In this document: positions 1 through 64,000 of the stretch, one piece after another | How positions within the stretch are numbered: position 1 is the first letter of the stretch | Layout of the letters: each line of letters begins with the position of its first letter | NCBI GenBank assembly: GCA_963742445.1 | Contig: CAVULV010000003.1 | Coordinates: 67,504-131,503, forward strand | Origin: an uncultured Acidimicrobiaceae bacterium | Lineage (GTDB): Bacteria; Actinomycetota; Acidimicrobiia; Acidimicrobiales; RAAP-2 | Direction: 5' to 3' | DNA length: 64,000 bases | Program-made: the position numbers and the translations under genes | The notes under the pieces: generated by a model | Database searches by the model: none | What the model was told of the DNA's origin: nothing | Seen by the model: the letters and a program-made list of their open reading frames with translations, nothing else

Positions 1-1911
1 GAGACCGGCCTGCTCCCCCACGCCAACGCCGGCGCGCTGTTCCCCGAGGAGCTGGCCCGCCTGCGCGAGGTGTCGGCCAGCCAGGGGATGATGCTCGAGT
101 CGCTGGCCGAGGGCCTGGCGGCGCATCGCGGCGCACCCGACAAGGAGCCGGCGCGACGGCTGGCCACGCTCGAGGCCGCCGGCGAGCTCGCCATCCCCTT
201 CACGACGGGGATCCTGGTCGGCATCGGCGACGACCGGGCCGGCCAGCTGGCCGCCCTCCGGGCCATCGCCGCCTCGCACGGCCGGCACGGCCACGTGCAG
301 GAGGTCATCGTCCAGAACTTCCTGCCCAAGCCCGGGACGGCCATGGCCCGCGCCGAGCCGTGCCCGGCCGAGGACCTCGCAATGGGCCATCGTCGGCGGC
401 CCGCCTGGTCCTGCCGCCCGAGATCCACGTGCAGGCGCCCCCCAACCTCTCCGACGAGCTGCGCCCGCTCCTCGACGCCGGGATCGACGACTGGGGCGGC
501 GTGTCGCCGCTCACGGCCGACCACGTGAACCCCGAGCGGGCCTGGCCCGCGCTCGACGTGCTCCGCGAGGCCACCGAGGCGGCCGGCCACACCCTGGCGC
601 CCCGGCTGACCGTGTACCCCTCCTTCGCGCACGACCCCGGACGCTGGCTCGACCCCGCGCTGCGCTTCGCCGTGCTCGACGCCTCCGACGCCGAGGGCCT
701 GGCCCGCGACGACCTCCTGGTGCTCGGGAGGCGAGGCGCCACCGCCGGCGCTGCTCGACCGCAGGCTCCCGGCCGGTGCGGGCCGGGGTGGTGCGGTCGC
801 CGAGGTCCTCGCCGGTGTCGCCCTCGGCCAGGAGGTGGGTCCGGCCGAGATCGTGACCCTCTTCGGCGCCCGGGGCCCCGAGGTGCAGATGGTGGCCGCG
901 GTCGCCGACGAGCTGCGCCGGGCGACGGTGGGTGACGCCGTCACCTACGTGCGCAACCGCAACATCAACTACACGAACGTGTGCACGTTCAAGTGCCGCT
1001 TCTGCGCCTTCTCCAAGGGCCCGCTCTCGCTGAACCTCGCGCGGCGCCCCGTACCTGCTCGAACTGGACGAGGTCACGCGGCGCGTCGCCGAGGCAGAGG
1101 CCGAGGGCGCCACCGAGGTGTGCCTGCAGGGCGGCATCCACCCCGACTTCGACGGCGACTACTACCTGCACGTGCTCGAAGCGGTGCGGGCCGGGTCGGA
1201 GCGCATCCACATCCACGGCTTCACCGCGCTGGAGGTGACGGAGGGGGCACGGCGCTCCGGGGTGCCCCTGGCCGAGTACCTGACGCGCCTCAAGGAGGCC
1301 GGGCTCAAGACGCTCCCCGGCACGGCGGCCGAGATCCTCGACGACGACGTGCGCGCCCTGATCTGCCCGGACAAGATCAACACCGAGGAGTGGCTCGAGG
1401 CGCACCGCACCGCCCACGCGGTGGGCCTGCGCTCGAACATCACCATCATGTTCGGCTCGGTGGAGCAGCCGGTCAGCTGGGCCCGCCACATCGTGCGCAC
1501 CCGGGACCTGCAGCGCGAGACGGGTGGCTTCACCGAGTTCGTCCCGCTGCCCTTCGTGCACATGGCGACGCCGATCTACCTGCAGCGCAAGGCCCGCCGG
1601 GGTCCGACCTTCCGCGAGGCGCTGCTCATGCACGCCGTGGCGCGGATCGCCTACGCGGGGGACATCGACAACATCCAGGTCAGCTGGGTGAAGATGGGCG
1701 CCGAAGGGGCGCGCCAGCTGCTGCGGGCGGGCGCCAACGACCTGGGCGGCACGCTGATGGACGAGAACATCTCGCGGGCCGCCGGGGCGCAGCACGGGCA
1801 GCGCATGGGCGTCGAGGACCTCGAGGCCATCGTGGCCCCCCTGGGACGCCCGCTGGTGCAGCGCTCCACGCTGTACGCGCTGGCCGGGCCGGCGCCTCGT
1901 CGGGCGCGTGA
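1..1911 (+). CDS. fbiC: FO (7,8-didemethyl-8-hydroxy-5-deazariboflavin) synthase, fused CofG/CofH; 5'-partial, frame broken at least 3 times
   Basis: CofG-like 'AIPFTTGILVGIGDD..VQEVIVQNF' (ORF 70-528). Radical-SAM 'CTFKCRFC' (ORF 835-). CofH-like 'CLQGGIHPDF..FTEFVPLPFVH' (ORF 1118-). The pieces lie in three frames, switching near 360, 720-835 and 1040. The 3' end is approximate. Confidence 0.8.
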
Positions 1912-2933
1912 GCGGCGGCGTCGAGGAAGCGGCGCGCCGGAGCGCGTTCGACGCGCTCTTCGAGAACCACTCGCTCTCGCCGGCCCAGGCCCGGGAGCTC
2001 GACGCCATGATCGGGTCGCTGGGCGACATGGCGCGCGAGGGCACCGCCGTCGGCGACCTCAAGATCGCCAATGCGGCGCTGGGCGAGATGGCCGAGGCGT
2101 TCCGCGTCTTCCGCCCCTACCGCCACATCCGCAAGGTCACCATGTTCGGCTCGGCGCGCACGCGGCCGGAGGATCCGGTGTACGTGCTCGCCCGCAACCT
2201 GGCCGCCCGGCTGGCGGCGGCCGACTGGATGGTCGTCACCGGCGCCGGCCCCGGCATCATGGCGGCCGGGCTCGAGGGGGCGGGGCGGGACCACGCCTTC
2301 GGGGTCAACATCCGCCTCCCGCACGAGGAGGAGGCCAACGCCTTCATCGCACAGGACCCCAAGCTGGTCGAGATGCGCTACTTCTTCACGCGCAAGCTGA
2401 TGCTGATCAAGGAGTCCCACGCCTACGCCATCCTGCCGGGCGGCTTCGGCACCCAGGACGAGGCGTTCGAGCTCCTCACGCTGCTGCAGACCGGCAAGGC
2501 CGAGCCCGCGCCGGTGGTGATGATCGAGACGCCCGGCGGCACCTACTGGCACGCCTGGCTCCGCTTCGTCCAGGACGAGGCGATCACGGCGGGCTGGGTC
2601 TCGCCCGAGGACCGCGCCCTCTTCAAGGTGACCAACACGATGGAGGAGGCGAGCGAGGAGATCCTCGGCTTCTACCGCAACTACCACTCGTGCCGCTGGG
2701 TGGGCGACCTGCTGGTGCTGCGGGTGCAGGTGCAGCCGAGCAAGGCGGAGCTGGCCGACCTGAACACGCGCTTCGCCGACATCCTCGTCCGGGGCAGCAT
2801 CCGGACCGCCGCACCCTTCCCGCCCGAGCGCGACGACCATCCCGAGCTCCCCCGGTTGGCGCTGCGCTTCGACCGCTGGCACTACGCCCGCCTGCGCCAG
2901 CTCATCGACGCCGTCAACGAGTGCACGGGGTGA
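1908..2933 (+). CDS. LOG-family (TIGR00730-type) nucleotide 5'-monophosphate nucleosidase with N- and C-terminal extensions
   Basis: Intact 341-aa ORF with '[20 protein letters not shown]' and the '[12 protein letters not shown]' LOG signature. Its stop overlaps the next start (GTGA). Confidence 0.75.
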
Positions 2934-4462
2934 CGCGGGCCGGGCGATGGCCGGCGGCGGTGCTCCCGCTGCTGGCGTTCGCCTCGCTCGGGGTGACCGC
3001 GCCGCCCGCCGGCCGCCGCGCCACCACTCCCCCGCCCGACTCGGTCGTCGCCTTCGGCAGCACCGGCGTCGGTGCGAACGCCGTGCCGGACCCCAACGCG
3101 CCGGTGGTCGGCATGGCGGCGACGCCCGACGGCGGCGGCTACTGGCTCGTCGCCGCGCGACGGCGGCATCTTCAGCTACGGGGACGCCGGCTTCTTCGGG
3201 TCCGTCGGCATCGCTCCGGCTCAACGCGCCGATCGTGGGCCTGGCGGCCACACCCGACGGCGGCGGCTACTGGCTGGTGGCCCGTGACGGCGGCATCTTC
3301 AGCTACGGCGACGCCGGCTTCTTCGGCTCCGCGGGCTCGCTGCCCCTGAACGCACCCATCGTCGGCATGGCGGCGACGCCGGACGGCGGGGGCTACTGGC
3401 TCGTCGCCTCCGACGGCGGCATCTTCAGCTACGGCGACGCCCGGTTCGCCGGCTCCAGCGGCGGCATGGCCCTGAACGCGCCGGTGGTCGGCATGGCGGC
3501 GACCCCCGACGGCGGCGGCTACTGGCTGGTGGCCCGCGACGGCGGCGTCTTCGGCTACGGCGACGCCGGCTTCTCCGGCTCCGCCGGCTCGCTCGCGCTG
3601 GCGGCGCCGATCGTGGGCATGGCGGCCGGCCCCGGGGGCGTCGGGCTACTGGCTGGTGGCCCGGGACGGCGGGATCTTCGGGTACGGGGACGCGCCCTAC
3701 CACGGCTCCCTCGGGGGGACGGCCCTCGGCGGGCCCGCAGTCGGGATGGCGGCGACCCGTGGCGGCGCGGGCTACTGGATCGCCCTGGGTTCGGCGCCCT
3801 TGGCCGGCAAGGTCGTCGGCATCGACCCCGGTCACAACGGGCTGAACTACAGCGCGCCGGGCGTCGTGAACCAGACCGTCTTCAACGGCACGGGGCCCGA
3901 GTCGTGCGACACGACGGGCACCGCCACCGACAGCGGGTACACCGAGGCGCAGTTCAACTTCGACGTGGCGTCCCTGCTCGAGGCCGATCTCGAGGCGGAG
4001 GGGGCGACCGTCGTGCTGACCCGGCCCGACAACGGCGGCGTGGGACCGTGCGTCACCACCCGCGCCGCCATCATCAATGCGTCGCACGCGGACGTGGCCG
4101 TCGACATCCACGCCGACGGGGGGCCGCCCGGCGGGCGCGGCTTCTCGGTGCTCGAGCCGGTGGCCGACGGTCCCAACGACGGCGTCGTCGGCACGTCGGC
4201 CGCGTTCGCGTCCATGCTGCGCGACGCCTTCGTGGCCGGCACCGCCATGCCGGTGAGCACCTACGACGGGGTGGACGGCCTGCAGACCCGGAACGACCTC
4301 GCCGGCCTCAACCTGACCACGGTGCCCAAGGTGCTCATCGAGTGCGGCAACATGCGCAACGCCACCGATGCCGCGCTGCTCGTGACGCCGGCCTTCCAGC
4401 AGGCGGCGGCGGCCGCCATGGCCCAGGCCGTGACCGAGTTCGTGACGGGCCGCCCGGCCTGA
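2930..4462 (+). CDS. Secreted protein: signal peptide, about 5.5 copies of the 'GGGYWLVA(S/R)[15 protein letters not shown]' repeat, and a C-terminal Amidase_3 (N-acetylmuramoyl-L-alanine amidase); about 3 frame breaks
   Basis: N-terminus '[16 protein letters not shown]'. Repeats are in ORFs 1118-3349 (tail), 3072-3287 and 2947-4515. Amidase motifs 'GIDPGHNG', '[11 protein letters not shown]' and 'VAVDIHADG' are in ORF 3656-4462. Confidence 0.75.
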
Positions 4463-4466
4463 CCAG

Positions 4467-5008
4467 TCAGCCCGGGCGGCCGAGGGGCGCCCGCACCAGG
4501 GTCGAGTACACGTGACCCGCCGGCGAGGGTTCCGAGGCCACCAGGTCGACGGCGTCGACGGCGAACGCGCGCCGCGAAGGGGATGCCGGCCAGCTCGGCC
4601 TGGGCCGCGGCGCCCAGGCGGCCCTTGGCCCGGGCCAGCGTCAGGTGGCCGTTGAAGGACGGCTCGCCCTGCTCCGGCTCGGGCACCAGGGCGATCGTGG
4701 CGGCCCGCACCGCCTCGGCCAGGCCGTCGAGCCCGCCGGCGGGGAGCTGGAGCACGCGGACCCCGGTGAACCACCCCGTCGCCGGCCCCAGCCGGCACTC
4801 GAGCGGGCCCGGAAGGCCGGCGGCCGCCGCCGTCAGCGCCCGGCCCAGGGGTGCGAGCAGGTCGTCGGCCACGTCACCGAGGAAGCGCAGCGTGACGTGC
4901 CAGCGGGCCGGGCCGACGAGGCGGAGGTTCTTCGACCGTCCCAGCTCCAGGCCGGCCAGGCGCCGCCCGGGTCGCGTCGTCCGGCCAGGCGGCCACGAAG
5001 GCCCGCAC
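4467..5008 (-). CDS. thpR: RNA 2',3'-cyclic phosphodiesterase / 2'-5' RNA ligase family (2H phosphoesterase); frame breaks near both ends
   Basis: Two HxT/S motifs, 'WHVTLRFLG' and 'GHLTLARA', in ORF 4261-5166. The alternative-frame N-terminus '[14 protein letters not shown]' and C-terminus '[23 protein letters not shown]' fit the family. Confidence 0.7.
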
Positions 5009-5020
5009 CGCGACGCCGGC

Positions 5021-5272
5021 TCAGGCGGCGCCGTCGTCGAGGGGCTCGCGTCCCGCGGCGGTGCCCTCGTGCAGCGCGGCGATGGACCTCTCGAGGGCCC
5101 GGCGGGCCTTGACGATGCGCCGCTCCACGGCGAGGGCCTCCCCGGTCTCCGCCGAGTCCGGGTCACCCGAGGTGGCGCGCCGCAGGGCGTCGATCGCCAT
5201 GTCGGTCAGCTCCTCGACCATCGACTCGAGGCGCTCGGCCAGGTCCTCCATGGCCTCGCTCGGGCCGCTCAC
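5021..5272 (-). CDS. Small acidic helical hypothetical protein (about 76-83 aa)
   Basis: '[25 protein letters not shown]..' sits between the acyl-CoA ligase stop (5269) and the thpR start. A GTG overlaps the upstream stop. No family recognised. Confidence 0.35.
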
Positions 5273-6890
5273 TTGGGCAGCGGCGTGCTCTGCACCTCGT
5301 AGGCGCCGTCGGCGTGGGCGGCCCGCATGACCTTCTTGTCGAACTTGCCCACGCTCGTCTTGGGCACCTCGGTGATGAACGTCCACTGCTCGGGCAGCCA
5401 CCAGCGGGGCACGCGGTCGGTCAGGAACGCGACCAGGTCGGCGGGCGCCGGCGAGCGGCCCGGGCTTCGGCACGACGGCCACCAGCGGGCGCTCGGACCA
5501 CTTCGCGTCGGGGACGGCGATGACGGCCGCCTCGAAGACGTCCGGGTGGGCCATCACGGCGTTCTCGAGCTCGACCGAGGAGATCCACTCCCCGCCGGAC
5601 TTGATGACGTCCTTGGTGCGGTCCGAGATCGTCATGTAGCCCTGGCTGTCGAGGGTGCCGACGTCGCCGGTGCACAGCCAGCCGTCGTGGAACCGCGCCG
5701 GGTCCTCGTCCTTGTAGTACGAGCCGGTGATCCACGGGCCGCGGATCTCGAACTCGCCGACCGACATGCCGTCGTTGGGCAGCACCGTCCCGTCCTCGGC
5801 CACGACGCGGACCTCGACGCCGCCGACGACCCGGCCCGCCTTGACCTTGTAGTACATGTCGTCGTGCCCGTCGTGCTTGCGGGCGGGCGGCAGCCCGAAG
5901 GCGGCCAGCGGGCTGGTCTCGGTCATGCCCCAGCCCTGGATGATGGTGGCACCGAACCGCGTCTCGAACGCCTCGATCAGCGACTGCGGGACGGCGGCCC
6001 CGCCGGCCGTGATGGCGCGGACGCTCGAGAAGTCGATCGGCGTGTCGAGCGCGAGCAGGCCGTTCCAGATGGTCGGCACGCCGCACATGAGCGTCGGGTG
6101 GTGCTCGTTGATGACCGCGGCCAGGTGGTTCCCCATGAGGAACATCTGCGGCATGATCATGTCGGTGCCGGCCATCCACGCCGCCGTAGGGGGTGCCCCA
6201 GGCCATGGCGTGGAACATCGGGACGATGATCAGGATGCGGTCCGACTCCGTCATGCCGACGGAGGAGGCGGCCTGCTCGGCCATGGTGTGCAGCCAGGTC
6301 GAGCGGTGCGAGTACACGACGCCCTTCGGGTTGCCGGTGGTGCCGCTCGTGTAGCACATGGCCGCGGCGGAACGCTCGTCGAGGACGGGCCATTCGAAAC
6401 CGGGCTCCTCGGCGGCCAGCAGCCGCTCGTAGGACAGCGTCTCCCCGAGGGGCGAGGTGTCGCCCTCGCCGGCCACGATGATGGTCTCGACGGTCTTCAG
6501 CTCGTCCTTGACGGCGGCGAGCAGGGGGATCAGCGAGGCGTCCACGATGATGACGCGGTCCTCGGCGTGGTTGATGACGTAGGTCAGCTGGTCGGCGGGG
6601 AGCCGGATGTTGAGCGTGTGCAGGACCGCGCCCATGGAGGGGATGGCGAGGTAGGCCTCGAGGTGACCCTGGTTGTTCCAGGCGAAGGTGCCGACCCGGT
6701 CCCCCGGCTGGACGCCCAGCCGGGTCAGGGCGGCGGCCAGCTTCTCCGCCCTGGTCGCCACCTCGGCGAAGGTGGCCGCCCGGTGCCCGCCCTCCTCGAC
6801 GGTGACGACGGTGCTGTCGCCGTGCACCTGCTGCCCGTGACGGAGGATGTCGCTGATCAGGAGCGGGGCGTCCTGCATGGTGCTTTTCAT
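5269..6890 (-). CDS. Long-chain fatty-acid--CoA ligase (AMP-binding family); 2 frame breaks
   Basis: '[12 protein letters not shown]', 'GWGMTETSP', '[31 protein letters not shown]' and C-terminal '[11 protein letters not shown]' are spread over ORFs 5421-6890, 5021-6175 and a third frame at 5269-5460. Confidence 0.85.
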
Positions 6891-7002
6891 GGCCCAAGTA
6901 TGGCGAGCGCGCCCTTGCTCTGCCCAGCGGCGCAGCGGCCCGACCGTTCCGTGTCATGGAACCGGCGCCGGAACCCGCACCCCCCGCCCCCGGTACGCGG
7001 CG

Positions 7003-7973
7003 ATGAGGGGCGTCGTCGCGGCCGGGCTGGCCGTCGCCCTGGCGGCGGCGCTCGTGGGCACGGCGGTGGCGGCCTCGGCCCTCTCGCTGCTCGGGGTCGG
7101 TGGGGGCCCGCGCCGCCGGCCCCGGGCGGCCGGCGGCGCGGGCGGTCCGATCCCACCGGCCATGCTGGTCCTCTACCAGGACGCCGCGGCGACCTGTCCC
7201 GGCCTGCCGTGGACCGTGCTGGCCGCCATCGGCACCGTCGAGTCGGACAACGGGCGAGTCGACCCTGGCCGGGGTGCACAGCGGGGCCAACCCGGCGGGC
7301 GCGGAGGGACCGATGCAGTTCGAGCCGGCCACCTTCGCCGCCTACGACGAGCCGGTGCCCCCGGGCGGCGCCGACCCGCCCAGCCCCTACGACCCCACCG
7401 ATGCCGTCTACGCGGCGGCCCGTCTCCTGTGCGCCAACGGCGCCTCCGGCGGGGCCGACATCGCGGCGGCCGTGTACGCCTACAACCACTCGGCGTCCTA
7501 CGTGGCCCAGGTCCTCGCGCTGGCGCAGTCGCTGGCGGGTGCCGGGCCCGGCTGCCGCGGCGGGGACGCCGGTCACGGGCGCGGGCACGGTGGCGCTGGC
7601 CTGGGCGCTCGCGCAGATCGGCACGCCCTACGTCTGGGGCGGCGAGAGCCCGGGCGTGGGTTTCGACTGCTCCGGGCTGGTCCAGGCCGCCTACCGGGTG
7701 GCGGGCGTCGCACTGCCCCGGGTGGCCCAGGACCAGTACGACGGCACGCCGAAGCTGGCGCCCGGCCAGCCGCTGGCGCCCGGCGACCTCGTCTTCTTCG
7801 GCACCGGGCCCGGCGCCATCGACCACGTCGGCCTCTACGCCGGCGTCGTCGGCGGCGCAGCCGTCATGGTCGACGCGCCGCACACGGGGGCCGACGTCCG
7901 CGCCGAGGCCTTCCCCGCCACCGTGGGCGCGCCGTTCGGCGGAATGCAGTTCGTCGGGGCGACCAGGCCCTGA
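7003..7973 (+). CDS. Secreted cell-wall hydrolase: SLT-like lytic transglycosylase domain plus C-terminal NlpC/P60 peptidase; 2 frame breaks
   Basis: Signal-like 'MRGVVAAGLAVALAAAL'. 'AIGTVESDNG..GPMQFEPATF' is SLT-like. 'GTPYVWGGESPGVGFDCSGLVQAAY..IDHVGLY' is NlpC/P60. The pieces lie in three frames. Confidence 0.8.
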
Positions 7974-7999
7974 GCGGCATGCCGGGGCTCTGATCATCT

Positions 8000-8585
8000 C
8001 CTGACCGGCGCCGAGCCGGGCTCGGGCGACCGGCGTGAGGAGGTGATCCCAGATCGGCAGTGAGGACACCGCGGCCTCCGGGTAGGTCTCAATTTCGAGA
8101 TAGTTGATCCCGCCGTACGCCGCGCTCAGCTGGTCCTGGATCCCGCTCTGGACTCCGAGGGTGTCGACCTCGAGCAGATGTGCTGCGTAGGCGATGTCTC
8201 GCGGGGAGCATGGCTCCTGGCGCAGGGCCGCCAATGCACCCAGCAGGGCAACCGCAACCGATGCAGACGTGCCCGTGCCGCAACCAGCCGGCACGCCGGA
8301 ACGAACACTGACTTCCACGGCGAGGGATCCCGGGGGCGGGAGGGAGTCGATGGCGGCCTCCAGCAGTGGGTGGCACGCGACGCGGGGAACTCTCGGGACG
8401 ATGGCGTACCGGTCCCCGAAGGTCTCCGCGTCGAGCAGCACTGGATCCGGGCCTCCGGTCGTGCGGATCGACACCTCCACTCCCGGCGTGACGGCGACGT
8501 TCAAGATCCGGCCCGGCCCCCCGAACCAGGTGTCGGTCCACCCGCCGATGTCGCAGATCCGCACGGGCGCCGACGCCTCGATCAT
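8000..8585 (-). pseudogene. GHMP-kinase family gene remnant (N-terminal ~195 aa only)
   Basis: '[21 protein letters not shown]' and the GHMP motif 'VPAGCGTGTSASVAVA'. The C-terminal half is missing and the ORF runs into the convergent hydrolase gene. Locally lower G+C. Confidence 0.55.
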
Positions 8586-8651
8586 CGCCCAGCGCCCCCA
8601 CGAGTGCTCGTCCACGCCACGCCGCGACCTCCGTTCACTGCCATCCACAGT

Positions 8652-8683
8652 CTATCGTAACACGATGCTATCGTAATACGATG
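8652..8683 (+). promoter_or_regulatory. Tandem 16-bp repeat with two palindromic boxes (ATCGTAAYACGAT); candidate MarR operator
   Basis: 'CTATCGTAACACGATG' followed by 'CTATCGTAATACGATG'. Each contains the inverted repeat ATCGT-N3-ACGAT. The second box ends in the marR start codon. Confidence 0.5.
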
Positions 8684-9127
8684 CGATTGCGGGACCACGA
8701 CTACGAGGACCTGCTGACGCTGCGCACGGGACTTCGGCGCCTCCTGCGCTGGAGCGAGCAGCAGGCCGAGGCGGCCGGGCTGACGCCGGCGCAGCACCAG
8801 TTGCTGCTCGCCATCCGGGGGCACCGCGACCGCCGCGGCCCCACCGTGGGCGAGGTGGCCGACTACCTGCTGCTCCGGCACCACAGCGCGGTCGGACTGG
8901 TCGACCGGGCCGACGCGGCTGGGCTGGTGAAGCGGGACCGCGACCCCGAGGACCACCGGGTCGTCCGCCTGCAGCTGACCGCGGCCGGCACCAAGCGGCT
9001 CGAGGCGCTCTCCGAGCTCCACCGCGAGGAGCTCGAGCGGCTCGCCCTCCGGCTCCCCGAGCGCCTGGCGGGGGCTGCTGCCGCGCCAGCCGCTGCACGG
9101 CCTCGAGGGTCGCGCCGTAGGCGCTAG
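8681..9127 (+). CDS. MarR-family transcriptional regulator
   Basis: 148-aa ORF with winged-helix pattern '[54 protein letters not shown]'. Confidence 0.75.
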
Positions 9128-10766
9128 ACGGTCCTCGCCCCGCAACGTCCGGTAGCGGCGCACCAGCGACGCCGTCGACGAGTCCTGGGCCGAGAGGTCG
9201 GGGGCCGACGGCGCGGTCAGGAGCGGCGCCAGCTCCTTCGCCATCACCTTGCCGAGCTCGACGCCCCACTGGTCGAAGGAATCGATGCCCCACACCGTGC
9301 CCTCCACGAACACGGTGTGCTCGTAGAGGGCCACGAGCTGCCCCAGCACCGACGGCGTCAGCTTCGGGGCGAGGATGGTGGAACTGGGCCGGTTGCCCGG
9401 CATGACCTTGTGCGGCACCAGCTCGGGGGGCGTGCCCTCGGCCGCGATCTCCTCGGCCGTCTTGCCGAAGGCCAGGGCCTTGGTCTGCGCCAGGCAGTTG
9501 GCCACGAGGAGGTCGTGCTGCTCCCCCGTCTCGTGGGTGCTCTCGGCGAAGGCGATGAAGTCGGCCGGGACCAGCTTCGTGCCCTGGTGCAGCAGCTGGT
9601 AGAAGGCGTGCTGCCCGTTGGTGCCCGGCTCGCCCCAGAAGATCTCCCCCGTCTGCCCCACCACGGGGGTGCCGTCGAGCCGCACCGACTTGCCGTTCGA
9701 CTCCATCGTCAGCTGCTGCAGGTAGGCCGGGAAGCGGGCCAGCCGGTGGCTGTAGGGCAGCACGGCGTGGGTCTGGGCGCCGAAGAAGTTGTCGTACCAG
9801 ACGTTGAGCATGCCCTGGATGACCGGGAGGTTCTCGGCCAGCGGCGCCGTCCGGAAGTGCTCGTCCACGGCGTAGAAGCCGAAGAGCATCTCGCCGAAGG
9901 CCTGGCGGCCGATGGCCACCATGAGCGAGAACCCGATGGCCGAGTCGTAGGAGTAGCGGCCACCGACCCAGTCCCAGAACTCGAGCATGTTGGCGGGGTC
10001 GATCCCGAACTCGGCCACCGCCGTGGCGTTGGTGGAGACGGCGACGAAGTGCTTGGCCACCGCGTCGTCGCCCGGCCGCCGCACCCAGCCCGCGCAGCAG
10101 CCAGTCCCGGGCCGCCGCCGCGTTGGTCAGCGTCTCGAGCGTCGTGAAGGTCTTCGAGCTCACCACGAACAGCGTCGAGGCCGGATCGAGGTCGTGCGTG
10201 GCGGCGTAGAGGTCGACCGGGTCGACGTTGGAGACGAAACGGCTCACCAGTCCCGGCTGCGCGTAGTCGGCCAGCGCGAGCGTCGCCATGGCCGGCCCGA
10301 GGTCCGACCCGCCGATGCCGATGTTGACCACGGCGTCGATCCGCCGGCCGGTGGCGCCGGTCCACGATCCGTTGCGGATGCGCTCCGAGAGCTCCCCCAT
10401 CTTCGCCAGCACCGCGTGCACGTCGCCGGCGACGTCCTGCCCGTCGACGACGAGCTCGCTGCCGGGCGGCAGGCGCAGGGCCACGTGCAGGACGGCCCGG
10501 TCCTCCGTCGTGTTGATGTGCTCGCCGGAGAACATCGCGTCGCGATGCTCCTCGACCCCCGCCGCCCGGGCGACGTCCATGAGGAGACGCAGGGTCTCGT
10601 CGGTGACCCGGTGCTTGGAGTAGTCGAGGACGAGGTCGGCCCCCTGTGCCGTGAACCGGGCCGCCCGTTCGGGGTCCTCGGCGAAGAGCTCGCGCAGGTG
10701 GCGCTCCGCCATCCGCTCGTAGTGCGCCCCGAGGGCCTGCCACTCCGGTGTCGCCGTCGCGTCCAT
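9122..10766 (-). CDS. pgi: Glucose-6-phosphate isomerase; about 2 frame breaks
   Basis: '[10 protein letters not shown]', '[11 protein letters not shown]', '[12 protein letters not shown]' and '[18 protein letters not shown]' are split between ORFs 8652-11396 and 8582-10084. Confidence 0.9.
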
Positions 10767-10776
10767 GCCCGGCAAT

Positions 10777-11585
10777 CTACGGGTCCGTCCGCGGTGCCGC
10801 GCCCGACGACCAGGAACGAGACGATGGCCGGGAGCGCGGCCGGATCCTGCACGAAGAAGAGGTGCCCGCCGTCGAACATCTCGAGCTGCGCGCGCGGGGA
10901 TGGACGCAGCCAGGAATTCGCTGTTGGCCGGCGGGGCGATGCCGTCGAAGCGGCCGCCGCAGACGAGGGTCGGGCACGCGATCGCCCCGAGGCGGGCGGC
11001 GGTGTCGTGCCGGGCGCGGGCGGCGAGCTGGTTGGCCAAGCCGGGTTCCCGCCGCCCGGTCGAGGCGCGCCCGCTCGGTGGATCATCTCCGCCATGTCGG
11101 GGTGCGCCCGGCGCCAGCCGGCGTCCCAGCGAGAATCGAGGAGCTCCATCTGCCTGATCGCCCGCTCCTCGGGGTCGAGGTCCACCAGCTCGTGCAGCGG
11201 GAAGGAGGCGCCGCCCGCACCGCCGGCCGACGTGCAGGCCAGGACGAGCCGGCGCACCTGCGCGGGATGCCCGATGGCGAGCTCCTGGGCCACCATCCCG
11301 CCGAAGGAGACCCCGAGGACCAGGCAGTCGTCCCAGCCCACCCGCTCGAGGAGCGCCGCGGCGTCGTCGGCGAAGTCGGCCATGGCGTAGGGCCACGGGG
11401 GCGTGCTCGAGCGGCCGAGGCCGCGCTGGTCGTAGGCGAGGACCTCGAACGCTCGGCCGAGCGGGCCGTCGCTCACGCGCAGGCCGTCGCGCAGGTCGCC
11501 GCCGGTGCCGCAGATCACCAGCAGGTGCTCTCCGCTCCCCGACGCTCGTAGTAGAGGGACACGCCGTTGGCGTCGCACCGGGGCA
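10777..11585 (-). CDS. Alpha/beta-hydrolase fold protein; several frame breaks, ends approximate
   Basis: '[14 protein letters not shown]' (GxSxG nucleophile elbow), '[10 protein letters not shown]' and '[16 protein letters not shown]' occur in different frames of ORFs 10244-12499 and 8652-11396. Confidence 0.6.
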
Positions 11586-11670
11586 CGTCCCACTGTACCG
11601 ACCACCTGCCCGGGGCCGGGAGCCGCCGTCCCTCGCCGCCTCTCGACGCCGACGGCGGCTCCGGGGCGGC

Positions 11671-13203
<1,533 letters not shown>

Positions 13204-13211
<8 letters not shown>

Positions 13212-16200
13212 GGGCGGCCTCCATGACGGCCTCGTCGACCGAGCGCCCCTCCGCCTCGGCCTGCCGGGTCGCCTCGAGGATGCGCCGGTAGTCGCGCGGC
13301 ATGACCTTGACGAACTCGAGGACCTCGGTGTCCCAGTTCTCGAGCAGGCGGGCCGCCACGGCCGACTCGGTCTCCACCAGGTGGCGCTCGACGAGCGAGC
13401 GCACGAGGAAGCTGTCGGTCGGATCGAGCGGCTCGACGTCGACCATCTCGAGGTTCACCCGCTGCCCGAAGGTGCGGCCGGGGTCGTACACGTAGGCGAT
13501 GCCGCCCGACATGCCGGCCGCGAAGTTGCGCCCGGTCCGCCCGAGCACCAGGACCACGCCCCCGGTCATGTACTCGCAGCCGTGGTCGCCGACGCCCTCG
13601 ACCACCGCGGTCGCGCCCGAGTTGCGCACGCAGAAGCGCTCCCCCACCTGGCCGCGGATGAACACCTCGCCCGCGGTGGCGCCGTAGAGGATGACGTTGC
13701 CGGCGATGATCTGCTCCTCGGCGACGAAGGGCGACCCCTCCGGCGGCCGCACGACGAGCCGCCCGCCCGACAGGCCCTTGCCGAAGTAGTCGTTGGCGTC
13801 GCCGTAGAGGCGCATCGTCACGCCGCTGGGCACGAAGGCACCGAAGCTCTGGCCGGCCGAGCCGGTGAAGGTCAGCGAGATGGTGTCGTCGGGCAGCCCG
13901 GCCGCGCCGTAGCGCCGGCTGATCTCGGAGCCGAGCAGCGTCCCGACCGTGCGGTCGACGTTGGTGATGGGCAGCGTCGACCGACACCGGCGTGGCGTCC
14001 GCCAGCGCGGGCGCGCACTCGTCGAGGAACGCGTGGTCGAGCGCCTTCTCCAGCCCGTGGTCCTGCAGGCGGGTCTGGCGGCGCCCGACGGTCGTCGGGG
14101 ACGTCGGGCTGGGCCAGGACGGTGGAGAGGTCGAGGCCCGGCGGCCTTCCAGTGGGTCACCGCCGCCTCGGTGTCGAGCAGGTCGACCCGGCCGATCGCC
14201 TCGTCGAGCGAGCGCAGGCCCGAGCGAGGCGAGGTGCTCGCGCACCTCCTCGGCGATGTACTCGAAGAAGGTCTCCACGAACTCGGGCTTGCCGCTGAAC
14301 TTGGCCCGCAGCGCGGGGTTCTGGGTGGCGATCCCGACCGGGCAGGTGTCGAGGTGGCAGACGCGCATCATGATGCAGCCCGACACCACGAGCGGTGCGG
14401 TGGCGAACCCGTACTCCTCGGCGCCGAGCAGCGCGCCGATGACGACGTCGCGGCCCGTCTTCAGCTGCCCGTCGACCTGCACCACGATCCGGTCCCGCAG
14501 CCCGTTGACGAGCAGCGTCTGCTGGGTCTCGGCCAGGCCGATCTCCCAGGGGATGCCGGCGTGCTTGAGCGAGGTCAGCGGTGCCGCCCCGGTGCCGCCG
14601 TCGTGGCCCGAGATCAGCACGACGTCGGAGTGGGCCTTGGCCACCCCGGCGGCCACCGTGCCCACCCCCACCTCGGCCACCAGCTTCACGTGCACCCGGG
14701 CCTGCGGGTTGGACGACTTGAGGTCGTGGATCAGCTGGGCGATGTCCTCGATGGAGTAGATGTCGTGGTGCGGCGGCGGCGAGATCAGCCCCACGCCCGG
14801 CGTCGACTTCCGGGTGCGGGCGATCCACGGGTAGATCTTGTTGCCGGGCAGCTGGCCGCCCTCCCCCGGCTTGGCGCCCTGGGAGATCTTGATCTGCAGG
14901 TCGTCCGCGTTGACCAGGTACTCGCTCGTCACGCCGAAGCGTCCCGACGCCACCTGCTTGATGGCGCTGCGCCGCAGGTCCCCGTTGTCGTCGGGCGTGA
15001 AGCGGTCGGCGTCCTCGCCGCCCTCGCCGGTGTTGGAGCGGCCGCCGATCCGGTTCATGGCGATGGCCAGCGTCTCGTGGGCCTCGGCCGAGATCGAGCC
15101 GTAGGACATGGCGCCGGTGGAGAAGCGGGCCATGATGCGACGAGATCGGCTCGACCTCCTCGATCGGGATGGGGCCGCCCGCGGCCGGCTTCAGGCGCAG
15201 CAGGCCGCGCAGCGTGCCCAGCTTCTCGGCCTGGTCGTCGACGGCGGCCGTGTACTCCTTGAAGATCTCGTAGCGCTTCGACCGCGTGGCGTGCTGGAGC
15301 TTGAACACCGTCTTCGGGTTGAAGAGGTGGAACTCGCCCTCGCGGCGCCACTGGTACTCGCCCCCGACCTCGAGCTCGCGATGGGCCCGCTCGGTCGGCC
15401 GCGGCTCGTGGGCCAGGCGGTGCCGCGTCGCCACCTCGGCGGCCAGCACGGAGAGCCCGACGCCGCCGATGCGGCTCGCGGTGCCGGTGAAGTACTCGTC
15501 GATCACGGCGCCGTCGAGGCCGATCGCCTCGAAGACCTGGGCGCCGGTGTAGGAGGCCACGGTCGAGATGCCCATCTTCGACATCACCTTGAGCACGCCC
15601 TTGCACGCCGCCTTGATGTAGTTGCGGCGCGCCTGGCGCGGGGAGACACCCTCGAGCAGCCCCTCGGAGATCATGTCGTCGATCGTGTCGAGCGCGAGGT
15701 ACGGGTTGACCGCCGCCGCCCCGTACCCGATGAGCAGCGCCATGTGGTGCACCTCGCGGGCGTCGCCGGTCTCGACGACCAGCCCGACCTTGGTCCGCGC
15801 CTTCTCGCGCACCAGGTGGTGGTGCACGGCCGCGGTGAGCAGCAGCGACGGGATGGGCGCCCAGTCGGCCGTCGAGTTGCGGTCCGAGAGGACGATGATG
15901 TTGGCGCCCTCCGCGATGGCCTCCGACACCCGGCGCCGCACCTCGTCGATGGCGCGCCGCAGCGCCTCGCCCCCGGCGGCCGTGGGCGCGCCCGCCCCAC
16001 CCGCCTCGCGGACGTCGAAGAGCCCGTCGATGGCGAAGGCCTTGAAGCCGGGCGTCTCGCCGTGCTCGTTGACGTACATCAGCTTGGCCAGGTCGTCGCG
16101 GTCGATGACCGGCAGCGGCAGGATGATCTGGCGGCACGAGCCCGGCGCGGCCTCGAGCAGGTTGGCCTCGGGGCCGATGGTGGCCGAGAGCGACGTCACC

Positions 16201-17773
16201 AGCTCCTCGCGGATGGCGTCGAGCGGCGGGTTGGTCACCTGGGCGAAGAGCTGGGTGAAGTAGTCGTAGAGGAGCCGGGCGCGGTCGGAGAGGACCGCGA
16301 TCGACGGTGTCCGAGCCCATGGAGCCGATCGGCTCGGCGCCCGTGCGGGCCATCGGGGCGAGGATCACGCGGAGCTCCTCGTTGGTGTAGCCGAACAGCC
16401 GCTGCTGGGTGACGACGCTGCCGTGCTGGGGCGTGAGCATGGTCCGGGCCGGCAGCTCGTCGAGCCGGACCTGGTCGTCGGCCAGCCACTCGCGCGTAGG
16501 GGTGCTCGGCCGCCAGCTCGGCCTTGATCTCCTCGTCCTCGACGAGCCGGCCCTTGGCCGTGTCGACGAGGAACATGCGGCCCGGCTGCAGGCGGCCCTT
16601 GCGCACGACGCGCTCGGGGGCGATGTCGAGCACGCCCACCTCGCTGGCCAGCACGACCAGCCCGTCGTCGGTGACCCAGTAGCGGGCCGGGCGCAGGCCG
16701 TTGCGGTCGAGCACGGCGCCGACGAGGGTGCCGTCGGTGAAGCAGACGGCGGCCGGGCCGTCCCAGGGCTCCATCAGCGACGCGTGGTAGCGGTAGAAGG
16801 CGCGCCGGTCGCGGTCCATGGTGGTGTGGTTCTCCCACGCCTCGGGGATCATCATCAGCACGGCGTGCGGCAGCGAGCGGCCACCGAGGTGGAGCAGCTC
16901 GAGCACCTCGTCGAAGCTGGCCGAGTCGCTCGCCCCGGGCGTGCAGATCGGGTAGACGCGCGACAGGTCGCCCTGAATGAGCGACGTCTCGAGCAGCGCC
17001 TCGCGGGCCCGCATCCAGTTGCGGTTGCCGGCCAGCGTGTTGATCTCGCCGTTGTGGGCCAGGTAGCGGTAGGGGTGGGCCAGCGGCCAGCTCGGGAACG
17101 TGTTGGTCGAGAAGCGCGAGTGCACGAGGGCCAGCCCGGATTCGAAGCGGGGGTCGCGGAGGTCGGGGAAGAACTCGCGCAGCTGCTCGGAGGTCAGCAT
17201 GCCCTTGTAGACGATGGTGCGGGCCGACAGCGAGGGGAAGTAGACGCCGTCGACCGCGTGCTCCACCCGCTTGCGCAGGACGAAGGCGCGGCGCTCGAGG
17301 GCCATGGTGTCCAGGCCCGCCGCCGCCGGCGCCACGAAGACCTGCTCGATCCGCGGCATGGCGCCGAGCGCGGTCTTGCCCAGGCCGTCGGGCTCGGTCG
17401 GCACGGTGCGCCACCCCAGCACCGACAGGCCCTCCTCGGCGGCCGTCTGCTCCACGACGGTGCGGGCCTTCAGCGCGTCGTCGGGGTCGGTGGGCAGGAA
17501 GACGAGACCCACGGCGTAGCCACCGGCCTCGGGCAGCGAGAACCCCGCCTCCTCGGCCGCCGCGGTCAGGAACCGGTGCGGGACCTGGACCAGGATGCCG
17601 GCGCCGTCGCCCGTCTCGACCTCGGCCCCGGACGCGCCGCGGTGGGCCAGGCGCTCGAGGACGGTGAGGCCGCGGTCGACGATGTCGTGGTCGGGCCGGC
17701 CGTGCAGATCGGCCACCATGCCGACACCACAGGCGTCGTGCTCGTATGCCGGGTCGTAGAGGCCAGTGGCCAT
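13204..17773 (-). CDS. gltB: Glutamate synthase large subunit; about 6 frame breaks
   Basis: N-terminal amidotransferase '[12 protein letters not shown]'. FMN domain '[22 protein letters not shown]'. GXGXG domain '[14 protein letters not shown]'. The gene is spread over ORFs 16235-17947, 15055-16440, 14157-16238, 12812-15133 and 13204-14160. Confidence 0.9.
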
Positions 17774-17876
17774 CGGCGTCCTTCCGATATGGGAGAAGTG
17801 AAGCGGCGTACCGGGACGACGTTGGCCCGAAGGTGGAGGAAACAGGATACACGACGGCCCTCGTAGGCTGGGCACC

Positions 17877-19000
17877 GTGCCGTCGCGCGTGCACATCGTC
17901 GGGGGTGGGGTCATCGGCCTGGCCTGCGCGTGGGAATCGTCACGCAACGGTCATGAAGTGACGGTCGTCGCGCCGGCGCCGGGACGTGACGGCGCGTCCT
18001 GGGTGGCGGCCGGCATGCTCGCCCCGGTCACCGAGGCGCAGTTCGGCGAGTCCGCCCTCACCGCGCTCTTGCTCGAGGGCGCGCGCCAGTGGCCGGGCTT
18101 CGCCGCCGCGCTCGAGGACGCGGCCGGGGCGCCCATCGGCTACGACACCGCCGGCACGGTGACGGTCGCGCTCGATGCGTCCGACCGCGCCAGCCTCGAC
18201 GACCTCCTCGCGTACCAGCACTCGCTCGGCCTCGTCGCCCGGCGCCGCAGCGCCAGCGAGTGCCGCGCGCCTCGTCCCGGCGCTGAGCCCCACGCTGCGC
18301 GGCGGGATCGAGGTGCCGGGCGACCACCAGGTCGACAACCGGGCCCTGCTCGCCGCGCTGGTCGCAGCCTGCCGGCAGGCGGGCGTGGCGTTCGTCGAGG
18401 GCACCGTGCGCGCCGTCGAGCGCCGGGCCCGAACTCGTCCTGGCGGACGGCCGCCGCCTCCGCCCGGACCACGTCGTCCTGGCGGCCGGGACCGGCCTGC
18501 CCGCCATCACCGGGCTCGAGGGGGCCGGGCTCCCCGAGGTGCGCCCGGTCAAGGGTCACATCCTCCGCCTCCGACCTCCGCCGGGCCGGCGCGGCGGCGC
18601 CGCTCCCCTGCTCGAGCGGACGGTACGCGGCCTGGTGCGCGGGCACTCCGTCTACCTCGTGCCGCGCCGCGACGGCTCCGTCGTCGTGGGCGCCACGGTC
18701 GAGGAGCGGGGCGACGGCACGACGGTGCTGGCCGGCGCCGTGCACGAGCTGCTCTGTGACGCCCGGGCCGTCGTCCCCGGGCTCGACGAGCTCGAGCTGG
18801 TGGAGGCGGCGGCCGGGCTGCGGCCGGCCACGCCCGACAACACGCCGCGTATCGGCTGGACCGGCGCCGACGGGGTCATCGTGGCCGCCGGCCACTTCCG
18901 CAACGGGATCCTCCTCGCCCCCCTCACCGCGGCCGCGGTCACCGACCTGCTCGACCGCCGCCCGGTGACGCCCCTCGTCGAGGCACTGGCGCCCGCGTGA
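17877..19000 (+). CDS. thiO: Glycine oxidase (FAD-dependent); 2-3 frame breaks
   Basis: '[16 protein letters not shown]' dinucleotide-binding fold and '[25 protein letters not shown]'. Lies immediately upstream of thiS. Confidence 0.75.
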
Positions 19001-19213
19001 CGACGCTCACCCTCAGCGTGAACGGCGCGCCCCTCCAGGTGCCCGCCGGGGCCACGCATCGCCGACGTCGTGGCGAGCCTCACGGACGAGGAGGATCCGC
19101 GGGGCGTGGCCGTCGCCGTCGACCGCTGCGTCGTCCCGCGCTCGGAGTGGGCCACGACGGCCGCCCGGGCCGGCTCCCTGGTCGAGGTGGTGGGCGCCGC
19201 CGCCGGCGGCTGA
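18997..19213 (+). CDS. thiS: Sulfur-carrier protein ThiS; 1 frame break
   Basis: 'TLTLSVNGAPLQVPAGAT' followed after a frame shift by '..IADVVASL..VAVAVDRCVVPRSEW..VEVVGAAAGG*' with a C-terminal GG. An extra base near 19057 breaks the frame. Confidence 0.7.
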
Positions 19214-19252
19214 CCGTTGTGAGGCGCCGCCGGGCGGTGCCAGAATCTCCCG

Positions 19253-20716
19253 GTGCCCGCTCCTCCCCGCCCCGGCCCCACCGCGTTCGTGCTCGCCGGC
19301 GGCGGGACGAAGGGATCGTTCGAGGTCGGCGTGCTGCAGTACCTCGTCGGGGTCGAGGGGATCGCACCCGACATCGTCACCGCCACCTCCGCCGGCGCCA
19401 TCGCGGCCACGGTGCTGGCCCAGGCGCGCACGCTCGACGAGTTCGCGCAACGGGTCGACGAGATCGAGGGCGACGTGCTGGCCTGGACCCAGACCGAGCA
19501 CGTCTTCGGGCGCCAGGCCTGGCTGGGCGCGCTGGACGGGACCGCGCTCGGCCTCGAGATCCACCGCGAGATCACCGAGGGCACCCGGCCGCCCTTCCCG
19601 CTCGGCCCCGCCGGCGTCCTGGCCGGCAGCGAGGTCGTCCCCCCGGCCGACGGCGCCGCACGCCACGACCGGCGCCGGGCCCGGCGCGCCCGGCGCCGGC
19701 GCCAGCGCCACGTCCTGCGGCTGGTCGCCGGCGCCGGCTTCCGGCTGCCCCGGGTGCGGCGCCAGCTGCGCACGAGCGGCAGCTCCGTCCTGAACCTCGA
19801 ACCGCTGGCCGACGCCCTGCGCCACGGCACGGGCGCCGGCGTGCGACCGGTCGACCCGGCGCTGGTCCGCCGCCCGGGCCTGCAGCTCCGCCTGGCCGTG
19901 ACCGCTCTGCGTGCCGGCGTCCTGCGCTTCGTGACCGAGGACGGGACCATCGTCGAGTCCGACGCCCGCACGCCCGCGCCGGGGACCGCCGCCGGGCCCG
20001 TCGACCTGATCGACGGGGCGATCGCCTCGGCCAGCGTGCCCATGGTCTTCCCGCCCCGCCCGATGGCCGACGACGACTACGTCGACGGCGGGGTGATCGA
20101 CATCATCCCCGTCGGGGCCGCGGCGGCGCTCGGGGCGACGCGGATCTTCGCCGTCGTCGCCGTCCCCCTGACGCTCGCCCGCGACGACCGTGACTACGCG
20201 GCGGCGCCGGCCGGCTACATCGGGCTGCGCTCCATGGGCATGATCGGCGTGGCCGAGCGGCAGCTGTCCAACCTCGCCGTGCGCCTGCCCGAGGGCACGA
20301 CGCTGACCACGATCGACCCGGTGGTCGACGTGGTGGGCCTCTTCGAGGTGGAGCCCGGGCTGCTGCGCATCAACCGGGACTACGGGTGGCTCCGGGCCGC
20401 CGACGTCCTGGCCGAGGGCGACGCCGGCATCCTGGCCGACGTCGCCGAGGGCACCCACGCCATCGCGGAGGCCCGCCGCGAGGCCTGGCGCCTCGAGGAG
20501 TCGCTCTGGCCCGCCGACGCGAAGGACGGGGACGGCGCCGGGACGCTGGCCCTCGTGCGCGAGCAGAAGGAGAAGGTGCGCGCACTGGTCGACCGGCGCA
20601 AGCAGCTCGGCTTCCCGGTCCCCGACGGCTGCGAGGCCTGGTGGAGCGGGTACGAGGTGCACACGGCGCCCCGCCCGGACCGCCTGCCCCCGAGCCCTTC
20701 GCCCGGGCACGACTGA
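19253..20716 (+). CDS. Patatin-like phospholipase with a long C-terminal extension
   Basis: Intact 487-aa ORF. Oxyanion 'LAGGGTKGSF', a nucleophile motif 'TATSAGA' in which Thr replaces the first Gly of GxSxG, and the catalytic Asp in 'YVDGGV'. Confidence 0.75.
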   Translation: MPAPPRPGPTAFVLAGGGTKGSFEVGVLQYLVGVEGIAPDIVTATSAGAIAATVLAQARTLDEFAQRVDEIEGDVLAWTQTEHVFGRQAWLGALDGTALGLEIHREITEGTRPPFPLGPAGVLAGSEVVPPADGAARHDRRRARRARRRRQRHVLRLVAGAGFRLPRVRRQLRTSGSSVLNLEPLADALRHGTGAGVRPVDPALVRRPGLQLRLAVTALRAGVLRFVTEDGTIVESDARTPAPGTAAGPVDLIDGAIASASVPMVFPPRPMADDDYVDGGVIDIIPVGAAAALGATRIFAVVAVPLTLARDDRDYAAAPAGYIGLRSMGMIGVAERQLSNLAVRLPEGTTLTTIDPVVDVVGLFEVEPGLLRINRDYGWLRAADVLAEGDAGILADVAEGTHAIAEARREAWRLEESLWPADAKDGDGAGTLALVREQKEKVRALVDRRKQLGFPVPDGCEAWWSGYEVHTAPRPDRLPPSPSPGHD

Positions 20717-20745
20717 CCCGGCCCCGGGCACCCGCCCCGGACGGC

Positions 20746-21735
20746 TCAGACGCTCGGCCCGCCCAGCCAGCCGCGGCGGCGGAACAGCGACGACGAGGAA
20801 GACGACGGTGGCGAGCTCGAGCACGATCCCGAGCACGAAGAAGCTCCAGGTCGGCGCCAGCCACACCCGGACCAGGTAGGAGAAGTTCTGCCCGAAGAAG
20901 CCCGGTGAGGAAGCTGAGCGGCAGGAAGATGGTGGCGATGATGGTGAGCTGCTTCATCACGACGTTCAGCCGGTTCGACACGGTCGAGAGGTGCGTGTCC
21001 ATGACGCTGCTCAACAGGTCCCGGTAGCTGTCGACCAGGTCCGCCAGGCGGATCAGGTGGTCGTAGAGGTCCCGGAAGTACCGGGTCGCCTCGTCGGTCA
21101 TGCCCGGCACGTCGGTGACGCCGGCGTTGATGCTGGCCATCATGTCCCGCTGCGGCGCGATGACCTTGCGCATGTCCATCAGCGTGCGCTTCATGTCGAA
21201 GAGCTGGCCGAGCTGCGCCTCGGTCGGCGCCTTGAGGATGTCGTCCTCCAGCGCGTCGATCCGGTCGTCGAAGTCGGAGAGGCACGGGAAGAAGCCGTCG
21301 ACCAGCGCGCTCACCGTCAGGTACACGATGACGATCTGCGGGGAGGCCACCTCGCTGGCAGTGGTGGCGCCCCAGGCGCTCGTGCACCTCGGCGATGACG
21401 GGGCAGTCGCCCCGGTGCACCGTGACGACGTAGCGGTCCGTCCAGAAGATGTGGACCTCGGCCCGGCCGGTCTTGTCGGGATCGGCGCCGCGGGCGACCA
21501 GGTACACGAAGGTGTCGTAGTCGTCGAGGCGCGGCCGCTGCGAGAAGCGCTCGGCCGCCTGCACGGCGAGCGGGTGGAACCCGAAGTGGACGCTCAGCAG
21601 CTCGCTGACCGTGCCGTCGGCGGCCTCGTCGTCGAGGTCGAGCCAGAAGAACTCCGTCCCGGCCAGTGCCGCGGTCACGTTCTCCGGCGTCGCCGGCTCG
21701 TCGTGGTCCTCGCGGTGCAGGGTCCCCTTCAGCAC
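20746..21735 (-). CDS. corA: CorA-family Mg2+/Co2+ transporter; about 3 frame breaks
   Basis: 'MKQLTIIATIFLPLSFLTG', then 'FFGQNF', then a C-terminal TM 'WSFFVLGIVLELATVV'. N-terminal 'FFWLDLDD..HPLAV'. The pieces are in ORFs 20746-22737, 20370-21350 and 19013-20866. Confidence 0.8.
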   Translation of the reverse strand: MLKGTLHREDHDEPATPENVTAALAGTEFFWLDLDDEAADGTVSELLSVHFGFHPLAVQAAERFSQRPRLDDYDTFVYLVARGADPDKTGRAEVHIFWTDRYVVTVHRGDCPVIAEVHERLGRHHCQRGGLPADRHRVPDGERAGRRLLPVPLRLRRPDRRAGGRHPQGADRGAARPALRHEAHADGHAQGHRAAAGHDGQHQRRRHRRAGHDRRGDPVLPGPLRPPDPPGGPGRQLPGPVEQRHGHAPLDRVEPAERRDEAAHHHRHHLPAAQLPHRASSGRTSPTWSGCGWRRPGASSCSGSCSSSPPSSSSSSLFRRRGWLGGPSV

Positions 21736-21794
21736 CCCCCCAGTCTCACGTCGGGGCCGCCACCGCGGTGGGATGGGCGGGGCCCCGGCGCGCG

Positions 21795-22960
21795 TCAGCC
21801 GAAACGGGCCGGGTCGAACTCGTCGGGCAGCGGCGGCTCGTCGGCGGGCAGGTCGACCCCCGCCATGGCGTGCGCCAGGGCCCGGGCCGAGTACGGGCCC
21901 TGCAGCAGGCCGTTGGCGCCGTGCCCGGTGGCCACCCACGCGTTGGCCCACCCCGGCACGCGGCCCACCAGCGCACGGTCGTCGGCCGAGGTGGGCCGCA
22001 GCCCGACCCGCGTCTCCAGGTGGGAGGCCGCCGCGAGCCCGGGCGCCACGAGCAGGCACTCGCGCAGCAGCTCGTGCAGTCCGGCGGCGGTGACGCTCAC
22101 CGAGAACCCGGCCCCGGTCTCGAAGGTGCCCCCGCAGGCGACCCGGCCACCGGGCCAGGGCACGAGATAGTGGGTCAGCAGGGGCTGCACGATGGGCCAG
22201 CCGCCCGTCTCCGCCTCGACGCCGAGGTGCACGATCTGTCCCTTGGTCGGCCCGACCGGGAGGTCGCAGCCGAGCCATTCGCCGGCGGCCGCCGTCCAGG
22301 CCCCGCCCGCGACCGCCAGCGCCCCGCAGTCGACGGTGCGCCCACCCTCGCACCGCGACCGACCGGACCTGGCGCGCCCCGGACACCCCGCACGACGACG
22401 CCGTGCACGGCGCCCTGGACGAACGCGACGCCCCGCGCCGCCGCGGCCTGCCGCAGCGCGCCGGCCATGCCTCGCCCGTCGACCCGGGCCGCGCCCGGCG
22501 CGTGCAGCACGCGGTGCACCGGGCCCAGGGGCGGGAAGAGCGCCGCGGCGGCGGCGGCCGGGATCTCGGACACCTCGCCCGGCGAGCGGCGCAGGGCCAG
22601 CTCGGCGAACGGTGCGAACCAGCCGTCCTCGTGGGCGCGCAGGCCGATGGAGAGGATCCCGCAGGTGCCGTAGGCCGCCGGCTCGATGTCGGCCCCGTCC
22701 GCGGCGAGCCGCGCCAGGAAGGCCGGGTAGTGCGCACCGGCCTGGCGCAGGAAGGGCCACAGCCCGGTGTCTGCCTCCGTGCTCGTGGCGGGCGAGAGGA
22801 TGCCCGCCCCGGCGTCGGTGGCCCGCCCCGGGTGGGCCGCGTCGACGACCGTGACGCTCGCGCCGAGGCACGCCAGCTCGTAGGCCAGCGACAGGCCCAC
22901 CAGGCCGGCGCCGACGACGGCCACGTCGCAGCGCTCCGGGTTCACGGCCACCGAGTCCAC
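21795..22960 (-). CDS. FAD-dependent oxidoreductase (DAO family); at least 1 frame break
   Basis: 'DVAVVGAGLVGLSLAYELA' (ORF 22175-22960) and '..GLRPTSADDRALVG..ATGHGANGL' (ORF 21795-23039). Confidence 0.7.
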
Positions 22961-22995
22961 CAGTCCCCCGCCGGTCGTGCCAGTGCTGCGGCACT

Positions 22996-23964
22996 ATGGG
23001 CGCCGTGCACATCGTGCGGACACCCGACGAGCGGTTCACCGATCTGCCGGGGTTCCTCTTCGAGCCGCGTTACGCGACCCTGCCCGACGGCGCTGCGCAT
23101 GCACTTCGTCGACGAGGGGCCGGCGGGCGCCGAGACCGTGCTTGCTGCTGCACGGACAGCCGACCTGGTCTTACCTCTACCGCACCGTCGTGGCGCGGCT
23201 CGTGGAGCACGGCCTGCGCGTCGTCGCCCCCGACCTCGTGGGCTTCGGGCGCTCCGACAAGCCCTTGTCGAGGACGGCGCACACCGTGCAGGCGCATGCC
23301 GACTGGGTGGCCCAGTTCACCGACGCCGTCGGCCTGCGCCGACCTGACGCTCGTGGTGCAGGACTGGGGTGGCCCCTTCGGACTGTCCCTCCTGGCGGCT
23401 CGGCCCGGCCTCGTCCGCCGGGTGGTCGCCGCCAACACGGCACTGCACACGGCCGACGCCGGCCTGGCCGGGCGGCTGGCCTGGCCGTGTCACGAGGACG
23501 CGGACGGCACAGTCACCGTGGCACAGATCCTGCTCGACTACCAGCGCCTCACCCAGGAGCTGACGCCGTTCCGGCCCAGCCTCTTCGTGCAGGGGGCCAC
23601 CGCGTCGGAGGTGCCGGACTCCGTCCTGGCGGCCTACGACGCGCCGTTCCCCGACGAGGCCTATTGCGCGGGGCCGCGCCAGTTGCCCCTGCTGATGGGG
23701 CTCACGCCCGGGAGCGCCTGCGCACGACTGAACCGGCGCACGCTGGACGCGCTGGGCACCTTCGACGGCCCGTTCCTCACGGCGTTCTCCGACGGCGACC
23801 CCGGCACCGGTGGCTGGGCCGAGGTGCTGCGGGAGCATGCGCCCGGCGCCACCGGACGCGCCCACGTCACGGTGCAGGGCGCGGGGCACTTCCTCCAGGA
23901 GGACCAGGGTGCCGAGCTGGCCGACGCGGTGGCTGCGCTGGTGGGGGGCACGCCTCCCGGCTGA
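22996..23964 (+). CDS. Haloalkane dehalogenase-type alpha/beta hydrolase; 3-4 frame breaks
   Basis: 'RTPDERFTDLPGF', 'LRMHFVDEGP', 'LLLHGQPTWSYLYR', 'APDLVGFGRSDKP' and the nucleophile motif 'LVVQDWGG' are scattered over three frames. Confidence 0.7.
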   Translation: MGAVHIVRTPDERFTDLPGFLFEPRYATLPDGAAHALRRRGAGGRRDRACCCTDSRPGLTSTAPSWRGSWSTACASSPPTSWASGAPTSPCRGRRTPCRRMPTGWPSSPTPSACADLTLVVQDWGGPFGLSLLAARPGLVRRVVAANTALHTADAGLAGRLAWPCHEDADGTVTVAQILLDYQRLTQELTPFRPSLFVQGATASEVPDSVLAAYDAPFPDEAYCAGPRQLPLLMGLTPGSACARLNRRTLDALGTFDGPFLTAFSDGDPGTGGWAEVLREHAPGATGRAHVTVQGAGHFLQEDQGAELADAVAALVGGTPPG

Positions 23965-24726
23965 CTAGGAGCCGGGCGGGGGCTCCTCCTTGGCGGCCGG
24001 TGCGGCCAGCGCCTCGGGCTCGGGCGCTCCCGTCCCCAGCTGCGCCTTGAGCGCGGCCAGCTCCTGGTCGACCTGCGCGTCCTTGCCGACCTGGTCGAGC
24101 TCCTTCTGGATGTCGTCGGTGCCCCCGCCGACGTCCTCGAGGACGCCGGACTCGAGCAGCTCGTCGAGGGCGCCCGAACGGGCCTGCATGGTGGCGATCT
24201 TGTCCTGGGCCCGCTGCAGCGTGGCCCCGGAGTCGTTGAAGGACTTGGAGATCCCGGCCGTGCTCTCGTCGACCGTCGAGATCGCCTTGGCCGCGGTGTA
24301 CTGGGCCTTGAGGGTCTCCTTCTGCGTGCGGAAGTCGTTCACCCGCTTCTGCAGCGCGTCGAGGGTCTTGGTGAGCTTCTGCTCCTCCTCGTCGAGCTGC
24401 TGGCGCTGCGGCTCCATCTCGTCGATCTGCTGCTGGGCGGCCGCCTTGCGGGAGAGCGCCTCCTTGGCCAGGTCCTCCCGGTTGGCCGCCAGGGCCTGCT
24501 TGGCCTGGTCCTGCAGATGGTCGATGGTGTGCTGGAACTGCTCCTCTTGCAGCTCGAGCCGCTTCTTGGACGCCGCGAGGTCGACGAGGGCCCGGCGCAC
24601 CTGGGTGATCTGCTCGAGCATCTTCTCGTAGGAGAGATCGAGCATCTCGTCGGGCTTCTCGGCGGCGTCGAGCGCCTTGTTCGTCTTGGCCTGCACGATG
24701 TCGTGCGCCCGCTGGAAGATGCCCAT
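23965..24726 (-). CDS. pspA: PspA/IM30 (phage-shock protein A) family protein
   Basis: Intact coiled-coil ORF 'MGIFQRAHDIVQAKTNKALDAAEKPDEMLDLSYEKMLEQ..'. The start is chosen at the MGIF methionine. Confidence 0.8.
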   Translation of the reverse strand: MGIFQRAHDIVQAKTNKALDAAEKPDEMLDLSYEKMLEQITQVRRALVDLAASKKRLELQEEQFQHTIDHLQDQAKQALAANREDLAKEALSRKAAAQQQIDEMEPQRQQLDEEEQKLTKTLDALQKRVNDFRTQKETLKAQYTAAKAISTVDESTAGISKSFNDSGATLQRAQDKIATMQARSGALDELLESGVLEDVGGGTDDIQKELDQVGKDAQVDQELAALKAQLGTGAPEPEALAAPAAKEEPPPGS

Positions 24727-24789
24727 GTGTCCCTCCCTGAGGGGTCGATCCGTCGACCCCACCATAGATTCCAATCAGCCGGCGTGCGG

Positions 24790-25240
24790 CGGCGCCAGCT
24801 CGCGTTGGGCGGCCGGTACCGCGTCGCGCCTCGACGTCGTCGATCAGACGCGTGAAACTGCAGGTAGGAAGGCCGCGCGGCTGCTCTCACCCACGACGTG
24901 GACATGGACCGATCGGACCGCACCATCGCCGCGGACGAAGAGAAGGCCTCTGCCCTCACGCCGGTCACCGTCGTAGGCGTACCGCGTCCGCACGGCCGGT
25001 CACGATGTCGTCGATTGCCACCTGGTCGTCCGGCGACGATGTCGAGGATCGGCTTGGCCTCGAGACCGGGCACCGCCGTGCTCCCGACGAGGACGACGAC
25101 CTCGGCGATGTCAGGAGCAGCGCGGCGACGGCGGCACACTCCCCTTACCGAGGGTGGGCCAGTCGGGAATGTGCGGTGACAGAAGCAGCTCCGACTTGTC
25201 CAGACCGAGCCCGCCGTCCGAGCGCCGGCCTGTCGTTCAT
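24790..25240 (-). pseudogene. GrpB-family (UPF0157) gene, multiply frameshifted and possibly 3'-truncated
   Basis: Fragments in different frames: 'GLDKSELLLSPHIPDWPT', 'VGSTAVPGLEAKPILDIV' and 'RSVHVHVV'. Confidence 0.45.
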
Positions 25241-25293
25241 CTGCCGATGCGCCCTACGACACGGATGTGGCCATCGCCATGGGTTTGCAGCCG

Positions 25294-27783
25294 TCAGGAG
25301 CCGGAAGCGGCGATGATCGGCCCGTTCAGGTGGGAGCCCGACATGTCCCCGTCGCTGGGTGCGTCACCGAAGTTCGAGACCTTGCCCAGCGCCGTCACGA
25401 CCCAGTAGCCGCCGCCGTCGGAGGTGTCGAAGATGGCGGACGCCGGATTCAGCCCGCCGGCCGAGCCGGGCGGCAGGCTCCCCATGCCCACCGCATTGCC
25501 GAAGGGGAACACCTGCCCCGCTCCGTCGAGGATCCAGTAACCACCACCGTCGGAGGTGGCGACGGCGGAGGTGATGGCCGAGCTCTGCGGGCCGGGCGCA
25601 CCGTGGTTGGCTGCGTCGCCGAAGGTGTAGACGGCGCCGGAGCTCGTGACCACCCAGTAGCCGTTGCCCGTGGCGTCGGGTACGACGGCCACGGCTGCAC
25701 CACTGCAGCCGCCGATGCCGGGACAGGACCCTTCGAACCTCGCGTCGCCGAAGGCGAAGACACCACCGTCGGAGGCGACCATGAAGTAGCCGTTGCCGTC
25801 GGTGGAGGGCACCATGCCGACGATGGGTGCGTTCAGGCTGTTCGGCAGGCCGGAACCGGCGGGGTGCAGCCCGCTGCCGGGGATGGATCCGTGGAAGCCC
25901 GCGTCGCCGAAGGCGAAGATGCCGCCGTCGGAGGCGACCAGCCAGTAGCCACCCCGGTCCGCCGTGGGGGTGATGCCGACGACGGGCCGTTGGAGATGCA
26001 GCGAGCCGGTGGAGCCGTGGAACGCGGCTGACCCGAAGCTGAAGATGCCGCCGTCGGACCCCACCAGCCAGTACCCGTGCGAGCGCGGTGGCGGCGGGGG
26101 TGGCGGTGGCGGAGGGGGTGGCGGAGGCGGTGGTGGCGGCGGGGCGTTCACCGTCAGGGTGAAGACCTGGGTCGCCGTGGGTGCCACGCCGTTGGACGCG
26201 ACGAGGCACACGGTGAAGGTGCCACCGTCACCGGGCTGTGGCGTCCCCTCGTAGCGATGCGGTCGACCCGCCGGTGTAGACGAGGTGGATGCTGGCCGGA
26301 AGCGCGGAGGGCGTGCACCCGCCGAACGCCGCGTCCGTGACGGAGCTGACGCCGGGCGTCCCGGTCGTGGTGATGTCGAACACACCGGCGTTCCCGGCCG
26401 AGAAGGTGGCCTGGTTGCCGCTCGTGATGGCAGGGGCCGCCGAGGTGCCCGCTCCCGGTGTAGGTGTACTGGTCGGCCGGCGAGATCGCGCTCGTACCGG
26501 CCGGCGTGGTCACCGTGATGTTGACGGTGCCGGGGTTGATGGCGGGCGGGATGGTGGTCGTGATCTGGGTCGAGTTGTAGCTCATGGAGCCGATGCTCAC
26601 GACCGACCCGAAGTCGACGATCGGCGTCACTCCCCCGTCGAAGAAGTTCGTGCCGTGGATCGTCACGCTGCCGCTCGGGATCTCGGGCCCGGACGAGGGC
26701 GACACGGACGTGATCGTGGGGGCGGCCGTCGGGGCGTAGGTGAACTCGTTCACGGCCGGCGTGCCGGTCGCGCTGGACGAGCCGCCCGTGGTGGTGCTGA
26801 CCGTCACGACGACCTGGTCGGTGGCGTTCCCTGCCGGGTCCGCCGGCGCGTCCGCGGTGAGCTCGCCGTTCCAGTTCACGTGCACGTTGGTCGCCGGCAC
26901 GCCCCCGAAGAACACCTGGGGCGTGGGCGACGCGGTGAAGTAGTTGCCCTCGATCGTCACCGGCGTCCCGGCGCCGGTGTTCGGTGACGAAGCCGGGAGG
27001 ACCTGCACGACGTCGGGTGCCGCCGGCGTGGACGGCGTGGGCAGGGAGCCCGGCGTGATCGTGTCGACGAGCGCGTCGGCCGGGTCGACCTGGGTGGCGA
27101 AGATCTGCGTGTACTGGCCGGCCGGCGTGTCGCCGTCCCCCATCATCGCCGTCTGAGTGCCAGTGGTCGTCACGGCGCCGAGGATGTTGGTCCGGTGGCC
27201 CCAGCAGCTCGGGTCGCCGGCGAGGTGCAGTCGAGGTTGGTGCCGCCGTAGCCGTCGTCGTACATCCAGGCGAAGTCCGCCCCGAGCGGGGTGTAGTCCT
27301 GGGCGAAGATCGACCCCCCGGGCCCTGGAAGCCCGCGGGGAGGACTGGGTCCGTGTTCGCCAGCGCACCGGTCAGCGCGGCGGCGTTGAGCGTGGCATCG
27401 AGACCGGAGTACTGGGAGAGACCGCGGTCGCCGCGCTCCTCGTCGGTGAGGATCAGTTGTTGCTCGGGGACCGGGTCGGTGGCGTAGTCGCTCGGCAGGA
27501 CGAGAGGGCCGAGACCCTCGAGTGAGCGCGCGTAGTTGATGTTGTGCAGGATGGAGTCGATGCAGCCGGCGCTGGTGTCGTCGACCGGCGAGAGGGAGCA
27601 CGCGGGCATGACCTGCGGCTGCACGTTGACGGACGGGTCCGATGGCGGGACGATGCCCGAGGCCCCGGCCGCTCGGGCGCGGCGGAGAGGACGACGAGGG
27701 CGGATCCCGATCACGGCCGCGAACGCCACCGCGGCGCGCAGCAGTGTCGAAAAGGCGCGCGCGCCAGGTTGGTGCCGTCTCAC
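25294..27783 (-). CDS. Secreted multidomain protein: CAP/SCP-like region (tentative), 2-3 IPT/TIG domains, Ig-like domain, ~19-residue poly-Pro linker and a six-copy 'GYWLVxSDGGIFxFGDA' repeat domain; at least 3 frame breaks
   Basis: Signal-like 'FSTLLRAAVAFAAVIG'. 'CWGHRTNIL'. IPT-like 'PTITSVSPSSGPEIPSGSVTIHGTNF..QYTYT'. Poly-Pro is encoded at 26086-26142. Six repeats lie in the C-terminal 260 aa of ORF 25294-28017. The GTG start at 27783 is a guess. Confidence 0.7.
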   Translation of the reverse strand: MRRHQPGARAFSTLLRAAVAFAAVIGIRPRRPLRRARAAGASGIVPPSDPSVNVQPQVMPACSLSPVDDTSAGCIDSILHNINYARSLEGLGPLVLPSDYATDPVPEQQLILTDEERGDRGLSQYSGLDATLNAAALTGALANTDPVLPAGFQGPGGRSSPRTTPRSGRTSPGCTTTATAAPTSTAPRRRPELLGPPDQHPRRRDDHWHSDGDDGGRRHAGRPVHADLRHPGRPGRRARRHDHAGLPAHAVHAGGTRRRAGPPGFVTEHRRRDAGDDRGQLLHRVAHAPGVLRGRAGDQRARELERRAHRGRAGGPGRERHRPGRRDGQHHHGRLVQRDRHAGRERVHLRPDGRPHDHVRVALVRARDPERQRDDPRHELLRRGSDADRRLRVGREHRLHELQLDPDHDHHPARHQPRHRQHHGDHAGRYERDLAGRPVHLHRERAPRRPLPSRAATRPPSRPGTPVCSTSPRPGRPASAPSRTRRSAGARPPRFRPASTSSTPAGRPHRYEGTPQPGDGGTFTVCLVASNGVAPTATQVFTLTVNAPPPPPPPPPPPPPPPPPPPRSHGYWLVGSDGGIFSFGSAAFHGSTGSLHLQRPVVGITPTADRGGYWLVASDGGIFAFGDAGFHGSIPGSGLHPAGSGLPNSLNAPIVGMVPSTDGNGYFMVASDGGVFAFGDARFEGSCPGIGGCSGAAVAVVPDATGNGYWVVTSSGAVYTFGDAANHGAPGPQSSAITSAVATSDGGGYWILDGAGQVFPFGNAVGMGSLPPGSAGGLNPASAIFDTSDGGGYWVVTALGKVSNFGDAPSDGDMSGSHLNGPIIAASGS

Positions 27784-28123
27784 GCTTCCGTTCGCCCCCC
27801 TCGTGCGTAGGAATCGACCAGCCCGGGCAACGTAACATTTCGGGCCTCGGCTCGATGGGTCGAGAGGTGGAATTGTCCCCTGGTTGTGGCTGATTTCGAG
27901 CGCGACCCGTCGCTCTCCATTCGATCCCGCGCACTCTCGGGAGTGACGCGTGCAATCATCATTCTCCACCGGGCGAGAAGCAGACCGGATCACGCGAGCC
28001 CGTCGTGACCGCTCCACCGCGATGGGTCGGGCGCCCCGCCAAACGGTGAGCCGCCGTGTCGTGCACGTCGGATCAGATCAGACCGTCGGGACGGCGCGCG
28101 TGGCGGTCTCTACCGGAGGGGAT

Positions 28124-28886
28124 TCATTCGGCCGTGAAGAGGAAGTTGTGGACATAGCGGCGCGCGTATAACACCAGGTTGGCGGCGTAGCCGTGTCGCG
28201 CGACCCGGATCGCCATGGCCCGAGCCGCCTCGCGATCGAATTCGTGCAAGGGATGCCATGCCGCGCCGATGCAGGAAGCGTCCCGCATAGCCACGTTCGG
28301 CGAGGAAGGCCACGATCTCATCGAAGTGGTCCTCCTCGGACGAGCGGTGCTCAATTTCGATCATCAAGTTCGGCTTCTGCCTCTCGAGCAAGTTCACGGC
28401 GCCCAGGAGCACGGCGAACTCGTGTCCCTCGACGTCGATCTTGATGAACCCGACGTCGCTCAGGTCGAACGAATCGAGTCGCTCCGTCTGTACGGTGACG
28501 AGTCGTCCTCCCCCATCTGGGCGCCGACCACCCTCCATCGTGGCTCGGCCCTCTGTGCCCATGCCCCCGGGAGGGATCCACAAGCTGGCCTCCCCCACGG
28601 TCTCTCCGAGGGCGACGCCGTGGAGTTGCACATTTTCCGGCATCGCCTCTCTGAGTGCGGCCACCAAGTCGGGGTTCGCCTCGAACGCGTCGACACGTGG
28701 AACCCGCTTGGCCAGCAAGTAGGTCCACGGACCCCACCACACGCCGATGTCGATGGCGCCCCGATCCGGTGGAACGAACTCGGCGAGGTGCCCGAGTTCA
28801 GGCTCAAAGTAACGATACTGATGAGCCACGAACGGGACAAAGACGCGTGGGGGCATGAACCGCGCCGCCTGCGAGGCGAGTGCCAT
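28124..28886 (-). CDS. FkbM-family methyltransferase; 1 frame break near 28255
   Basis: 'AIDIGVWWGPWTYLLA', 'VDAFEANP' and 'GFIKIDVEGHEFAVLLGA'. The start lies 3 nt after the upstream GT4 stop. Confidence 0.7.
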
Positions 28887-28889
28887 GGT

Positions 28890-30037
28890 TTACTCCACCC
28901 CACCCGACATCTTCACCGATTCCGGTCCTGGCCGATGGCGCCGCCCACCGGACGGATGTGCGCCGTCGCCCAGCGTGGCCACGTCAGTAAGTGTCTGCAG
29001 CCAGGCATCGACCATGCTGTCCCATGTGTGCTCGCACGCCCGCTCCCCGCGCCGCCAGCCCCATGCGGACCCGGGCTGGCTCGTCGGCCGAGAACTCCAT
29101 CCAGGCCGCGGCGAATGCAGCCGGAGTCGCATCATCCACCAAGACCCCTGTCACGCCGTCGACGACGGCGTCGCGCACGCCGGGTGCATCGACGGCCAGA
29201 GTCGGTATGCCGGCGGCGGCGGCTTCGAGGGAGACAATCCCCCATCCCTCATGTGACGACCCCTGGACCAGGAACCAGGCTTGACCGAGAAGCTCGGCCT
29301 TCTCCTTTGCCCCCAGATAACCCCGGAGCTCGACCCCGGGTAGCGCATCTGCCATTTGTTGCAACGTCTTGAACTCAGGCCCGTCGCCGATGACGACGAG
29401 GCGCCCGCCGGTCACCGGCTGGACAAGGCGCCAGGCCTGGAGCAGCAAGTCGACCCGCTTGTGTGGGACCAGACGATTGAGCGCCACGAAGAGCGGGCCC
29501 ACCGAGGTCCGCGTCCTTGGACTCGGTGGTGCGTCGACACCGGGTTCAATCACCGTGATATGCCTCGGGTTGACCCCGAGGGTTCGAAACGACGTTGCCG
29601 TCGACTCTGAAATGGCCACGAAGTGGCGGCGGCTGTAGACGGCCGGAATGGCGCGCCTTTCGACGGCGCCGGCTACGGCAGCCAGTGGCCGCGGGAAGCG
29701 CGTCGCCCACTGCTCGCCGTGGAAATGAAGCGCCAGGCAGACTACGGGGCGCCGGCGCCAGCAGAGGGGAGAAGAACGGGACCCCGTTGCTGACGTCGAT
29801 GAGGACGTCCGCCCGACGGAATCGGGTGGCGCACAGCCATGGTGCGATGAGGTACTGCGAGTAGGTCCCGCCCGCCTGGTGGACCGAGTAGGCGCGTGAC
29901 TCGACCGGTCCACCACATACGAGGGCCACCTCGTGCCCCCGTTCAGCCAATCCCACCAGGAGCCGGTCGAGCGGCAATTCGCTGCCCCCGGCTAGTGGGT
30001 GGGCGAGGTCGCGCCAGCTCACGACGACGATCCGCAC
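28890..30037 (-). CDS. Glycosyltransferase, GT4/GT1-type (GT-B fold); 2 frame breaks
   Basis: 'RIVVVSWRDLAHPLAGGSE' at the N-terminus and 'SSHEGWGIVSLEAAAAGIPTLAVDAPGVRDAVVDGVTGVLV' (E-x7-E region). Confidence 0.7.
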
Positions 30038-30042
30038 GCGGC

Positions 30043-33000
30043 TCAGGCCTCTGCAGGCGCATCGAAGCACGGGAGGAGGCTGACGGCCAACGCCGCCAAG
30101 GCCAGCGCGCCGAGGGTCTGTGCCGTGTAGCTGCCGCTTCCGATCAACACGCCCATCCGGTAGCCGGGATGCACCGCAATGACGATGCCGGCGAGCACCT
30201 CGGCACCTCCAGCGACCCAAGCCAGGACCGCTCGGTGTCGGCGCGCCAGGAGCCCGAGACCGATACAAACCGGCACGAAGAGTGCGGCGGGCCCTGCCAC
30301 GACAAAGACGATGAGGGTGATCGCCACCGTCCACAAGGCGTTATGGAGCCCACGGCGGGCCCTGCCACCCGACGCAGTCACGAAGTGCGTTCGCTCGCTC
30401 ATCGTCGATGCATCCGTTCGGGACATGGCGGAGCGTAACCCGCCTTGGTTCTTGCTTCGGCGCGTCGTGAGGGCGGCCCACGCCACCAGTGCCAGAGCGA
30501 TCACAGCCCCGGCGATGAGGCCGGCCCGGAAGGAGCCGTCGGGAACGAAACGGAGCGTGACCCCTTCGGACGCGTCGGCAGCCGGCAGCACCCAACCCTG
30601 CTGCCAGCCGTCCAGGCGGACCGCCCGCAGTTCGTGCCCTCCGACGGTCGCCACCCATCCTGGGTTGTAGTTCTCGTGCACGTTTATGATGGCCGCAGGC
30701 CCGGCCGCCACAGTGAGAGCCCGGTTGTCGATGCCCCACTGCGTCACGGCGACCTCTCGCGGCGCACTGACTGGAGGGACCGTCCCGGCGAGTTGCAGGT
30801 TCGTCACCTTGAAGGGACCGGCGACGTTGTCGGCGGTCACGGTGTGGATACCGGGGTCCAGGCGTAAGGCCTCCCCGAAGCCGCATGGGGACAGCGCCAT
30901 AGGCTGGAGCGCGAGAAGCTGGCCGACCGTGCCTTGCACCGACGTCGCGTAGGAGCGCCCGTCAATGCTGATGGGTGGGCCGGATCCGCAAGGAACGGAG
31001 TACGCAGCGGCCAGGGCCGCCGGTGTCGGGCGAGTGCCAGAGGACAACTGAAGGGCCGCCAGCAAGGGTGATTCGAGGGGTGTCGCTAGGCCGGAGACGG
31101 CGAAGACGGCAGTTCGGGGGACGCTGAATTGGGCGCGAGAGATGTGCTTCGTCGTCGGCCACCTTGAAGACAGCGAACTGGTTCGGCTGCGGTGACGTGA
31201 AGAGGTACGTCGGCACGATACTGGGGGGCGTGGGCCCGTCGTCGGGGACCACCCAGCGCTGGCTCACCGAGACGCCGGGAATGGCGATATGGGCCAACCC
31301 GGGCTGGGGGGAGCCGTTTCCCGATGGCTGACGCAGGCCGACCAGGGTGATTCGGAGCCAACGACTGGCGCCGTGGGGCGTCCGGAGCTCCTGGGGCCGA
31401 GCAGGTTGGGCCAGAGGGTGTGTCACCTGACCACGAGCCGTCGTGATCTGGACCTTGGTGATGGGCGTCGCGAAGATCCCCCCCATGGGTGTCAGCGTGA
31501 TCTTCGAGAGGGTAACCGAACGATCGAAGCGGATCTCGATCCAAGGGCGCGGATCAGTGGGCGACGCCTCCCATGCCGCTCCGCCCTGCGCTGCGTCGGC
31601 CAGGAAAGCCTCGAGTGGTTGCTGCCCGGGGGCCTCGTTGAAGACCGGGCCAAACGATGAGGCCGTGATCAACGCAGCTCCACGGAGCTGGAGGGTGGTC
31701 TCGTGGCGGTCGCCGGGCACGACGATCCACTGGTCTGGCGGGCCCCCTGAAGGCAGTGAGGAATCCCCCGTCACCGGTGATGGCTCACCGGACGCCAACA
31801 GGCTCGACTGGTTCTGGTAGGGGCTGTAATGCGAGTTGCGACGTTGCTGCGTATCGGCATCGACCCAGACCGGTCGGGTGAACGTCGGACCAAGCGGATC
31901 ACCAGCCAGGGATACGGCCTCTCCGCGCAGCAGCCCGGCGTTCGCCGCCGCCAGCACGCCCTGTGGTCCACCCGAGAGGACGACGCCGCTCGACAACGGA
32001 TACGTGATGACTCGGTCATCGTGACCGGAAGCCGGCACCACGCGGTACGCCTCGAGCGCGTGGATGGACCGGGCGATGCCGAACGGGTCGTAGAGGGTCT
32101 CGGAGCCGGGCCCGGTGTTGACCCGGTGGACCAGGGGACCGAAGTGGGCCACCCTGACCAGCCCTGGCTCTCGTGCCAAGGCCTGGCGCAGCTCCGTCGG
32201 CGGAGGACTCTGCGTGTCCGCCGGTGTCAGATCGTTCTCGACGAGCACGTACCGCACGCCCACGTTGGCCAGGTACTCCGCCAATCCGGGCACCGGCTGC
32301 CCGCCGGTGAGCACCTGGTCGATGGCATCGAGGAACTGTGTGCTGCCAACGGAGCCGATCGGCATGACGCTGCGGTTGGCCCACGGAACGGTCGCCATGG
32401 CCTCTATCGGCTGGTCCAGCGGGTTGCCCCAGGTGAAGTCCGCGAAATTCGTGCCCGGAACGACAACGGTCGTAGACGTTCCCCCTCGTGCATCGAGCCA
32501 ACTCACTGCATGCTGCCAGGAGGCCGGTAGCACGGTGAAGGAGCCCTCGGGATACACCCGACCTGTCGGCAAGGGGGCCGCCGAGACGACCACGACGGCG
32601 AGCGCACCGGCCACCAGGGCCGCAATGAGCGGGGAGCTTCGTGTTCGGCGCAACCTTCGGCAAGCCCGCGCTGCGACGCCCATCGCGCTCATGAACCCGA
32701 GGACGAGGGGCAGGGTGATCACAGGCTGGAACTTTGCGACGTTGCGGAAGGCCGCCAGTGGACCGTCGAAGAGACGATGAACCGTCGGCGCAAACGGCCC
32801 GCCGAAGTGCCCCCAATACCCCGCACAGACCAGCACTGTCCCGACGACAACGGCGAGCCCGAGCCACCTCCGCTCTGGCATGTCGCGGCGAGCAAGGCCG
32901 AACAGACCGGCGCCGGTTGCAAGCGCCGAGGCCACGATTACCACGCGCGCCGTCTCGACGAGGAGGCCGGCTGTCGACCACACGGGCGTACCGGGGAAAG

Positions 33001-34066
33001 AGGTCCAGATGCCGGCACCACGGAGGATCTCGGGCACGAAGGTGTTCCCGGTCGTGTCTCGCGCAGTCTCGGTGTACGCCGAGAAATTGAACCCGTAGGC
33101 CCCCTGCAAGAACAGAGGTATGACGAACCACGCCGTGGCGGCGGCGACCGCAAGCGCCCACAGGGCAAAGAGTCGGACGTGCGTTCGCACTGGCCTGCGC
33201 GTGAGGAACCACAGGAATGGAAGCAGCAGTACGCCAAAGGTGGCCGTCGCGTTGATCGCTCCCATCAGGAGCACGGCCAATCCCGAGCGAGTGGCGGCGG
33301 ATCCATTCGTCAATTCACCGCGAGAGGCCCGGATCAGCGGCACCATGACCCAGGGCAGAAGAGCGGCCGGCATCACGTACGACGTGTCATGGATCTGGGC
33401 CAGCAGGAGAGGAGAGCACGCATAGGCGACTCCGCCCGCGAGGCGGGACCAGCGACCACCGATCTCGAGTGTCTCGGCGAGGCGGATGGTTCCCCACAAG
33501 GCCGTGGTCAGGAGCAGAGCGAGCCACATTCGCTGCACGATCCATTCGGGGATGCCGACCGACCGCCCGAGCCAGTAATACGGACCCATCGGGAAGAGAT
33601 AGCCGTAGGCCTGATTGGGCACACTCCCGAACCCTGCATCTGGGTTCCACAGATGAGTCACACTGGCCAGGAAGCGACCGGGGTCGACGCTCAAGTCGAG
33701 CTTGGTGTCGCGGACGACGTGGCCGGGCCGCTGGGCCACCGCCAGCACCCAGATGACGAACACGGTGGCCAGTTCGGGAGCCCGACCGACGAAGAAGGGG
33801 CGCCTTCGCGCTCTCGCGTGACGGGCCGACGTTGCCGCGCTCGACAATGCATCAGCCTGCTCGCGAGGTTGCCCGATGATCGTTCCGTGGTGGGCAGTGG
33901 TGCCGGATGGCGGCGAGGACCAGGTCAAAGCAACGAGTCCATACTCTGATGCGTCGGTGTCACGAGGCACGACGATACGAGATGGCCGTCTGCTACGGAG
34001 CGCGGAACGGCTGTAATCTCCACGCCAACGTACACACTCGGAGGCGCCGTGCGTGGTGGCCGTCAT
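30043..34066 (-). CDS. AftD-like (DUF3367) GT-C family alpha-(1->3)-arabinofuranosyltransferase homologue, ~1,300 aa; split by 1 frame break near 31000; start uncertain (33847-34066)
   Basis: 'DTKLDLSVDP..HLWNPDAGFGSVPNQAYGYLFPMGPYYW' is the AftD N-terminal signature. Many TM segments follow. The C-terminal piece (ORF 30043-31065) has 'HENYNPGWVATVGGHEL..VRLDGWQQGWVLP' plus terminal TMs. Confidence 0.7.
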
Positions 34067-34091
34067 GACCGGCTGAGGCACAAGTAGACGG

Positions 34092-35738
34092 ATGGCGGCC
34101 ATGCCGGCAACAGTCGATGGAGCGTCGGCCCAGATCGTTGACACCGCGACCCAGGCCACGCGCACGCCGTCGCGAGCACTGCGATTCGCACCTTACGTGC
34201 TCGTGTGGACGGTCCTTATGGTGCCCGCCATCCGGACGATGGCGCGCGGATGGCGACCCCTCTCCGACGATGCCAACATCGCGATCGGAGCCTGGCGCTC
34301 ATTGTCCCTCCATCCACCGCTCGTCGGTGTGTTGACCGGGTCGATCGGCAAACTGGCCTCTGATCCGGGACCGCTGGAACTCTGGTTGCTCGGTCCGTTC
34401 GTCCACCTCGATCCGGGGCAAGGCGCCCTGTTGGGTTCGGCCTTGCTCTGCGGTGCCGTGCTGTCGCTGACCCTGTACGTGCTGGTGAAGTCCGCTGGCA
34501 TCTGTTCGGGCGTCGTGTTCTCGTTGTGCGTGGCCGATCTGGCATTGACCTCGCCCACGCCCTTTGTCGACCCGGTCTGGAACAACGCCTTCGGGCTCTT
34601 CTGGTTCCTTTCCTTCTTGGGGGTTGCCTTCGCTGTCGGGATGGGAAACCTCCGCTATCTTGCACTGCTCGTTTTCATCGGCTCCGTCACAGTCGATTCT
34701 CACCTCATGTATCTCCCGTCCTGTGCTGTGGTCCTGGCCGCCACCGCGGTGAGCGGCTATCTGCTCGGCCGGCCGCGGAATTACCGCTGGGCCATATGGG
34801 CCGGTGTCGTGACTGCGCTGTGCTGGGCCCCGACTTGGATCCAGCAGTTCACCTCGTCGAAACCCAACCTGTCGTTGTTGGTTCGGGGCGGCCTCACATC
34901 TCCGGGCCAGAAGACCGAAGGTTTCGTGTTCGGCCTGCGCGCCATCAGCCGGGCGGCCTCGATCTTCCCGATCTGGGCTTCACCTCGGCCCATCGCAGAA
35001 TTTGCGGCGAGTGGTGACTTCGATCGTCGGAATCTCTTGCTCTGTCTGGTCGTCCCGCTGCTGGGCGTCCTTGCGGCGTGGGCCTGGCGACGGACCCACC
35101 CGGAATTGTTCAGCCTGTGCCTGGTGTCCTTGGGCGGGGGTCTCGGCCTCGTCTTCCTCTACGCCCACATCGCCGACAGTTTCACCCTGTCCTTCGTGTG
35201 GGTGAACCTCCCGGTCTGGGCCGTGGGCATCTGCTTCTGGGTCACACTTGGGCTGGCCGCACTCACCCTATGGCGAGAGTACCGGCATCGGGCGGTCCGA
35301 GCGTGGGTGTCGCCAAGAGCTGCGCGCGTCGGAGCGCTCGTCCTCATGGGACTGGCAACCGCTTCGGCGACCATTGTCGCCCTGTTTCCCTACGGGAACC
35401 AGTTCGTCCTCGACTGGTCCGGAACCACCCGAGTCACCCAGATGGCCGCGGAGATCGAGCGACGGATCCCCCTGGGACCCGTCGGCATCGGCATCCGCTA
35501 CAAGGGTTCGGATGTGTTCCGATTGGAAAATGACGAGCATGGCCTGTCCTACTTGCTGCTCACCGCAGGCTGGCTTCCGGGCCTGGAGGCACCCGAGAAC
35601 CAATTGCTCGGTCTTCCCATCCATCCGCGGAGCCCGTACGTCGTCTTCAACGAGAAGGGAGCGGTCCTGCGTTCCACTGACGTCTACCCGCACTACGAGT
35701 GGTACTACGGCTTCCTCGCCCCCGGCTCACGAGGCTGA
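34092..35738 (+). CDS. Polytopic membrane protein of unknown family with a C-terminal soluble domain (possible GT-C-type glycosyltransferase)
   Basis: Intact 548-aa ORF with about 12 hydrophobic segments and a non-hydrophobic tail of about 120 aa. Divergent from the AftD-like gene. No motif recognised. Confidence 0.5.
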   Translation: MAAMPATVDGASAQIVDTATQATRTPSRALRFAPYVLVWTVLMVPAIRTMARGWRPLSDDANIAIGAWRSLSLHPPLVGVLTGSIGKLASDPGPLELWLLGPFVHLDPGQGALLGSALLCGAVLSLTLYVLVKSAGICSGVVFSLCVADLALTSPTPFVDPVWNNAFGLFWFLSFLGVAFAVGMGNLRYLALLVFIGSVTVDSHLMYLPSCAVVLAATAVSGYLLGRPRNYRWAIWAGVVTALCWAPTWIQQFTSSKPNLSLLVRGGLTSPGQKTEGFVFGLRAISRAASIFPIWASPRPIAEFAASGDFDRRNLLLCLVVPLLGVLAAWAWRRTHPELFSLCLVSLGGGLGLVFLYAHIADSFTLSFVWVNLPVWAVGICFWVTLGLAALTLWREYRHRAVRAWVSPRAARVGALVLMGLATASATIVALFPYGNQFVLDWSGTTRVTQMAAEIERRIPLGPVGIGIRYKGSDVFRLENDEHGLSYLLLTAGWLPGLEAPENQLLGLPIHPRSPYVVFNEKGAVLRSTDVYPHYEWYYGFLAPGSRG

Positions 35739-36856
35739 ACGCTCTCGCCTCCGGTCGCCACGAAGTCCGGTCGGACAAGGGGGAGGGCTGGGCCGTCCGC
35801 GGCAAACGCTGGAATCAAGGACGGGATCAGAGGAGCCACCTCGGCCATTGTCAAGCTGATCTGGTGCAGCGTGGGCGTCGTCAGTCGTTGCTCGAGGAGG
35901 CGGAGTTGGCGCTCGACGTCCAGGGGGTGACACATCGGAAATAGGACGATGACCCCGTGACCGTCCCACGGGCCGATGGGCAAGGTCGGGCCCACCACTG
36001 CACGCGTCGCACTCGCGAGCGGGCTGGTGGCATGTGATCCTGCGATCGCCACGGCAGGCATGGGAATCGGTTTGCGGCGTGTCCATCGCAAGCTGAGGAC
36101 GTCTGCCACCATCCGGAACGGATCCGACAACGGTCGGATGTGGCTCCCGGCAACTTGGCGCCAGTGCACTGGAACTTCGGTCACAGTGATCCCGAAGCGC
36201 CGAGCTGTCAACAGCAGATCGACGTCGAAGGCATACCGGTTGACCTGCGAGTAGTGGAACAGGAGACGTGCGATGGGCGTTCGGAAAGCCTTGAACCCGC
36301 ATTGGGTGTCGCGGAGCGGGAGGCCGGTGAGGATCGAGACGATCCGATTGAACGTGCGACCCAGTAGGACACGGTCCAGGCTTGTGTCTTCGGTGGAAGA
36401 CCCGGGCGTTGCGCGCGAGCCGATGGCCATTCCGCTCCCGATCAGCTCAACGAGCAGCGAAGGCAGAGTGGAGGGTTGAACAGCCATGTCGGCGTCCATG
36501 AAGGCAACGAGAGCCCCGCTGGCCTGTGCCACCCCGGCACGTACGGCCGCACCCTTCCCCACGTTCTTGGGAAGTCGAATGACGCGTAGGTCGGCGAACG
36601 AGGCCAGCCTGCGTTCGACCTCGACAGAGGTGTCATCCGAGGATCCGTCGTCGACGACGAGGATCTCTACGACGCCCCGACCCAACTCGCCTCGAGCGAT
36701 CGACGCGCTCAGTTCGTCAAGGGCCTGGGCTATCCGGGCACCCTCATTGAAGGCAGGAATGATGACGGACAACTCGACGGGTTCGTTGGGGGCGGCGCGC
36801 ACCACGTGCAGTGATCGCTTAACCGGTGGTTGCGCGCCCCTTCTTCGTGCTGCCAT
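35705..36856 (-). CDS. GT2 glycosyltransferase, polyprenyl/dolichyl-phosphate sugar synthase-like, with a ~130-aa C-terminal extension
   Basis: 'LSVIIPAFNEG', 'VVDDGSSDDT', 'NVGKGAAVRAGV', 'FMDADM' and 'DTQCGFKAF'. The 3' end overlaps the convergent gene by 34 nt. Confidence 0.75.
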   Translation of the reverse strand: MAARRRGAQPPVKRSLHVVRAAPNEPVELSVIIPAFNEGARIAQALDELSASIARGELGRGVVEILVVDDGSSDDTSVEVERRLASFADLRVIRLPKNVGKGAAVRAGVAQASGALVAFMDADMAVQPSTLPSLLVELIGSGMAIGSRATPGSSTEDTSLDRVLLGRTFNRIVSILTGLPLRDTQCGFKAFRTPIARLLFHYSQVNRYAFDVDLLLTARRFGITVTEVPVHWRQVAGSHIRPLSDPFRMVADVLSLRWTRRKPIPMPAVAIAGSHATSPLASATRAVVGPTLPIGPWDGHGVIVLFPMCHPLDVERQLRLLEQRLTTPTLHQISLTMAEVAPLIPSLIPAFAADGPALPLVRPDFVATGGESVQPREPGARKP

Positions 36857-37201
36857 TCTCCCCCGTGGTTCGAGCGTACCCTCCGACGTTGGATCGTCAG
36901 TTTAGGCAGACGTGCGCAATGGAGTCGCGGAATGGAGTCGAACGTCACAGGACCCCGACCGCTGGTATCCGGTTGGACGCCAGGGCCGTCACAATCGGCG
37001 GTCGTTGGCGGTCCAAGCCGACCTGCGACAGCGACCTACAACCGCCGCCGCCAGCAGGTATTGAGGAGCCTGGCGCCGCTCGAATATGAGACCATGTTGC
37101 AGCACGGCGGACGCGGCCTGAGGAATGCGCACCAGCCGAGTCAACGAAGCGCTGGCAGACCCGACTGACCGGTCCCGGTCCGTTGCGAGGAAGTAAGCCC
37201 C

Positions 37202-38938
37202 ATGAAGGCCACAAATCTACTTCGGGAGAGCGAAACCGAGCCCTACATGGCTTTGATCGAGACTGGAGGAGGCACGAACGGCAGAAGAACCTTCCTGCCT
37301 ATTGCCACCTGGGCGTCCTGGACGATCGCCGTGCTCGGAATCGCTCTGCGGATCCGCCAGTTCGTATTCGATAGGTCACTCTGGAACGACGAGGCAGATC
37401 TCGCACTCAACGTGATCAATCGGGGGTACATGGGACTCACGAGGCAACTCGCCCTCGACCAAGGTGCACCGATTGGATTTCTTTGGTTGGAGAAGACCGC
37501 AACAGAAATCTTCGGACCAAGTGAATATGCATTGCGCTTAGTGCCACTCATCGCCGGCATCGGAAGCGTGTTGCTCTTCCGTAGCCTGACAGCCAAAGTC
37601 TTGCCGTCTCTAGCGGGAGGGGTGGCTCTCGGGTTGTTCGCAGTGTGCCCGACGCTCGTCTACTTCTCCAGCGAAGTCAAGCAATACGGCGTAGACGTTG
37701 CCGCCGTGGTGGCTATTGCTTGGTTACTCCCCCTCATGCTCGAAGGCGACCTGACCTGGCGCAAATGCCTTTCGTACGGCGGGGTTGGCGCCGTACTGGT
37801 GTGGTGTTCCTTTCCCGCAGTGTTCGTTCTGGCGGCGGAATCTTGCGTCATTGTCGTCATGCGATGGAACCGCAAGGAACTGGAGTGGCTGCCGAGATTT
37901 CTTGCCGGTTGCGGTATCTGGTTGGTGAGCTTCGGCGTCGAATACGTCGCGTCCTTGCGTGCCCTCGGCTCCAACCCGACGCTGTTGAGCTTTTGGGCCG
38001 GCGCCTATCCGCCCAAACCATATGGAGCGGGTGCCAGCCTGAGCGCGACGCTGAGTTGGTTTCCACACCAACTTCGCGGGTGGATCCAGTACCCGTGGAA
38101 CCTTTCGTTGCCGCCCGGGCACGGTTACACTTTCCTTTACCCCCTGGCGTTGATACTGCTCATCGCCGGGCTGGGTCTGCTGCTGTGGCGGCGGCGAGGC
38201 GTCGGCTTGCTGATCGTGGCTGTCGCCGGCATGGCCTCCATCGCCGGCATGATGCACGTCTACCCCTTGTCCGACCGCATGCTCCTGTTCACGGTGCCCT
38301 TCATTTGCCTGACCCTGGGTGGGATCCTGTTGGTATCGGGTCGACTTCCCATACAGATGCTGTGTATCGGCATGATCCTCGTCGTGAGTGTTCCGGAGGT
38401 TGCGACCGCCGCCGATGCGGTTCTTCGCCCCTACACCAGGGTTGAGGAACGAGCGGCCATCACCTACGTCATGCAACATAGGCAACCTGGCGACGCGATA
38501 CTGGTCGAGGGTTTGGGAGAAGCACAATTTGCTTACTACCACGAGACCATCGGAGTGAATGCAGTCGGAGCATTTGGTCTGTATGGAAGCTCTACGCCAT
38601 GCGACAACGCAGCGAATTTGGCACGGCTCACACATTGGAGTCGAGTCTGGTTGGTGTTCGGCATCGATCCCAACGCCGAACCCGATGCAACCGTTGAGTA
38701 CACGACGGCCTTTGCCAACGCGGGACACGTCATATCGGCCTACTATCCACCGGTCCACGTCTCCGACCAGAGCGACGGTGCCGGCATGGCGGCGGCCCTG
38801 CTGTTGAAGATCCGCCATGGGTCCACGCGGGGTCACCCCGTGGTTTCAGCCCCGAGTTGGCAGCCGGCTACATATGGATGCATCTCAGTCTTTCTTTCGC
38901 GACCCCAACAATGGGTGGCAGATATCAACCTCCACTGA
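37202..38938 (+). CDS. GT39/GT83-type GT-C glycosyltransferase (PMT_2/ArnT-like)
   Basis: Intact 578-aa polytopic ORF. First-loop acidic motif 'SLWNDEADLALNV' and 'FGPSEYALRLVPLIAGIGSVLLF', typical of PMT_2 proteins. Confidence 0.65.
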   Translation: MKATNLLRESETEPYMALIETGGGTNGRRTFLPIATWASWTIAVLGIALRIRQFVFDRSLWNDEADLALNVINRGYMGLTRQLALDQGAPIGFLWLEKTATEIFGPSEYALRLVPLIAGIGSVLLFRSLTAKVLPSLAGGVALGLFAVCPTLVYFSSEVKQYGVDVAAVVAIAWLLPLMLEGDLTWRKCLSYGGVGAVLVWCSFPAVFVLAAESCVIVVMRWNRKELEWLPRFLAGCGIWLVSFGVEYVASLRALGSNPTLLSFWAGAYPPKPYGAGASLSATLSWFPHQLRGWIQYPWNLSLPPGHGYTFLYPLALILLIAGLGLLLWRRRGVGLLIVAVAGMASIAGMMHVYPLSDRMLLFTVPFICLTLGGILLVSGRLPIQMLCIGMILVVSVPEVATAADAVLRPYTRVEERAAITYVMQHRQPGDAILVEGLGEAQFAYYHETIGVNAVGAFGLYGSSTPCDNAANLARLTHWSRVWLVFGIDPNAEPDATVEYTTAFANAGHVISAYYPPVHVSDQSDGAGMAAALLLKIRHGSTRGHPVVSAPSWQPATYGCISVFLSRPQQWVADINLH

Positions 38939-39040
38939 CCGGTAGTGGTGAGGTGGGTTCGTGGGCTCTACAACCCGATGCGCTGCCATTCAAGCAGTCG
39001 GGCAACCGCACACGGTCCACCCAACGGGTCAACCGCACAC

Positions 39041-39094
39041 GGTCGGGCTGCCGGGATATGAACCCGGGACCTCTTGACCCCCAGTGCGCTAATC
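39041..39094 (-). repeat. tRNA-Pro(GGG) 3'-end copy 1 (degenerate; att-like)
   Basis: 'GGTCGGGCTGCCGGGATATGAACCCGGGACCTCTTGACCCCCAGT' followed by 'GCGCTAATC'. One mismatch and a 5-nt gap relative to the tRNA at 51795-51872. It does not fold as a tRNA. Confidence 0.8.
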
Positions 39095-39181
39095 GTTGCG
39101 GCGTCCCGTGGTCGCTGGTGGCGTTACGCCCGCTCACGGAGAGTCCGCCACCGCCCCTCAGCTCACCCCCCGGGTTTGTGA

Positions 39182-39478
39182 CGTTCGCCCCTGTCGTCGC
39201 CCAGCGGCATTGCGCCGCCGTGGTCAGGTGGCTTTGCGGGACTTCTCCACGGCGTTTTCGATGCTCTCGACGCCGCCCCGCCCAATGTGGGCCGCCATTT
39301 GGTGCAGCGCGTCAAAGTGTCCGAGGGGTGGGGTCAGATCCACCACGTCTACGTCTTCTCGGGCATCAGGTACCTCGAGGCCGGTGTCGGCCTCGAGCAG
39401 GCGATCCGCACGATCGTGGCCGGTGTCATGAGCGGCCGGCGCCTTGTCGTGAGGATCGTCTGGGCCGAACTGACCTGA
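39182..39478 (+). pseudogene. Small-protein paralogue of 39864-40130, apparently 5'-truncated
   Basis: 'LLHGVFDALDAAPPNV..VKVSEGWGQIHHVYVFSG..IRTIVAGVMSGRRLVVRIVWAEL' aligns by eye with the 88-aa ORF downstream. Confidence 0.35.
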
Positions 39479-39863
39479 TCCCTCAGCCGCCAGCTGCAGG
39501 CGACGGACTGCCGCGGGGCGCCGGCATGGACGGGCGGATGGATCTCGCCCTGTCGGGGACCACTGGTTCCGCGTGTGGGATTGCACTGACCACCTCGAAG
39601 GCCAGACGGGCTGCGCCAGTTCGGAGGCACCCGCCCCACCGCAGTCCCCACCTGTGACGCCCTGCCCGTGCACTCTTGCGATCTCCGCGAGAGCGGGCTC
39701 AAATGTCGGCCGCCACCGATGACCGATCGCCACATTCAGGGGGTGAGGTGGCCGGTTCAACCCTGTGCGTTCTCTCCGGGGTTGGGCCGCGAGCGTGGGC
39801 GCCGGAAATCGGATCTACGTCCCGACAACTACATCGCGGCCATGACATTCGGCTCTGGCCTCA

Positions 39864-40130
39864 TTGACCGAGATCGACCATCTTGGCATTGTGGTGCTCT
39901 CGGACCTGTCGGACACGGTCTACGGCGCCTTGAACGACGCACTTCCCGACCCTCACTCGGTCTGGCGCGTCGAAGTGTTCGAGGGTTGGGCCAGAATCCC
40001 CTTCGTCACCGTTTACGCCGGGATGAGCCGCAGCGCGGCCGGCGCCGCACTCGCCGAGAAGATTCATGCGGTCGTCGCCGGGGTCATGGATGGGCGCCGC
40101 CATGATGTCCGGATCATCTGGGCAATCTGA
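39864..40130 (+). CDS. Hypothetical 88-aa protein (VOC-like N-terminal motif 'IDHLGIVV')
   Basis: 'MTEIDHLGIVVLSDLSDTVYGALNDAL..VWRVEVFEGWARIPFVTVYAG..HAVVAGVMDGRRHDVRIIWAI'. A paralogue lies at 39182-39478. Confidence 0.4.
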   Translation: MTEIDHLGIVVLSDLSDTVYGALNDALPDPHSVWRVEVFEGWARIPFVTVYAGMSRSAAGAALAEKIHAVVAGVMDGRRHDVRIIWAI

Positions 40131-40256
40131 CATCCGTGGGCCGCTTGAACGTGCCCCGGTCTTCTCCAGGACCTTCCGACAGTCTCCGAATTGCGACCGA
40201 AAGCTCGACGGCCTTCTCCGAGTTCTCGTACAGACCAGGCTTCCCCCAGTCACTGA

Positions 40257-40299
40257 GTCGGGCTGCCGGGATTTGACCCGGGACCTCTTGACCCCCAGT
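40257..40299 (-). repeat. tRNA-Pro(GGG) 3'-end copy 2 (att-like)
   Basis: Same 43-mer with a 1-nt deletion (ATTTGA-CCCGGG). The right-hand flank is homologous to the flank of copy 1. Confidence 0.8.
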
Positions 40300-40428
40300 G
40301 CGGTTGGCGTTGTGGCGTCCTGTGATCGTTGGTGGCGTTGCGGCTGCTCACGTCACCTCCTGCCTGCTGCCCACTCCCCCGCTGTGGCGTCCTGTGGTGC
40401 CCCGTTGTCCCGGAGTCGGGTTGCAGGG

Positions 40429-40689
40429 ATGGTCGCACTCGGAGGGTGTGTAACTTTTTCACATGGCACTGAGAGGACCGTCGAACAGAAGATCTTCGAC
40501 ATCATGCAGGTATCCCTTGCTCCGACTGCCTTGGCGCTGGAGTCAGCCGTCAACGGATTGCAGGAGGCAGTCCGGGTGGGTAGTTCCGAGATCGCCGATG
40601 ATCCGGCCGTCGAGTTGCTCCAGGCTATTGCGGGCAGCCTCGTCGGATCGGTCATACAGTTGGCCAAGGAGGTCGACGGCCTGGAGTAG
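40429..40689 (+). CDS. Small hypothetical helical protein (61-87 aa depending on start)
   Basis: Tail of ORF 40066-40689: '..MQVSLAPTALALESAVNGLQEAVRVGSSEIADDPAVELLQAIAGSLVGSVIQLAKEVDGLE'. No family recognised. Confidence 0.3.
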   Translation: MVALGGCVTFSHGTERTVEQKIFDIMQVSLAPTALALESAVNGLQEAVRVGSSEIADDPAVELLQAIAGSLVGSVIQLAKEVDGLE

Positions 40690-40701
40690 CCCCAGGCATC
40701 C

Positions 40702-41151
40702 TCACGCCAAACTCCTCCGCAGGCCCCGGCGAACCCGTCCAGTCGTCCCGCCCCACACGCCCACGGTCGATGCCACTTCGAGGGCCGAGGCGAGGCACTC
40801 CGACCTCACGGAGCACTGTTCGCAGTAGCCAAGGCCTCGTCCGGGCGGTGAGTACCGGCGCTCGGGGAAGAAGAGCTCGGGGACGGCTCGCCTGCAGGCT
40901 GCTGACCGGTGCCACGCCGGCCGGTGGACGAGCTCGGCCCGGAGGTCCTCGACGTCGGGTGTCTCCCGGGATGCCATCAGCCATTCGACGGTGCGATCTT
41001 CAGCGAGCGCCGCCTCGGCCCGGGCCGCCTCGGCCCGGGCCGCCTCGAGCTCCGTCAGCATCGGGGTCTGGTAGGGCGTGGGTTCCTCATCGAGGAGGTC
41101 GACCATCGGCCTCTGAGGGTACGGCCGGGCAGTGGCGATCGGGTGGACCAT
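40702..41151 (-). CDS. WhiB-like (Wbl) Fe-S transcription factor with an N-terminal Ala/Glu-rich extension
   Basis: 'C-x23-CEQC-x5-C' cysteine pattern, the 'GVWGG' turn and a basic tail 'GRVRRGLRR' in ORF 40702-41364. It is the only apparently intact Wbl of three. Confidence 0.65.
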   Translation of the reverse strand: MVHPIATARPYPQRPMVDLLDEEPTPYQTPMLTELEAARAEAARAEAALAEDRTVEWLMASRETPDVEDLRAELVHRPAWHRSAACRRAVPELFFPERRYSPPGRGLGYCEQCSVRSECLASALEVASTVGVWGGTTGRVRRGLRRSLA

Positions 41152-41899
41152 CGTTGTCAATTCGTTGTGCCAGTCCAGTCCGGTCGGCTCTACCTCCGCT
41201 TCAGCGATGCTGCTGTTCTGATCTTGGGTGCAGATGACCGATGTGATCAGCCCGAGTTCTACCTCGCACCGTCCACATCGCTTTGGGTCACCCGAATCGA
41301 ACGCGGCCAGCCCTGGGCAACTGAGAGCCGGACCCAATAGGCGTCCCCGTCGAAGGAGATCCATGACACCGTAGGGGGTAATCCCTCGGGTCCAGATAGC
41401 GCGAGAAGATTGGACCGGTACTTCGGGTCCATTCGATAGCCGCCAATCGGGCGGTCAACTTCGGCGATGCAAGTACCACCAGCCCGACCCCGAGCCCGCC
41501 ACGACAACTTCGCCAGTCTCTTCACGGAACCTTCTTCCGGTTCGGCACCTCTGGTTACGAGTGTACGCCTTCAGCCCTACATGTCGGGCCCGGGAAGTTC
41601 TGAAGTGGGTGTCCCCGACCGCCGGGTTAGCGGCTCCATCAGGGTCACCAGTTCTCCATGTACTTCGATTGCACAACCGTCGAACAACGACGCTAGAAGC
41701 GAGTCTGACGTCAAGAGCCTCAAGGCGCCCCGGTTTGTGGTCGATATTGGTCTAGCAACGGCGCTGCACCTTAATCGCTGGATCGAATGCAACGCCGGAC
41801 GCTCGGGAGCGATGCCGGATGGTGGTTGAGGCAACAGACCATGTCTGGCGGATCGCATTGAGCTGACGCGGATTGGTTCCGTGGGAAGGAGGGTCCAAC

Positions 41900-42430
41900 A
41901 TGCAGTTCCGCCGTCGAGTACCACGCCAACCTGCCGGCTGGGACGGGGTTTGCCAGATCGAGGGCGAGTTCGCTGCCAAGTGCCGGGTCATCGACATCTC
42001 GATGCTAGGTCTGGGAATCACTCTAGAGCACCCCTCGCCGGCCGAGCTCGCCGGACGCCGCATTTCCGTCGATGTTCCAACGGTCACCGGTGACTCGTTC
42101 AGGATCCGACTCGATGGCACAATAGCGAACGCACAGACGACTCGCGGCACAGCTGTCCGGGTTGGCATCGAGTTCGGGCAACCCCACGAAGCCGGGCTTG
42201 GCACCACCATTCTCGAGAGCACGATGAGCGATGACAAGGACAATCTTGGAGCATCACTTCTCCCGCTTCAGGAGTGCTACTCGGCAGTTGCCCGTGAACG
42301 GGGATATGGCTACAAATCGGCACAAGACACCATGCTGCTGATAACTGAGGAGATTGGCGAACTGGCGCGGCAGAATCCTGGACAACGGCAGCGACTTTCT
42401 CCTACCTCGAAAACCTGCGCAGCCTCATAA
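41900..42430 (+). CDS. PilZ-domain protein continuing in-frame into a truncated MazG-like NTP-pyrophosphohydrolase segment
   Basis: SD 'GGAAGGAGGG' lies 7 nt upstream of the ATG. PilZ motifs 'RRRVPR' (RxxxR) and 'DISMLG' (DxSxxG). C-terminal 'LQECYSAVARERGYGY..LLITEEIGELAR' is MazG-like and stops early. Confidence 0.55.
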   Translation: MQFRRRVPRQPAGWDGVCQIEGEFAAKCRVIDISMLGLGITLEHPSPAELAGRRISVDVPTVTGDSFRIRLDGTIANAQTTRGTAVRVGIEFGQPHEAGLGTTILESTMSDDKDNLGASLLPLQECYSAVARERGYGYKSAQDTMLLITEEIGELARQNPGQRQRLSPTSKTCAAS

Positions 42431-42907
42431 GGAGGTGGACTGCAGACTCGGCTCGACGTGAGATGAGGGTTCGGACACCCAGGTGGCCGGAGCGCGCTGA
42501 AGCAATGAAGAAGCCGGCGGAGCGCGGAACATCTTGGTAGATCGATGACTGGAATCCCGCGAACTCCTGGCGGCGCCATTTGTTCTTCCCGTATCCGGCG
42601 AGGCATGTCAGCGGGAACGGCTTGACCCAGATTTGCCTCTGATTTCAGAAGGCCATGCCAGATCAGCGATCCTGTTTGATTGGGCCGCGAGGAACCTCTA
42701 GGTAATCTACTTCCACTGAGCAGTCGACCGACGTACGCACCGCCCCGCTGGACAGCGATGCAGCACGAGCCCTGCTTGAGCCATCGACCTGCCCCAGATC
42801 GCCGGGCTGGGGTGTCACTCTGCGGCGCAATTGCCTCGGGCTGCGTCCTTGTGAGCACGTCGGCGAGGCGACAACACGGCCTCTCATGGGCGACGTAGTT
42901 TGCTTCA

Positions 42908-43546
42908 GTGCCGCGGGCCAAGCTTGGGGTCATCGCGCTGGTGTGTCTGTACGCAACCGCGATTTTGGCTTGGATCGTTGCGCATGGCCGTTCGCCGTAC
43001 GGGTTTGAGGATCCGGCTATCAAATGGCTCGGGCCTCCTACTGCCATCAGAGGCTGGGCCGACCTCGCTGAACTCTTGGCCGCCCCGACCATCATTGCCG
43101 TCCTCGTCGTCACCTTCGGCGTCGGCCTGGCGAGGCGGGCGTCTGTTCGTGTCGTTTATTACGCTGCGCTCGCGGCATGGACTCTGCTCATTTGCGATCA
43201 CGGGATCAAGGCGCTGGTCCAAAGGACCTATTACGGCGAGCTCACCTTCCCCTCCGGCCACGTCACGGCCGTCAGCGCGACGGCGCTTGCCATGTGGCTG
43301 GCTCTCGGCCCACTGCTCGGCAGGCAACAACGCTACGTGACTCTCGTCCTTGGCGGGGCCTGGGTCCTCCTTATGTCGCTGGCAGTGGTCGGCGCGCACT
43401 GGCACACCCCACTCGACGCCATCGGGTCCGTGTTGCTGTCTGTTGGCGTCGTCACTGCAGGTGCGGCTGTCTTCGAACCCGTTGGGACTCCAGGACCCTG
43501 CGAGGCTATGGGGCGCGATCTATTTGGGGCACAGGGCGGCAAATAG
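42908..43546 (+). CDS. PAP2-superfamily membrane phosphatase
   Basis: Intact 212-aa ORF with 5-6 TM segments. Motifs 'KALVQR', 'PSGH' and 'HWHTPLD'. Confidence 0.7.
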   Translation: MPRAKLGVIALVCLYATAILAWIVAHGRSPYGFEDPAIKWLGPPTAIRGWADLAELLAAPTIIAVLVVTFGVGLARRASVRVVYYAALAAWTLLICDHGIKALVQRTYYGELTFPSGHVTAVSATALAMWLALGPLLGRQQRYVTLVLGGAWVLLMSLAVVGAHWHTPLDAIGSVLLSVGVVTAGAAVFEPVGTPGPCEAMGRDLFGAQGGK

Positions 43547-43640
43547 CTGTCCGATGTCGCACCGAGTTCCTCCCAAAAGAAGTGCCGCGATCGGCGCTTC
43601 CGTTCCCGGACGCAGTAGCCCCCTGAACTGCTGATTCTTC

Positions 43641-43683
43641 GTCGGGCTGCCGGGATTTGAACCCGGGACCTCTTGACCCCCAG
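43641..43683 (-). repeat. tRNA-Pro(GGG) 3'-end copy 3 (att-like)
   Basis: 43/43 match to tRNA positions 51797-51839. Confidence 0.85.
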
Positions 43684-43883
43684 GCGGGTCTGGGTCGTTG
43701 GGTCCTGCTTGGTGTCAGCGGGTTGTGCCGGGTCGACCCAGGTTTCCCCGTTCGTTAGGTTGGGTGGTGTTTCGTTAGGTTGGGTGGTGTTGGGGGCAGT
43801 TTGGGGACACTTTGCGAAGTTGCGTTGACAAATCCGTTGACACCGCCGATCTGGGCACCGAGGTGGAGGTGTGTCAGCGGTAG

Positions 43884-44192
43884 TCAGAAGGGCGCCTCGC
43901 CGACACCTTGGAGGTGCCCGCTCGCATCGGTGCGCACACCTTGAACGCGGCGACCGTTGTTCACCAGTCGCAGCTCGAACGTTGTGAGCTGGAGGGTTCG
44001 CAGGTCCTCTTCGTTGAGGCCGTCGATGACCCCACCCCACGAGACCCGCCGCTCGATTGTGCCGCCGCGCCCGTCAGGCCTCTCGACCTTTTGCATCTCC
44101 GCGTCCCGGTTGGTGAGCTGCACGTGCACATCGAACCGCCTGCCACCGACCACGATCGTTGCAGCGCCGTTGTAGCTCGGCTCACTCATCAC
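43884..44192 (-). CDS. Hypothetical 102-aa protein (DUF4873-like pattern, tentative)
   Basis: 'MMSEPSYNGAATIVVGGRRFDVHVQLTNRD..SWGGVIDG..'. An identical copy lies at 47991-48299. Confidence 0.5.
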   Translation of the reverse strand: MMSEPSYNGAATIVVGGRRFDVHVQLTNRDAEMQKVERPDGRGGTIERRVSWGGVIDGLNEEDLRTLQLTTFELRLVNNGRRVQGVRTDASGHLQGVGEAPF

Positions 44193-44254
44193 CGTCTGCT
44201 CCTTCGCTCACGGCTGTTACGAAGGCACGGTAGGCCAGACGAGCACCCCTCACA

Positions 44255-44409
44255 TCACGCCACCCCACGCCTCAGGCCCCGGCGAACCCGTCCCGTCGCC
44301 CCTCCCCCACACCCCACGGTCGACGCCACCTCGAGGGCTGAGGCGAGGCACTCCGCCTTCACCGGACACCCGGGGCAGTAGGCCAGGGCCTCGACGTATC
44401 TAAAAATCA
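44255..44409 (-). pseudogene. WhiB-like gene remnant (C-terminal ~45 aa) truncated by att copy 4
   Basis: 'ALAYCPGCPVKAECLASALEVASTVGCGGGATGRVRRGLRR'. The upstream part is replaced by the tRNA 3'-end repeat. Confidence 0.6.
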
Positions 44410-44452
44410 GTCGGGCTGCCGGGATTTGAACCCGGGAGCTCTTGACCCCCAG
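44410..44452 (-). repeat. tRNA-Pro(GGG) 3'-end copy 4 (att-like)
   Basis: 43-mer with one mismatch (44438 G for C). Confidence 0.85.
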
Positions 44453-44746
44453 GCACTTCTGAGTCCATTTTCGGGTCAATCGCTGATCTGCGAGCTTATG
44501 CAAACTCTCTGTTCGGAGCTCTTATGGTCACACCCAACAGGCGGCTGGCGGTCCAGAGGCTCTATGGTCTTTCGATGAGCGATGCCCCTGGAGCGCTGCG
44601 GACATGTCCGGCGTGCGGTGCGTGAGTCGGACCGTCGTCCTCAGTTCTCGAGGGGCGGAGTTGCTCGTCGTCGACGGGCACGATGCGGTTGTTCTGGTGC
44701 CTCGTCGGTAAACCCACGTCGGAGCGCTGTCGGACGGCCTGATCGA

Positions 44747-47506
44747 ATGAGGCGAGCCCTGATCATTGTGGTGGGTGCGCTGGTCGCAGCCGGACTTCCT
44801 GTCTTCGCTGTTACGGCACATTCGCAACCGGCGGCCGCCGAGACGTCGAGCCCCTACGCGTTGGTCTCGGTGTCCGGGAGCCCCCTCGGTAACGTCAGCG
44901 CAGCCTCCCCCTACGGCTTGAGCCCGGCGTTCTCCCCATCGACCACCGATTACGTTCTCCGCTGCAACGACGGGAGGAACCAGGTTGTGCTCACGCTGAC
45001 CGGGAACGGTGGTCCCGTCTCCGTGGGAACAAATCAGCAGAGCTCGCATGACTCCGGAGCGTCCGTTAACGTGACACTCACCGTGGTCCCGAACCAGGCG
45101 ATTGTGGTGTATGCGCCGAACCCCTCGAACCCCGGGACCACCCCAGACCAGTACTGGATCCGCTGTCTGCCCCCCAATTTCCCCGCGATACAGGTGAACA
45201 AGGCCGGACCCTCGTCCCCCGGCTGGACCCCGGGCTACTACTTCACGGGGACCTTTCCGTTGGGCCAACAACCCTATGCCATGGTGCTCGACGGGAACGG
45301 CATCCCCGTGTGGTTCCAGGGCATCGCGTCGAACCTCGGCGCTGCCTTCAACGTGGAGCCCCTCCCCAACAACACCATTGCCTGGTCGCCCAGTCTCGGC
45401 CCCGGGATTGGTGCGGGGGACAACGGGAATGCGTACACCGGATTCGACCTGGCGACCCAGAGCACCATCGACCCGCTCCCTGCCGCGGTGTCGCCGACAG
45501 ACGAACACGAACTCTGGCCACTGCCCAACGGGGACCGGCTGATGATCTCGTCGCCCGTCGTCTCGAGTGTCGACCTGTCGACCCTCGGGGACGGCATGCT
45601 CTCCTCCGGAAGCACAACTCCTTCGTCTGCGGCGGACGGCAACGCCGTCGACTGCGTGGTGCAGGAGGTGAACCCGGACAACCAGGCCGTCTGGTCCTGG
45701 GACGCCTCGCAACACATCGGGGTCGGCGAGGTCAACACAGTGAGCAATCCCGGCCCTCCCTGGATCCTCGACACCCTGAACGGAAGCCCGGCGGCCGATA
45801 TCTACCACTGCAACTCCGTGTCCATGGACGAGGACACCGCGAGTCCATACCACGGGGACGTCCTGGTCTCCATGCGGCACCTCAACGCTGTCTTCCTCAT
45901 CGACCCGTCCTCGGGCGACGTGATCTGGAAGCTGGGGGGGACACCGCTCACGCCGGGCGATCCCGAGGAGGGACAGGGGTCGCCGGCCCAGTACCTCGCC
46001 ATCACGGGTGACGGCGAGTCCGGTATCTGCGGTCAGCACGACGCGCGGTTCGTCGCGACGCCCGACCCGGCGGTCGAGGACGTGAGCGTGTTCGACGACC
46101 ACTCCAAATGCCTCGGCCCCGCCCGCGGGATTGAGTTCGCCGTGGACACCGCCGCAGGCACCGCCACTCCCGACTACCAGTACGCGCAGCCCCAGGGGCA
46201 ATCAGTGTCGGCCATGGGCAGCTTTCGCCGGATGCCCGACGCCAATAATGACATCGGTTCCGGCAGCAGCCTGACCGACTGGGGCCTCACCAGCGGAACG
46301 AACCTGTCCGGCTTCACCGAAGTCGACAGCGGCGGCAACATCCTGGTCGACGTCACCTTCCCGTCCCTCGAGTACCTGTACCGGGCGATCAAGGTCGATG
46401 CGAGTCAAGTCAATCTGCCCTTGCTCAGGCAGACAGCCGGTTGGACGGGTGCGACGATCCCTCCTCCGCCTTCAATGCCGCAGGTGACGGGCGTGAGCCC
46501 TTCGAGCGGGCTCACGGAAGGTGGGACCTCGGTAACCATCACCGGATCGGGATTCGTCGGCGCCAGCTCCGTGACGTTCGGAGGTCACCAAGCGGCGTTT
46601 GGCGTCACGGCGACAGGCACCATCGTGGCCACCGCCCCTGGGGGCGTGGGAGGCGCCGTCGACGTGGTCGTGACCGCCCCCGGTGGGACGTCTGCGCCGC
46701 GCGCTGCAGACCAGTTCACCTACGCCGACCAGTTCACCTACGTTGCGCCGTCACCACCCGAAATCGTGGGCACGGCCCCCACCCCTGACGGCGGGGGCTA
46801 CTGGCTGGTGGCCTCCGACGGGCGGGTCTTCCCCTTCGGCGACGCCGGGTTCTACGGATCGGCCAGCAATCAGGCGCTCAACGCACCCATCGTCGGGATG
46901 GTGCCCACCCCCAGCGGCAACGGCTACTGGCTGGTGGCCTCCGACGGTGGGATCTTCAACTACGGGGACGCCAGGTTCTTCGGCTCACGCGGCGGTCAGC
47001 CGCTCAACAAGCCGGTGGTCGGGATCGCCGCCTCGACCGACGGTGGGGGCTACTGGCTGGTGGCCTCCGACGGTGGGATCTTCAACTACGGGGACGCCAG
47101 GTTCTTCGGCTCACGCGGCGGTCAGCCGCTCAACAAGCCGGTGGTCGGGATCGCCGCCTCGACCGACGGTGGGGGCTACTGGCTGGTGGCCTCCGACGGT
47201 GGGATCTTCAACTACGGGGACGCCAGGTTCTTCGGCTCACGCGGCGGTCAGCCGCTCAACAAGCCGGTGGTCGGGATCGCCGCCTCGACCGACGGTGGGG
47301 GCTACTGGCTGGTGGCCTCCGACGGTGGGATCTTCAACTACGGGGACGCCAGGTTCTTCGGCTCACGCGGCGGTCAGCCGCTCAACAAGCCGGTGGTCGG
47401 GATCGCCGCCTCGACCGACGGTGGGGGCTACTGGCTGGTGGCCTCCGACGGTGGGATCTTCAACTACGGCAGTTCCGACTTCGAGGGGTCGGTCATGGGC
47501 GGCTGA
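44747..47506 (+). CDS. Secreted protein: arylsulfotransferase (ASST)-like beta-propeller region, one IPT/TIG domain and six '[24 protein letters not shown]' repeats
   Basis: Intact ORF. Signal peptide 'MRRALIIVVGALVAAGLPVFAVTAHS'. ASST-like 'DIYHCNSVSMD..GDVLVSMRHLNAVFLIDPSSGDVIWKLGG..GQHDARF'. IPT 'VTGVSPSSGLTEGGTSVTITGSGF'. Repeats at the C-terminus. Confidence 0.75.
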   Translation: MRRALIIVVGALVAAGLPVFAVTAHSQPAAAETSSPYALVSVSGSPLGNVSAASPYGLSPAFSPSTTDYVLRCNDGRNQVVLTLTGNGGPVSVGTNQQSSHDSGASVNVTLTVVPNQAIVVYAPNPSNPGTTPDQYWIRCLPPNFPAIQVNKAGPSSPGWTPGYYFTGTFPLGQQPYAMVLDGNGIPVWFQGIASNLGAAFNVEPLPNNTIAWSPSLGPGIGAGDNGNAYTGFDLATQSTIDPLPAAVSPTDEHELWPLPNGDRLMISSPVVSSVDLSTLGDGMLSSGSTTPSSAADGNAVDCVVQEVNPDNQAVWSWDASQHIGVGEVNTVSNPGPPWILDTLNGSPAADIYHCNSVSMDEDTASPYHGDVLVSMRHLNAVFLIDPSSGDVIWKLGGTPLTPGDPEEGQGSPAQYLAITGDGESGICGQHDARFVATPDPAVEDVSVFDDHSKCLGPARGIEFAVDTAAGTATPDYQYAQPQGQSVSAMGSFRRMPDANNDIGSGSSLTDWGLTSGTNLSGFTEVDSGGNILVDVTFPSLEYLYRAIKVDASQVNLPLLRQTAGWTGATIPPPPSMPQVTGVSPSSGLTEGGTSVTITGSGFVGASSVTFGGHQAAFGVTATGTIVATAPGGVGGAVDVVVTAPGGTSAPRAADQFTYADQFTYVAPSPPEIVGTAPTPDGGGYWLVASDGRVFPFGDAGFYGSASNQALNAPIVGMVPTPSGNGYWLVASDGGIFNYGDARFFGSRGGQPLNKPVVGIAASTDGGGYWLVASDGGIFNYGDARFFGSRGGQPLNKPVVGIAASTDGGGYWLVASDGGIFNYGDARFFGSRGGQPLNKPVVGIAASTDGGGYWLVASDGGIFNYGDARFFGSRGGQPLNKPVVGIAASTDGGGYWLVASDGGIFNYGSSDFEGSVMGG
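46922..47469 (+). repeat. 126-bp in-frame tandem repeat, about 4.3 nucleotide-identical copies (42 aa each)
   Basis: The unit 'GGCTACTGGCTGGTGGCCTCCGACGGTGGGATCTTCAACTACGG..' starts at 46922, 47048, 47174, 47300 and 47426. I saw no differences between units. Confidence 0.9.
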
Positions 47507-47599
47507 CACAAGGCGTACGCCGTCCGCAAACGTGCCCGGCGAGTTGCTCAACCGGCTCTTCGGATTTCAGCGGGGAGCTGACCCGCTGAGCCGCTCAAC

Positions 47600-47765
47600 C
47601 GGCAGCGCTGTTGGACCAACCTCGAGTTGGGCGGGCCATCGCCGGGTACATCGAGCACTTCTGCGACCCGGCCCGGTCACAGCGCCCTCGGGCTACCTGA
47701 CCCGAATGATTTCGAAGACCTACACTCACCCCAACCGGAGGCCACCAGTCGGGGTCAAGCGCATT
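47600..47765 (+). pseudogene. IS3-family transposase (OrfB) 3'-terminal remnant, frameshifted
   Basis: Composite of three frames: 'GRAIAGYIEHFCDPAR / HSALG / YLT..NDFE', matching the conserved OrfB tail 'YIExFYNxxRxHSALGYxxPxxFE'. It abuts att copy 5. Confidence 0.55.
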
Positions 47766-47810
47766 TGGTCGGGCTGCCGGGATTTGAACCCGGGACCTCT
47801 TGACCCCCAG
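47766..47810 (-). repeat. tRNA-Pro(GGG) 3'-end copy 5 (att-like)
   Basis: 45/45 match to 51795-51839, including the encoded CCA. Confidence 0.9.
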
Positions 47811-47990
47811 GCGGGTCTGGGTCGTTGGGTCCTGCTTGGTGTCAGCGGGTTGTGCCAGGTCGACCCAGGTTTCCCCGTTCGTTAGGTTGGGTGGTGTTGG
47901 GGGCAGTTTGGGGACACTTTGCGAAGTTGCGTTGACAAATCCGTTGACACCGCCGATCTGGGCACCGAGGTGGAGGTGTGTCAGCGGTAG

Positions 47991-48299
47991 TCAGAAGGGC
48001 GCCTCGCCGACACCTTGGAGGTGCCCGCTCGCATCGGTGCGCACACCTTGAACGCGGCGACCGTTGTTCACCAGTCGCAGCTCGAACGTTGTGAGCTGGA
48101 GGGTTCGCAGGTCCTCTTCGTTGAGGCCGTCGATGACCCCACCCCACGAGACCCGCCGCTCGATTGTGCCGCCGCGCCCGTCAGGCCTCTCGACCTTTTG
48201 CATCTCCGCGTCCCGGTTGGTGAGCTGCACGTGCACATCGAACCGCCTGCCACCGACCACGATCGTTGCAGCGCCGTTGTAGCTCGGCTCACTCATCAC
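47991..48299 (-). CDS. Hypothetical 102-aa protein, identical copy of 43884-44192
   Basis: The translated ORF is identical in the track. Confidence 0.5.
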   Translation of the reverse strand: MMSEPSYNGAATIVVGGRRFDVHVQLTNRDAEMQKVERPDGRGGTIERRVSWGGVIDGLNEEDLRTLQLTTFELRLVNNGRRVQGVRTDASGHLQGVGEAPF

Positions 48300-48361
48300 C
48301 GTCTGCTCCTTCGCTCACGGCTGTTACGAAGGCACGGTAGGCCAGACGAGCACCCCTCACA

Positions 48362-48699
48362 TCACGCCACCCCACGCCTCAGGCCCCGGCGAACCCGTCC
48401 CGTCGCCCCTCCCCCACACCCCACGGTCGACGCCACCTCGAGGGCTGAGGCGAGGCACTGCGGCCGCACCGAGCAGCTCTCGCAGTAGGCCAGCGCCTGC
48501 TCAGGTGCCAAGTGGGCCGGTTCACAAGGTCGGCCAGGAGTAGCTCCACGTCGGGCGCGTCCTCCGACGCCATTAGCGAGTCGAGCGCGACCTGGCGTGC
48601 CAGCACGCCGGCCCGGGCCTCCTCGAGCTCCGTCAATGTCGGAGGCTGGTCGGGCGTGGGCTCCTCGTCGAGATTCTCCAGCCACTCCAGGACGGTCAC
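48362..48699 (-). pseudogene. WhiB-like gene, frameshifted and lacking the first Cys region
   Basis: 'MTVLEWLENLDEEPTPDQPPTLTELEEARA..LVNRPTWH' (ORF 48379-48699), then in another frame 'PEQALAYCESCSVRPQCLASALEVASTVGCGGG..'. The segment equivalent to 'AACRRAVPELFFPE' in the 40702 copy is absent. Confidence 0.6.
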
Positions 48700-49013
48700 C
48701 GGCTACAACGGTACGGCCGGCATTGACGCGCGGGCAGACCCGACCCCGGCAACGTATCAGGAGGCCTCGGTGCGGGTCACTATCTCAGGTCACCGAGACC
48801 GCCTGCGCAAAGCCGGTCAGGGGGGTGAAGGTGGCCGGCTCAACCCTGTGTTCTCTACCGGGGTTGGGCCGCGCCGGGGGAGCTGTGGCGGTCTACCGTC
48901 ACGCCAATGGATCGGATGCCCCAGCCCGGCGACCCCTAGCCCAGGTCCTTCGTCGCCGTACGGCGTGCACTACTACAGGTCCGCAGTCTTGGAAGGTCAC
49001 GCCGCAGAGGTAG

Positions 49014-49349
49014 CTATGCAGCGCGCCGGAAATCCCTCTTCTCGACCCCCCGGCGCGTGGAACTCGACCCCTCGGGCACGGTCACAGATCGGGCGCCGGC
49101 GGCGACCGCCGCACGGTAGGTGCGCTCAAGCTGAGCCCTGCGGCCTTCCCAGGAGCGTCGGCACCTACGACAAACGATCCGAAGCCAATCGGCGGCGATC
49201 ACGGGATACCCCCAGCGGCACCGGCTCCAACCCAACGCGACTAGGTCGACATCCCCATTCCCGAGTGAACCCGCCAAGGCAAGGCGGGCACCGCAGGAGC
49301 AGCGCACCGTTCGAGGGTCTCGGTATCTGGACCGCCTCCATCGTGCCAT
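49014..49349 (-). CDS. Hypothetical Cys/Arg-rich small protein (weak call)
   Basis: 'MARWRRSRYRDPRTVRCSCGARL..WLRIVCRRCRRSWEGRRAQLERTY' within ORF 49014-49487. No RBS and no family recognised. Confidence 0.2.
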   Translation of the reverse strand: MARWRRSRYRDPRTVRCSCGARLALAGSLGNGDVDLVALGWSRCRWGYPVIAADWLRIVCRRCRRSWEGRRAQLERTYRAAVAAGARSVTVPEGSSSTRRGVEKRDFRRAA

Positions 49350-49376
49350 CGAAACAACATTAGTGTAGTTTCCTCC

Positions 49377-49619
49377 GTGGATAGCGGCATGACGATGCCC
49401 CGCCCCCGTGACGTGTCCCCCGGCTTCATGGCCAAGCCGGGCCGCTGTTGGCGAATGGTCTACAGCCACCAGCTGCAAGCCACGCACTGCACCGAGGTGC
49501 CGTCATGGACGGGCCGGTGGTTCCCGCCGAGAGGTGACCGGTGGTTCCGCGTGTGGGCTTGCGCCGACCACCCCGAGGGACTGACCGGCATGCGGCAGTT
49601 TGGCGGCGTCCGTCGCTAA
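49377..49619 (+). CDS. Hypothetical 80-aa Cys/Trp-rich protein
   Basis: '..GRCWRMVYSHQLQATHCTEVPSWTGRWFPPRGDRWFRVWACADHPEGLTG..'. High third-position G+C supports coding. No family recognised. Confidence 0.35.
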   Translation: MDSGMTMPRPRDVSPGFMAKPGRCWRMVYSHQLQATHCTEVPSWTGRWFPPRGDRWFRVWACADHPEGLTGMRQFGGVRR

Positions 49620-49922
49620 GGATCTGCCGTCCTGGCGCCTATCCCCGTACGAATCAGGCACTTTCGGGCTATCAGTCTCCGATGAGGTTATTGGCGCACC
49701 GTTCCGTCCCCTCTCGTCCCACAGCTCTTTCAGCTCAGTGGGTTCGCGAGGATCTGATAGGAACCCGAACTGGTTGACAGAGCAGGTAGGCTTTGTCGAC
49801 GCCTCATCCTCCTCTTGGTCGGCGACTTCAACCTCGAAGATGGCAGCATCGAGGACCGCGACCGCAGTGTGAGCGGCATCGCATTGTGTGTGCAGCATCT
49901 CGATCTTCTTCGCCGCGTTCAC
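49503..49922 (-). CDS. Hypothetical acidic protein; the 3' part overlaps 49377-49619 and is probably not all coding
   Basis: 'MNAAKKIEMLHTQCDAAHTAVAVLDAAIFEVEVADQEEDE..'. The GTG start lies directly beside the CTGACAG repeat array. Confidence 0.3.
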   Translation of the reverse strand: MNAAKKIEMLHTQCDAAHTAVAVLDAAIFEVEVADQEEDEASTKPTCSVNQFGFLSDPREPTELKELWDERGRNGAPITSSETDSPKVPDSYGDRRQDGRSLATDAAKLPHAGQSLGVVGASPHAEPPVTSRREPPARP

Positions 49923-49990
49923 TGACAGCGTTCACTGACAGCCACTGACAGAGCCACTGACAGACCTGTCAGACCTGTCAGACCTGTCAG
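49920..49990. repeat. Inverted iteron array: 4 x CACTGACAG followed by 3 x ACCTGTCAG
   Basis: CACTGACAG at 49920, 49933, 49943 and 49955. ACCTGTCAG at 49964, 49973 and 49982 (contiguous). CTGACAG and CTGTCAG are reverse complements. Confidence 0.85.
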
Positions 49991-49995
49991 ACCGT

Positions 49996-51703
49996 TGTCA
50001 AGACCCGGTACCCGCTTGACGTTTTGACTCCGGTACCTGCTTGACACCCAAACCCTCAGGCCACATTGGCCTTACGGGGCCGACCCTGGGGAGTAGCGAA
50101 GGCGCCGTGCTCCTTGGAGCGGTCGTGATGGATGGCGTGGACCCTGAGGACCTTGCCCTTGGCCGAGATCTGGACCGAGCCGGCCACGATGGCCACTTCG
50201 ACGACCTGGCGGGCCCAGCTGCGTCCGACCCGATAGCCGGTCCCGGCGAAGGAGACCGAGCCGCCCTGGTCCACCCGGCGGGTGACGGTCATGCCTGAGG
50301 TGGGTGGTCGGGAGCGCCCCGAGCGTGGGGCACGTTGGGGCCGAGATCCTTTGTCCGCTCGGCGTCGCTCGGCGTGGGTGGCGACGAGGACGCCGGCATG
50401 GAGGATCTCGACGAGCCCTGCGCGCACCACGACCTCGACGGATTCCCCCGCGAAGGTCGCCCCCACCCGATAACGGAAACTCCCGAGGCCGATCGAGCCG
50501 CGCTGGTCGACCCAGCGGTTCACGCCGGGTGGTCGTTCACTCAGAGGAACCTCCTCGATGACTTCTGGCATCTCGGGGTCGGCGGGTCGGGCTGGGGCCA
50601 GTGCGAAGCGCTCGGCGGGCGGGCGATCACCCAATGACTGGTGCGGACGCTTCGTGTTGTACTCGCTCACCCACTCGTCGAGGGCGCGCTGGAGCGCCTC
50701 GATGCTCGGATGCACCCAGTCGTGGTCGACCAAGAAGTCCGAGCGCATGGTCTTGTGGAATCTCTCGACCTTGCCTGTCGTGGTCGGCGAATACGGGGCG
50801 GTGAGCAAATGGCGGATCCCGTTGTTGGTGCAGATCCGGTCGAAGAGCACCGGTCCGGGCCCTTGGCCGAAGCGAGCAGTGAAGACCTTGCCATTGTCGG
50901 TGAGGATCTGGTCGGGCACGCCATGGGTGCGCAGCGCCCACTGGAGGGCCTCGCACACCGGTCTGGCTGTCGCCCGGGCAACCACCCGAGCGCAGACGCA
51001 GAACCGTGAGTGGTCATCGACACCGGTGACGACTTTGACCTCGGTGCCGTCGGCAAGATGGAAGCGGCCGACGATGTCCATCTGCCACAGCTCCATGGAG
51101 CGAGACCGCTCCCATCGCTTGTAGTCAGAGCGGGCGCGCTTGCGTGGGGTGGGCTCGAGCAGGTGGTGACGAACCAAGGTGCGATAGATGGACGAGCGTC
51201 CGGGCACCGGAGTGAAGCCGTCTTTGGCGAGTTCGGTGCGGATGGAGCGTGGTCCCCAGCGCGGGTGCGCCCGGCGCAGCTCGACCACCCTGGCCTCGAT
51301 GACCGGGGCCATCTGGTGCGGACAGCGCTCGGGCCTCGAGCTCTTGTCGGCCAGGGCGGCCATGCCGCCGTTGGCATAGCGGCGCAGCCACGTGTGGACG
51401 CTCTGGCGGCTCACCCCGTTGCGCTGGGCCACGTCGGTCACGCTCATCCCGTCGAGGACGTCGATCACCGCTCGATAGCGCTGTTCCACCAGCTTGAGCT
51501 CCACCAACACGGTCGGCCTCCTTCGCATCCGTCGACAGCTGCGTCAACAGCGAAGAAGGTGGCAACCGCCACGCGGTGGACCCTCCAGGCACGAAGTGTC
51601 AAGCAGGTACCGGAGCCAGTGTCGCCCAGGTACCGGAGCCGCGTCCGAAAGTGTCAGGCAGGAACCGGAGCCACGCCGTCAAGCATGAACCGGAATTCAC
51701 ACA
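49996..51703 (-). mobile_element. IS481-like insertion sequence (1,708 bp) with TGT-ended imperfect ~25-bp IRs and a 14-bp flanking direct repeat
   Basis: IRL 'TGTCAAGACCCGGTACCCGCTTGAC' (49996-50020). IRR reverse complement 'TGTGTGAATTCCGGTTCATGCTTGAC' (51678-51703). Flanking 'ACCTGTCAGACCGT' at 49982-49995 and 51704-51717. Inner exact inverted repeat GGTACCTGCTTGACAC (50032-50047 / 51597-51612). Confidence 0.75.
50056..51528 (-). CDS. DDE transposase (HTH, rve integrase-core, Mu-transposase-C-like tail)
   Basis: Intact 490-aa ORF: 'WQMDIV..GVDDHSRF' (D), 'ILTDNGKVFT' (D), 'PYSPTTTGKVERFH' (E) and N-terminal HTH 'MSVTDVAQRNGVSRQSVHTWLRRY'. Confidence 0.85.
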   Translation of the reverse strand: MRRRPTVLVELKLVEQRYRAVIDVLDGMSVTDVAQRNGVSRQSVHTWLRRYANGGMAALADKSSRPERCPHQMAPVIEARVVELRRAHPRWGPRSIRTELAKDGFTPVPGRSSIYRTLVRHHLLEPTPRKRARSDYKRWERSRSMELWQMDIVGRFHLADGTEVKVVTGVDDHSRFCVCARVVARATARPVCEALQWALRTHGVPDQILTDNGKVFTARFGQGPGPVLFDRICTNNGIRHLLTAPYSPTTTGKVERFHKTMRSDFLVDHDWVHPSIEALQRALDEWVSEYNTKRPHQSLGDRPPAERFALAPARPADPEMPEVIEEVPLSERPPGVNRWVDQRGSIGLGSFRYRVGATFAGESVEVVVRAGLVEILHAGVLVATHAERRRADKGSRPQRAPRSGRSRPPTSGMTVTRRVDQGGSVSFAGTGYRVGRSWARQVVEVAIVAGSVQISAKGKVLRVHAIHHDRSKEHGAFATPQGRPRKANVA

Positions 51704-51794
51704 ACCTGTCAGACCGTCCGTTGACAAACGGTTGACATGGAACATGGCCGGGCGACGCCCACCGCAATACGCGATCGCCTGACCAGCACCTTCA

Positions 51795-51872
51795 TGGTCG
51801 GGCTGCCGGGATTTGAACCCGGGACCTCTTGACCCCCAGTCAAGCGCGCTAACCAAGCTGCGCCACAGCCCG
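51795..51872 (-). tRNA. tRNA-Pro (anticodon GGG), CCA encoded
   Basis: Reverse complement: CGGGCTG-TG-GCGC-AGCTTGGTTA-GCGC-G-CTTGA-CTGGGGG-TCAAG-AGGTC-CCGGG-TTCAAAT-CCCGG-CAGCCCG-A-CCA. This gives a full cloverleaf with anticodon loop C-U-GGG-G-G. Confidence 0.9.
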
Positions 51873-52023
51873 TGCGCCGTGTCCAGTCCGGCTCGGCTGG
51901 GTTCACCGGGCCACCGGCAGGCCGGCAGTGCCGGGCCTGGAACGACTCGAAGATGGTACCCGACCGCCGGGACAGCAAGGATTCGGCGAGCGACTCGCTA
52001 CACGGTTGTGCTCGAATGAGGTC

Positions 52024-53047
52024 ATGGCCATGGATATTGCGACCGACCTCCGCCTGGACCCCCGCCTCCGCGGCATCCTCGAAGTCATCCCGGACATCCC
52101 GCTCACGAACGTGGAGAGCCGGGAGCAGACTGATCGCCGAGGCCAACTCGCCCGAAGCGGTCGCCGGGCGGGAAGCGTTTCGGGCCTTCCAGGATCTCTG
52201 CGACGAGGCCGCACCGAGCGGCCTCGAGGTGACGATCGCGGAGTTCGTCTCGCAGCCCGACGGCAACTCCGTCAACCTGCAGATCATCCGGCCCCCTTCC
52301 GACGTCCCGCTGGCCTGCGTGTACTACATCCACGGCGGCGGTATGGCGACCCAGTCCTGCTTCGACGGGATGTACCGCGGCTGGGGGAAGCACATCGCCG
52401 CCAACGGCGTTGCCGTCGTCATGGTGGACTTCCGCAACTCCATCGTGGCCTCTTCTGCCCCCGAGGTGGCGCCCTTTCCCGCCGGACTCAACGACTGTGT
52501 CTCCGGACTGCACTGGGTGGCCGCCCACGCGGAGGAACTCAACGTCGATCGCGCCAGGATCGTCGTCGCGGGCGAGAGCGGTGGCGGAAACCTCACGCTG
52601 GCGACCGGGCTCAAGCTCAAGCGAGACGGTGACCTTGGTCTCATCAAGGGCCTCTACGCACTTTGCCCCTATATCGCGGGGCATTGGCCGACGCCCGAGT
52701 GCCCCTCATCGACCGAGAACGAGGGCATCCTGTTGCATCTCCACAACAACCGGGGCCGCATCGGTTACGGCATCGAGGCGTTCAACGAACGGAACCCTCT
52801 GGCCTGGCCGTCGTTCGCGGGCGTCGACGACGTCATGGGCCTCCCACCGACCGTGATCAACGTCAACGAGTGTGACCCGCTGCGTGACGAGGGGATCAAC
52901 TTCTACCGCTTACTCATGTCCGCCGGGGTCCAGGCCCGTTGCCGCCAGGTGATGGGAACGATGCACGGCACCGAGGTCTTCGCCATCGCGTGCCCCGACA
53001 TCAGCCGTGATACGGCGCGGGATATCGCCGGATTCACACGCGATTAG
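52024..53047 (+). CDS. Esterase/lipase, alpha/beta-hydrolase fold-3 (HSL family); 1 frame break near 52125
   Basis: 'YIHGGGMA' (HGGG oxyanion), 'VAGESGGGNL' (GxSxG), 'ECDPLRDEG' and 'GTMHG'. The N-terminus is in ORF 51928-52632. Confidence 0.75.
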
Positions 53048-53056
53048 GCGGGTCCC

Positions 53057-54474
53057 GTGCCGGTATTCCGGCGTCGGATCCCGCTACGCTCACCCGCCGT
53101 GTCCACCGACCCCTCCCACCTTCGCCCTGCACCTGCGCGCGCTCCTGACCCTGGCAGCCTCCGGGGTGCTCCTGGCCTCCTCACTTCGAGCTCCGGGTCG
53201 GCGGCGGCGACTTCGAGGGTCTCCCGTGCGGCCCTCCCGCCCGGGAAGATCAGCCACATCCTCGTGATCGAACTCGAGAACGAGGGGTATGCGGCCACCT
53301 TCGGCGCCGGCTCGCCCGCCACGTACCTGAACGGGGCGCTCCGCAGCAAGGGTGAACTGTTGCAGAACTACTACGCAACCGGTCACGCCAGCTTGGACAA
53401 CTACATCGCCCAGGTCTCCGGGCAGGCGCCGACGCTGGACACGCAGGCGGACTGTGCCGACAACGGGTTCGCCTTTGCGGACGTGGCACCCGGCACCCCC
53501 GACGCCGACCAGGCCGCGAACCCCGGGCAGGTCGACGGTCAGGGATGTGTCTACCCCACCTCCGTCGCGACGATCGCCTCGCAGCTCGACGCCAAGTACG
53601 CCCCGAACAAGACGACGCACGTCGCGGCCTGGCGGGCCTATGAGCAGGACATGGGCAACACGCCCTCGCGTGACGGTGGCACAGCGGACGCCAGCGGTGG
53701 CACGGATTGCGGGCATCCGGCCATCGGCACCACGGACACGGCCGAGGTGGCCACGCCGGCCGACCAGTACACCACGCGGCACGACCCGTTCGTCTGGTTC
53801 CATTCCGTGATCGACAACACGGCGGAGTGCAACTGCCAACGTGGTTCCGCTCGGCACGTTGGGCAGCAACGGACTCCCTTCGCCCTCGGGCCATCTGGCG
53901 AAGGATCTTCACAGCGAGAGCACCACGCCGCGGTTCGGCTTCATCACTCCGAATCTCTGCAACGACGGACACGACGCGACCTGCGCCGGTCCCAACAGCA
54001 CCGGCGGTCACGTCGGGGGCCTCACCGGGGCCGACCAGTTCCTGCACGCCTGGATGCCCCTGATCCTCGGCTCACCCGCCTACAAGCACGGCGACATGCT
54101 CGTGGTCGTCACCTTCGACGAGGCCGACCTCGGCGGACCGACCGCCGACGTCGCCTGCTGTAACGAGGCTTCGGGACCCAACACCCACGCACCTGGCAAT
54201 GCCGGGGCGTCGACGGACAGCGCCGCACCCGGCGGAGGCCAGGTCGGTGCAGTGCTGCTCAGCGCCAAGTACATCAAGCCCGGTTCGACCGACACGACTG
54301 GTTCGTACAACCACTATTCGGCATTGCGGAGCTACGAGGACCTCCTCGGACTGACCACTGGGGGCACCGACGGTCAGGGACACCTCGGCTACGCCGCGCG
54401 CCAAGGGACTGGTTCCCTTCGGGACCGATGTCTTCCCCGCCAAGCTCAGCGGAGCGACCAAGAGCACGCCCTAG
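53057..54474 (+). CDS. Secreted phosphoesterase-family protein (AcpA / phospholipase C-like, PF04185-type); about 2-3 frame breaks
   Basis: 'ILVIELENEGYAATFG', 'NYYATGHASLDNYIAQVSG', 'ITPNLCNDGHD' and 'VVVTFDEAD'. The 3' end 'VPFGTDVFPAKLSGATKSTP*' is in a third frame. Confidence 0.65.
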
Positions 54475-54486
54475 AGATCCGAGCGG

Positions 54487-55003
54487 TCAATCCAACCGGC
54501 GCATCGTGGCCCGGTACCGCTTGCCGTTGGCCACGTACTCCGCGGCGGAGATCCGGTTCATGCGCAGGTCGGAGCGACCCTCGAAGATCTTCGCCGGCAC
54601 GCCCAGGGCCAGCGCCCCGGCGGGACGACCATGTTGTTGGGCACCACCGCGTTCGCGCCCACGGTCGCGCCCCGTCCGATCCGGGCCCAGTGCAGCACCA
54701 CGCTCCCTGAGCCCGCCAGGGACCCGTCCTCGAGGGTGCAGCCCTCGAGGTGCGTGAGGTGGCCGACGACACATCCGTCGCCGATGATGGTGGGAAAGCC
54801 GGGGCCGGCATGAATGACGGTGCCGTCCTGAATGGACGAGCCCGATCCGACGGTGATGTTGCCGAAGTCGCCGCGAAGCACCGCTTGCGGCCACACGCTC
54901 GACTCGGCGCCGATCACGACGTCACCGATGAGGACGGCGTCGGGATGAACGAAGGCATCGGCGTCGATCCGCGGTGCGACGCCGTCGAGTTCGTAGATCG
55001 GCA
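54487..55003 (-). CDS. Gamma-carbonic-anhydrase-like / hexapeptide-repeat (LbH) protein; 1 frame break
   Basis: 'MPIYELDGVAPRIDADAFVHPDAVLIGDVVIG..SVWPQAVLRGD..I.VG..SSIQDGTVIH' and C-terminal 'AEYVANGKRY'. Confidence 0.75.
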
Positions 55004-55015
55004 TGGCCGCGGACG

Positions 55016-55219
55016 CTACACGTGGGCCGCGATCCAGGTCACGCCCTGGTAGCCGCGATAGCCGAGATAGATCACGCTGGCCACCAGCATCAACTTGAAG
55101 TACCACGGGATCGGCTGGCGCTCCTGCTCGGCCAGGATCGTGCCGCACGTCGGGCACTCGCCCTCCTCCCCCAGTTCCTCGTCCTCGACGAGGGTGTCAC
55201 ACTCCTCGCACCATGGCAT
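55016..55219 (-). CDS. Small zinc-ribbon protein with a C-terminal TM helix
   Basis: 'MPWCEECDTLV..ECPTCGTIL' (CxxC..CxxC) followed by 'WYFKLMLVASVIYLGY'. Intact 67-aa ORF downstream of der. Confidence 0.5.
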   Translation of the reverse strand: MPWCEECDTLVEDEELGEEGECPTCGTILAEQERQPIPWYFKLMLVASVIYLGYRGYQGVTWIAAHV

Positions 55220-55235
55220 CAGATCCGGTCGCCCC

Positions 55236-56564
55236 TCACTTGCCGCCGATCCTCACCCGCAGCTTCATCGGCGTCGCCCCGAAATCGAACTTCTCGCGCA
55301 AGCCGCGCTCGATGTAGCGGAGATACGTCTGCGGCAAGGCGCCCGTTCGTGAAGAGCGTGAACGTGGGCGGGTCGATCGCTCCCTGCACGATGTAGCGGA
55401 TCCTCGCCCGTGGTGCCGGCTGGCGGGCCTGCAACTCCTGGACGGCGCGGTTGAGCGTCCCGGTGGGCACCCGCTGGTGATACGACTCGACGGAGTCGCG
55501 GAGAGCCGGGAGGATGCGATGTACCCCCTTCCCCGAGAGCGCCGACATCTTGAGCACGGGTGCAGATCCGAGGAAGGCCAGACGGTCACCCACACCGGCC
55601 AGGACGTCATCGCGGTCCTCGGTCGGCACCTGGTCCCACTTGTTCAGCGCCACGATGGCCGGGCAGCCGGACACGCCGATGCGCTCGGCCAACCGCTGGT
55701 CCTGGTGCGATGCACCAACGGTGGCGTCGATGACCAGGATGGCCACGTCGGCGCGCTCCAGGGCACGCAGGGCCCGCAGCGTGGCGTGTTGCTCGGTGCC
55801 ACGATCGGTCTTGGACGGCCGGCGCAGGCCCGCCGTGTCGATGAAGCACACGGGTCCGTCCGGCGTCTCGACGACGGTGTCGATTGCGTCGCGTGTCGTC
55901 CCCGGCATGTCGTGCACGATGGAGCGCTCCTCGCCCAGGAGACGGTTGAAGAGCGTCGACTTGCCCACATTGGGGCGGCCGATGATGGCGACCCGCGGCG
56001 TGCCGGGCTCGGCCTTCCCGTGGGCGGGACCGAAATCCGGATCCACCTCCTCACCCCGGTCCTCGCCGGGCAACGGGAGCAGACCCACGACTTCGTCGAG
56101 CAGGTCACCCGTGCCGCGCCCGTGCAGCGCGCTGACCGGAAAGGGGTCGCCCAGCCCGAGCGAGACGAACTCCCACGTGGGCGCTTCCCGGTTGGCGTCG
56201 TCGACCTTGTTGACGACGAGGCGCACCGGTGGGCCGGCGCGCCGGATCACCTTGGCCGCCGCCAGGTCCTCCTCCGTCACCCCGGTCGTGACGTCGACCA
56301 CCATGAGCACGACGTCCGCGTCGGCCAACGCCCGCTCGGCCTGGTCGCTCACCTTGGCCTCGAGGGCGTCTCCGCCCGCCAGCCACCCACCGGTGTCCAT
56401 GACGGAGAAGGGCACCCCGGACCATTCGGCCGTCAACACCTTCCGGTCCCGGGTGACGCCCTGCTCCTCTTCGACCACCGCGGCCCGAGAGCCGACGATG
56501 CGGTTCACCAGCGACGACTTTCCGACGTTGGGTCGTCCTGCGACCACCACCATGGGCAGGCTCA
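55236..56564 (-). CDS. der: Ribosome-biogenesis GTPase Der (EngA), tandem GTPase domains plus KH-like tail; 1 frame break near 55330
   Basis: 'VVVAGRPNVGKSSL' and 'VAIIGRPNVGKSTLFN' (two P-loops), 'DTGG' / 'DTAG', 'NKVD' / 'NKWD' and the tail 'YLRYIERGLREKFDFGATPMKL'. Confidence 0.9.
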
Positions 56565-57946
56565 TGCCGCGCAGGCCGGCCGGAAGGTCGTGCCGTCGAG
56601 GGCGACGCGGAGCGATCGACCGTCCGCCGGCACCACTTCGACCGGCCGCGGCAGGTCGGCCAGCGTGAGCCCGTCGAGGAAGCGGCCCTCGTTCAGGCAT
56701 GCGTCGGGCAACAGACAGCGCGAACCTTCGGGCACCGTCGCCCAGGGCCCGGGCCACGTCTTCTCCCGTGAGCAGACCTGCCACGCCGATGTTGCCGCCG
56801 AAGAAGTCGTTGGGCACGGCCGCACCTCGATGTCATCGCGGGAGTGAGCCGCCACCAGCGGTCCCAGCACGAGCGCCCCGTAGGTGCCGGTCAGCACCGT
56901 GACCGGCCGAGCATCCATCCCTGCCGGTTCGGCCGGGAGACGCGGCGCGCGGTAGCCCTCCGCCGGTGCGCCGTCAACCGAGGCGAAGAACCCGTGGCGC
57001 ACGCCGCCAGGCCTCCGGCCGCAGGTCGGGTGAAGGACTCGGCGAAGGACCGCGCCATCCCGATGCCGTTCTCGTGTTGGGGGAAGCCCTCGTAGTGACT
57101 GACCCGGGGCAGGTCACGTCCCGCCAGGAGGTAGAACTCGTCCGCGGCGAAGATCATGCGGTGCCCGAGCGCTCGGCGAAACAGGCGCTGCCACTCGTGC
57201 ACCGTGTCGAGCACCTGCACCGCCTCGGCCTCGGTGTGGGGACGCATCTCGGGTTCGTTCGAGTATCGGCTGAGACCGAGCGGCACAGCGCCGACGCTGG
57301 CCAGCGCCGGGTACCGGTCGAAGATCCCCGCCAGCGTGTCCTCCAACGCGGCACCGTCGTTGACACCGGGACAGACGACGACCTGGCCGTGGACCTCGAT
57401 CCCGCCGTCGAGGAGCACCTGCAGCCAGCGCAGACTGGTGGCTCCCTTCGGGTTGCGCAGCATGCTCGCCCGCAACTCGGGATCCGTGGTGTGAATGGAG
57501 ACGAACAGCGGCCCGAGGCGCTCGGTGAGGATGCGTTCCGCGTCGAGCTCGGTGAACCGGGTCAGCGTGGTGAAGTTGCCGTACAGGAACGAGAGCCGGT
57601 AGTCGTCGTCCTTGAGGTAGAGGCTACGGCGCATGCCCTTGGGCAACTGGTAGATGAAGCAGAAGGCGCAGTGGTTGTCGCAGGTGCGGATGCGGTCGAA
57701 TACGGCAGAGGACACCTCGACCCCGAGAGGCTCGCCCACGGCCTTGTCGACACGCACCACCCGGGGCAGCGGCGCGCCGGCGCGCCGAACCAGGACGCTG
57801 AGGTCGGCCGCGTCACTGAGGCGTTGGAAATCGATGACGTCGCGCGGCTCCTGCCCACCGATGCTCAAGAGCTCGTCACCCACGGCCAGTCCGGCCCGGG
57901 CTGCCGGCGACGCCGCGGTGACCGAAGTCACCGTGGGAGCTGACAT
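56562..57946 (-). CDS. PDZ plus radical-SAM-like DUF512 protein; about 2-3 frame breaks
   Basis: PDZ-like 'AARAGLAVGDELLSIGG', 'CDNHCAFCF' (CxxxCxxC) and 'SFLYGNFTTLT'. ATGA overlap with the der start. Confidence 0.65.
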
Positions 57947-57978
57947 GGGACCAGGTTACTGCCGGTAACCTGGACTTT

Positions 57979-59032
57979 GTGCCCGGAGTGGATCGAGTGA
58001 TGCTGGCCGAGCCACGGGGGTTCTGTGCCGGCGTCGAGAAGGCGATCAAGGCCCTGGCCTGGATGGTCCGGGTCTTCGAGCCGCCGGTCTACTGCTACCA
58101 CGAGATCGTGCACAACCGCCATGTGGTCGAGCGCTTCCGCCAGCAGGGCGTCATCTTCGTCGACGACGTGGCCGACGTGCCCGCCGGGGCACCCCTCATG
58201 CTCAGCGCCCATGGTTCGGCTCCTGAGGTCGTCGACGCGGCTCGGGGCCGGGGCGGGGTCGTCGTCGACGCCGTGTGCCCACTCGTGACGAAGGTTCACC
58301 ACGAGCTGAAGGTACGGAGCCGAAAGGGCTACACCGTCCTCTACGTCGGGCATGCCGGGCACGAGGAGGCGGTCGGCACCATGGCGGTGGCCCCTCAGTC
58401 GGTGCGCCTCCTCGAGAGGGAGGAGGATCTCGAAGCTCTCGGGGACCTCGAAGCAGACGGCGCGCCGGTCGCGCTCCTGGCCCAGACGACGCTCAGTCAC
58501 GACGAGTGGCGCGGCCTCATGGAGGCAGCCCGTCACCGCTTCCCCGACCTCTGGATGCCCAATCGGAGCGACCTGTGCTTCGCGACCACGAACCGGCAGG
58601 CCGCCCTGAAGGCAATCGCCTCCGAATCCGATGCCGTGGTCGTGATCGGCTCTGCCAATTCCTCCAACACCGTGGCGCTCGAGAAGGTCGCGAAGGCAGG
58701 TGGGTGCCCACGGGTCCTGCGGGTCAACGAGGCCGACGAACTGCCCGCCGACCTCACCGGCACGGTGGGCGTGACGGCCGGAGCTTCGGCACCCGAGGCG
58801 CTGGTCGAACGAGGTGATCGCCCGGCTCGCTCCGACGGACGGGGTCACGGAGGTCACCGTCACGACGGAGGACGAGTATTTCCCACCCCCGCCCGAACTC
58901 CGGGAGCTGCTGCGGACAGTGGGCTCTACGCTGGGCCTTTTCGCCGGCCGCCCCGTGGCCGGCCGAACGGACCCCGCCGCGGAGGATCGTGCGATCTCCG
59001 CCGCCGACGTGCTCGACCTGCTGGCCTCCTGA
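57979..59032 (+). CDS. ispH: 4-hydroxy-3-methylbut-2-enyl diphosphate reductase; 1 frame break near 58810
   Basis: 'LAEPRGFCAGVEKAI', 'HEIVHN', 'DAVCPLVTKVH', 'LAQTTLS' and 'SANSSNT'. Confidence 0.9.
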
Positions 59033-59057
59033 GTGCGGCAGGCGCGATGATTGTCAC

Positions 59058-59600
59058 ATGACGTTCACCCGCATGGACCAGTCGACGGCGGAGCAGTGGC
59101 AGCACATCATCGTCGAGTCGATCGCGCACCAGCCGCGAGTTGCCGACCGCGTGCTCGCGATGCTGGCGTCGCTCGAGGAGATCACGGACGGCTTCGAGGT
59201 GGATCAGCTGGTGCACTCGCTGCAGACGGCGACCCGCGCCGAGGAGGCCGGGGCCTCCGACGAGGTCGTCGTGGCCTCGCTGTGCCACGACATCGGCAAG
59301 GCCGTCTCCGTCATGAACCATCCGCGCATCGCGGCAGAGATCTTGCGTCCGTACGTCAGCGAGGACACGTACCACATGATCCTGGCGCATCAGGACTTCC
59401 AGGGGAAGCACTACTACGAGTATCTCGGCCAGGATCCGAACGCCCGGGACCAGTACGTCGGCGAACCCTGGTACGGGCTGGCGGAGCAGTTCGCGGACGA
59501 CTGGGACCAGACGAGCTTCGACCCCGCCTACCCGACCAAGCCGCTCTCGCACTTCGAGCCCCTGGTCCGTCAGGTCTTCTCGACGCCTCGGGCGTTTTGA
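59058..59600 (+). CDS. HD-domain metal-dependent hydrolase/oxygenase-like protein
   Basis: Intact ORF with 'QLVHSLQTATRAEE' and 'SLCHDIGK' (the HD dyad), then 'HPRIAAEIL..HMILAHQ'. Confidence 0.55.
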   Translation: MTFTRMDQSTAEQWQHIIVESIAHQPRVADRVLAMLASLEEITDGFEVDQLVHSLQTATRAEEAGASDEVVVASLCHDIGKAVSVMNHPRIAAEILRPYVSEDTYHMILAHQDFQGKHYYEYLGQDPNARDQYVGEPWYGLAEQFADDWDQTSFDPAYPTKPLSHFEPLVRQVFSTPRAF

Positions 59601-60427
59601 TCGCCCTCGGCGGCGCCACCTCGAGCGCCAGCATCCGCACTGACCCCGATCGTGCGCGCCGCGTCATCGAGGAGTCGCGCCGCGAATTCGACCAGCGCCA
59701 TCCCGACGTCAAGCTCTCCCCCGTGGTCGGCCTCATCTGCGCGTACGACGAGGAGGACAACATCGGGGCGGTTCTGGCGGCCATGCCGACGGAGGCGTGC
59801 GGCCTCGCCGTGACCACACTCGTCGTCGTCGACGGCGGGACCGACAAGACCGATCAGGTCGCCAAGGACTCCGGAGCGGTGACCTTCGTGCTGAGCGAGA
59901 ACCTCGGGCACGGTTATGCCCTCCGAGTCGGTTACGCGCTCTGCATCGAATTGGACGCGCAGTACGTCGTCACGCTCGACGCCGACGGGCAGAACGATCC
60001 CGCAGAGATCCCGGTCATGTTGCAGCCGTTGGTCGACGACGACGCGGACTTCGTCGTGGCGTCACGGGTGCTCGGACGGGACACGACGACCGACCGTTTC
60101 CGCAAGGCGGGCGTCCGTGTGTTCTCGCTCGTGATGAGCGGCATGGGCCGCACCAAGCTCACCGACACGTCCAACGGCTACCGGGCACTCCGCGTGAGCA
60201 TGCTCGACGACGTGGCGTACCGCCTCGTCCAACCGCAGTACCAGACGGCGGAGCTCCTCATCATCGCCATGAAGCGCGGGTGGCGTGTGACCGAACGCCC
60301 CACCGTCTGGCTGCCGCGGGCGTCCGGGACGACCAAGAAGGGCAAGAACTGGCTCTTCGGTGTGCGCTACGGACGCGTCGTGCTCGGGACGTGGTGGAAG
60401 GTGCGCAGGGAGCCGCGGCACTCCTGA
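59597..60427 (+). CDS. GT2-family glycosyltransferase (start uncertain; TTG at 59597)
   Basis: 'VVGLICAYDEEDNIG', 'VVDGGTDKT', 'LDADGQNDP' (DxD) and 'DTSNGYRAL' in the second half of ORF 59051-60427. Confidence 0.65.
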   Translation: MIALGGATSSASIRTDPDRARRVIEESRREFDQRHPDVKLSPVVGLICAYDEEDNIGAVLAAMPTEACGLAVTTLVVVDGGTDKTDQVAKDSGAVTFVLSENLGHGYALRVGYALCIELDAQYVVTLDADGQNDPAEIPVMLQPLVDDDADFVVASRVLGRDTTTDRFRKAGVRVFSLVMSGMGRTKLTDTSNGYRALRVSMLDDVAYRLVQPQYQTAELLIIAMKRGWRVTERPTVWLPRASGTTKKGKNWLFGVRYGRVVLGTWWKVRREPRHS

Positions 60428-60443
60428 GGCGGCGGGCGGCGCG

Positions 60444-61185
60444 CTCAGTACCTGCCGGTCTTCGCCTTGGCCTCGTCGTAGACGGCCTGGAGTTGCGGAA
60501 CGAGCGCCTCCGTGGTGGCGTGGACGGCCGAGCGCGACACGCGGCCACCCCCGGTCCGGGGAGGCGGCAGGGATGGCGGGGCCGATCACCACCTGAATGG
60601 TGTGCGGCTTCGGGACCGCACTGCCCTTGGGCATGGCCAGGTCGGACCCACCGATGCCGACCGGCACGATGGGCGCACCCGTCCGTGCGGAGAGGAAGGC
60701 CGCCCCCTCCATCAGGTCCTCGATCACCGGGCCCTCCCGCCTCGTGCCTTCCGGGAAGAGGACGAGCACCTCGCCCTTGCGCAGCACCTCCTCGGCACGC
60801 TGGAGCGCCTCACGATCGGCCGACTCCCGGTGCACGGGGAAGGCTCCGACGGTCAGCAGCAGCTTGCCGAGCCACTTGTTCTTCCACATCTCGTCCTTGG
60901 TCATGAAGAAGAGCTTGCGCTCGGTGCAGAAGGCAGCGAACCCGAAGTCGGCGAAGGACCGGTGCACCGGGGCGAGGATCACCGGGCCAGTCTCCGGGAT
61001 GTGCTCCCTGCCCACGACCTTGGGACGGAACCAGGTCCACAATGCCGTCACGAAGATCGCGCGCTCGGTCCGGTAGAGGGCGGTACGCCTCGGGTCGACC
61101 TCGAACGCCTGGTGGCGGCCCGGTGCGACCGGGTCCCCGGTTCGTCCCCCGACTCGGCGGCTGCGCCCGGCTCGCTCACAGCCAT
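60444..61185 (-). CDS. plsC: 1-acyl-sn-glycerol-3-phosphate acyltransferase; about 2 frame breaks
   Basis: 'LAPVHRSFADF' (HxxxxD), 'LVLFPEGTR' and 'APIVPVGIGG' in ORF 60062-61051. The start ATG at 61185 overlaps the cmk end. Confidence 0.75.
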
Positions 61186-61788
61186 GACATCACCTCCTCG
61201 ACCACATCCTGCACGGTTCGCCCGGTCGTATCGAGGCGATGCGCGTCGTCGGCCTCGCGAAGCGGTGACGCGTCGCGTGTCGAGTCGATCCGGTCCCGCC
61301 GGGCCACGCCCTCGGGCGCCTCGTCGTTGCGTCGCCGGGCCCGCTCCTCCGGGGAGGCTGTGAGGTAGACCTTCACCTGGGCATGCGGGAAGACGACCGA
61401 TCCGATGTCCCGTCCCTCGACGACTCCCCCGCCGTGCACGTCGGCCCAGGTCCGCTGGCGCTGGACCAGATGGCGGCGAACCTCCGGGTTGGCCGCCACG
61501 ATCGAGACCGCGCGGCCGACCTCTGGGCTGCGGATCTGCGCGGTGACATCGAGCCCGTCGATGGTGACCCGCTCCCCGATTTCGATCGTCGAGCCGGCGG
61601 CGAGCGCCGCCACGGCGTCGGCGTCGTCCGGTGCCGTGCCCCGCTCGAGCGCGAGGGCGGCCACGGCGCGGTACATGGCCCCCGTGTCGAGACGCTCGAC
61701 CCCGAGTCGATCCGCCACGGCGGTCGACACGGTGGACTTCCCGGCACCGGCCGGCCCGTCGATGGCCACGATGAGGGGCCACGGCACC
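61176..61788 (-). CDS. cmk: Cytidylate kinase (start assumed at GTG 61788; no upstream stop in frame)
   Basis: 'IVAIDGPAGAGKSTVS', 'LDTGAMYRAV', 'VVEGRDIGSVVFP' and 'KVYLTASPEERARRR'. Confidence 0.85.
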
Positions 61789-63097
61789 GCGCCGCCACCC
61801 TCGGCCAAGTGCTTCAGGTCGTCTGCGAAGCCGGGGTAGCTCGTTTCGACCGCACCGAACCCCGTGATCAGGCTGTGCTCCCCGGGACTCGCCGCCAGGG
61901 CGGCCACGGCCGCCGCCATGGCCATCCGGTGGTCGCCCCCACTGTCGAAGCGGGCGCCATGGAGCGCGCCGCCGACGCCGGTGATGGACGAGCGTGTCGC
62001 CTTCGACGGCGGCCGTGGCGCCGAAGGCCTCGACCATGGCGGCCACCGCCGCCAGCCGGTCGACCTCCTTGACCCGCAGCTCACCCATGCCGGTGAACAC
62101 GGTGGTGCCCTCGGCGACGGCGGCCGCCACGGCGAGGGCAGGGACCTCGTCGAGGGACGGGATCTCACTGGCTGGTGACCTCCGTGGCCTCGCAGCGGGC
62201 CCGAACGCGCCCGGATGGTCGCCGTACCCGGTGACTCCGGTTCGATCACGACGTCCGCGCCCATGCGTCGGAGCACCGAGACGTACCCGAGGCGGGCCGG
62301 ACCGCTGTACACCCCCGCCACGGCGACGTCGCTGCCCGGGACGACGCACCCGGCCACGACGAAGAAGGCCGACGCCGAGGGGTCGCCCGGCACGGTGCGC
62401 GAGACCGGCTCGAGGCTGGACGCCCTGACGCGCACGACTCTCCCCTCGCCCCAGGGCTCGACGGTGATGTCTGCCCCCGCCTCGGCCAGCATCTCCTCGG
62501 TGTGGGTGCGGGTCGTCACCGGCTCGCGCACGACCGTGGTGCCGCTCGCCGAGAGCCCGGCCAGAAGAATGGCCGACTTCACCTGGGCGCTGGCCATTTT
62601 GGCCGTCCAGTCGATGCCGTGCAGCCGGCCCCCCCGGACGCGCAGAGGCGGCAAGCATCTTCCCCCCGACCACTCACCTCGGCGCCCATCAGAGTGAGTG
62701 GTTCGGCGACCCGGTCCATGGGGCGGGTGGAGAGCGATGCGTCGCCGACGAGCACCGTTTCCCAGTCGAATCCGGCGACCAGCCCGGCCAGGAGGCGCAT
62801 GGACGTCCCGGAATTGCCGCAATCGGCCGGTCCGTCCGGCGCATGAAGACGACTACGACCACCCTGCAAGACGACTGCTCCGTCCTCGCGGTGCTCCACG
62901 CTCACGCCCATCGCCTCGACGGCCGCCAGGGACGCCGCAACGTCGGCGCCGTCCGACAACCCGTGAATGACCGACGTCCCCTCGGCCAGGGCGCCGAGCA
63001 ATACGGAGCGGTGGGAGATCGACTTCTCGCCCGGTGTGCGCACCGTGCCGCGACATGGCACGGCGCCGTGTACGACGAGGATCCGTGGCGCGCTCAT
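61789..63097 (-). CDS. aroA: 3-phosphoshikimate 1-carboxyvinyltransferase (EPSP synthase); about 3 frame breaks
   Basis: 'PGEKSISHRSVLLGALAEG', 'CGNSGTSMRLLAG', 'LSTRPMDRV', 'SAQVKSAILLAGL' and 'DHRMAMAAAVAAL' in three frames. Confidence 0.85.
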
Positions 63098-64000
63098 GAC
63101 AGATGCTCAGATCGGCACCGGTAGCCACGGGCCTCGATCGCAGCCGTGAGGGTGCCGGCGTCCGCGCCGTCGACCACCAGGATCAGCACCCCGCGCGGGC
63201 CCTCGGCCGAGTGGGCGATCTCGATGTCGTAGATGCCGATGCCGGCGTCGGCGGCCAGCGACGTGATCTCGGCCAGCACCCCGGCCCGGTCGGGGACGGG
63301 GATCCGCAGCTCGGCCAGATGATCCGGACGGACGACCCGGGCCGGGAGGTTCCTGCCGGGCCGCACTCGCCTTCTGGAGCACGCCGAGCAGCGCGTCCCG
63401 GTCCTGATTGGCGACGCGGTCCCGCATCGCCGTGAGGTCGTCGACGAGCGCGTCGAGCGCCTCCACGATGGGCGTTGCGTTCTCGGCGCAGATGTCCGGC
63501 CAGATACCCGGATGTCCGGCGGCAACACGCGTCATGTCGCGAAACCCACCCGCCGCGAGCCGCAGGAGGCCGCGTCCTGTTCGGCCCCGGCGCTGGCCGC
63601 GTTCATGAGCGTCGCGGCGACGAGGTGCGGCACGTGGGACACCATGGCCACCAGCCGGTCGTGGTCGGAGGGCGACAACACCAGCACGTCGGCCCCGAGG
63701 CTCATCACCACGCCCTTCAGCCGGTCGAAGGCCCCGAGATCGGTGGCTGCCGTCGGGGTCAGCACCCAGACGGCCCCCTCGAAGAGCTCGGGGTCGGCAC
63801 CGTGGAGGCCGATCTGCTCGGAGCCAGCCATGGGATGTCCCCCGATGAAGCGCGGGTGGTCAGACTCCTCCACGATCGCCGTCTTGACCCCGCTCACGTC
63901 GGTCACGACGAGATCGGGGTGTCGTCCCATTCTCGACGAAGGAGACGACCGGCAACGTCGGCGACTGCGGCGGCAGGGGTCGCGACGAACGCGACCTCGG
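63094..64000 (-). CDS. tyrA: Prephenate dehydrogenase with a C-terminal ACT domain; N-terminus outside the window, about 2 frame breaks
   Basis: 'FIGGHPMAGSE', 'HDRLVAMVSHVPHLVA' and ACT-like 'LRIPVPDRAGVLAEITSLAADAGIGIYDIEI'. The stop overlaps the aroA ATG (ATGA). Confidence 0.8.

Follow-up and report, generated by a model that had tools for sequence, protein, structure and literature searches.

A 42-residue repeat predicted to form a six-bladed beta-propeller and its putative role as a cell-wall-binding module of secreted enzymes in soil Acidimicrobiia

A gene of an uncultured Acidimicrobiaceae bacterium, at 2930-4462 of the window analysed here (a stretch of 64,000 nucleotides of contig CAVULV010000003.1), places an array of 42-residue repeats between a signal peptide and a peptidoglycan amidase, raising the question of what this repeat is and what it does for the enzyme to which it is joined. 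A sequence-only reading of the locus had proposed a portable propeller module, with a cell-wall or glycan ligand as a guess. Here we describe the gene, the other proteins that carry the repeat, its predicted fold and its relation to named repeat families, and we elaborate on its possible function in bacteria and their phages.

The gene was initially taken to encode one secreted protein with the repeats followed by an Amidase_3 domain. The 42-residue array and the subsequent PF01520 domain (E = 1.4e-29) are both present, but three frame breaks had been overlooked and the gene is not a single ORF. Its conceptual product of 509 residues is obtained on the forward strand when one base is left out at three positions, passing from frame 2 (2930-3154) to frame 3 (3156-3209), then to frame 1 (3211-3639) and back to frame 2 (3641-4462); uninterrupted frame-2 translation of 2930-4462 contains two stop codons. 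Comparison with three orthologues places one extra base within each of the intervals 3151-3157 (frame 2 to 3), 3202-3210 (frame 3 to 1) and 3624-3646 (frame 1 to 2), all on the forward strand. The GTG start codon shares four nucleotides (GTGA) with the stop of the LOG-family gene that precedes it, and an orthologous locus (L001) shows the identical 4-nt overlap and gene order. The orthologue P0272 is 90% identical to the conceptual protein at 100% coverage.

Indel errors of long-read metagenome assembly are the most likely source of the three extra bases, which would then be absent from the living gene. The orthologues are single intact ORFs, including those from short-read assemblies, and since they form at least 120 intact clusters, the breaks are probably long-read assembly errors. 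Programmed frameshifting was dropped as their source because unrelated genes are broken too and the orthologues lack the breaks. It is very unlikely that the amidase copy is a real, decaying pseudogene with biological extra bases. Decay would fit the clustering of three breaks inside 500 nt, the in-frame stops on straight read-through and the orthologue P0108 (from the related MAG of locus L001), which is also broken, at another site. Against it, breaks are scattered across the window in conserved, unrelated genes (FbiC, an AMP-binding enzyme, an NlpC/P60 gene and gene 2, described below) at a density of about one indel per kilobase, the segments between the amidase breaks keep 80-93% amino-acid identity to orthologues and show no other damage, and the closest related MAGs are those of Microflora Danica, which were Nanopore-sequenced (PMC12313526). 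At this density of about one indel per kilobase, these genes would be lost or cut short in an ORF-based annotation of the record.

The conceptual protein begins with a probable Sec signal peptide ([27 protein letters not shown]; 2930-3010, forward strand), assigned by eye, like those of the other window proteins, from a basic N-region followed by a hydrophobic core; AF2 gives pLDDT <50 for residues 1-30. Five full 42-residue repeats and a half repeat (3092-3781, forward strand) are delimited by TRF, a repeat HMM and the repeat consensus, with TRF reporting a 126-nt (42-residue) tandem array at 3095-3693 (4.7 copies, 82% matches, score 740). The Amidase_3 catalytic domain, of Ami1/Rv3717 type, follows at 3815-4435 (forward strand) and aligns with positions 1-173 of the 174 of PF01520 (103.7 bits, cut-off 27). 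The DPGH, GYTE, IHADGG and ECGNM motifs are all found in it, and the His of DPGH, the Glu, the His of IHADGG and the Glu of ECGNM, which we take to be the zinc-binding and catalytic residues, are identical in Mycobacterium smegmatis Ami1 and invariant in 56 orthologues. PDB sequence matches of the amidase half include 7agm (2.7e-47) and 4m6g (2.5e-43), and Foldseek aligns this half with Ami1/Rv3717 structures at TMt 0.82-0.88. The NCBIfam model NF038140 ('Rv3717 family') scores 204.6 bits (E = 1.4e-60), which misses its cut-off of 335; judged by sequence, the amidase is related to this narrowly defined group and not a member of it. Its catalytic domain is ∼40% identical to that of the mycobacterial Ami1/Rv3717 enzymes (PDB 4LQ6, 4M6G, 7AGM), with the DPGH, E, IHADGG and ECGNM motifs common to both. 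The difference lies in the N-terminal propeller of ∼250 residues, whereas Rv3717 is described in PMC3852659 as having no wall-binding domain. Cell separation in M. smegmatis requires Ami1, according to PMC5430687.

The single-repeat HMM finds the repeat at only three places in the window, 3092-3781 (forward strand), 25336-26079 (reverse strand) and 46748-47500 (forward strand), with E-values of 1e-12 to 1e-25 each. This agrees with the earlier statements that about six copies of the same repeat occur in 25294-27783 and 44747-47506, behind different N-terminal parts. Gene 2 (25294-27783, reverse strand) encodes an N-terminal domain, two TIG domains, a poly-proline linker of ∼21 Pro (26085-26146, reverse strand) and a six-repeat module (25336-26079, reverse strand) that terminates in a lone closing strand, LNGPIIAAS; the gene is frame-broken at three or more sites upstream of its module. 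Its N-terminal domain has no Pfam match, also in the intact homologue P0189, and a candidate CAP-like GHRxNIL motif was noticed in it by eye. Gene 3 (44747-47506, forward strand), the only frame-intact one of the three, encodes a protein of 919 residues comprising a signal peptide, an arylsulfotransferase-like domain (Arylsulfotran_2, 3.6e-16), a TIG domain (2.6e-13) and a six-repeat module (46748-47500, forward strand).

Each of the three proteins has six repeats when the split blade is counted, and the N- and C-terminal partial repeats of the module complement one another. The consensus of 256 blades reads nAP.[16 protein letters not shown].DGGiF.yGdA.f.GS.G.l.L., and its strongly conserved positions may be purely structural. 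Blades within one protein are 76% identical to each other, and the same blade is 77% identical between orthologues; blades 3-5 of gene 3 (46997-47374) have 100% identical DNA.

The predicted structures support the six-bladed propeller that had been proposed. The module of gene 2, which was the first modelling target, is all-beta in AF2 (pLDDT 90.6, pTM 0.87), with six sets of three strands plus the closing strand, and the propeller part of the conceptual amidase protein is modelled with pLDDT 80-95. In the latter the strand SVVAFG (3041-3058, forward strand; SVVPFG in orthologues) is predicted to complete the last blade in a velcro-type closure, as strand E38-43 (pLDDT ∼83) complements the C-terminal half-blade E269-274 plus E280-285. 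Foldseek searches with the modules return beta-propellers as all of their top matches (probability 1.00, TMq 0.5-0.67). A more specific structural relative was sought in the same way, and only generic propellers came back (TM ≤0.67). Thus the models of two module versions and the Foldseek matches predict that the 42-residue repeat forms a six-bladed beta-propeller with three strands per blade. Among 147 family representatives, the number of full repeats per protein is 6 in 91, 11-12 in 17 and 18 in one, and these counts (6, 12, 18), together with the confidently modelled complementary half-blades at the termini, suggest that the six blades close into a ring.

The repeat had also been said to lie outside the named Pfam repeats. 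In the three window proteins and 26 module sequences, the repeat gives no match above cut-off to any Pfam or NCBIfam model, and in these 26 none of the WD40, Kelch, NHL, FG-GAP, PQQ and TolB-type models exceeds its cut-off on the module, Reg_prop and VID27 each giving a single sub-threshold match. Recurrent short sub-threshold matches to SH3_YKFC_2nd, DUF5818, F420H2_quin_red, Ribosomal_L24e and RCC1_2 were treated as spurious; JGI labels some family proteins 'ribosomal protein L24E'. NHL, Kelch, FG-GAP and RCC1 matches occur in 1-3 of the 61 or 66 family proteins scanned, those to RCC1 in a separate N-terminal region. The Pfam and NCBIfam models of known wall-binding domains (LysM, SH3b, PG_binding_1, SLH, CWB2, CW_binding_1, LGFP and SPOR) have no match in the module, PG_binding_1 being present in one homologue only, where it is a partner domain distinct from the module. 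A single-sequence search of the PDB with the module gives no match, and a profile search gives marginal ones only, with a WD40 protein and an RCC1-like protein tied at E ∼0.007. In the literature on propeller wall-binding domains in actinobacteria or endolysins, we did not find this repeat described. A 2004 survey lists differently named 42-residue repeats, RIVW and LVIVD, of which RIVW is set apart by name alone; LVIVD is presumably a Pfam family, and the module gave no match to it.

RCC1 is the named family that comes nearest, and the repeat could be a shortened, divergent RCC1/BLIP-II-type repeat belonging in that superfamily, which we consider unlikely. The two share a similar hairpin motif (G-aromatic-x-L-x-A-x-DG-x-[IV]-[FY]-x-[FWY]-G, compared with H-x-L-A-L-x-x-x-G-x-V-x-x-W-G of RCC1), BLIP-II blades have three strands and ∼40 residues, and marginal matches link the module to RCC1_2 (two of the 26 modules; at 17.2 bits, below the cut-off of 22) and to the RCC1-like domain of HERC2 (E = 0.0076). 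However, the WD40 protein scores equally in that PDB profile search, and neither Pfam RCC1 model (PF00415, PF13540) reaches its cut-off. Two proteins with both repeat types (P0151 and P0154) supplied true RCC1 repeats as references for hhalign, which gives an insignificant likeness of 12% probability over 12 columns for single repeats and <1% for whole domains. In the same proteins the true RCC1 repeats measure ∼52 residues against 42 for the module repeat, and RCC1/BLIP-II-type propellers have seven blades whereas six are predicted for the module.

The family comprises 21,274 clusters at 50% identity, and the idea of a portable module is upheld by a survey of domain partners of the kind proposed with the first reading: the module is found at either end of proteins and with dozens of differing partner domains. 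A recognised partner is present in 41 of the best 120 cellular matches, and in 23 of these 41 it acts on or binds peptidoglycan (NlpC/P60 in 12, CHAP in 3, 3D in 3, Amidase_3 in 2, and M23, YkuD and PG_binding_1 in one each), with CAP in another 7. The M23 peptidase P0088 of the culturable Paractinoplanes lichenicola is among the carriers. In larger proteins the module stands at the extreme C-terminus (95 of 147), following domains such as Ig-like arrays, proteases, SpoIID and cutinase. Many partners do not belong to the wall enzymes, among them arylsulfotransferase, GH43, S8/S53 proteases, RHS and Ig-like arrays, and also spherulin-like domains; these fit general surface retention and, equally, a generic interaction module.

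The module is also encoded by 68 viral loci in IMG/VR, and 53 of these combine an N-terminal Amidase_2/PHROG endolysin domain, called by homology to verified domains of this kind, with C-terminal repeats. By its sequence context, the module is placed where phage endolysins normally have their wall-binding domain. One endolysin-type locus is flanked by tail-fibre genes, and the module occurs in large phage tail-region protein(s) as well, one phage carrier being of this type and not an endolysin. A 1304-residue module protein of phage GX15bay is labelled 'glycoside hydrolase family 25' in GenBank, which Pfam did not reproduce; PHROGs gives a weak match to a tail protein.

The phage endolysins carry 2, 3 or 6 repeats, with 2 in 25 and 3 in 24 of the 53. 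Both numbers divide six, which suggests that rings are assembled from several chains, the two- and three-blade forms oligomerising. The Ralstonia RSL and Burkholderia BambL lectins are six-bladed propellers with two blades per chain and form trimers; near-identical blades are common to these lectins and the module, and the endolysins with 2 or 3 blades resemble them further. A propeller in a phage protein is also known from gp45 of Staphylococcus aureus phage phi11 (PDB 5EFV, with a putative GlcNAc cavity), which recognises a Gram-positive wall glycopolymer (PMC6115969). The gp45 propeller has five blades instead of six and no detected sequence similarity to the module, which phages use mainly at the C-terminal end of endolysins and not in tail receptor-binding proteins.

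Given its partners and its phage carriers, the repeat is most likely a cell-wall-anchoring domain of a new kind, attached by soil Acidimicrobiia to wall-cutting and other secreted enzymes. The propeller would be a self-contained extracellular module that holds secreted enzymes at the wall by non-covalent contact through its six near-identical blades, its ligand most likely being a repetitive wall polymer (peptidoglycan glycan strands or a wall-linked polysaccharide). In the amidase gene, standing between the signal peptide and the Ami1/Rv3717-type N-acetylmuramoyl-L-alanine amidase, it would deliver the enzyme to its substrate, and the same module may anchor the two further exported proteins of the window (genes 2 and 3). 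In phages it would substitute for the usual C-terminal wall-binding domain of endolysins, and this position strengthens the earlier guess of a cell-wall ligand. Wall binding, the ligand and multivalency, like the closed ring, are what we infer from these data; the reading as a whole, of a six-bladed propeller that retains secreted enzymes on the wall by non-covalent binding, is on balance probable.

Beta-propellers very often mediate protein-protein contacts, and the module might instead be an interaction or regulatory platform that docks hydrolases on a divisome or envelope protein or holds them inactive until a partner binds. Its Foldseek neighbours are WD40-type scaffolds, and Amidase_3 enzymes are commonly under the control of protein partners, AmiB-EnvC and LytH-ActH being among the fold matches. 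We nevertheless regard such a platform as fairly unlikely: the attached domains vary far too much to share a single protein partner, phage endolysins, which act late and outside the host regulatory network, have the module at the wall-binding position, and six near-identical blades suggest a repetitive ligand over one protein interface. Symmetric propellers with near-identical blades are a common lectin design, and together with GH43, cutinase, arylsulfotransferase, S8/S53 peptidases and spherulin-like domains as partners this would suit a lectin- or CBM-like domain that brings degradative enzymes to polymers beyond the own wall (plant, fungal or microbial polysaccharides of the soil). This appears distinctly unlikely, as peptidoglycan hydrolases form the largest class among the partners recognised in short proteins, module-bearing orthologues of the conserved, housekeeping-type Ami1 make up at least 120 clusters, and the module-bearing endolysins, like Ami1, act on the bacterial wall. 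Control of the amidase itself has a precedent in Rv3717, for which autoregulation by an N-terminal hairpin is reported in PMC3852659, and which counts for the regulatory platform.

A wall-anchoring propeller would follow the portable-module logic of the non-covalent wall-anchoring repeats of Gram-positive bacteria (CWB2 as in Clostridioides difficile Cwp6, SLH, LysM, SH3b, choline-binding repeats and LGFP of Corynebacteriales), which are likewise attached to amidases, NlpC/P60, CHAP, L,D-transpeptidases, CAP, proteases, adhesin-like arrays and phage endolysins. Cwp6, which joins Amidase_3 to CWB2, also turns up when the amidase half is compared by fold. In contrast to these anchors, the module has no sequence relation to any of them by Pfam, its predicted propeller fold is unlike any, and its wall binding is deduced from context. 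A wider proposal, which we put forward tentatively as somewhat short of probable, is that this large unnamed family of wall-binding propellers is the main non-covalent surface anchor of Acidimicrobiia and some other Actinomycetota, from which phages borrowed two- and three-blade forms that rebuild the six-bladed ring as trimers or dimers.

Because Pfam and NCBIfam do not detect this family of more than 21,000 clusters (50% identity), thousands of Acidimicrobiia proteins are annotated by their other domain only, as hypothetical, or wrongly. If the proposal holds, it would account for the targeting of an Ami1-type division amidase in bacteria without the mycobacterial arrangement, and would add a structurally new class to the wall-binding domains of endolysins. 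Endolysin engineering would gain a new binding domain that itself offers a test of oligomeric ring assembly. As a wall anchor, the module would mark the surface proteome of a dominant, mostly uncultured soil group, and may offer a handle on the wall chemistry of this abundant lineage.

The 42-residue repeat is confirmed at the positions given by the sequence-only reading, since a 126-nt period is found by Tandem Repeats Finder at 3095-3693 (4.7 copies, 82% matches), and a hidden Markov model of a single repeat, scanned against the window in all six frames, matches only at 3092-3781 (+), 25336-26079 (-) and 46748-47500 (+). Individual repeats mostly have E-values of 1e-12 to 1e-25, with weaker values for the truncated pieces at frame breaks. 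These sites belong to the propeller-amidase gene (2930-4462, +), to gene 2 (25294-27783, -), which has at least three frame breaks upstream of its unbroken repeat block, and to gene 3 (44747-47506, +), whose open reading frame is intact. The N-terminal domain of gene 2 (27087-27660, -) is shared with the database protein P0189 and has no Pfam match, and by eye contains a CAP/YkwD-like GHRxNIL motif, CAP being a frequent partner of the module elsewhere. Two other nucleotide repeats were also observed. A convergent, iteron-like array at 49920-49995 consists of four direct CACTGACAG copies and, directly after them, four of the inverse motif CTGTCAGAC, and lies in a poorly coding stretch ∼1.8 kb from tRNA-Pro(GGG) (51795-51872, -). 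A match to a MarR-family regulator (8651-9061) opens with a tandem pair of the 16-nt CTATCGTAA(C/T)ACGATG (8652-8684), which may be the regulator's operator.

The sequence-only reading had not recognised the repeat as a named Pfam one, and searches of Pfam (2025 copy) and NCBIfam (release 20) with the repeat regions of the three window proteins and 26 module sequences gave nothing above threshold. The sub-threshold matches are short, repeated and to unrelated models (Ribosomal_L24e, F420H2_quin_red, SH3_YKFC_2nd, DUF5818), and such matches to the repeat hairpin account for the JGI label 'ribosomal protein L24E' on several module-bearing proteins (P0019, P0064 and P0085). No PDB sequence was matched by a single module sequence, and the family profile gave marginal, equal matches to a WD40 protein and the HERC2 RCC1-like domain (E ∼0.007). 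Because the repeat motif is similar to the RCC1 hairpin, it was set against true RCC1 repeats, taken from two proteins of the family that contain both kinds; membership in RCC1 is unsupported (hhalign probability 12%, spanning 12 columns, with single repeats; <1% with whole domains). No description of the repeat was found in the literature searched.

The predicted structure agrees with the propeller fold proposed from the sequence. AlphaFold2 modelling of the gene 2 module, with an alignment of 25 homologous modules, gave six times three strands per repeat plus a lone last strand (pLDDT 90.6, pTM 0.87), and Foldseek searches against PDB and viral models returned solely β-propellers at probability 1.00 (TM 0.5-0.67, identity 8-17%). 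The fold class of the modelled module is clear, and a close solved relative is absent among these matches. Full-repeat counts in 147 family representatives (six in 91, 11-12 in 17 and 18 in one) point indirectly to a unit of six. Taken alone, the propeller fold is very probable, and its six predicted blades would form a closed ring.

The propeller-amidase had been read as a single open reading frame; the gene and its location stand, but three frame corrections are needed. Read straight from 2930, the translation contains two stops, and the coding signal passes from frame 2 (2930-3154) to frame 3 (3156-3209), frame 1 (3211-3639) and again frame 2 (3641-4462). DNA alignment with three orthologues places a single extra base of the window at each of ∼3151-3157, 3202-3210 and 3624-3646, and skipping these bases yields a protein of 509 residues. 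Taken at face value, the interruptions would make this copy a true pseudogene, which we regard as the minor possibility; an assembly error is the likely explanation. Frame-broken conserved genes were noted within 1-11000 and 26100-27800 (FbiC, AMP-binding enzyme, NlpC/P60 and gene 2). Proteins of the syntenic locus in a related MAG (L001) map to the window in several frames (FbiC 1, 3, 1, 2; AMP-binding enzyme -3, -1, -2; NlpC/P60 2, 3), with 80-93% identity between breaks. The multi-frame pattern along the window is also visible in a codon-position GC plot, and its conserved genes carry about one indel per kilobase. When one genome per species was scanned, the nearest relatives (76-81% identity) proved to be 'uncultured Acidimicrobiaceae' MAGs from Microflora Danica, which were made by Nanopore sequencing (PMC12313526).

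An uninterrupted frame over propeller and amidase is present in 12 of the 13 full-length orthologous loci examined, including three short-read assemblies (L010, L011 and L022). A protein database search found orthologues of 500-520 residues in at least 120 clusters, the closest (P0272) being 90% identical across the entire conceptual protein. In L001 the orthologue (6001-7525, ERZ25039468 contig_39272) is also split, into products of 380 and 81 aa, inside the amidase domain and away from the three break sites of the window, so the two assemblies acquired their indels independently. The breaks in other conserved genes, the Nanopore relatives and the intact orthologues are the grounds on which the conceptual protein is taken as the real product. 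ORF-based annotation of the CAVULV010000003.1 record would split or truncate many genes.

The corrected gene starts with GTG at 2930, in a four-base overlap with the stop of an upstream LOG-family gene, as in L001. The protein begins with a putative Sec signal peptide (judged by eye; AlphaFold2 confidence <50), followed by the strand SVVAFG (residues 38-43), which resembles the third strand of a repeat, then five full repeats, a half repeat and, as originally proposed, an Amidase_3 domain (PF01520, 1.4e-29). Its orthologues likewise have five full repeats and a split one. In an AlphaFold2 model of the full protein (alignment of 55 orthologues), residues 38-285 have pLDDT 80-95; the N-terminal strand and the half repeat are both confidently modelled, as expected if the two make up the sixth blade. 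The amidase domain is ∼40% identical to mycobacterial Ami1/Rv3717 (7agm 2.7e-47, 4m6g 2.5e-43), retains the metal-binding and catalytic motifs in this alignment, and superposes on these structures with TM 0.82-0.88. The narrow NCBIfam 'Rv3717 family' model scores the conceptual protein below threshold (204.6, cut-off 335). An NlpC/P60 peptidase gene without the module, frame-broken in the window, lies 3 kb downstream (7472-7970, +), and has the same position in L001.

When 1.84 billion cluster representatives were searched with the family profile, 21,274 proteins passed E ≤ 1e-3, of which 11,653 also passed E ≤ 1e-30, with named sources in Acidimicrobiales and Acidimicrobiia MAGs, 'Actinomycetota' MAGs and Actinoplanes/Paractinoplanes. 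Among the best 120 short matches, 41 have a recognisable partner: NlpC/P60 (12), CAP (7), CHAP (3), 3D (3), Amidase_3, GH43, TIG and Calx-beta (two each), M23, YkuD and PG_binding_1 (one each), and a few Ig-like or other domains (one each). Larger representatives (127) pair the module with Ig-like arrays (TIG, fn3, PKD, He_PIG, Big_9, cadherin-like), S8 and S53 peptidases, CHAP, NlpC/P60, Amidase_3/6, SpoIID, CAP, cutinase, RHS and other propellers. Of 147 representatives, 95 have the module no more than 30 residues from the C-terminus, 36 near the N-terminus and 16 internally, bearing out the earlier view of a portable module. CWB2, SLH and other established wall-anchoring modules have a matching partner spectrum, and C. 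difficile Cwp6 (Amidase_3 and CWB2) is one of the fold matches of the amidase half.

In 56 amidase orthologues the blades are 76% identical within a protein, compared with 77% for the same blade position between orthologues, and conservation reaches at least 90% at over 20 of the 42 positions (256 blades), reflecting either the same strong constraint on all blades or repeated homogenisation. In gene 3, three adjacent 126-nt blades (46997-47374) are 100% identical in DNA, with flanking blades differing by 19-20 nt and the total remaining six; in another orthologue, four to five blades are identical. The identity in gene 3 either stems from recent homogenisation within the gene or is an artefact of repeat assembly. 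Shared constraint and repeated homogenisation of the blades both agree with six equivalent sites for a repetitive ligand.

The module is also carried by phages. In GenBank phages, a translated search found it in one mangrove-soil phage, GX15bay, in a 1304-residue protein adjoining a minor tail protein (L150:2639-6550; MK557849.1); its GenBank label 'glycoside hydrolase family 25' was not reproduced (no Pfam match). Two other large viral carriers (L082:3672-6803; L083:3960-7025) have 12 repeats each, two propellers' worth, and all three are proteins of 1000-1300 aa without Pfam match. An IMG/VR scan gave 68 viral loci, mostly encoding proteins of 220-330 residues with two or three C-terminal repeats (e.g. 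L088:4596-5387; L130:4455-5222). All 12 of these that were scanned have an N-terminal Amidase_2 domain and/or a PHROG endolysin match, restricted to the N-terminal part, and by BLASTP this domain is common to 53 of the 68. One such gene lies between tail-fibre genes, near a virion structural gene. Endolysins of phages that infect Gram-positive bacteria have their wall-binding domain directly behind the catalytic one, and the module therefore occupies the wall-binding slot. The 53 endolysins have two (25 proteins), three (24), six (2) or one (2) repeat copies; since two, three and six all divide six, the short forms may assemble into six-bladed rings as trimers or dimers.

The closest analogues in function are the phi11 receptor-binding propeller (PMC6115969) and the classical wall-anchoring repeats. 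As far as computation goes, the sequence-only interpretation as a whole is supported. For the joint statement, we lean slightly towards the module being a non-covalent cell-wall-binding six-bladed propeller, which in this organism would target an Ami1-type amidase to the cell wall.

Follow-up and report, generated by a model that had tools for sequence, protein, structure and literature searches.

Elements with a tyrosine integrase classically attach to tRNA genes in the part that extends from the anticodon loop up to the 3' end, and pSAM2 has a tRNA-Pro gene as its target, with a 58-bp att. For AICEs, tandem insertion, remnants, three-repeat structures, and integration into tRNA remnants have all been documented, and the Frankia AICEs Fean6303 and Fean5518/Fean5534, the latter two in tandem, are cases of several direct att repeats at a single tRNA, with alternative excision products (PMC3218068). 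CIMEs, in turn, keep attL and attR, have lost the genes for integration and transfer, and are stacked by site-specific integration (PMC5704250). The locus described here lies in a 64-kb stretch of DNA (the window) from an uncultured member of the Acidimicrobiaceae, a poorly studied soil lineage, and probably belongs among such structures. The stacking of segments devoid of an integrase, which the sequence-only reading regarded as unusual, is less so in view of the CIME accretion and the actinomycete AICE cases already described in these two sources.

ARAGORN finds a single tRNA in the window, tRNA-Pro(GGG), and Rfam detects the same gene at 65.9 bits; neither calls any of the other att copies a tRNA. 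Its 43–45 nt from the anticodon loop (CTGGGGG) to the discriminator recur as direct repeats, all downstream of the tRNA and in its orientation. A search with the 45-mer, allowing up to 3 mismatches, yielded five plus-strand matches against 0.00 expected, and the sixth copy, with a 1-nt deletion, was recovered by BLAST, so that the claim of six direct copies is borne out; the sizes given earlier for the five segments between them are correct as well (Table 1). A dispersed repeat of the REP/MITE type, named in advance as the finding that would overturn the tRNA interpretation, is ruled out by the single orientation and by zero copies outside 39041–51839 in the 64 kb. Every copy is accompanied by a trailer of 15–30 bp similar to native trailers in other species. 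The ca. 30 bp to the left of copy 1 match the native tRNA trailers of three related loci (L013, L077, and L036), and this copy is therefore probably the original chromosomal 3' half. The homology of copy 1 to the D-arm, also proposed from the sequence, comes down to a marginal 7-nt match, GCGCTAA.

Table 1. Features of the tRNA-Pro(GGG) array, with positions given in the window
Feature	Position	Strand	Size	Description
att copy 1 (outermost)	39041/2-39084	plus		1 mismatch
Segment A	39085-40256		1.17 kb	alpha-type left arm; two paralogous small ORFs (39182-39478, 39846-40130)
att copy 2	40257-40299	plus		1-nt deletion in the T-loop
Segment B	40300-43640		3.34 kb	alpha-type left arm
WhiB-like gene (segment B)	40702-41364	minus
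PilZ ORF (segment B)	41873-42430
PAP2 ORF (segment B)	42908-43546
att copy 3	43641-43683	plus		43/43
Segment C	43684-44409		0.73 kb	ORF102 (43884-44192, minus) and WhiB C-terminal fragment
att copy 4	44410-44452	plus		1 mismatch in 43 nt; flanked on the left by a truncated WhiB coding region
Segment D	44453-47767		3.32 kb	one cargo gene (44582-47506, plus)
att copy 5	47766-47810	plus		45/45 with the tRNA 3' part
Segment E	47811-51796		3.99 kb	2.26 kb after subtraction of the IS and its duplication
ORF102 (segment E)	47991-48299	minus
WhiB-like ORF (segment E)	48379-48699	minus
Cys/His-rich ORF (segment E)	49269-49619	plus
CTGWCAG repeats (segment E)	49918-49994
IS481-family IS, complete	49995-51704	minus	1,710 bp
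IS transposase	50056-51528	minus	490 aa	Pfam rve, HTH, and Mu-transpos_C_2
tRNA-Pro(GGG), intact	51795-51872	minus		ARAGORN and Rfam; att copy 6 is 51795-51839 (3' part from 51797)

The segments differ in content, and at least three arm types occur across the array. The Cys/His-rich ORF is present in segment A as well, in a frameshifted form (about 39480–39630). The cargo gene of segment D codes for a protein with arylsulfotransferase-like and IPT/TIG domains and contains 126-bp tandem repeats (46763–47469), and the left arm of this segment is similar to that of L162. Segments C and E share a block of 715 bp, 43641–44355 being ca. 99.8% identical to 47768–48462 (1 SNP and a 20-bp indel); the identity starts exactly at the att boundary, and segment C is truncated, its end being a mosaic junction. 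Paired GTTGACA motifs are present in both arms of segment E (47931/47943 and 51720/51731), in the arm of segment C, and in a related element of L005; seven of the ten occurrences of this motif in the window fall in the array. The truncated WhiB genes noticed at the outset are indeed there, while the putative MazG fragment is below the Pfam threshold.

PHROGs recognizes only WhiB regulators in the array; ORF102, the 94/98-aa paralogues, and the Cys/His-rich ORF have no match in PHROGs, Pfam, or NCBIfam, and an exact-protein look-up of three window proteins gave no match, the start codons having probably differed. In IMG/VR, scans for relatives of ORF102 and of the transposase came back empty, and a phage satellite (PICI, P4-like, or PLE) was rejected on these results and on the lack of an integrase, a replication module, and helper-hijacking or packaging genes. 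The Cys/His-rich ORF, considered as a marker of a mobile module, was dropped since in four long contigs the 8 kb around its homologues are free of tRNAs, att copies, and integrases.

Tyrosine and serine recombinases are undetectable in the array and in the whole 64 kb, as judged by Pfam searches of ORFs and six-frame fragments and by tblastn with four integrases, in agreement with the sequence-only reading. Neither does tblastn with the RepSA of L041 give a match, nor does Pfam find a RepSA domain in the array or the 64 kb or an FtsK domain, indicative of an FtsK/SpoIIIE-like Tra, in the window; fragments of int, RepSA, or Tra are undetectable in any frame of the array. The window thus lacks the recombinase next to att and the RepSA and Tra of a pSAM2-type AICE, and the link to AICEs rests on the att site and on the relatives, not on gene content. 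The five att-flanked segments, having zero recombination or transfer domains, conform to the definition of CIMEs (PMC5704250).

The tRNA-Pro site was compared in 80 related Acidimicrobiaceae loci, all close relatives being MAGs. In about 60 of them the tRNA lies downstream of der, mostly in a single copy; an additional 3' copy is present in a few loci, the 5' half is displaced in several, and a tyrosine integrase occurs at the site in some. One extra 3' copy each bounds elements of 1.3–3.2 kb in L005, L011, and L012, and complete att-to-att elements of 1.3–3 kb without an integrase are found in L005, L008, and L012. Tyrosine integrases adjoin att at this tRNA in L041, L015, and L052, and decayed ones are present in L032, L009, L017, and L027. 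In L041 the integrase gene runs with its stop codon into the 3' end of the tRNA and is followed by a RepSA gene (407 bits). The site is therefore empty, occupied by one small integrase-less element, or occupied by an integrase with a pSAM2-type RepSA (an AICE), and both the empty sites and the adjoining integrases that the sequence-only reading had suggested looking for do exist. This presence/absence polymorphism upholds the hotspot, which an identical array in all relatives would have contradicted. A tblastx comparison of L001 with the window produced only noise, the DNA being of high G+C content.

The array probably arose by serial accretion of AICE-type elements at one att site, which extends from the anticodon loop of tRNA-Pro(GGG) through its 3' end into roughly 17 bp of the trailer, and was later reshaped by recombination. 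The integrating units would have been of the actinomycete type (pSAM2-like AICEs and their relatives), each bringing its own tRNA 3' half, so that every integration would restore the tRNA and displace the previous 3' half outward, leaving copy 1 as the original chromosomal half. Segment E would probably be the latest arrival if integration hit the functional tRNA, though any att copy could have been the target. The present segments would be CIME-like remnants or mini-elements without genes for integrase, replication, or transfer, whose integrase acted in trans or was lost; homologous and illegitimate recombination would have modified the array afterwards, and an IS of the IS481 family would have entered the tRNA-proximal arm of segment E independently. 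Accretion is supported by the extent of the repeat within the tRNA, by the single and additional copies at the site in related loci, by the trailers, by the C/E identity starting at the att boundary, by the paired GTTGACA in the arms, by the integrases and the RepSA gene that relatives carry at this tRNA, and by the AICE and CIME precedents. Against it stand the undetectable AICE-type genes and the nature of the shared small genes, which are not mobility genes, WhiB being a regulator; the probable origin of the window from a metagenome-assembled genome is also counted against this account. Signs of recent site-specific events and of secondary recombination are both present, and one integration per segment is an idealization, as segments A–D are mosaic.

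As to how the segments came to lack an integrase, a tentative explanation, matching the satellites proposed in the sequence-only reading, is that the beta-type elements at least (segment E, the element of L005, and the left end of C) lack autonomy but have functional arms on which an integrase encoded elsewhere acts to move them. Two nearly identical left ends beginning exactly at att within one array, the conservation of the paired GTTGACA in both arms and in L005, and the integrase-less att-to-att elements of the relatives point in this direction; on the other hand, no cognate integrase was found, no copy of high identity is present in another genome (L005 is only 74–81% identical), segment C is truncated, and the Cys/His-rich ORF is not confined to elements of this sort. 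It is slightly less likely that the array is purely a graveyard of formerly autonomous AICEs or prophages that lost int, xis, rep, and tra by internal or att × att deletion and have been immobile ever since. Such a route has been described for CIMEs (PMC5704250), and it is consistent with the decayed integrases in L032, L009, and L027, the truncated WhiB genes, the frameshifted Cys/His-rich ORF, and the mosaic junction ending segment C. However, all five segments would have had to shed every trace of int and rep and yet keep both att sites, no integrase fragment is left although in L041-type elements the integrase abuts the core, and decay alone does not explain the 99.8% duplicate of C and E.

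An origin independent of any integrase, by unequal homologous exchange between the 43–60-bp repeats or by an assembly artefact joining alternative alleles, is improbable. Unequal exchange could yield near-identical C/E blocks, and the source is apparently a long-read metagenome assembly, and all close relatives are MAGs; nevertheless, the first copies would still require integration, since the segments differ in content and arm types, homologous att junctions occur in the independent assemblies L005, L012, L162, and L163, and an overlap of 43 bp is too short to mislead a long-read assembler. That the IS481-family transposase made the repeats, being the sole recombinase present and adjoining the tRNA, can be dismissed: inverted repeats and a target duplication of 14–15 bp delimit the IS here and in 15 other insertions, so that it cannot have produced 43-bp repeats, the att copies are 43–45 bp long and 0.7–4 kb apart, and no IS-end motifs are found near copies 1–5.

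The IS itself had been taken for an IS3 tail and is in fact complete, with terminal inverted repeats starting with TGT, reiterated subterminal CCGGTWCC..GCTTGAC sites, and a 14-bp target duplication, ACCTGTCAGACCGT, at 49981–49994 and 51705–51718. Its transposase scores 290.8 bits against NCBIfam NF033577 (IS481 family; cutoff 224), and this full-length DDE enzyme, the only recombinase of the array, is apparently active. In 15 related insertions the duplications are of 14–15 bp, reaching as much as 18 bp if the end base is ambiguous. The IS is unrelated to the att repeats, an ordinary IS in this respect. The DDE protein was also considered as the integrase of the element owing to its conserved position next to the tRNA in L073, L079, and L011; this was abandoned in view of the sharp IS ends, the target duplications, and the lack of conservation of the 93-bp spacer.

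The unexpected part is the targeting of the IS, which matters more than the array. In about 40 independent insertions the IS lies 117–121 nt from the T-arm of a tRNA, co-oriented with it, the insertion point being ca. 95 bp downstream of the tRNA 3' end; the targets comprise at least 12 tRNA isotypes and also bare tRNA 3' fragments. A trailer motif, CAGGTCAG, was rejected as the anchor, as it does no better than the T-arm (sd 6.7 vs. 6.0) and is absent in 12 of 38 sites. No bacterial precedent was found in the literature searched, which amounts to absence of evidence only. Tentatively, an undescribed IS481 clade may read the tRNA 3' part, insert ca. 95 bp downstream, and immobilize the elements residing there, with the beta-type segment mobilized in trans. 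The single transposase, extended at its C-terminus by ca. 180 residues that make up two tandem Mu-transposase-C-like repeats, would recognize in DNA the 3' part of any tRNA gene and insert at the fixed distance in one orientation, and the 2.3-kb beta-type segment would be a minimal integrase-less element still being mobilized. As the insertion point lies within the tRNA-proximal arm, or within the 3' end of the integrase gene, of tRNA-integrated elements, the IS would immobilize these and help to build integrase-less arrays, which, if true, would suggest a mechanism by which ISs inactivate such elements.

The array shares with pSAM2-type AICEs the att identity block, which begins in the anticodon loop and reaches the 3' end of the tRNA, and, through the relative L041, the tyrosine integrase ending in the tRNA followed by RepSA, but its segments, of just 0.7–4 kb, lack int, xis, repSA, and tra, and its host belongs to Acidimicrobiia, not to Actinomycetes proper. 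AICE biology of the pSAM2 kind is thereby placed outside the classical actinomycetes, a useful but expected extension. Like the CIMEs and tandem accretions of ICESt1/ICESt3 in Streptococcus thermophilus, the segments retain att, are stripped of genes, and are stacked; in contrast to those, the five putatively CIME-like units have no autonomous partner in the array. The Frankia arrays have two to three repeats and still encode integrases, while this one has six, making it a clear and unusually long example of accretion and decay at a tRNA site. The IS resembles Tn7 at attTn7 and Ty3, TRE5-A, and DGLT-A at tRNA genes (for reviews of eukaryotic tRNA-gene targeting see PMC5911963 and PMC6101501) in that it inserts beside a conserved essential gene, which is left intact, with both distance and orientation fixed. 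Unlike these, it is a one-gene bacterial element with neither a TnsD/TniQ-like partner nor Pol III machinery, and it inserts downstream of the tRNA, not upstream. Were this targeting confirmed and new, it would make it possible to test directly how a DDE transposase gauges a distance of about nine helical turns from a recognition site and represent a simple one-gene bacterial 'safe-harbour' insertion system by tRNA genes, a one-protein bacterial counterpart of Tn7/attTn7 or Ty3/TRE targeting.

ARAGORN detects one tRNA gene in the window (51795-51872, minus strand), a tRNA-Pro(GGG). Rfam agrees and scores none of the other att copies (direct repeats of its 3' part, copy 6 lying inside the gene and copy 1 outermost) as a tRNA. 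The 45-mer of the tRNA 3' part has five plus-strand matches at three mismatches or fewer in the 64-kb window, against 0.00 expected, and BLAST adds the sixth copy, with a 1-nt deletion; neither search finds further copies outside the array in the 64 kb. The six copies described in the sequence-only reading are thereby confirmed, their coordinates and the segment sizes being correct. The limits of the repeat on the tRNA are the anticodon loop (CTGGGGG) and the discriminator; with the gene on the minus strand, the att copies are situated downstream of its 3' end. The right flank comprises the core genes esterase, der, a DUF512 radical-SAM gene, and cmk, and the left flank glycosyltransferase genes, one of them AftD-like. 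Directly outside copy 1 lies a block of lower G+C content (~28000-39040; 0.60-0.69 vs 0.72-0.78 further left) with genes for an AftD-like arabinofuranosyltransferase, a GT2, and a PMT_2 glycosyltransferase; its far end has no att copy, and the block may be a further island.

Eighty related loci (L numbers), nearly all from uncultured Acidimicrobiaceae MAGs, were retrieved from GTDB genomes with Der, the best match being 95% identical. der is accompanied by a downstream tRNA-Pro(GGG) in ~60 of the 80, and within the fetched flank most loci have a single copy of it. Three carry an extra 3' copy bounding an element, while in five the chromosomal position retains only the tRNA 5' half (Table); in one of these, L008, a complete tRNA is found 2.1 kb beyond, and such loci imply a second class of elements, carrying the 5' rather than the 3' half. 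Because the 5' halves are broken after CTGGGGG, the anticodon loop is a recombination crossover point across the family. With empty, extra-copy, and displaced-half states among the 80 loci the site is polymorphic, the opposite of an array identical in all relatives, which the earlier reading had named as counting against it. L079 has a pseudo-tRNA (18787-18861) with an 8-nt anticodon loop (GGGG), located 1.6 kb upstream of the intact tRNA-Pro (20423-20498), with a lipase-family gene between the two. The closest relative, L001 (14809-21588; der and the esterase gene 94% identical in nucleotide sequence), lacks tRNA-Pro and att copies over the 6.8 kb that follow the esterase gene; its tail reaches a homologue of window ~29.1-30.0 kb, and the whole 30-52 kb stretch may be absent from it or replaced.

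Table. Features of the array, the insertion sequence (IS), and related loci (L numbers)
Feature	Location	Strand or orientation	Remarks
att copy starts	39041, 40257, 43641, 44410, 47768, 51797	one common orientation	45-mer search and BLAST
Complete IS	49995-51704		TGT-starting terminal inverted repeats; several subterminal CCGGTWCC..GCTTGAC sites
IS481-family transposase	50056-51528	minus	490 aa; NF033577, 290.8 bits vs cutoff 224
IS481-family clade	window 49995-51704; L073, L079, L011, L081, L082-L175	always co-oriented with tRNA	~1.7 kb, one ~485-aa transposase
Cys/His-rich ORF family	window 49269-49619, ~39480-39630; L005, L008, L020, L176-L179	+ (49269-49619)	motif PGxCW...THC...WTGRW...RVWxCxxH
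One extra tRNA 3' copy	L005		bounds 2.95-kb element
One extra tRNA 3' copy	L011		bounds 3.16-kb element
One extra tRNA 3' copy	L012		bounds 1.35-kb element
Displaced tRNA-Pro 5' half	L008 15037-17272; L015 14920-14959; L017 14623-14662; L018 17807-17844; L021 16671-16712		break exactly after CTGGGGG

Tyrosine integrases adjoin tRNA-Pro in L041, L015, and L052 (Pfam), and decayed copies are present in L032, L009, L017, and L027 (tblastn). In L041 the integrase gene (410 aa) terminates within the tRNA 3' end and a RepSA gene of the pSAM2 type (407 bits) comes next, an arrangement that characterises actinomycete integrative and conjugative elements (AICEs). Tyrosine integrases of AICEs target tRNA 3' ends, tRNA remnants can act as sites, and tandem AICEs, a three-repeat structure, and AICE remnants exist (Ghinet et al., PMC3218068). 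In the array, 20 ORFs of at least 94 aa and all remaining stop-to-stop fragments of at least 40 aa in six frames, concatenated, were compared with Pfam, and the whole window was searched by tblastn with four integrases and RepSA. The domains detected in the array are WhiB, PilZ, PAP2, an arylsulfotransferase/TIG protein, and one DDE transposase. Neither the ORFs nor the six-frame fragments contain Phage_integrase, Resolvase, RepSA, or FtsK domains, and the best integrase E-value against the 64-kb window is 0.17, so the claimed lack of tyrosine and serine recombinases is borne out in the array and extends to the entire 64 kb.

By self-BLAST and flank alignment the left arms fall into three types: the alpha arm follows copies 1 and 2, the beta arm copies 3 and 5, and a unique arm, resembling that of L162, copy 4. 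Downstream of each att copy there are 15-30 bp of tRNA-trailer-like sequence matching the native trailers of different relatives; the 30-bp flank of copy 1 matches L013, L077, and L036, as would be expected if it were the original chromosomal half. The genes shared by the segments code for WhiB-like regulators, a 102-aa ORF, and a Cys/His-rich ORF, and Pfam, NCBIfam, and PHROGs assign no family beyond WhiB. The Cys/His-rich family, without a Pfam or PHROG match, is small and lineage-restricted (29 clusters in a 5.8-billion-protein set), and its members are located in variable regions with and without tRNAs; it was rejected as a mobility marker because homologues occur in four loci with no tRNA or integrase nearby. 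Segment D contains ~5.6 tandem copies of a 126-bp unit (46763-47469; 88-92% identical) within a 974-aa arylsulfotransferase/TIG ORF; the unit encodes a repeated protein module, and similar repeats are found near tRNA-Pro in L017 and L034-L036.

Serial site-specific integration, which would have produced the tRNA 3' repeats, is probably their best explanation, favoured because of the repeat boundaries, the polymorphism, and the integrases of relatives. Some segments, especially of the beta type, may still be moved in trans. Segments C (43641-44355) and E (47768-48462) are ~99.8% identical, the identity starting exactly at the att copy and ending inside a WhiB gene, and such an exact-boundary duplicate speaks for recent site-specific events, as do the conserved arm motifs: paired GTTGACA motifs lie in both arms of E (2.26 kb without its IS) and likewise in C and the related L005 element, and the array accounts for seven of the window's ten occurrences. 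However, junctions are mosaic, genes are truncated, and a helper is missing, which points to decay instead; C switches to another WhiB allele where the identity ends and is truncated 17 bp short of copy 4. A contribution from unequal exchange or an assembly artefact is possible, yet neither accounts for the distinct arms or for the matching junctions in independent assemblies. The IS as the maker of the repeats is ruled out, these being 43 bp long and kilobases apart.

That IS, in segment E, had been read as an IS3 tail; it is instead a complete IS481-family element with inverted repeats and a 14-bp duplication, ACCTGTCAGACCGT, on both sides. Past the IS481 core its transposase has a further ~180 residues, with two stretches that are Mu-transposase-C-like. 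A run of about eight CTGACAG/CTGTCAG units (49918-49994), to which the target duplication belongs, abuts the IS, and comparable short iterons lie beside it in L081 and L073. In L073, L079, and L011 the same IS (90-93% amino-acid identity) is inserted in the orientation of the tRNA, 93-95 bp beyond the acceptor end of tRNA-Pro and behind a spacer that is not conserved; the L073 copy is flanked by a 15-bp duplication of its own. A second locus encodes a transposase of 100% identity (P0001), which follows a tRNA-Met 3' fragment at 93 bp and has a 14-bp duplication. A metagenome scan with the transposase yielded 80 further loci (56-91% identity), and the target duplications are 14-15 bp. A tRNA T-arm occupies a fixed position in about 40 of the 47 distinct upstream sequences with at least 135 nt available, at 117-121 nt from the IS in 28 of 38 unique sites. 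According to ARAGORN, the same-strand tRNAs behind the IS represent at least 12 isotypes, including Pro, Met, Ala, Lys, Ile, Gly, Val, Phe, Thr, Glu, and Arg, with 3' ends mostly 93-98 nt from the IS in the metagenome loci. Bare 3' fragments suffice as targets (tRNA-Gly, tRNA-Met, and the tRNA-Pro att copies in L162 and L163). A trailer motif, ~AAAGnnCAGGTCAGrGGC, follows the 3' ends of many different tRNA genes of these Actinomycetota by 10-15 nt and often opens a hairpin (window 51775-51794; L073, L081, L088, L093, L098, L102, L130, L137, and others); the frequent trailer motif CAGGTCAG is no better an IS anchor than the T-arm.

The transposase appears to recognise the tRNA 3' part in DNA and to insert at a distance of about nine helical turns on its downstream side. 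For an L041-type element the predicted insertion point lies in the integrase 3' end, and in segment E the IS splits the tRNA-proximal arm; it would therefore lock elements in place. Full-text literature searches yielded no bacterial precedent for a tRNA-targeting IS, the matches being eukaryotic tRNA-targeting elements and Tn7-like systems, although novelty is not thereby proven.

The sequence-only interpretation is upheld in part: the array marks a polymorphic integration hotspot devoid of a tyrosine or serine recombinase, but it holds no IS3 tail. The present segments fit the definition of cis-mobilisable elements (CIMEs), which keep att sites, have lost integration and transfer genes, and are stacked by accretion (PMC5704250). 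The array is a further case of this known kind of accretion, and what merits follow-up is the IS targeting.

Follow-up and report, generated by a model that had tools for sequence, protein, structure and literature searches.

The gene at 44747-47506 of the 64-kb window, the whole stretch of DNA analysed here, lies between two copies of a tRNA gene end and raises two questions: what kind of protein it encodes and how it came to stand at this site. The initial annotation had described it as an intact, horizontally delivered gene for a recently active surface enzyme, arylsulfotransferase (ASST)-like and paired with a repeat module in a way not described before. The cargo gene is indeed intact: the reading frame runs without interruption on the plus strand from the ATG at 44747 to the stop codon ending at 47506, and the product of 919 aa (not 920, as first given) matches homologues of 907-932 aa over the full length. 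The parts of the gene are the following.

44747-47506, plus strand: whole gene, predicted secreted ASST-like multidomain protein, 919 aa (reading frame, Pfam, homologue alignment)
44747-44839, plus strand: signal-peptide-like N-terminus, MRRALIIVVGALVAAGLPVFAVTAHSQPAAA (sequence reading; in the model, a helix and then a segment of low confidence)
44849-45169, plus strand: N-terminal all-beta domain, aa ~35-141, predicted beta-sandwich (model)
45182-46411, plus strand: ASST beta-propeller, aa ~146-555 (Pfam, alignments, model, Foldseek)
46478-46723, plus strand: IPT/TIG domain, aa 578-659 (Pfam)
46709-46744, plus strand: 18-bp in-frame tandem duplication, ADQFTY twice, in the last TIG strand (sequence)
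46763-47503, plus strand: six 42-aa repeats, predicted six-bladed beta-propeller (sequence, Tandem Repeats Finder, model, Foldseek)
46922-47469, plus strand: perfect 126-bp periodicity, 4.35 units with no mismatch, homogenised inner blades (sequence)

HMM score, fold and active-site residues all mark the 919-aa protein as a bona fide member of the ASST family. Its Pfam matches to PF14269 (E=4.1e-16, 59.7 bits, cut-off 27) and PF05935 (E=6.9e-11, 42.2 bits, cut-off 24.2) are well above the gathering cut-offs, and the ASST motifs quoted in the initial annotation include residues H354, N356, R377 and H431. The N-terminal ~520 aa had been assigned to ASST as a whole; an ASST part is present there, but the model places the first ~140 residues outside the propeller, as a signal peptide and a beta-sandwich annotated as PF12733 (cadherin-like) in some homologues. 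By this putative Sec-type signal peptide the protein is probably exported. Both the IPT/TIG domain (E=2.8e-13 with Pfam) and the six-repeat module were reproduced after the ASST part, and so was the 18-bp in-frame duplication, GACCAGTTCACCTACGCC followed by GACCAGTTCACCTACGTT, which was seen in none of the homologues whose C-terminal ends were compared.

The AF2 model of aa 1-575 (pLDDT 86, pTM 0.87) gave Cpz4 as the best Foldseek match (E=2.8e-20), followed by E. coli ASST entries (E about 1e-14), and a profile built from homologues matched Cpz4 (9KF4) over the whole propeller with E=9e-40 and E. coli ASST (3ELQ) with E=3e-5. Cpz4, which acts as aryl-sulfate sulfotransferase when Streptomyces sp. 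MK730-62F2 makes caprazamycin (PDB 9KF4/9KF6), is the best match in both sequence and fold; it is likewise actinobacterial and has the H-x-N, S-x-R and Q-H-D motifs in common with the window protein. Its donors are pNPS or MUS, and its preferred acceptor is the hydroxyl of a sugar (PMC13426309). The identity is just 23-24 %, however, and Cpz4 is a single-domain protein of 472 aa from an antibiotic pathway, whereas in the 919-aa protein the ASST propeller is preceded by a signal peptide and a beta-sandwich and followed by a TIG domain and a second propeller, and the gene lies outside any biosynthetic cluster. The ASST of E. coli CFT073 (PDB 3ELQ, 3ETS, 3ETT) is extracytoplasmic, as predicted for the window protein, and has its six-bladed propeller behind an N-terminal beta-sandwich (PMC13426309), the order also found in our model. 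It differs in lacking the TIG domain and the C-terminal propeller, the identity is 14-15 %, and the window protein scores better with PF14269 than with PF05935.

The catalytic His and the three sulfate-binding residues, whose roles in ASST are described in PMC13426309, are conserved. In the profile alignment H354, N356, R377 and H431 pair with His356, Asn358, Arg374 and His436 of E. coli ASST, and 24 homologues without exception have H354, N356 and H431, while R377 is kept in at least 90 % of them. The protein would thus carry a six-bladed propeller of the PAPS-independent aryl-sulfate sulfotransferase type. H431 would take over the sulfuryl group of an aryl sulfate, forming a sulfo-histidine intermediate, and pass it on to the hydroxyl of an acceptor; judging from its sequence, the protein is probably catalytically active. 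It could instead be argued that the propeller acts here as a binding domain, or performs some other reaction on a cell-envelope or environmental polymer, and is no sulfotransferase, given the low identity to the characterised enzymes, the fact that no tool aligned equivalents of His252 and Thr501 of E. coli ASST, and the lack of any gene for making a sulfate donor among the adjoining genes; moreover, most ASST enzymes have no known natural substrate (PMC13426309). We regard this as rather unlikely in view of the conserved active-site residues, of HMM scores about twice the curated cut-offs and of the closest solved structures, which are sulfotransferases without exception.

The C-terminal module comprises six repeats of 126 bp (42 aa) at 46763-47503 (period 126, 5.4 copies, 92 % matches in Tandem Repeats Finder); repeats 3-5 are identical in DNA and the blades are mutually 70-100 % identical. 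Pfam and NCBIfam gave no match for the 42-aa repeat module, none of the Pfam propeller families (WD40, Kelch, NHL, RCC1 and others) matched the blades, and the best match in a PDB sequence search with the blades had E=0.03. The model of this part, of moderate confidence (pLDDT 63, pTM 0.64), has three strands per 42-aa unit and the top Foldseek matches listed for it were all beta-propellers (TM 0.6-0.67, query-normalised); the predicted fold of the six repeats is a six-bladed beta-propeller. Among its best fold matches were designed WRAP propellers and the WRAP domain of Nostoc punctiforme (PDB 2YMU), one of the highly repetitive, "recently amplified" beta-propellers (PMC9218822) with highly similar blades, as in the window protein. 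Unlike the WRAP type, the window propeller has six 42-residue blades and is a C-terminal module carried by many different secreted proteins. The module occurs in more than 20,000 protein clusters, mostly at the C-terminus, where it also lies in the majority of 104 ORFs taken from Acidimicrobiaceae loci, and its fusion partners are extracytoplasmic domains unrelated to one another (PQQ_2, NHL, SGL, kumamolisin pro-domain, GH43, Big_1/invasin, PKD, fn3). By the logic of these domain architectures the C-terminal propeller most likely binds glycan or anchors the enzyme: its 42-residue blades would hold a cell-envelope or substrate glycan, so positioning the enzyme, and the IPT/TIG domain would be a spacer between the two propellers.

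The pairing of ASST and repeat proved not to be unique, since at least 10 other full-length proteins of Acidimicrobiales have the same ASST, TIG and six-repeat architecture (61-75 % identity), and many ASST and repeat proteins without TIG are present in public data. The homologues have six blades, as does the window protein. The two closest (loci L003 and L004, 75 and 74 % identity) have ordinary chromosomal surroundings, in which neither a tRNA nor an att copy lies close by.

The surroundings of the window gene were compared with those in L086, a relative ~96 % identical. The att copies correspond to the 3' 43 nt of tRNA-Pro(GGG), with five exact or near-exact matches against 0 expected in shuffles and a sixth copy (40257-40299) found on allowing indels. 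The gene is framed by two of them, as first proposed, and further by a direct repeat of ~700 bp whose two copies (43641-44353 and 47768-48460) are near-identical and which the initial annotation had not noted.

51795-51872, minus strand: tRNA-Pro(GGG), putative integration target (tRNA search)
39042-39084, minus strand: att copy 1, 1 mismatch, outermost of the array, adjoining a PMT_2 gene (match to tRNA 3' 43 nt)
40257-40299, minus strand: att copy 2, 1-nt deletion (indel-bearing match)
43641-43683, minus strand: att copy 3, 0 mismatches, left end of a 4,127-bp unit missing in L086 (match; L086 alignment)
43641-44353, no strand: direct repeat copy A, with att, 102-aa ORF and 3' end of a WhiB-like gene (window self-comparison)
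43884-44192, minus strand: 102-aa ORF of copy A, weak DUF4873-like match (ORF list, domain scan)
44258-44395, minus strand: 3' fragment of the WhiB-like gene, ending 14 bp before att copy 4 (domain scan, alignment)
44410-44452, minus strand: att copy 4, 1 mismatch, GGGAGCTC (match to tRNA 3' 43 nt)
47583-47740, plus strand: degenerate C-terminal tail of an IS3-type OrfB transposase, ending a few bases before att copy 5 (tblastn, two frame changes)
47768-47810, minus strand: att copy 5, 0 mismatches (match to tRNA 3' 43 nt)
47768-48460, no strand: direct repeat copy B, running on into a module common to L086 (window self-comparison, L086 alignment)
48365-48685, minus strand: WhiB-like gene of the tRNA-proximal module (domain scans)

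The 102-aa ORF has 14 homologues in public data (69-100 % identity). The IS3 transposase tail was borne out by tblastn after two frame corrections, the spliced 59-aa peptide matching C-termini of IS3-type OrfB from actinobacterial plasmids (E=1e-6, 45-52 % identity); Pfam gave no match for it. No integrase homologue was detected in the 64-kb window (tblastn E>3; Pfam and PHROGs scans), and the block has no integrase, excisionase or transfer gene, so it cannot move on its own.

The L086 locus is without the ASST-like gene and aligns at 93-96 % on both sides (47768-49865 of the window matches 10529-8424 of L086). It has one copy of the att-X-WhiB segment, where the window has two flanking 44354-47767. 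The difference is a unit of 4,127 bp in the att3-to-att5 register, including the duplicated ~700-bp segment, with one junction exactly at an att copy; the absence of the block from a relative speaks for the initial annotation, although the missing unit is not the 3.3-kb att4-att5 block as such. Beside tRNA-Pro, L086 4400-5560 gives a composite reading that matches PF00589 (E=9.5e-22), a frameshifted tyrosine integrase adjoining the tRNA. The ASST-like gene, which this close relative lacks, thus belongs to the variable accessory genes, and neither the type of enzyme nor the kind of island is new.

The comparison depends on two long-read-type assemblies, and the repeat structure is known as assembled. 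About 80 indels, mostly of 1 bp, separate the window from L086 in ~13 kb, a pattern typical of long-read consensus errors, and the "frame breaks" of neighbouring genes look like such assembly errors. The ASST-like gene is intact and the AftD, GT4 and FkbM genes do switch frame, as first noted, but with so many indels the contrast carries little weight. Consensus quality is thus imperfect, the junctions fall on repeated sequence and the exact proteins of the window are not on record in public collections, all of which would suit an artefact in which reads of two co-existing strains were joined at the shared att/X segment, creating the duplicate and the block, and the 126-bp array was mis-resolved. 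This is very improbable: copy A has its own 20-bp tandem duplication (43752-43791) and a WhiB allele unique in the window, not expected from a simple mis-join, the ORF is full length, free of frame errors and six-bladed like its homologues, and repeats of 0.7 and 0.55 kb are short for typical long reads.

The direction of the change is a separate matter, since the window lineage may have gained the 4,127-bp unit or L086 may have lost it through recombination between the flanking repeats, one close relative having been compared. The gene lies in a tRNA-Pro att array, but with this direction not set its recent delivery is unproven. It may be, though we consider it doubtful, that the gene is ancestral here and the arrangement old, that L086 lost the unit and that gene conversion keeps the repeats near-identical. 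Deletion across the ~700-bp repeat would yield exactly the L086 structure, and the identity of copies A and B falls abruptly at 44353/44354, like the end of a conversion tract, the last ~40 bp of the WhiB fragment (44354-44395) being an allele different from copy B and L086. The GC3 of the gene (0.83-0.85) equals that of neighbouring chromosomal genes (0.82-0.87), so its host-like composition is no mark of foreign origin, and more distant homologues (L001, L088) also adjoin an AftD/GT cluster resembling that at 28-39 kb of the window. On the other side, the att copies around the gene, an inner flank of att copy 4 (from 44453) unlike that of every other module and the IS remnant speak for arrival by integration at some time, and the closest homologues are found in other contexts. 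The copies differ from each other at 2/693 positions and each by ~4 % from L086, which needs a recent event whether the gene is ancestral or not.

The explanation we hold to be probable is a CIME-like tRNA-Pro array holding a four-part secreted enzyme of the ASST type. tRNA-Pro(GGG) would be an integration hot spot of this Acidimicrobiaceae-like genome, at which small elements using tyrosine integrases were stacked serially and then decayed, leaving six same-oriented 43-bp att copies between integrase-less remnants, formed by accretion (for cis-mobilizable elements, CIMEs, and the accretion model, PMC5704250). In the att4-att5 remnant the ASST-like gene would be the sole intact cargo, with the truncated transposase on the integrase-proximal side, and together with the neighbouring 0.7-kb remnant it would make up the 4,127-bp unit. 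Bounded by near-identical direct repeats (att and ~650 bp), the unit could be gained or lost as a circle, either by site-specific recombination of att x att, for which another element would supply the integrase, or by ordinary homologous recombination across the ~700-bp repeat.

Tyrosine integrases of the AICE type target the 3' ends of tRNA genes, Pro-tRNA included, and att sites of ~44 bp remain where AICEs have inserted in tandem; in Streptomyces coelicolor an island is flanked by a 43-bp repeat in Pro-tRNA (PMC2440964). The array resembles CIME/AICE-type islands in the same-oriented tRNA 3' end copies between modules, in modules without integration genes (with the tyrosine integrase beside the tRNA in L086) and in whole modules differing between close relatives. 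It departs from them in that the modules are very small (0.7-4 kb), none having AICE-type replication or transfer genes, and in that ~700 bp of ordinary homology, too, border the polymorphic unit, whose excision is putative. A further difference from L086 lies next to the tRNA.

49941-51705, minus strand: insertion missing from L086, CCGGTACCTGCTTGAC motifs repeated at both ends (L086 alignment)

Within it, 50059-51543 holds a transposase gene of the rve/Mu-transposase-C type.

The single long ORF between the fourth and fifth copies of the recurring tRNA-Pro 3' end (44747-47506, plus strand) comprises 919 codons without interruption. Its product, attributed to the ASST-like family in the initial annotation, indeed matched PF14269 with 59.7 bits (E = 4.1e-16, cut-off 27) and PF05935 with 42.2 bits (E = 6.9e-11, cut-off 24.2), and a TIG domain (PF01833) was detected with 50.1 bits (E = 2.8e-13, cut-off 20.9) over model positions 1-84 of 84. 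The NCBIfam search of the protein gave nothing relevant beyond the Pfam domains. The intact gene, the IPT/TIG domain, the 18-bp duplication (46709-46744, doubling ADQFTY), the six repeats and the IS3 tail were all found again, and the annotation proved essentially right. Read by eye, the N-terminus MRRALIIVVGALVAAGLPVFAVTAHSQPAAA resembles a Sec signal peptide. The scan for promoters and terminators in 44300-47900 returned nothing above chance.

The closest solved structures by sequence are 9KF4 and 9KF6, those of the Streptomyces aryl-sulfate sulfotransferase Cpz4. A profile built from 24 homologues covered the entire propeller in its match to them (E = 9e-40) and also reached E. coli ASST (3ELQ, E = 3e-5). 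In the profile alignment His356, Asn358, Arg374 and His436 of the E. coli enzyme pair with H354, N356, R377 and H431 of the window protein; H354, N356 and H431 are invariant among the 24 homologues, R377 is kept in at least 90 % of them, and H431 sits in the motif GQHDARF. In E. coli ASST His436 carries the sulfuryl group transiently in a ping-pong mechanism, and His356, Asn358 and Arg374 coordinate this group (PMC13426309, a 2026 review). The alignment with 3ELQ spans chain residues 356-493 only; neither His252 nor Thr501 was aligned by any tool, and the invariant H254 is a candidate for the counterpart of His252.

The AlphaFold2 model of residues 1-575 (pLDDT 86, pTM 0.87) consists of an N-terminal helix, an all-beta domain at about 35-141 and a large all-beta domain. 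Foldseek placed 9KF6 and 9KF4 on top (E = 2.8e-20 and 7.5e-19), and the next nine matches were chains of E. coli ASST (E about 1e-14); in the model a beta-sandwich precedes a six-bladed propeller like that of 3ELQ and 9KF4. Cpz4, the nearest characterised relative, takes the sulfuryl group from pNPS or MUS, and its preferred acceptor is a sugar hydroxyl. The window enzyme belongs to the ASST family as a variant with a new architecture, and PAPS-independent sulfuryl transfer is predicted for it. Should it be active, an uncultured soil actinobacterial lineage would have a PAPS-independent sulfotransferase that is exported and perhaps tethered to the surface, encoded by a strain-variable accessory gene; this would bear on aryl-sulfate ester handling or glycan modification by soil bacteria. 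ASST enzymes are sought as biocatalysts.

The pairing of an ASST with the six repeats, taken at first to be undescribed, turned out not to be unique. At least 10 proteins in public data (907-932 aa) have identical Pfam content and align with 99-100 % of the query length, with identities of 61-75 %; apparently none of these same-architecture proteins has been characterised. Many more public proteins combine ASST and repeats without TIG. Exact-sequence look-ups found no record of the protein, either as 919 aa or as 974 aa, nor of a 102-aa ORF that flanks the gene on both sides. A scan of the genome collection with the full protein matched at least 595 stretches, in which the repeat module dominated, and yielded one full-length ASST locus (L005). 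The metagenome scan with the N-terminal 575 aa yielded one locus (L088), which carries no att copy.

The C-terminal module consists of six 42-aa units (46763-47503). No Pfam or NCBIfam repeat family (WD40, Kelch, NHL, RCC1, PQQ, tectonin and others) matched aa 665-919 at E<=0.1, and the PDB sequence search with the repeats found no relative (best E = 0.03 and 0.26). A model of the module based on 14 sequences was of moderate quality (AlphaFold2, pLDDT 63, pTM 0.64), with three strands called per 42-aa unit, and all 50 top Foldseek matches listed were beta-propellers at probability 1.00, among them the highly repetitive Nostoc propeller 2YMU and designed symmetric propellers. With moderate confidence in the model, the module is predicted to adopt a beta-propeller fold. 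Blade-to-blade likeness is unusually high across the family (70-100 %); units 3, 4 and 5 of the window gene are the same at the DNA level, with faultless periodicity over 46922-47469. Homogenised propellers have already been described (PMC9218822).

When 1.84 billion cluster representatives were searched with a profile, 20,552 proteins matched at E<=1e-3 and 10,958 of them at E<=1e-30. Eighty-three loci were retrieved, almost all of them from MAGs of Acidimicrobiaceae or Acidimicrobiales. On the matching strand these loci contain 104 ORFs in which four to six repeats were detected, and in most of these ORFs the final repeat begins about 40 residues or fewer before the end. The N-terminal partners are varied and extracytoplasmic: PQQ_2, TIG, NHL, SGL, the kumamolisin pro-domain, GH43, Big_1/invasin, PKD and fn3. 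Since the module keeps a fixed C-terminal place on many unrelated secreted proteins, a pattern like that of anchoring or targeting domains, it may have such a role. The more general point is that this propeller represents a very large domain family on many secreted proteins of the clade, one with no Pfam or NCBIfam match, and its ligand, once known, would annotate thousands of proteins together.

The module was also seen in two other places in the window. One is the gene at 3159-3790 (plus strand), with frame changes between its repeats. The other is 25770-26055 (minus strand), at the end of an open frame of 927 codons (25294-28077), which is without a Pfam match and adjoins the glycan-synthesis cluster.

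The window DNA is rich in GC (70-78 %), with a lower-GC stretch at about 28-55 kb. The one tRNA gene found in it is tRNA-Pro(GGG), on the minus strand (51795-51872). A 43-nt stretch of this gene, reaching from the anticodon loop to the 3' end, is repeated five more times in the window without change of orientation, and shuffled sequence contained no 43-nt copies.

Att copies in the window, all in tRNA-Pro orientation
39042-39084, att copy 1
40257-40299, att copy 2, with an indel
43641-43683, att copy 3
44410-44452, att copy 4, with 1 mismatch
47768-47810, att copy 5

The ASST module thus lies between direct repeats of a tRNA 3' end in the orientation of the tRNA, as in CIME-like elements, and a cognate integrase is present at the same site in a related genome (L086). 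Searches with Pfam, PHROGs and tblastn found no integrase anywhere in the window, the module included, and AICE modules (pSAM2 type) for integration, replication and FtsK-like transfer were not detected in 39-52 kb. A metagenome scan with a 23-mer at the inner-flank junction of att copy 4 gave 0 matches. Tyrosine-integrase elements occupy tRNA genes of actinobacteria, one case being Pro-tRNA, where the repeat is 43 bp long, and tandem insertions are split by ~44-bp att sites (PMC2440964); att-flanked, integrase-less decayed elements arise by accretion (PMC5704250). The window locus fits both descriptions, and the island is of an ordinary kind, namely decayed modules at a tRNA gene.

The related genome was reached through the homologue search with the 102-aa ORF. 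Its contig ERZ25039517:contig_20266 (L086), in reverse orientation, is 93-96 % identical to the window from the PMT_2 gene to past the esterase gene and has its own tRNA-Pro(GGG) at L086 4211-4286.

Corresponding segments of the window and L086
Window 36975-40351, L086 16500-13128
Window 41121-42705, L086 13127-11548
Window 42710-44391, L086 11459-9800
Window 47768-49865, L086 10529-8424
Window 51797-55341, L086 4286-745

This segment-by-segment correspondence shows that the stretch composed of att, the 102-aa ORF and the WhiB 3' end is present once in L086 and twice in the window (copy A, 43641-44353, and copy B, 47768-48460), and that all DNA between the two window copies, the ASST gene included, is absent from L086. 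Copy B runs on as in L086. Copy A shifts at 44354 to about 40 bp of another WhiB allele, followed by 14 unrelated bases and att copy 4; the left flank of att copy 5 is the IS tail. The two copies differ at 2 of 693 positions and by a 20-bp tandem duplication in A, and each is about 4 % apart from L086. The unit that varies between the two genomes is 4,127 bp long, and this observed presence/absence difference has a junction at att.

Small modules have probably piled up at the tRNA-Pro site and lost their recombination genes, with the ASST gene as the cargo of one such module. The 4,127-bp unit could enter or leave by recombination between att copies 3 and 5; alternatively, homologous recombination over the ~700-bp repeat formed by copies A and B could have the same outcome. 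The locus offers a clear small-scale case of integrase-less module accretion and loss at a tRNA gene between near-identical genomes. The exact presence/absence comparison, together with the recognition of the six-repeat unit as a large propeller-type module, is the most useful by-product of the analysis.

Further differences between the two genomes were seen. The 20-bp tandem duplication of copy A, TCGTTAGGTTGGGTGGTGTT (43752-43791), is in neither copy B nor L086. A stretch of ~770 bp (40352-41120) is found in the window only; it takes in the 3' two-thirds of the WhiB-like ORF 40702-41364, WhiB domain included, with adjacent downstream sequence, and this domain resembles sequence elsewhere in L086. 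L086 alone has a 3.7-kb module beside the tRNA (L086 4287-8022) with a tyrosine integrase at its start, and the window contains no homologue of this integrase. The composite reading of the integrase over several frame changes (L086 4400-5560) matched PF00589 with E = 9.5e-22, and one fragment gave weak Pfam matches. It is the sole recombinase seen for this att family, with the gene frameshifted in that assembly.

The ASST gene had also been singled out as unbroken, unlike most core genes of the window. The FkbM methyltransferase, GT4 and AftD homologues in 28110-34192 do switch frame (at about 28260, 29045, 29761 and 31103-31128), but over ~13 kb about 80 indels, almost all of them single-base, separate the window from L086, and these affect conserved genes and att copies too. 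The frame changes of the neighbours look like long-read consensus error, not pseudogenisation. Because this indel pattern and the broken L086 integrase carry the signature of such errors, the intactness of the 2.8-kb ORF says little on selection, and the argument from an intact gene among broken ones was rejected.

The proposal of a recent horizontal delivery is half supported: the gene is absent from L086, but with one relative this difference does not decide between gain and loss. The near-identical repeats show only that a duplication or conversion is recent. An argument from foreign composition was dropped, as the GC3 of the ASST gene (0.83-0.85) equals that of its chromosomal neighbours. 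The nearest homologues (74-75 % identity) come from further Acidimicrobiales contigs, where their surroundings are ordinary, and homology ends at the limits of the coding sequence; the DNA flanks of the block, compared with the homologue loci L001-L005, likewise gave homology limited to coding sequence. A distant foreign origin is not favoured, because GC3 is host-like, homologues occur in other Acidimicrobiales contigs and homology ends with the coding sequence.

More distant ASST, TIG and repeat homologues in two loci (L001 10001-22291 and L088 9912-13808) lie about 2 kb from tRNA-Arg(CCT), and an AftD/GT4/GT2/FkbM cluster like that at 28-39 kb of the window adjoins these homologues (seen in L001). 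Such co-location may point to a tie with envelope glycan genes. We regard as rather improbable the joint reading in which an undescribed glycan-binding or surface-display propeller would tether an extracellular, Cpz4-like enzyme that sulfates a glycan of the cell envelope or the environment with aryl-sulfate donors, and the tRNA-Pro array, served by an integrase acting in trans, would be a cassette-like platform for shuffling surface genes of this type among strains.

The IS3 tail at about 47583-47740 corresponds, after allowing two frame changes, to the C-terminal ~54 residues of an IS3-type OrfB. The spliced peptide had no Pfam match; by tblastn it reached transposase C-termini of actinobacterial plasmids (E = 1e-6), e.g. 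the intact OrfB at L087 685-1668, and tblastn with three rve transposases of the same data set found nothing. A full IS3 element would carry terminal inverted repeats and encode an OrfA/OrfB transposase whose core is of the DDE type; a complete element at 47583-47740 was ruled out, as only the OrfB C-terminal fragment is there. An insertion of 1,765 bp (49941-51705), present in the window and not in L086, encodes a 495-aa transposase (HTH, rve and Mu-transposase C-terminal domain), and several CCGGTACCTGCTTGAC copies at both its ends resemble multiple transposase-binding sites. This transposase was discarded as the tRNA-targeting agent, since the insertion is missing in L086, which has the tyrosine integrase instead.

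For the small module ORFs, Pfam and PHROGs searches pointed to no function other than WhiB. The duplicated 102-aa ORF (43884-44192 and 47991-48299) gives a weak DUF4873-like match, and its coding signature is good (GC3 0.81). Public metagenomes contain fourteen homologues with 69-100 % identity; P0121, 100 % identical, could be tied to no contig. The viral-contig scan with this ORF found no relatives. Two loci reached through such a homologue (L084 and L085) were set aside, having only that gene in common with the window and neither tRNA nor att copy; the ORF lies there in small islands with IS elements. Finally, a segment of ~150-240 bp, whose product is a Cys/His/Trp-rich peptide (...GDRWFRVWxCxDHxEG...) with no Pfam or PHROGs match, is common to three different modules, at 39484-39628 and 49418-49655 in the window and at 6203-6439 in L086.
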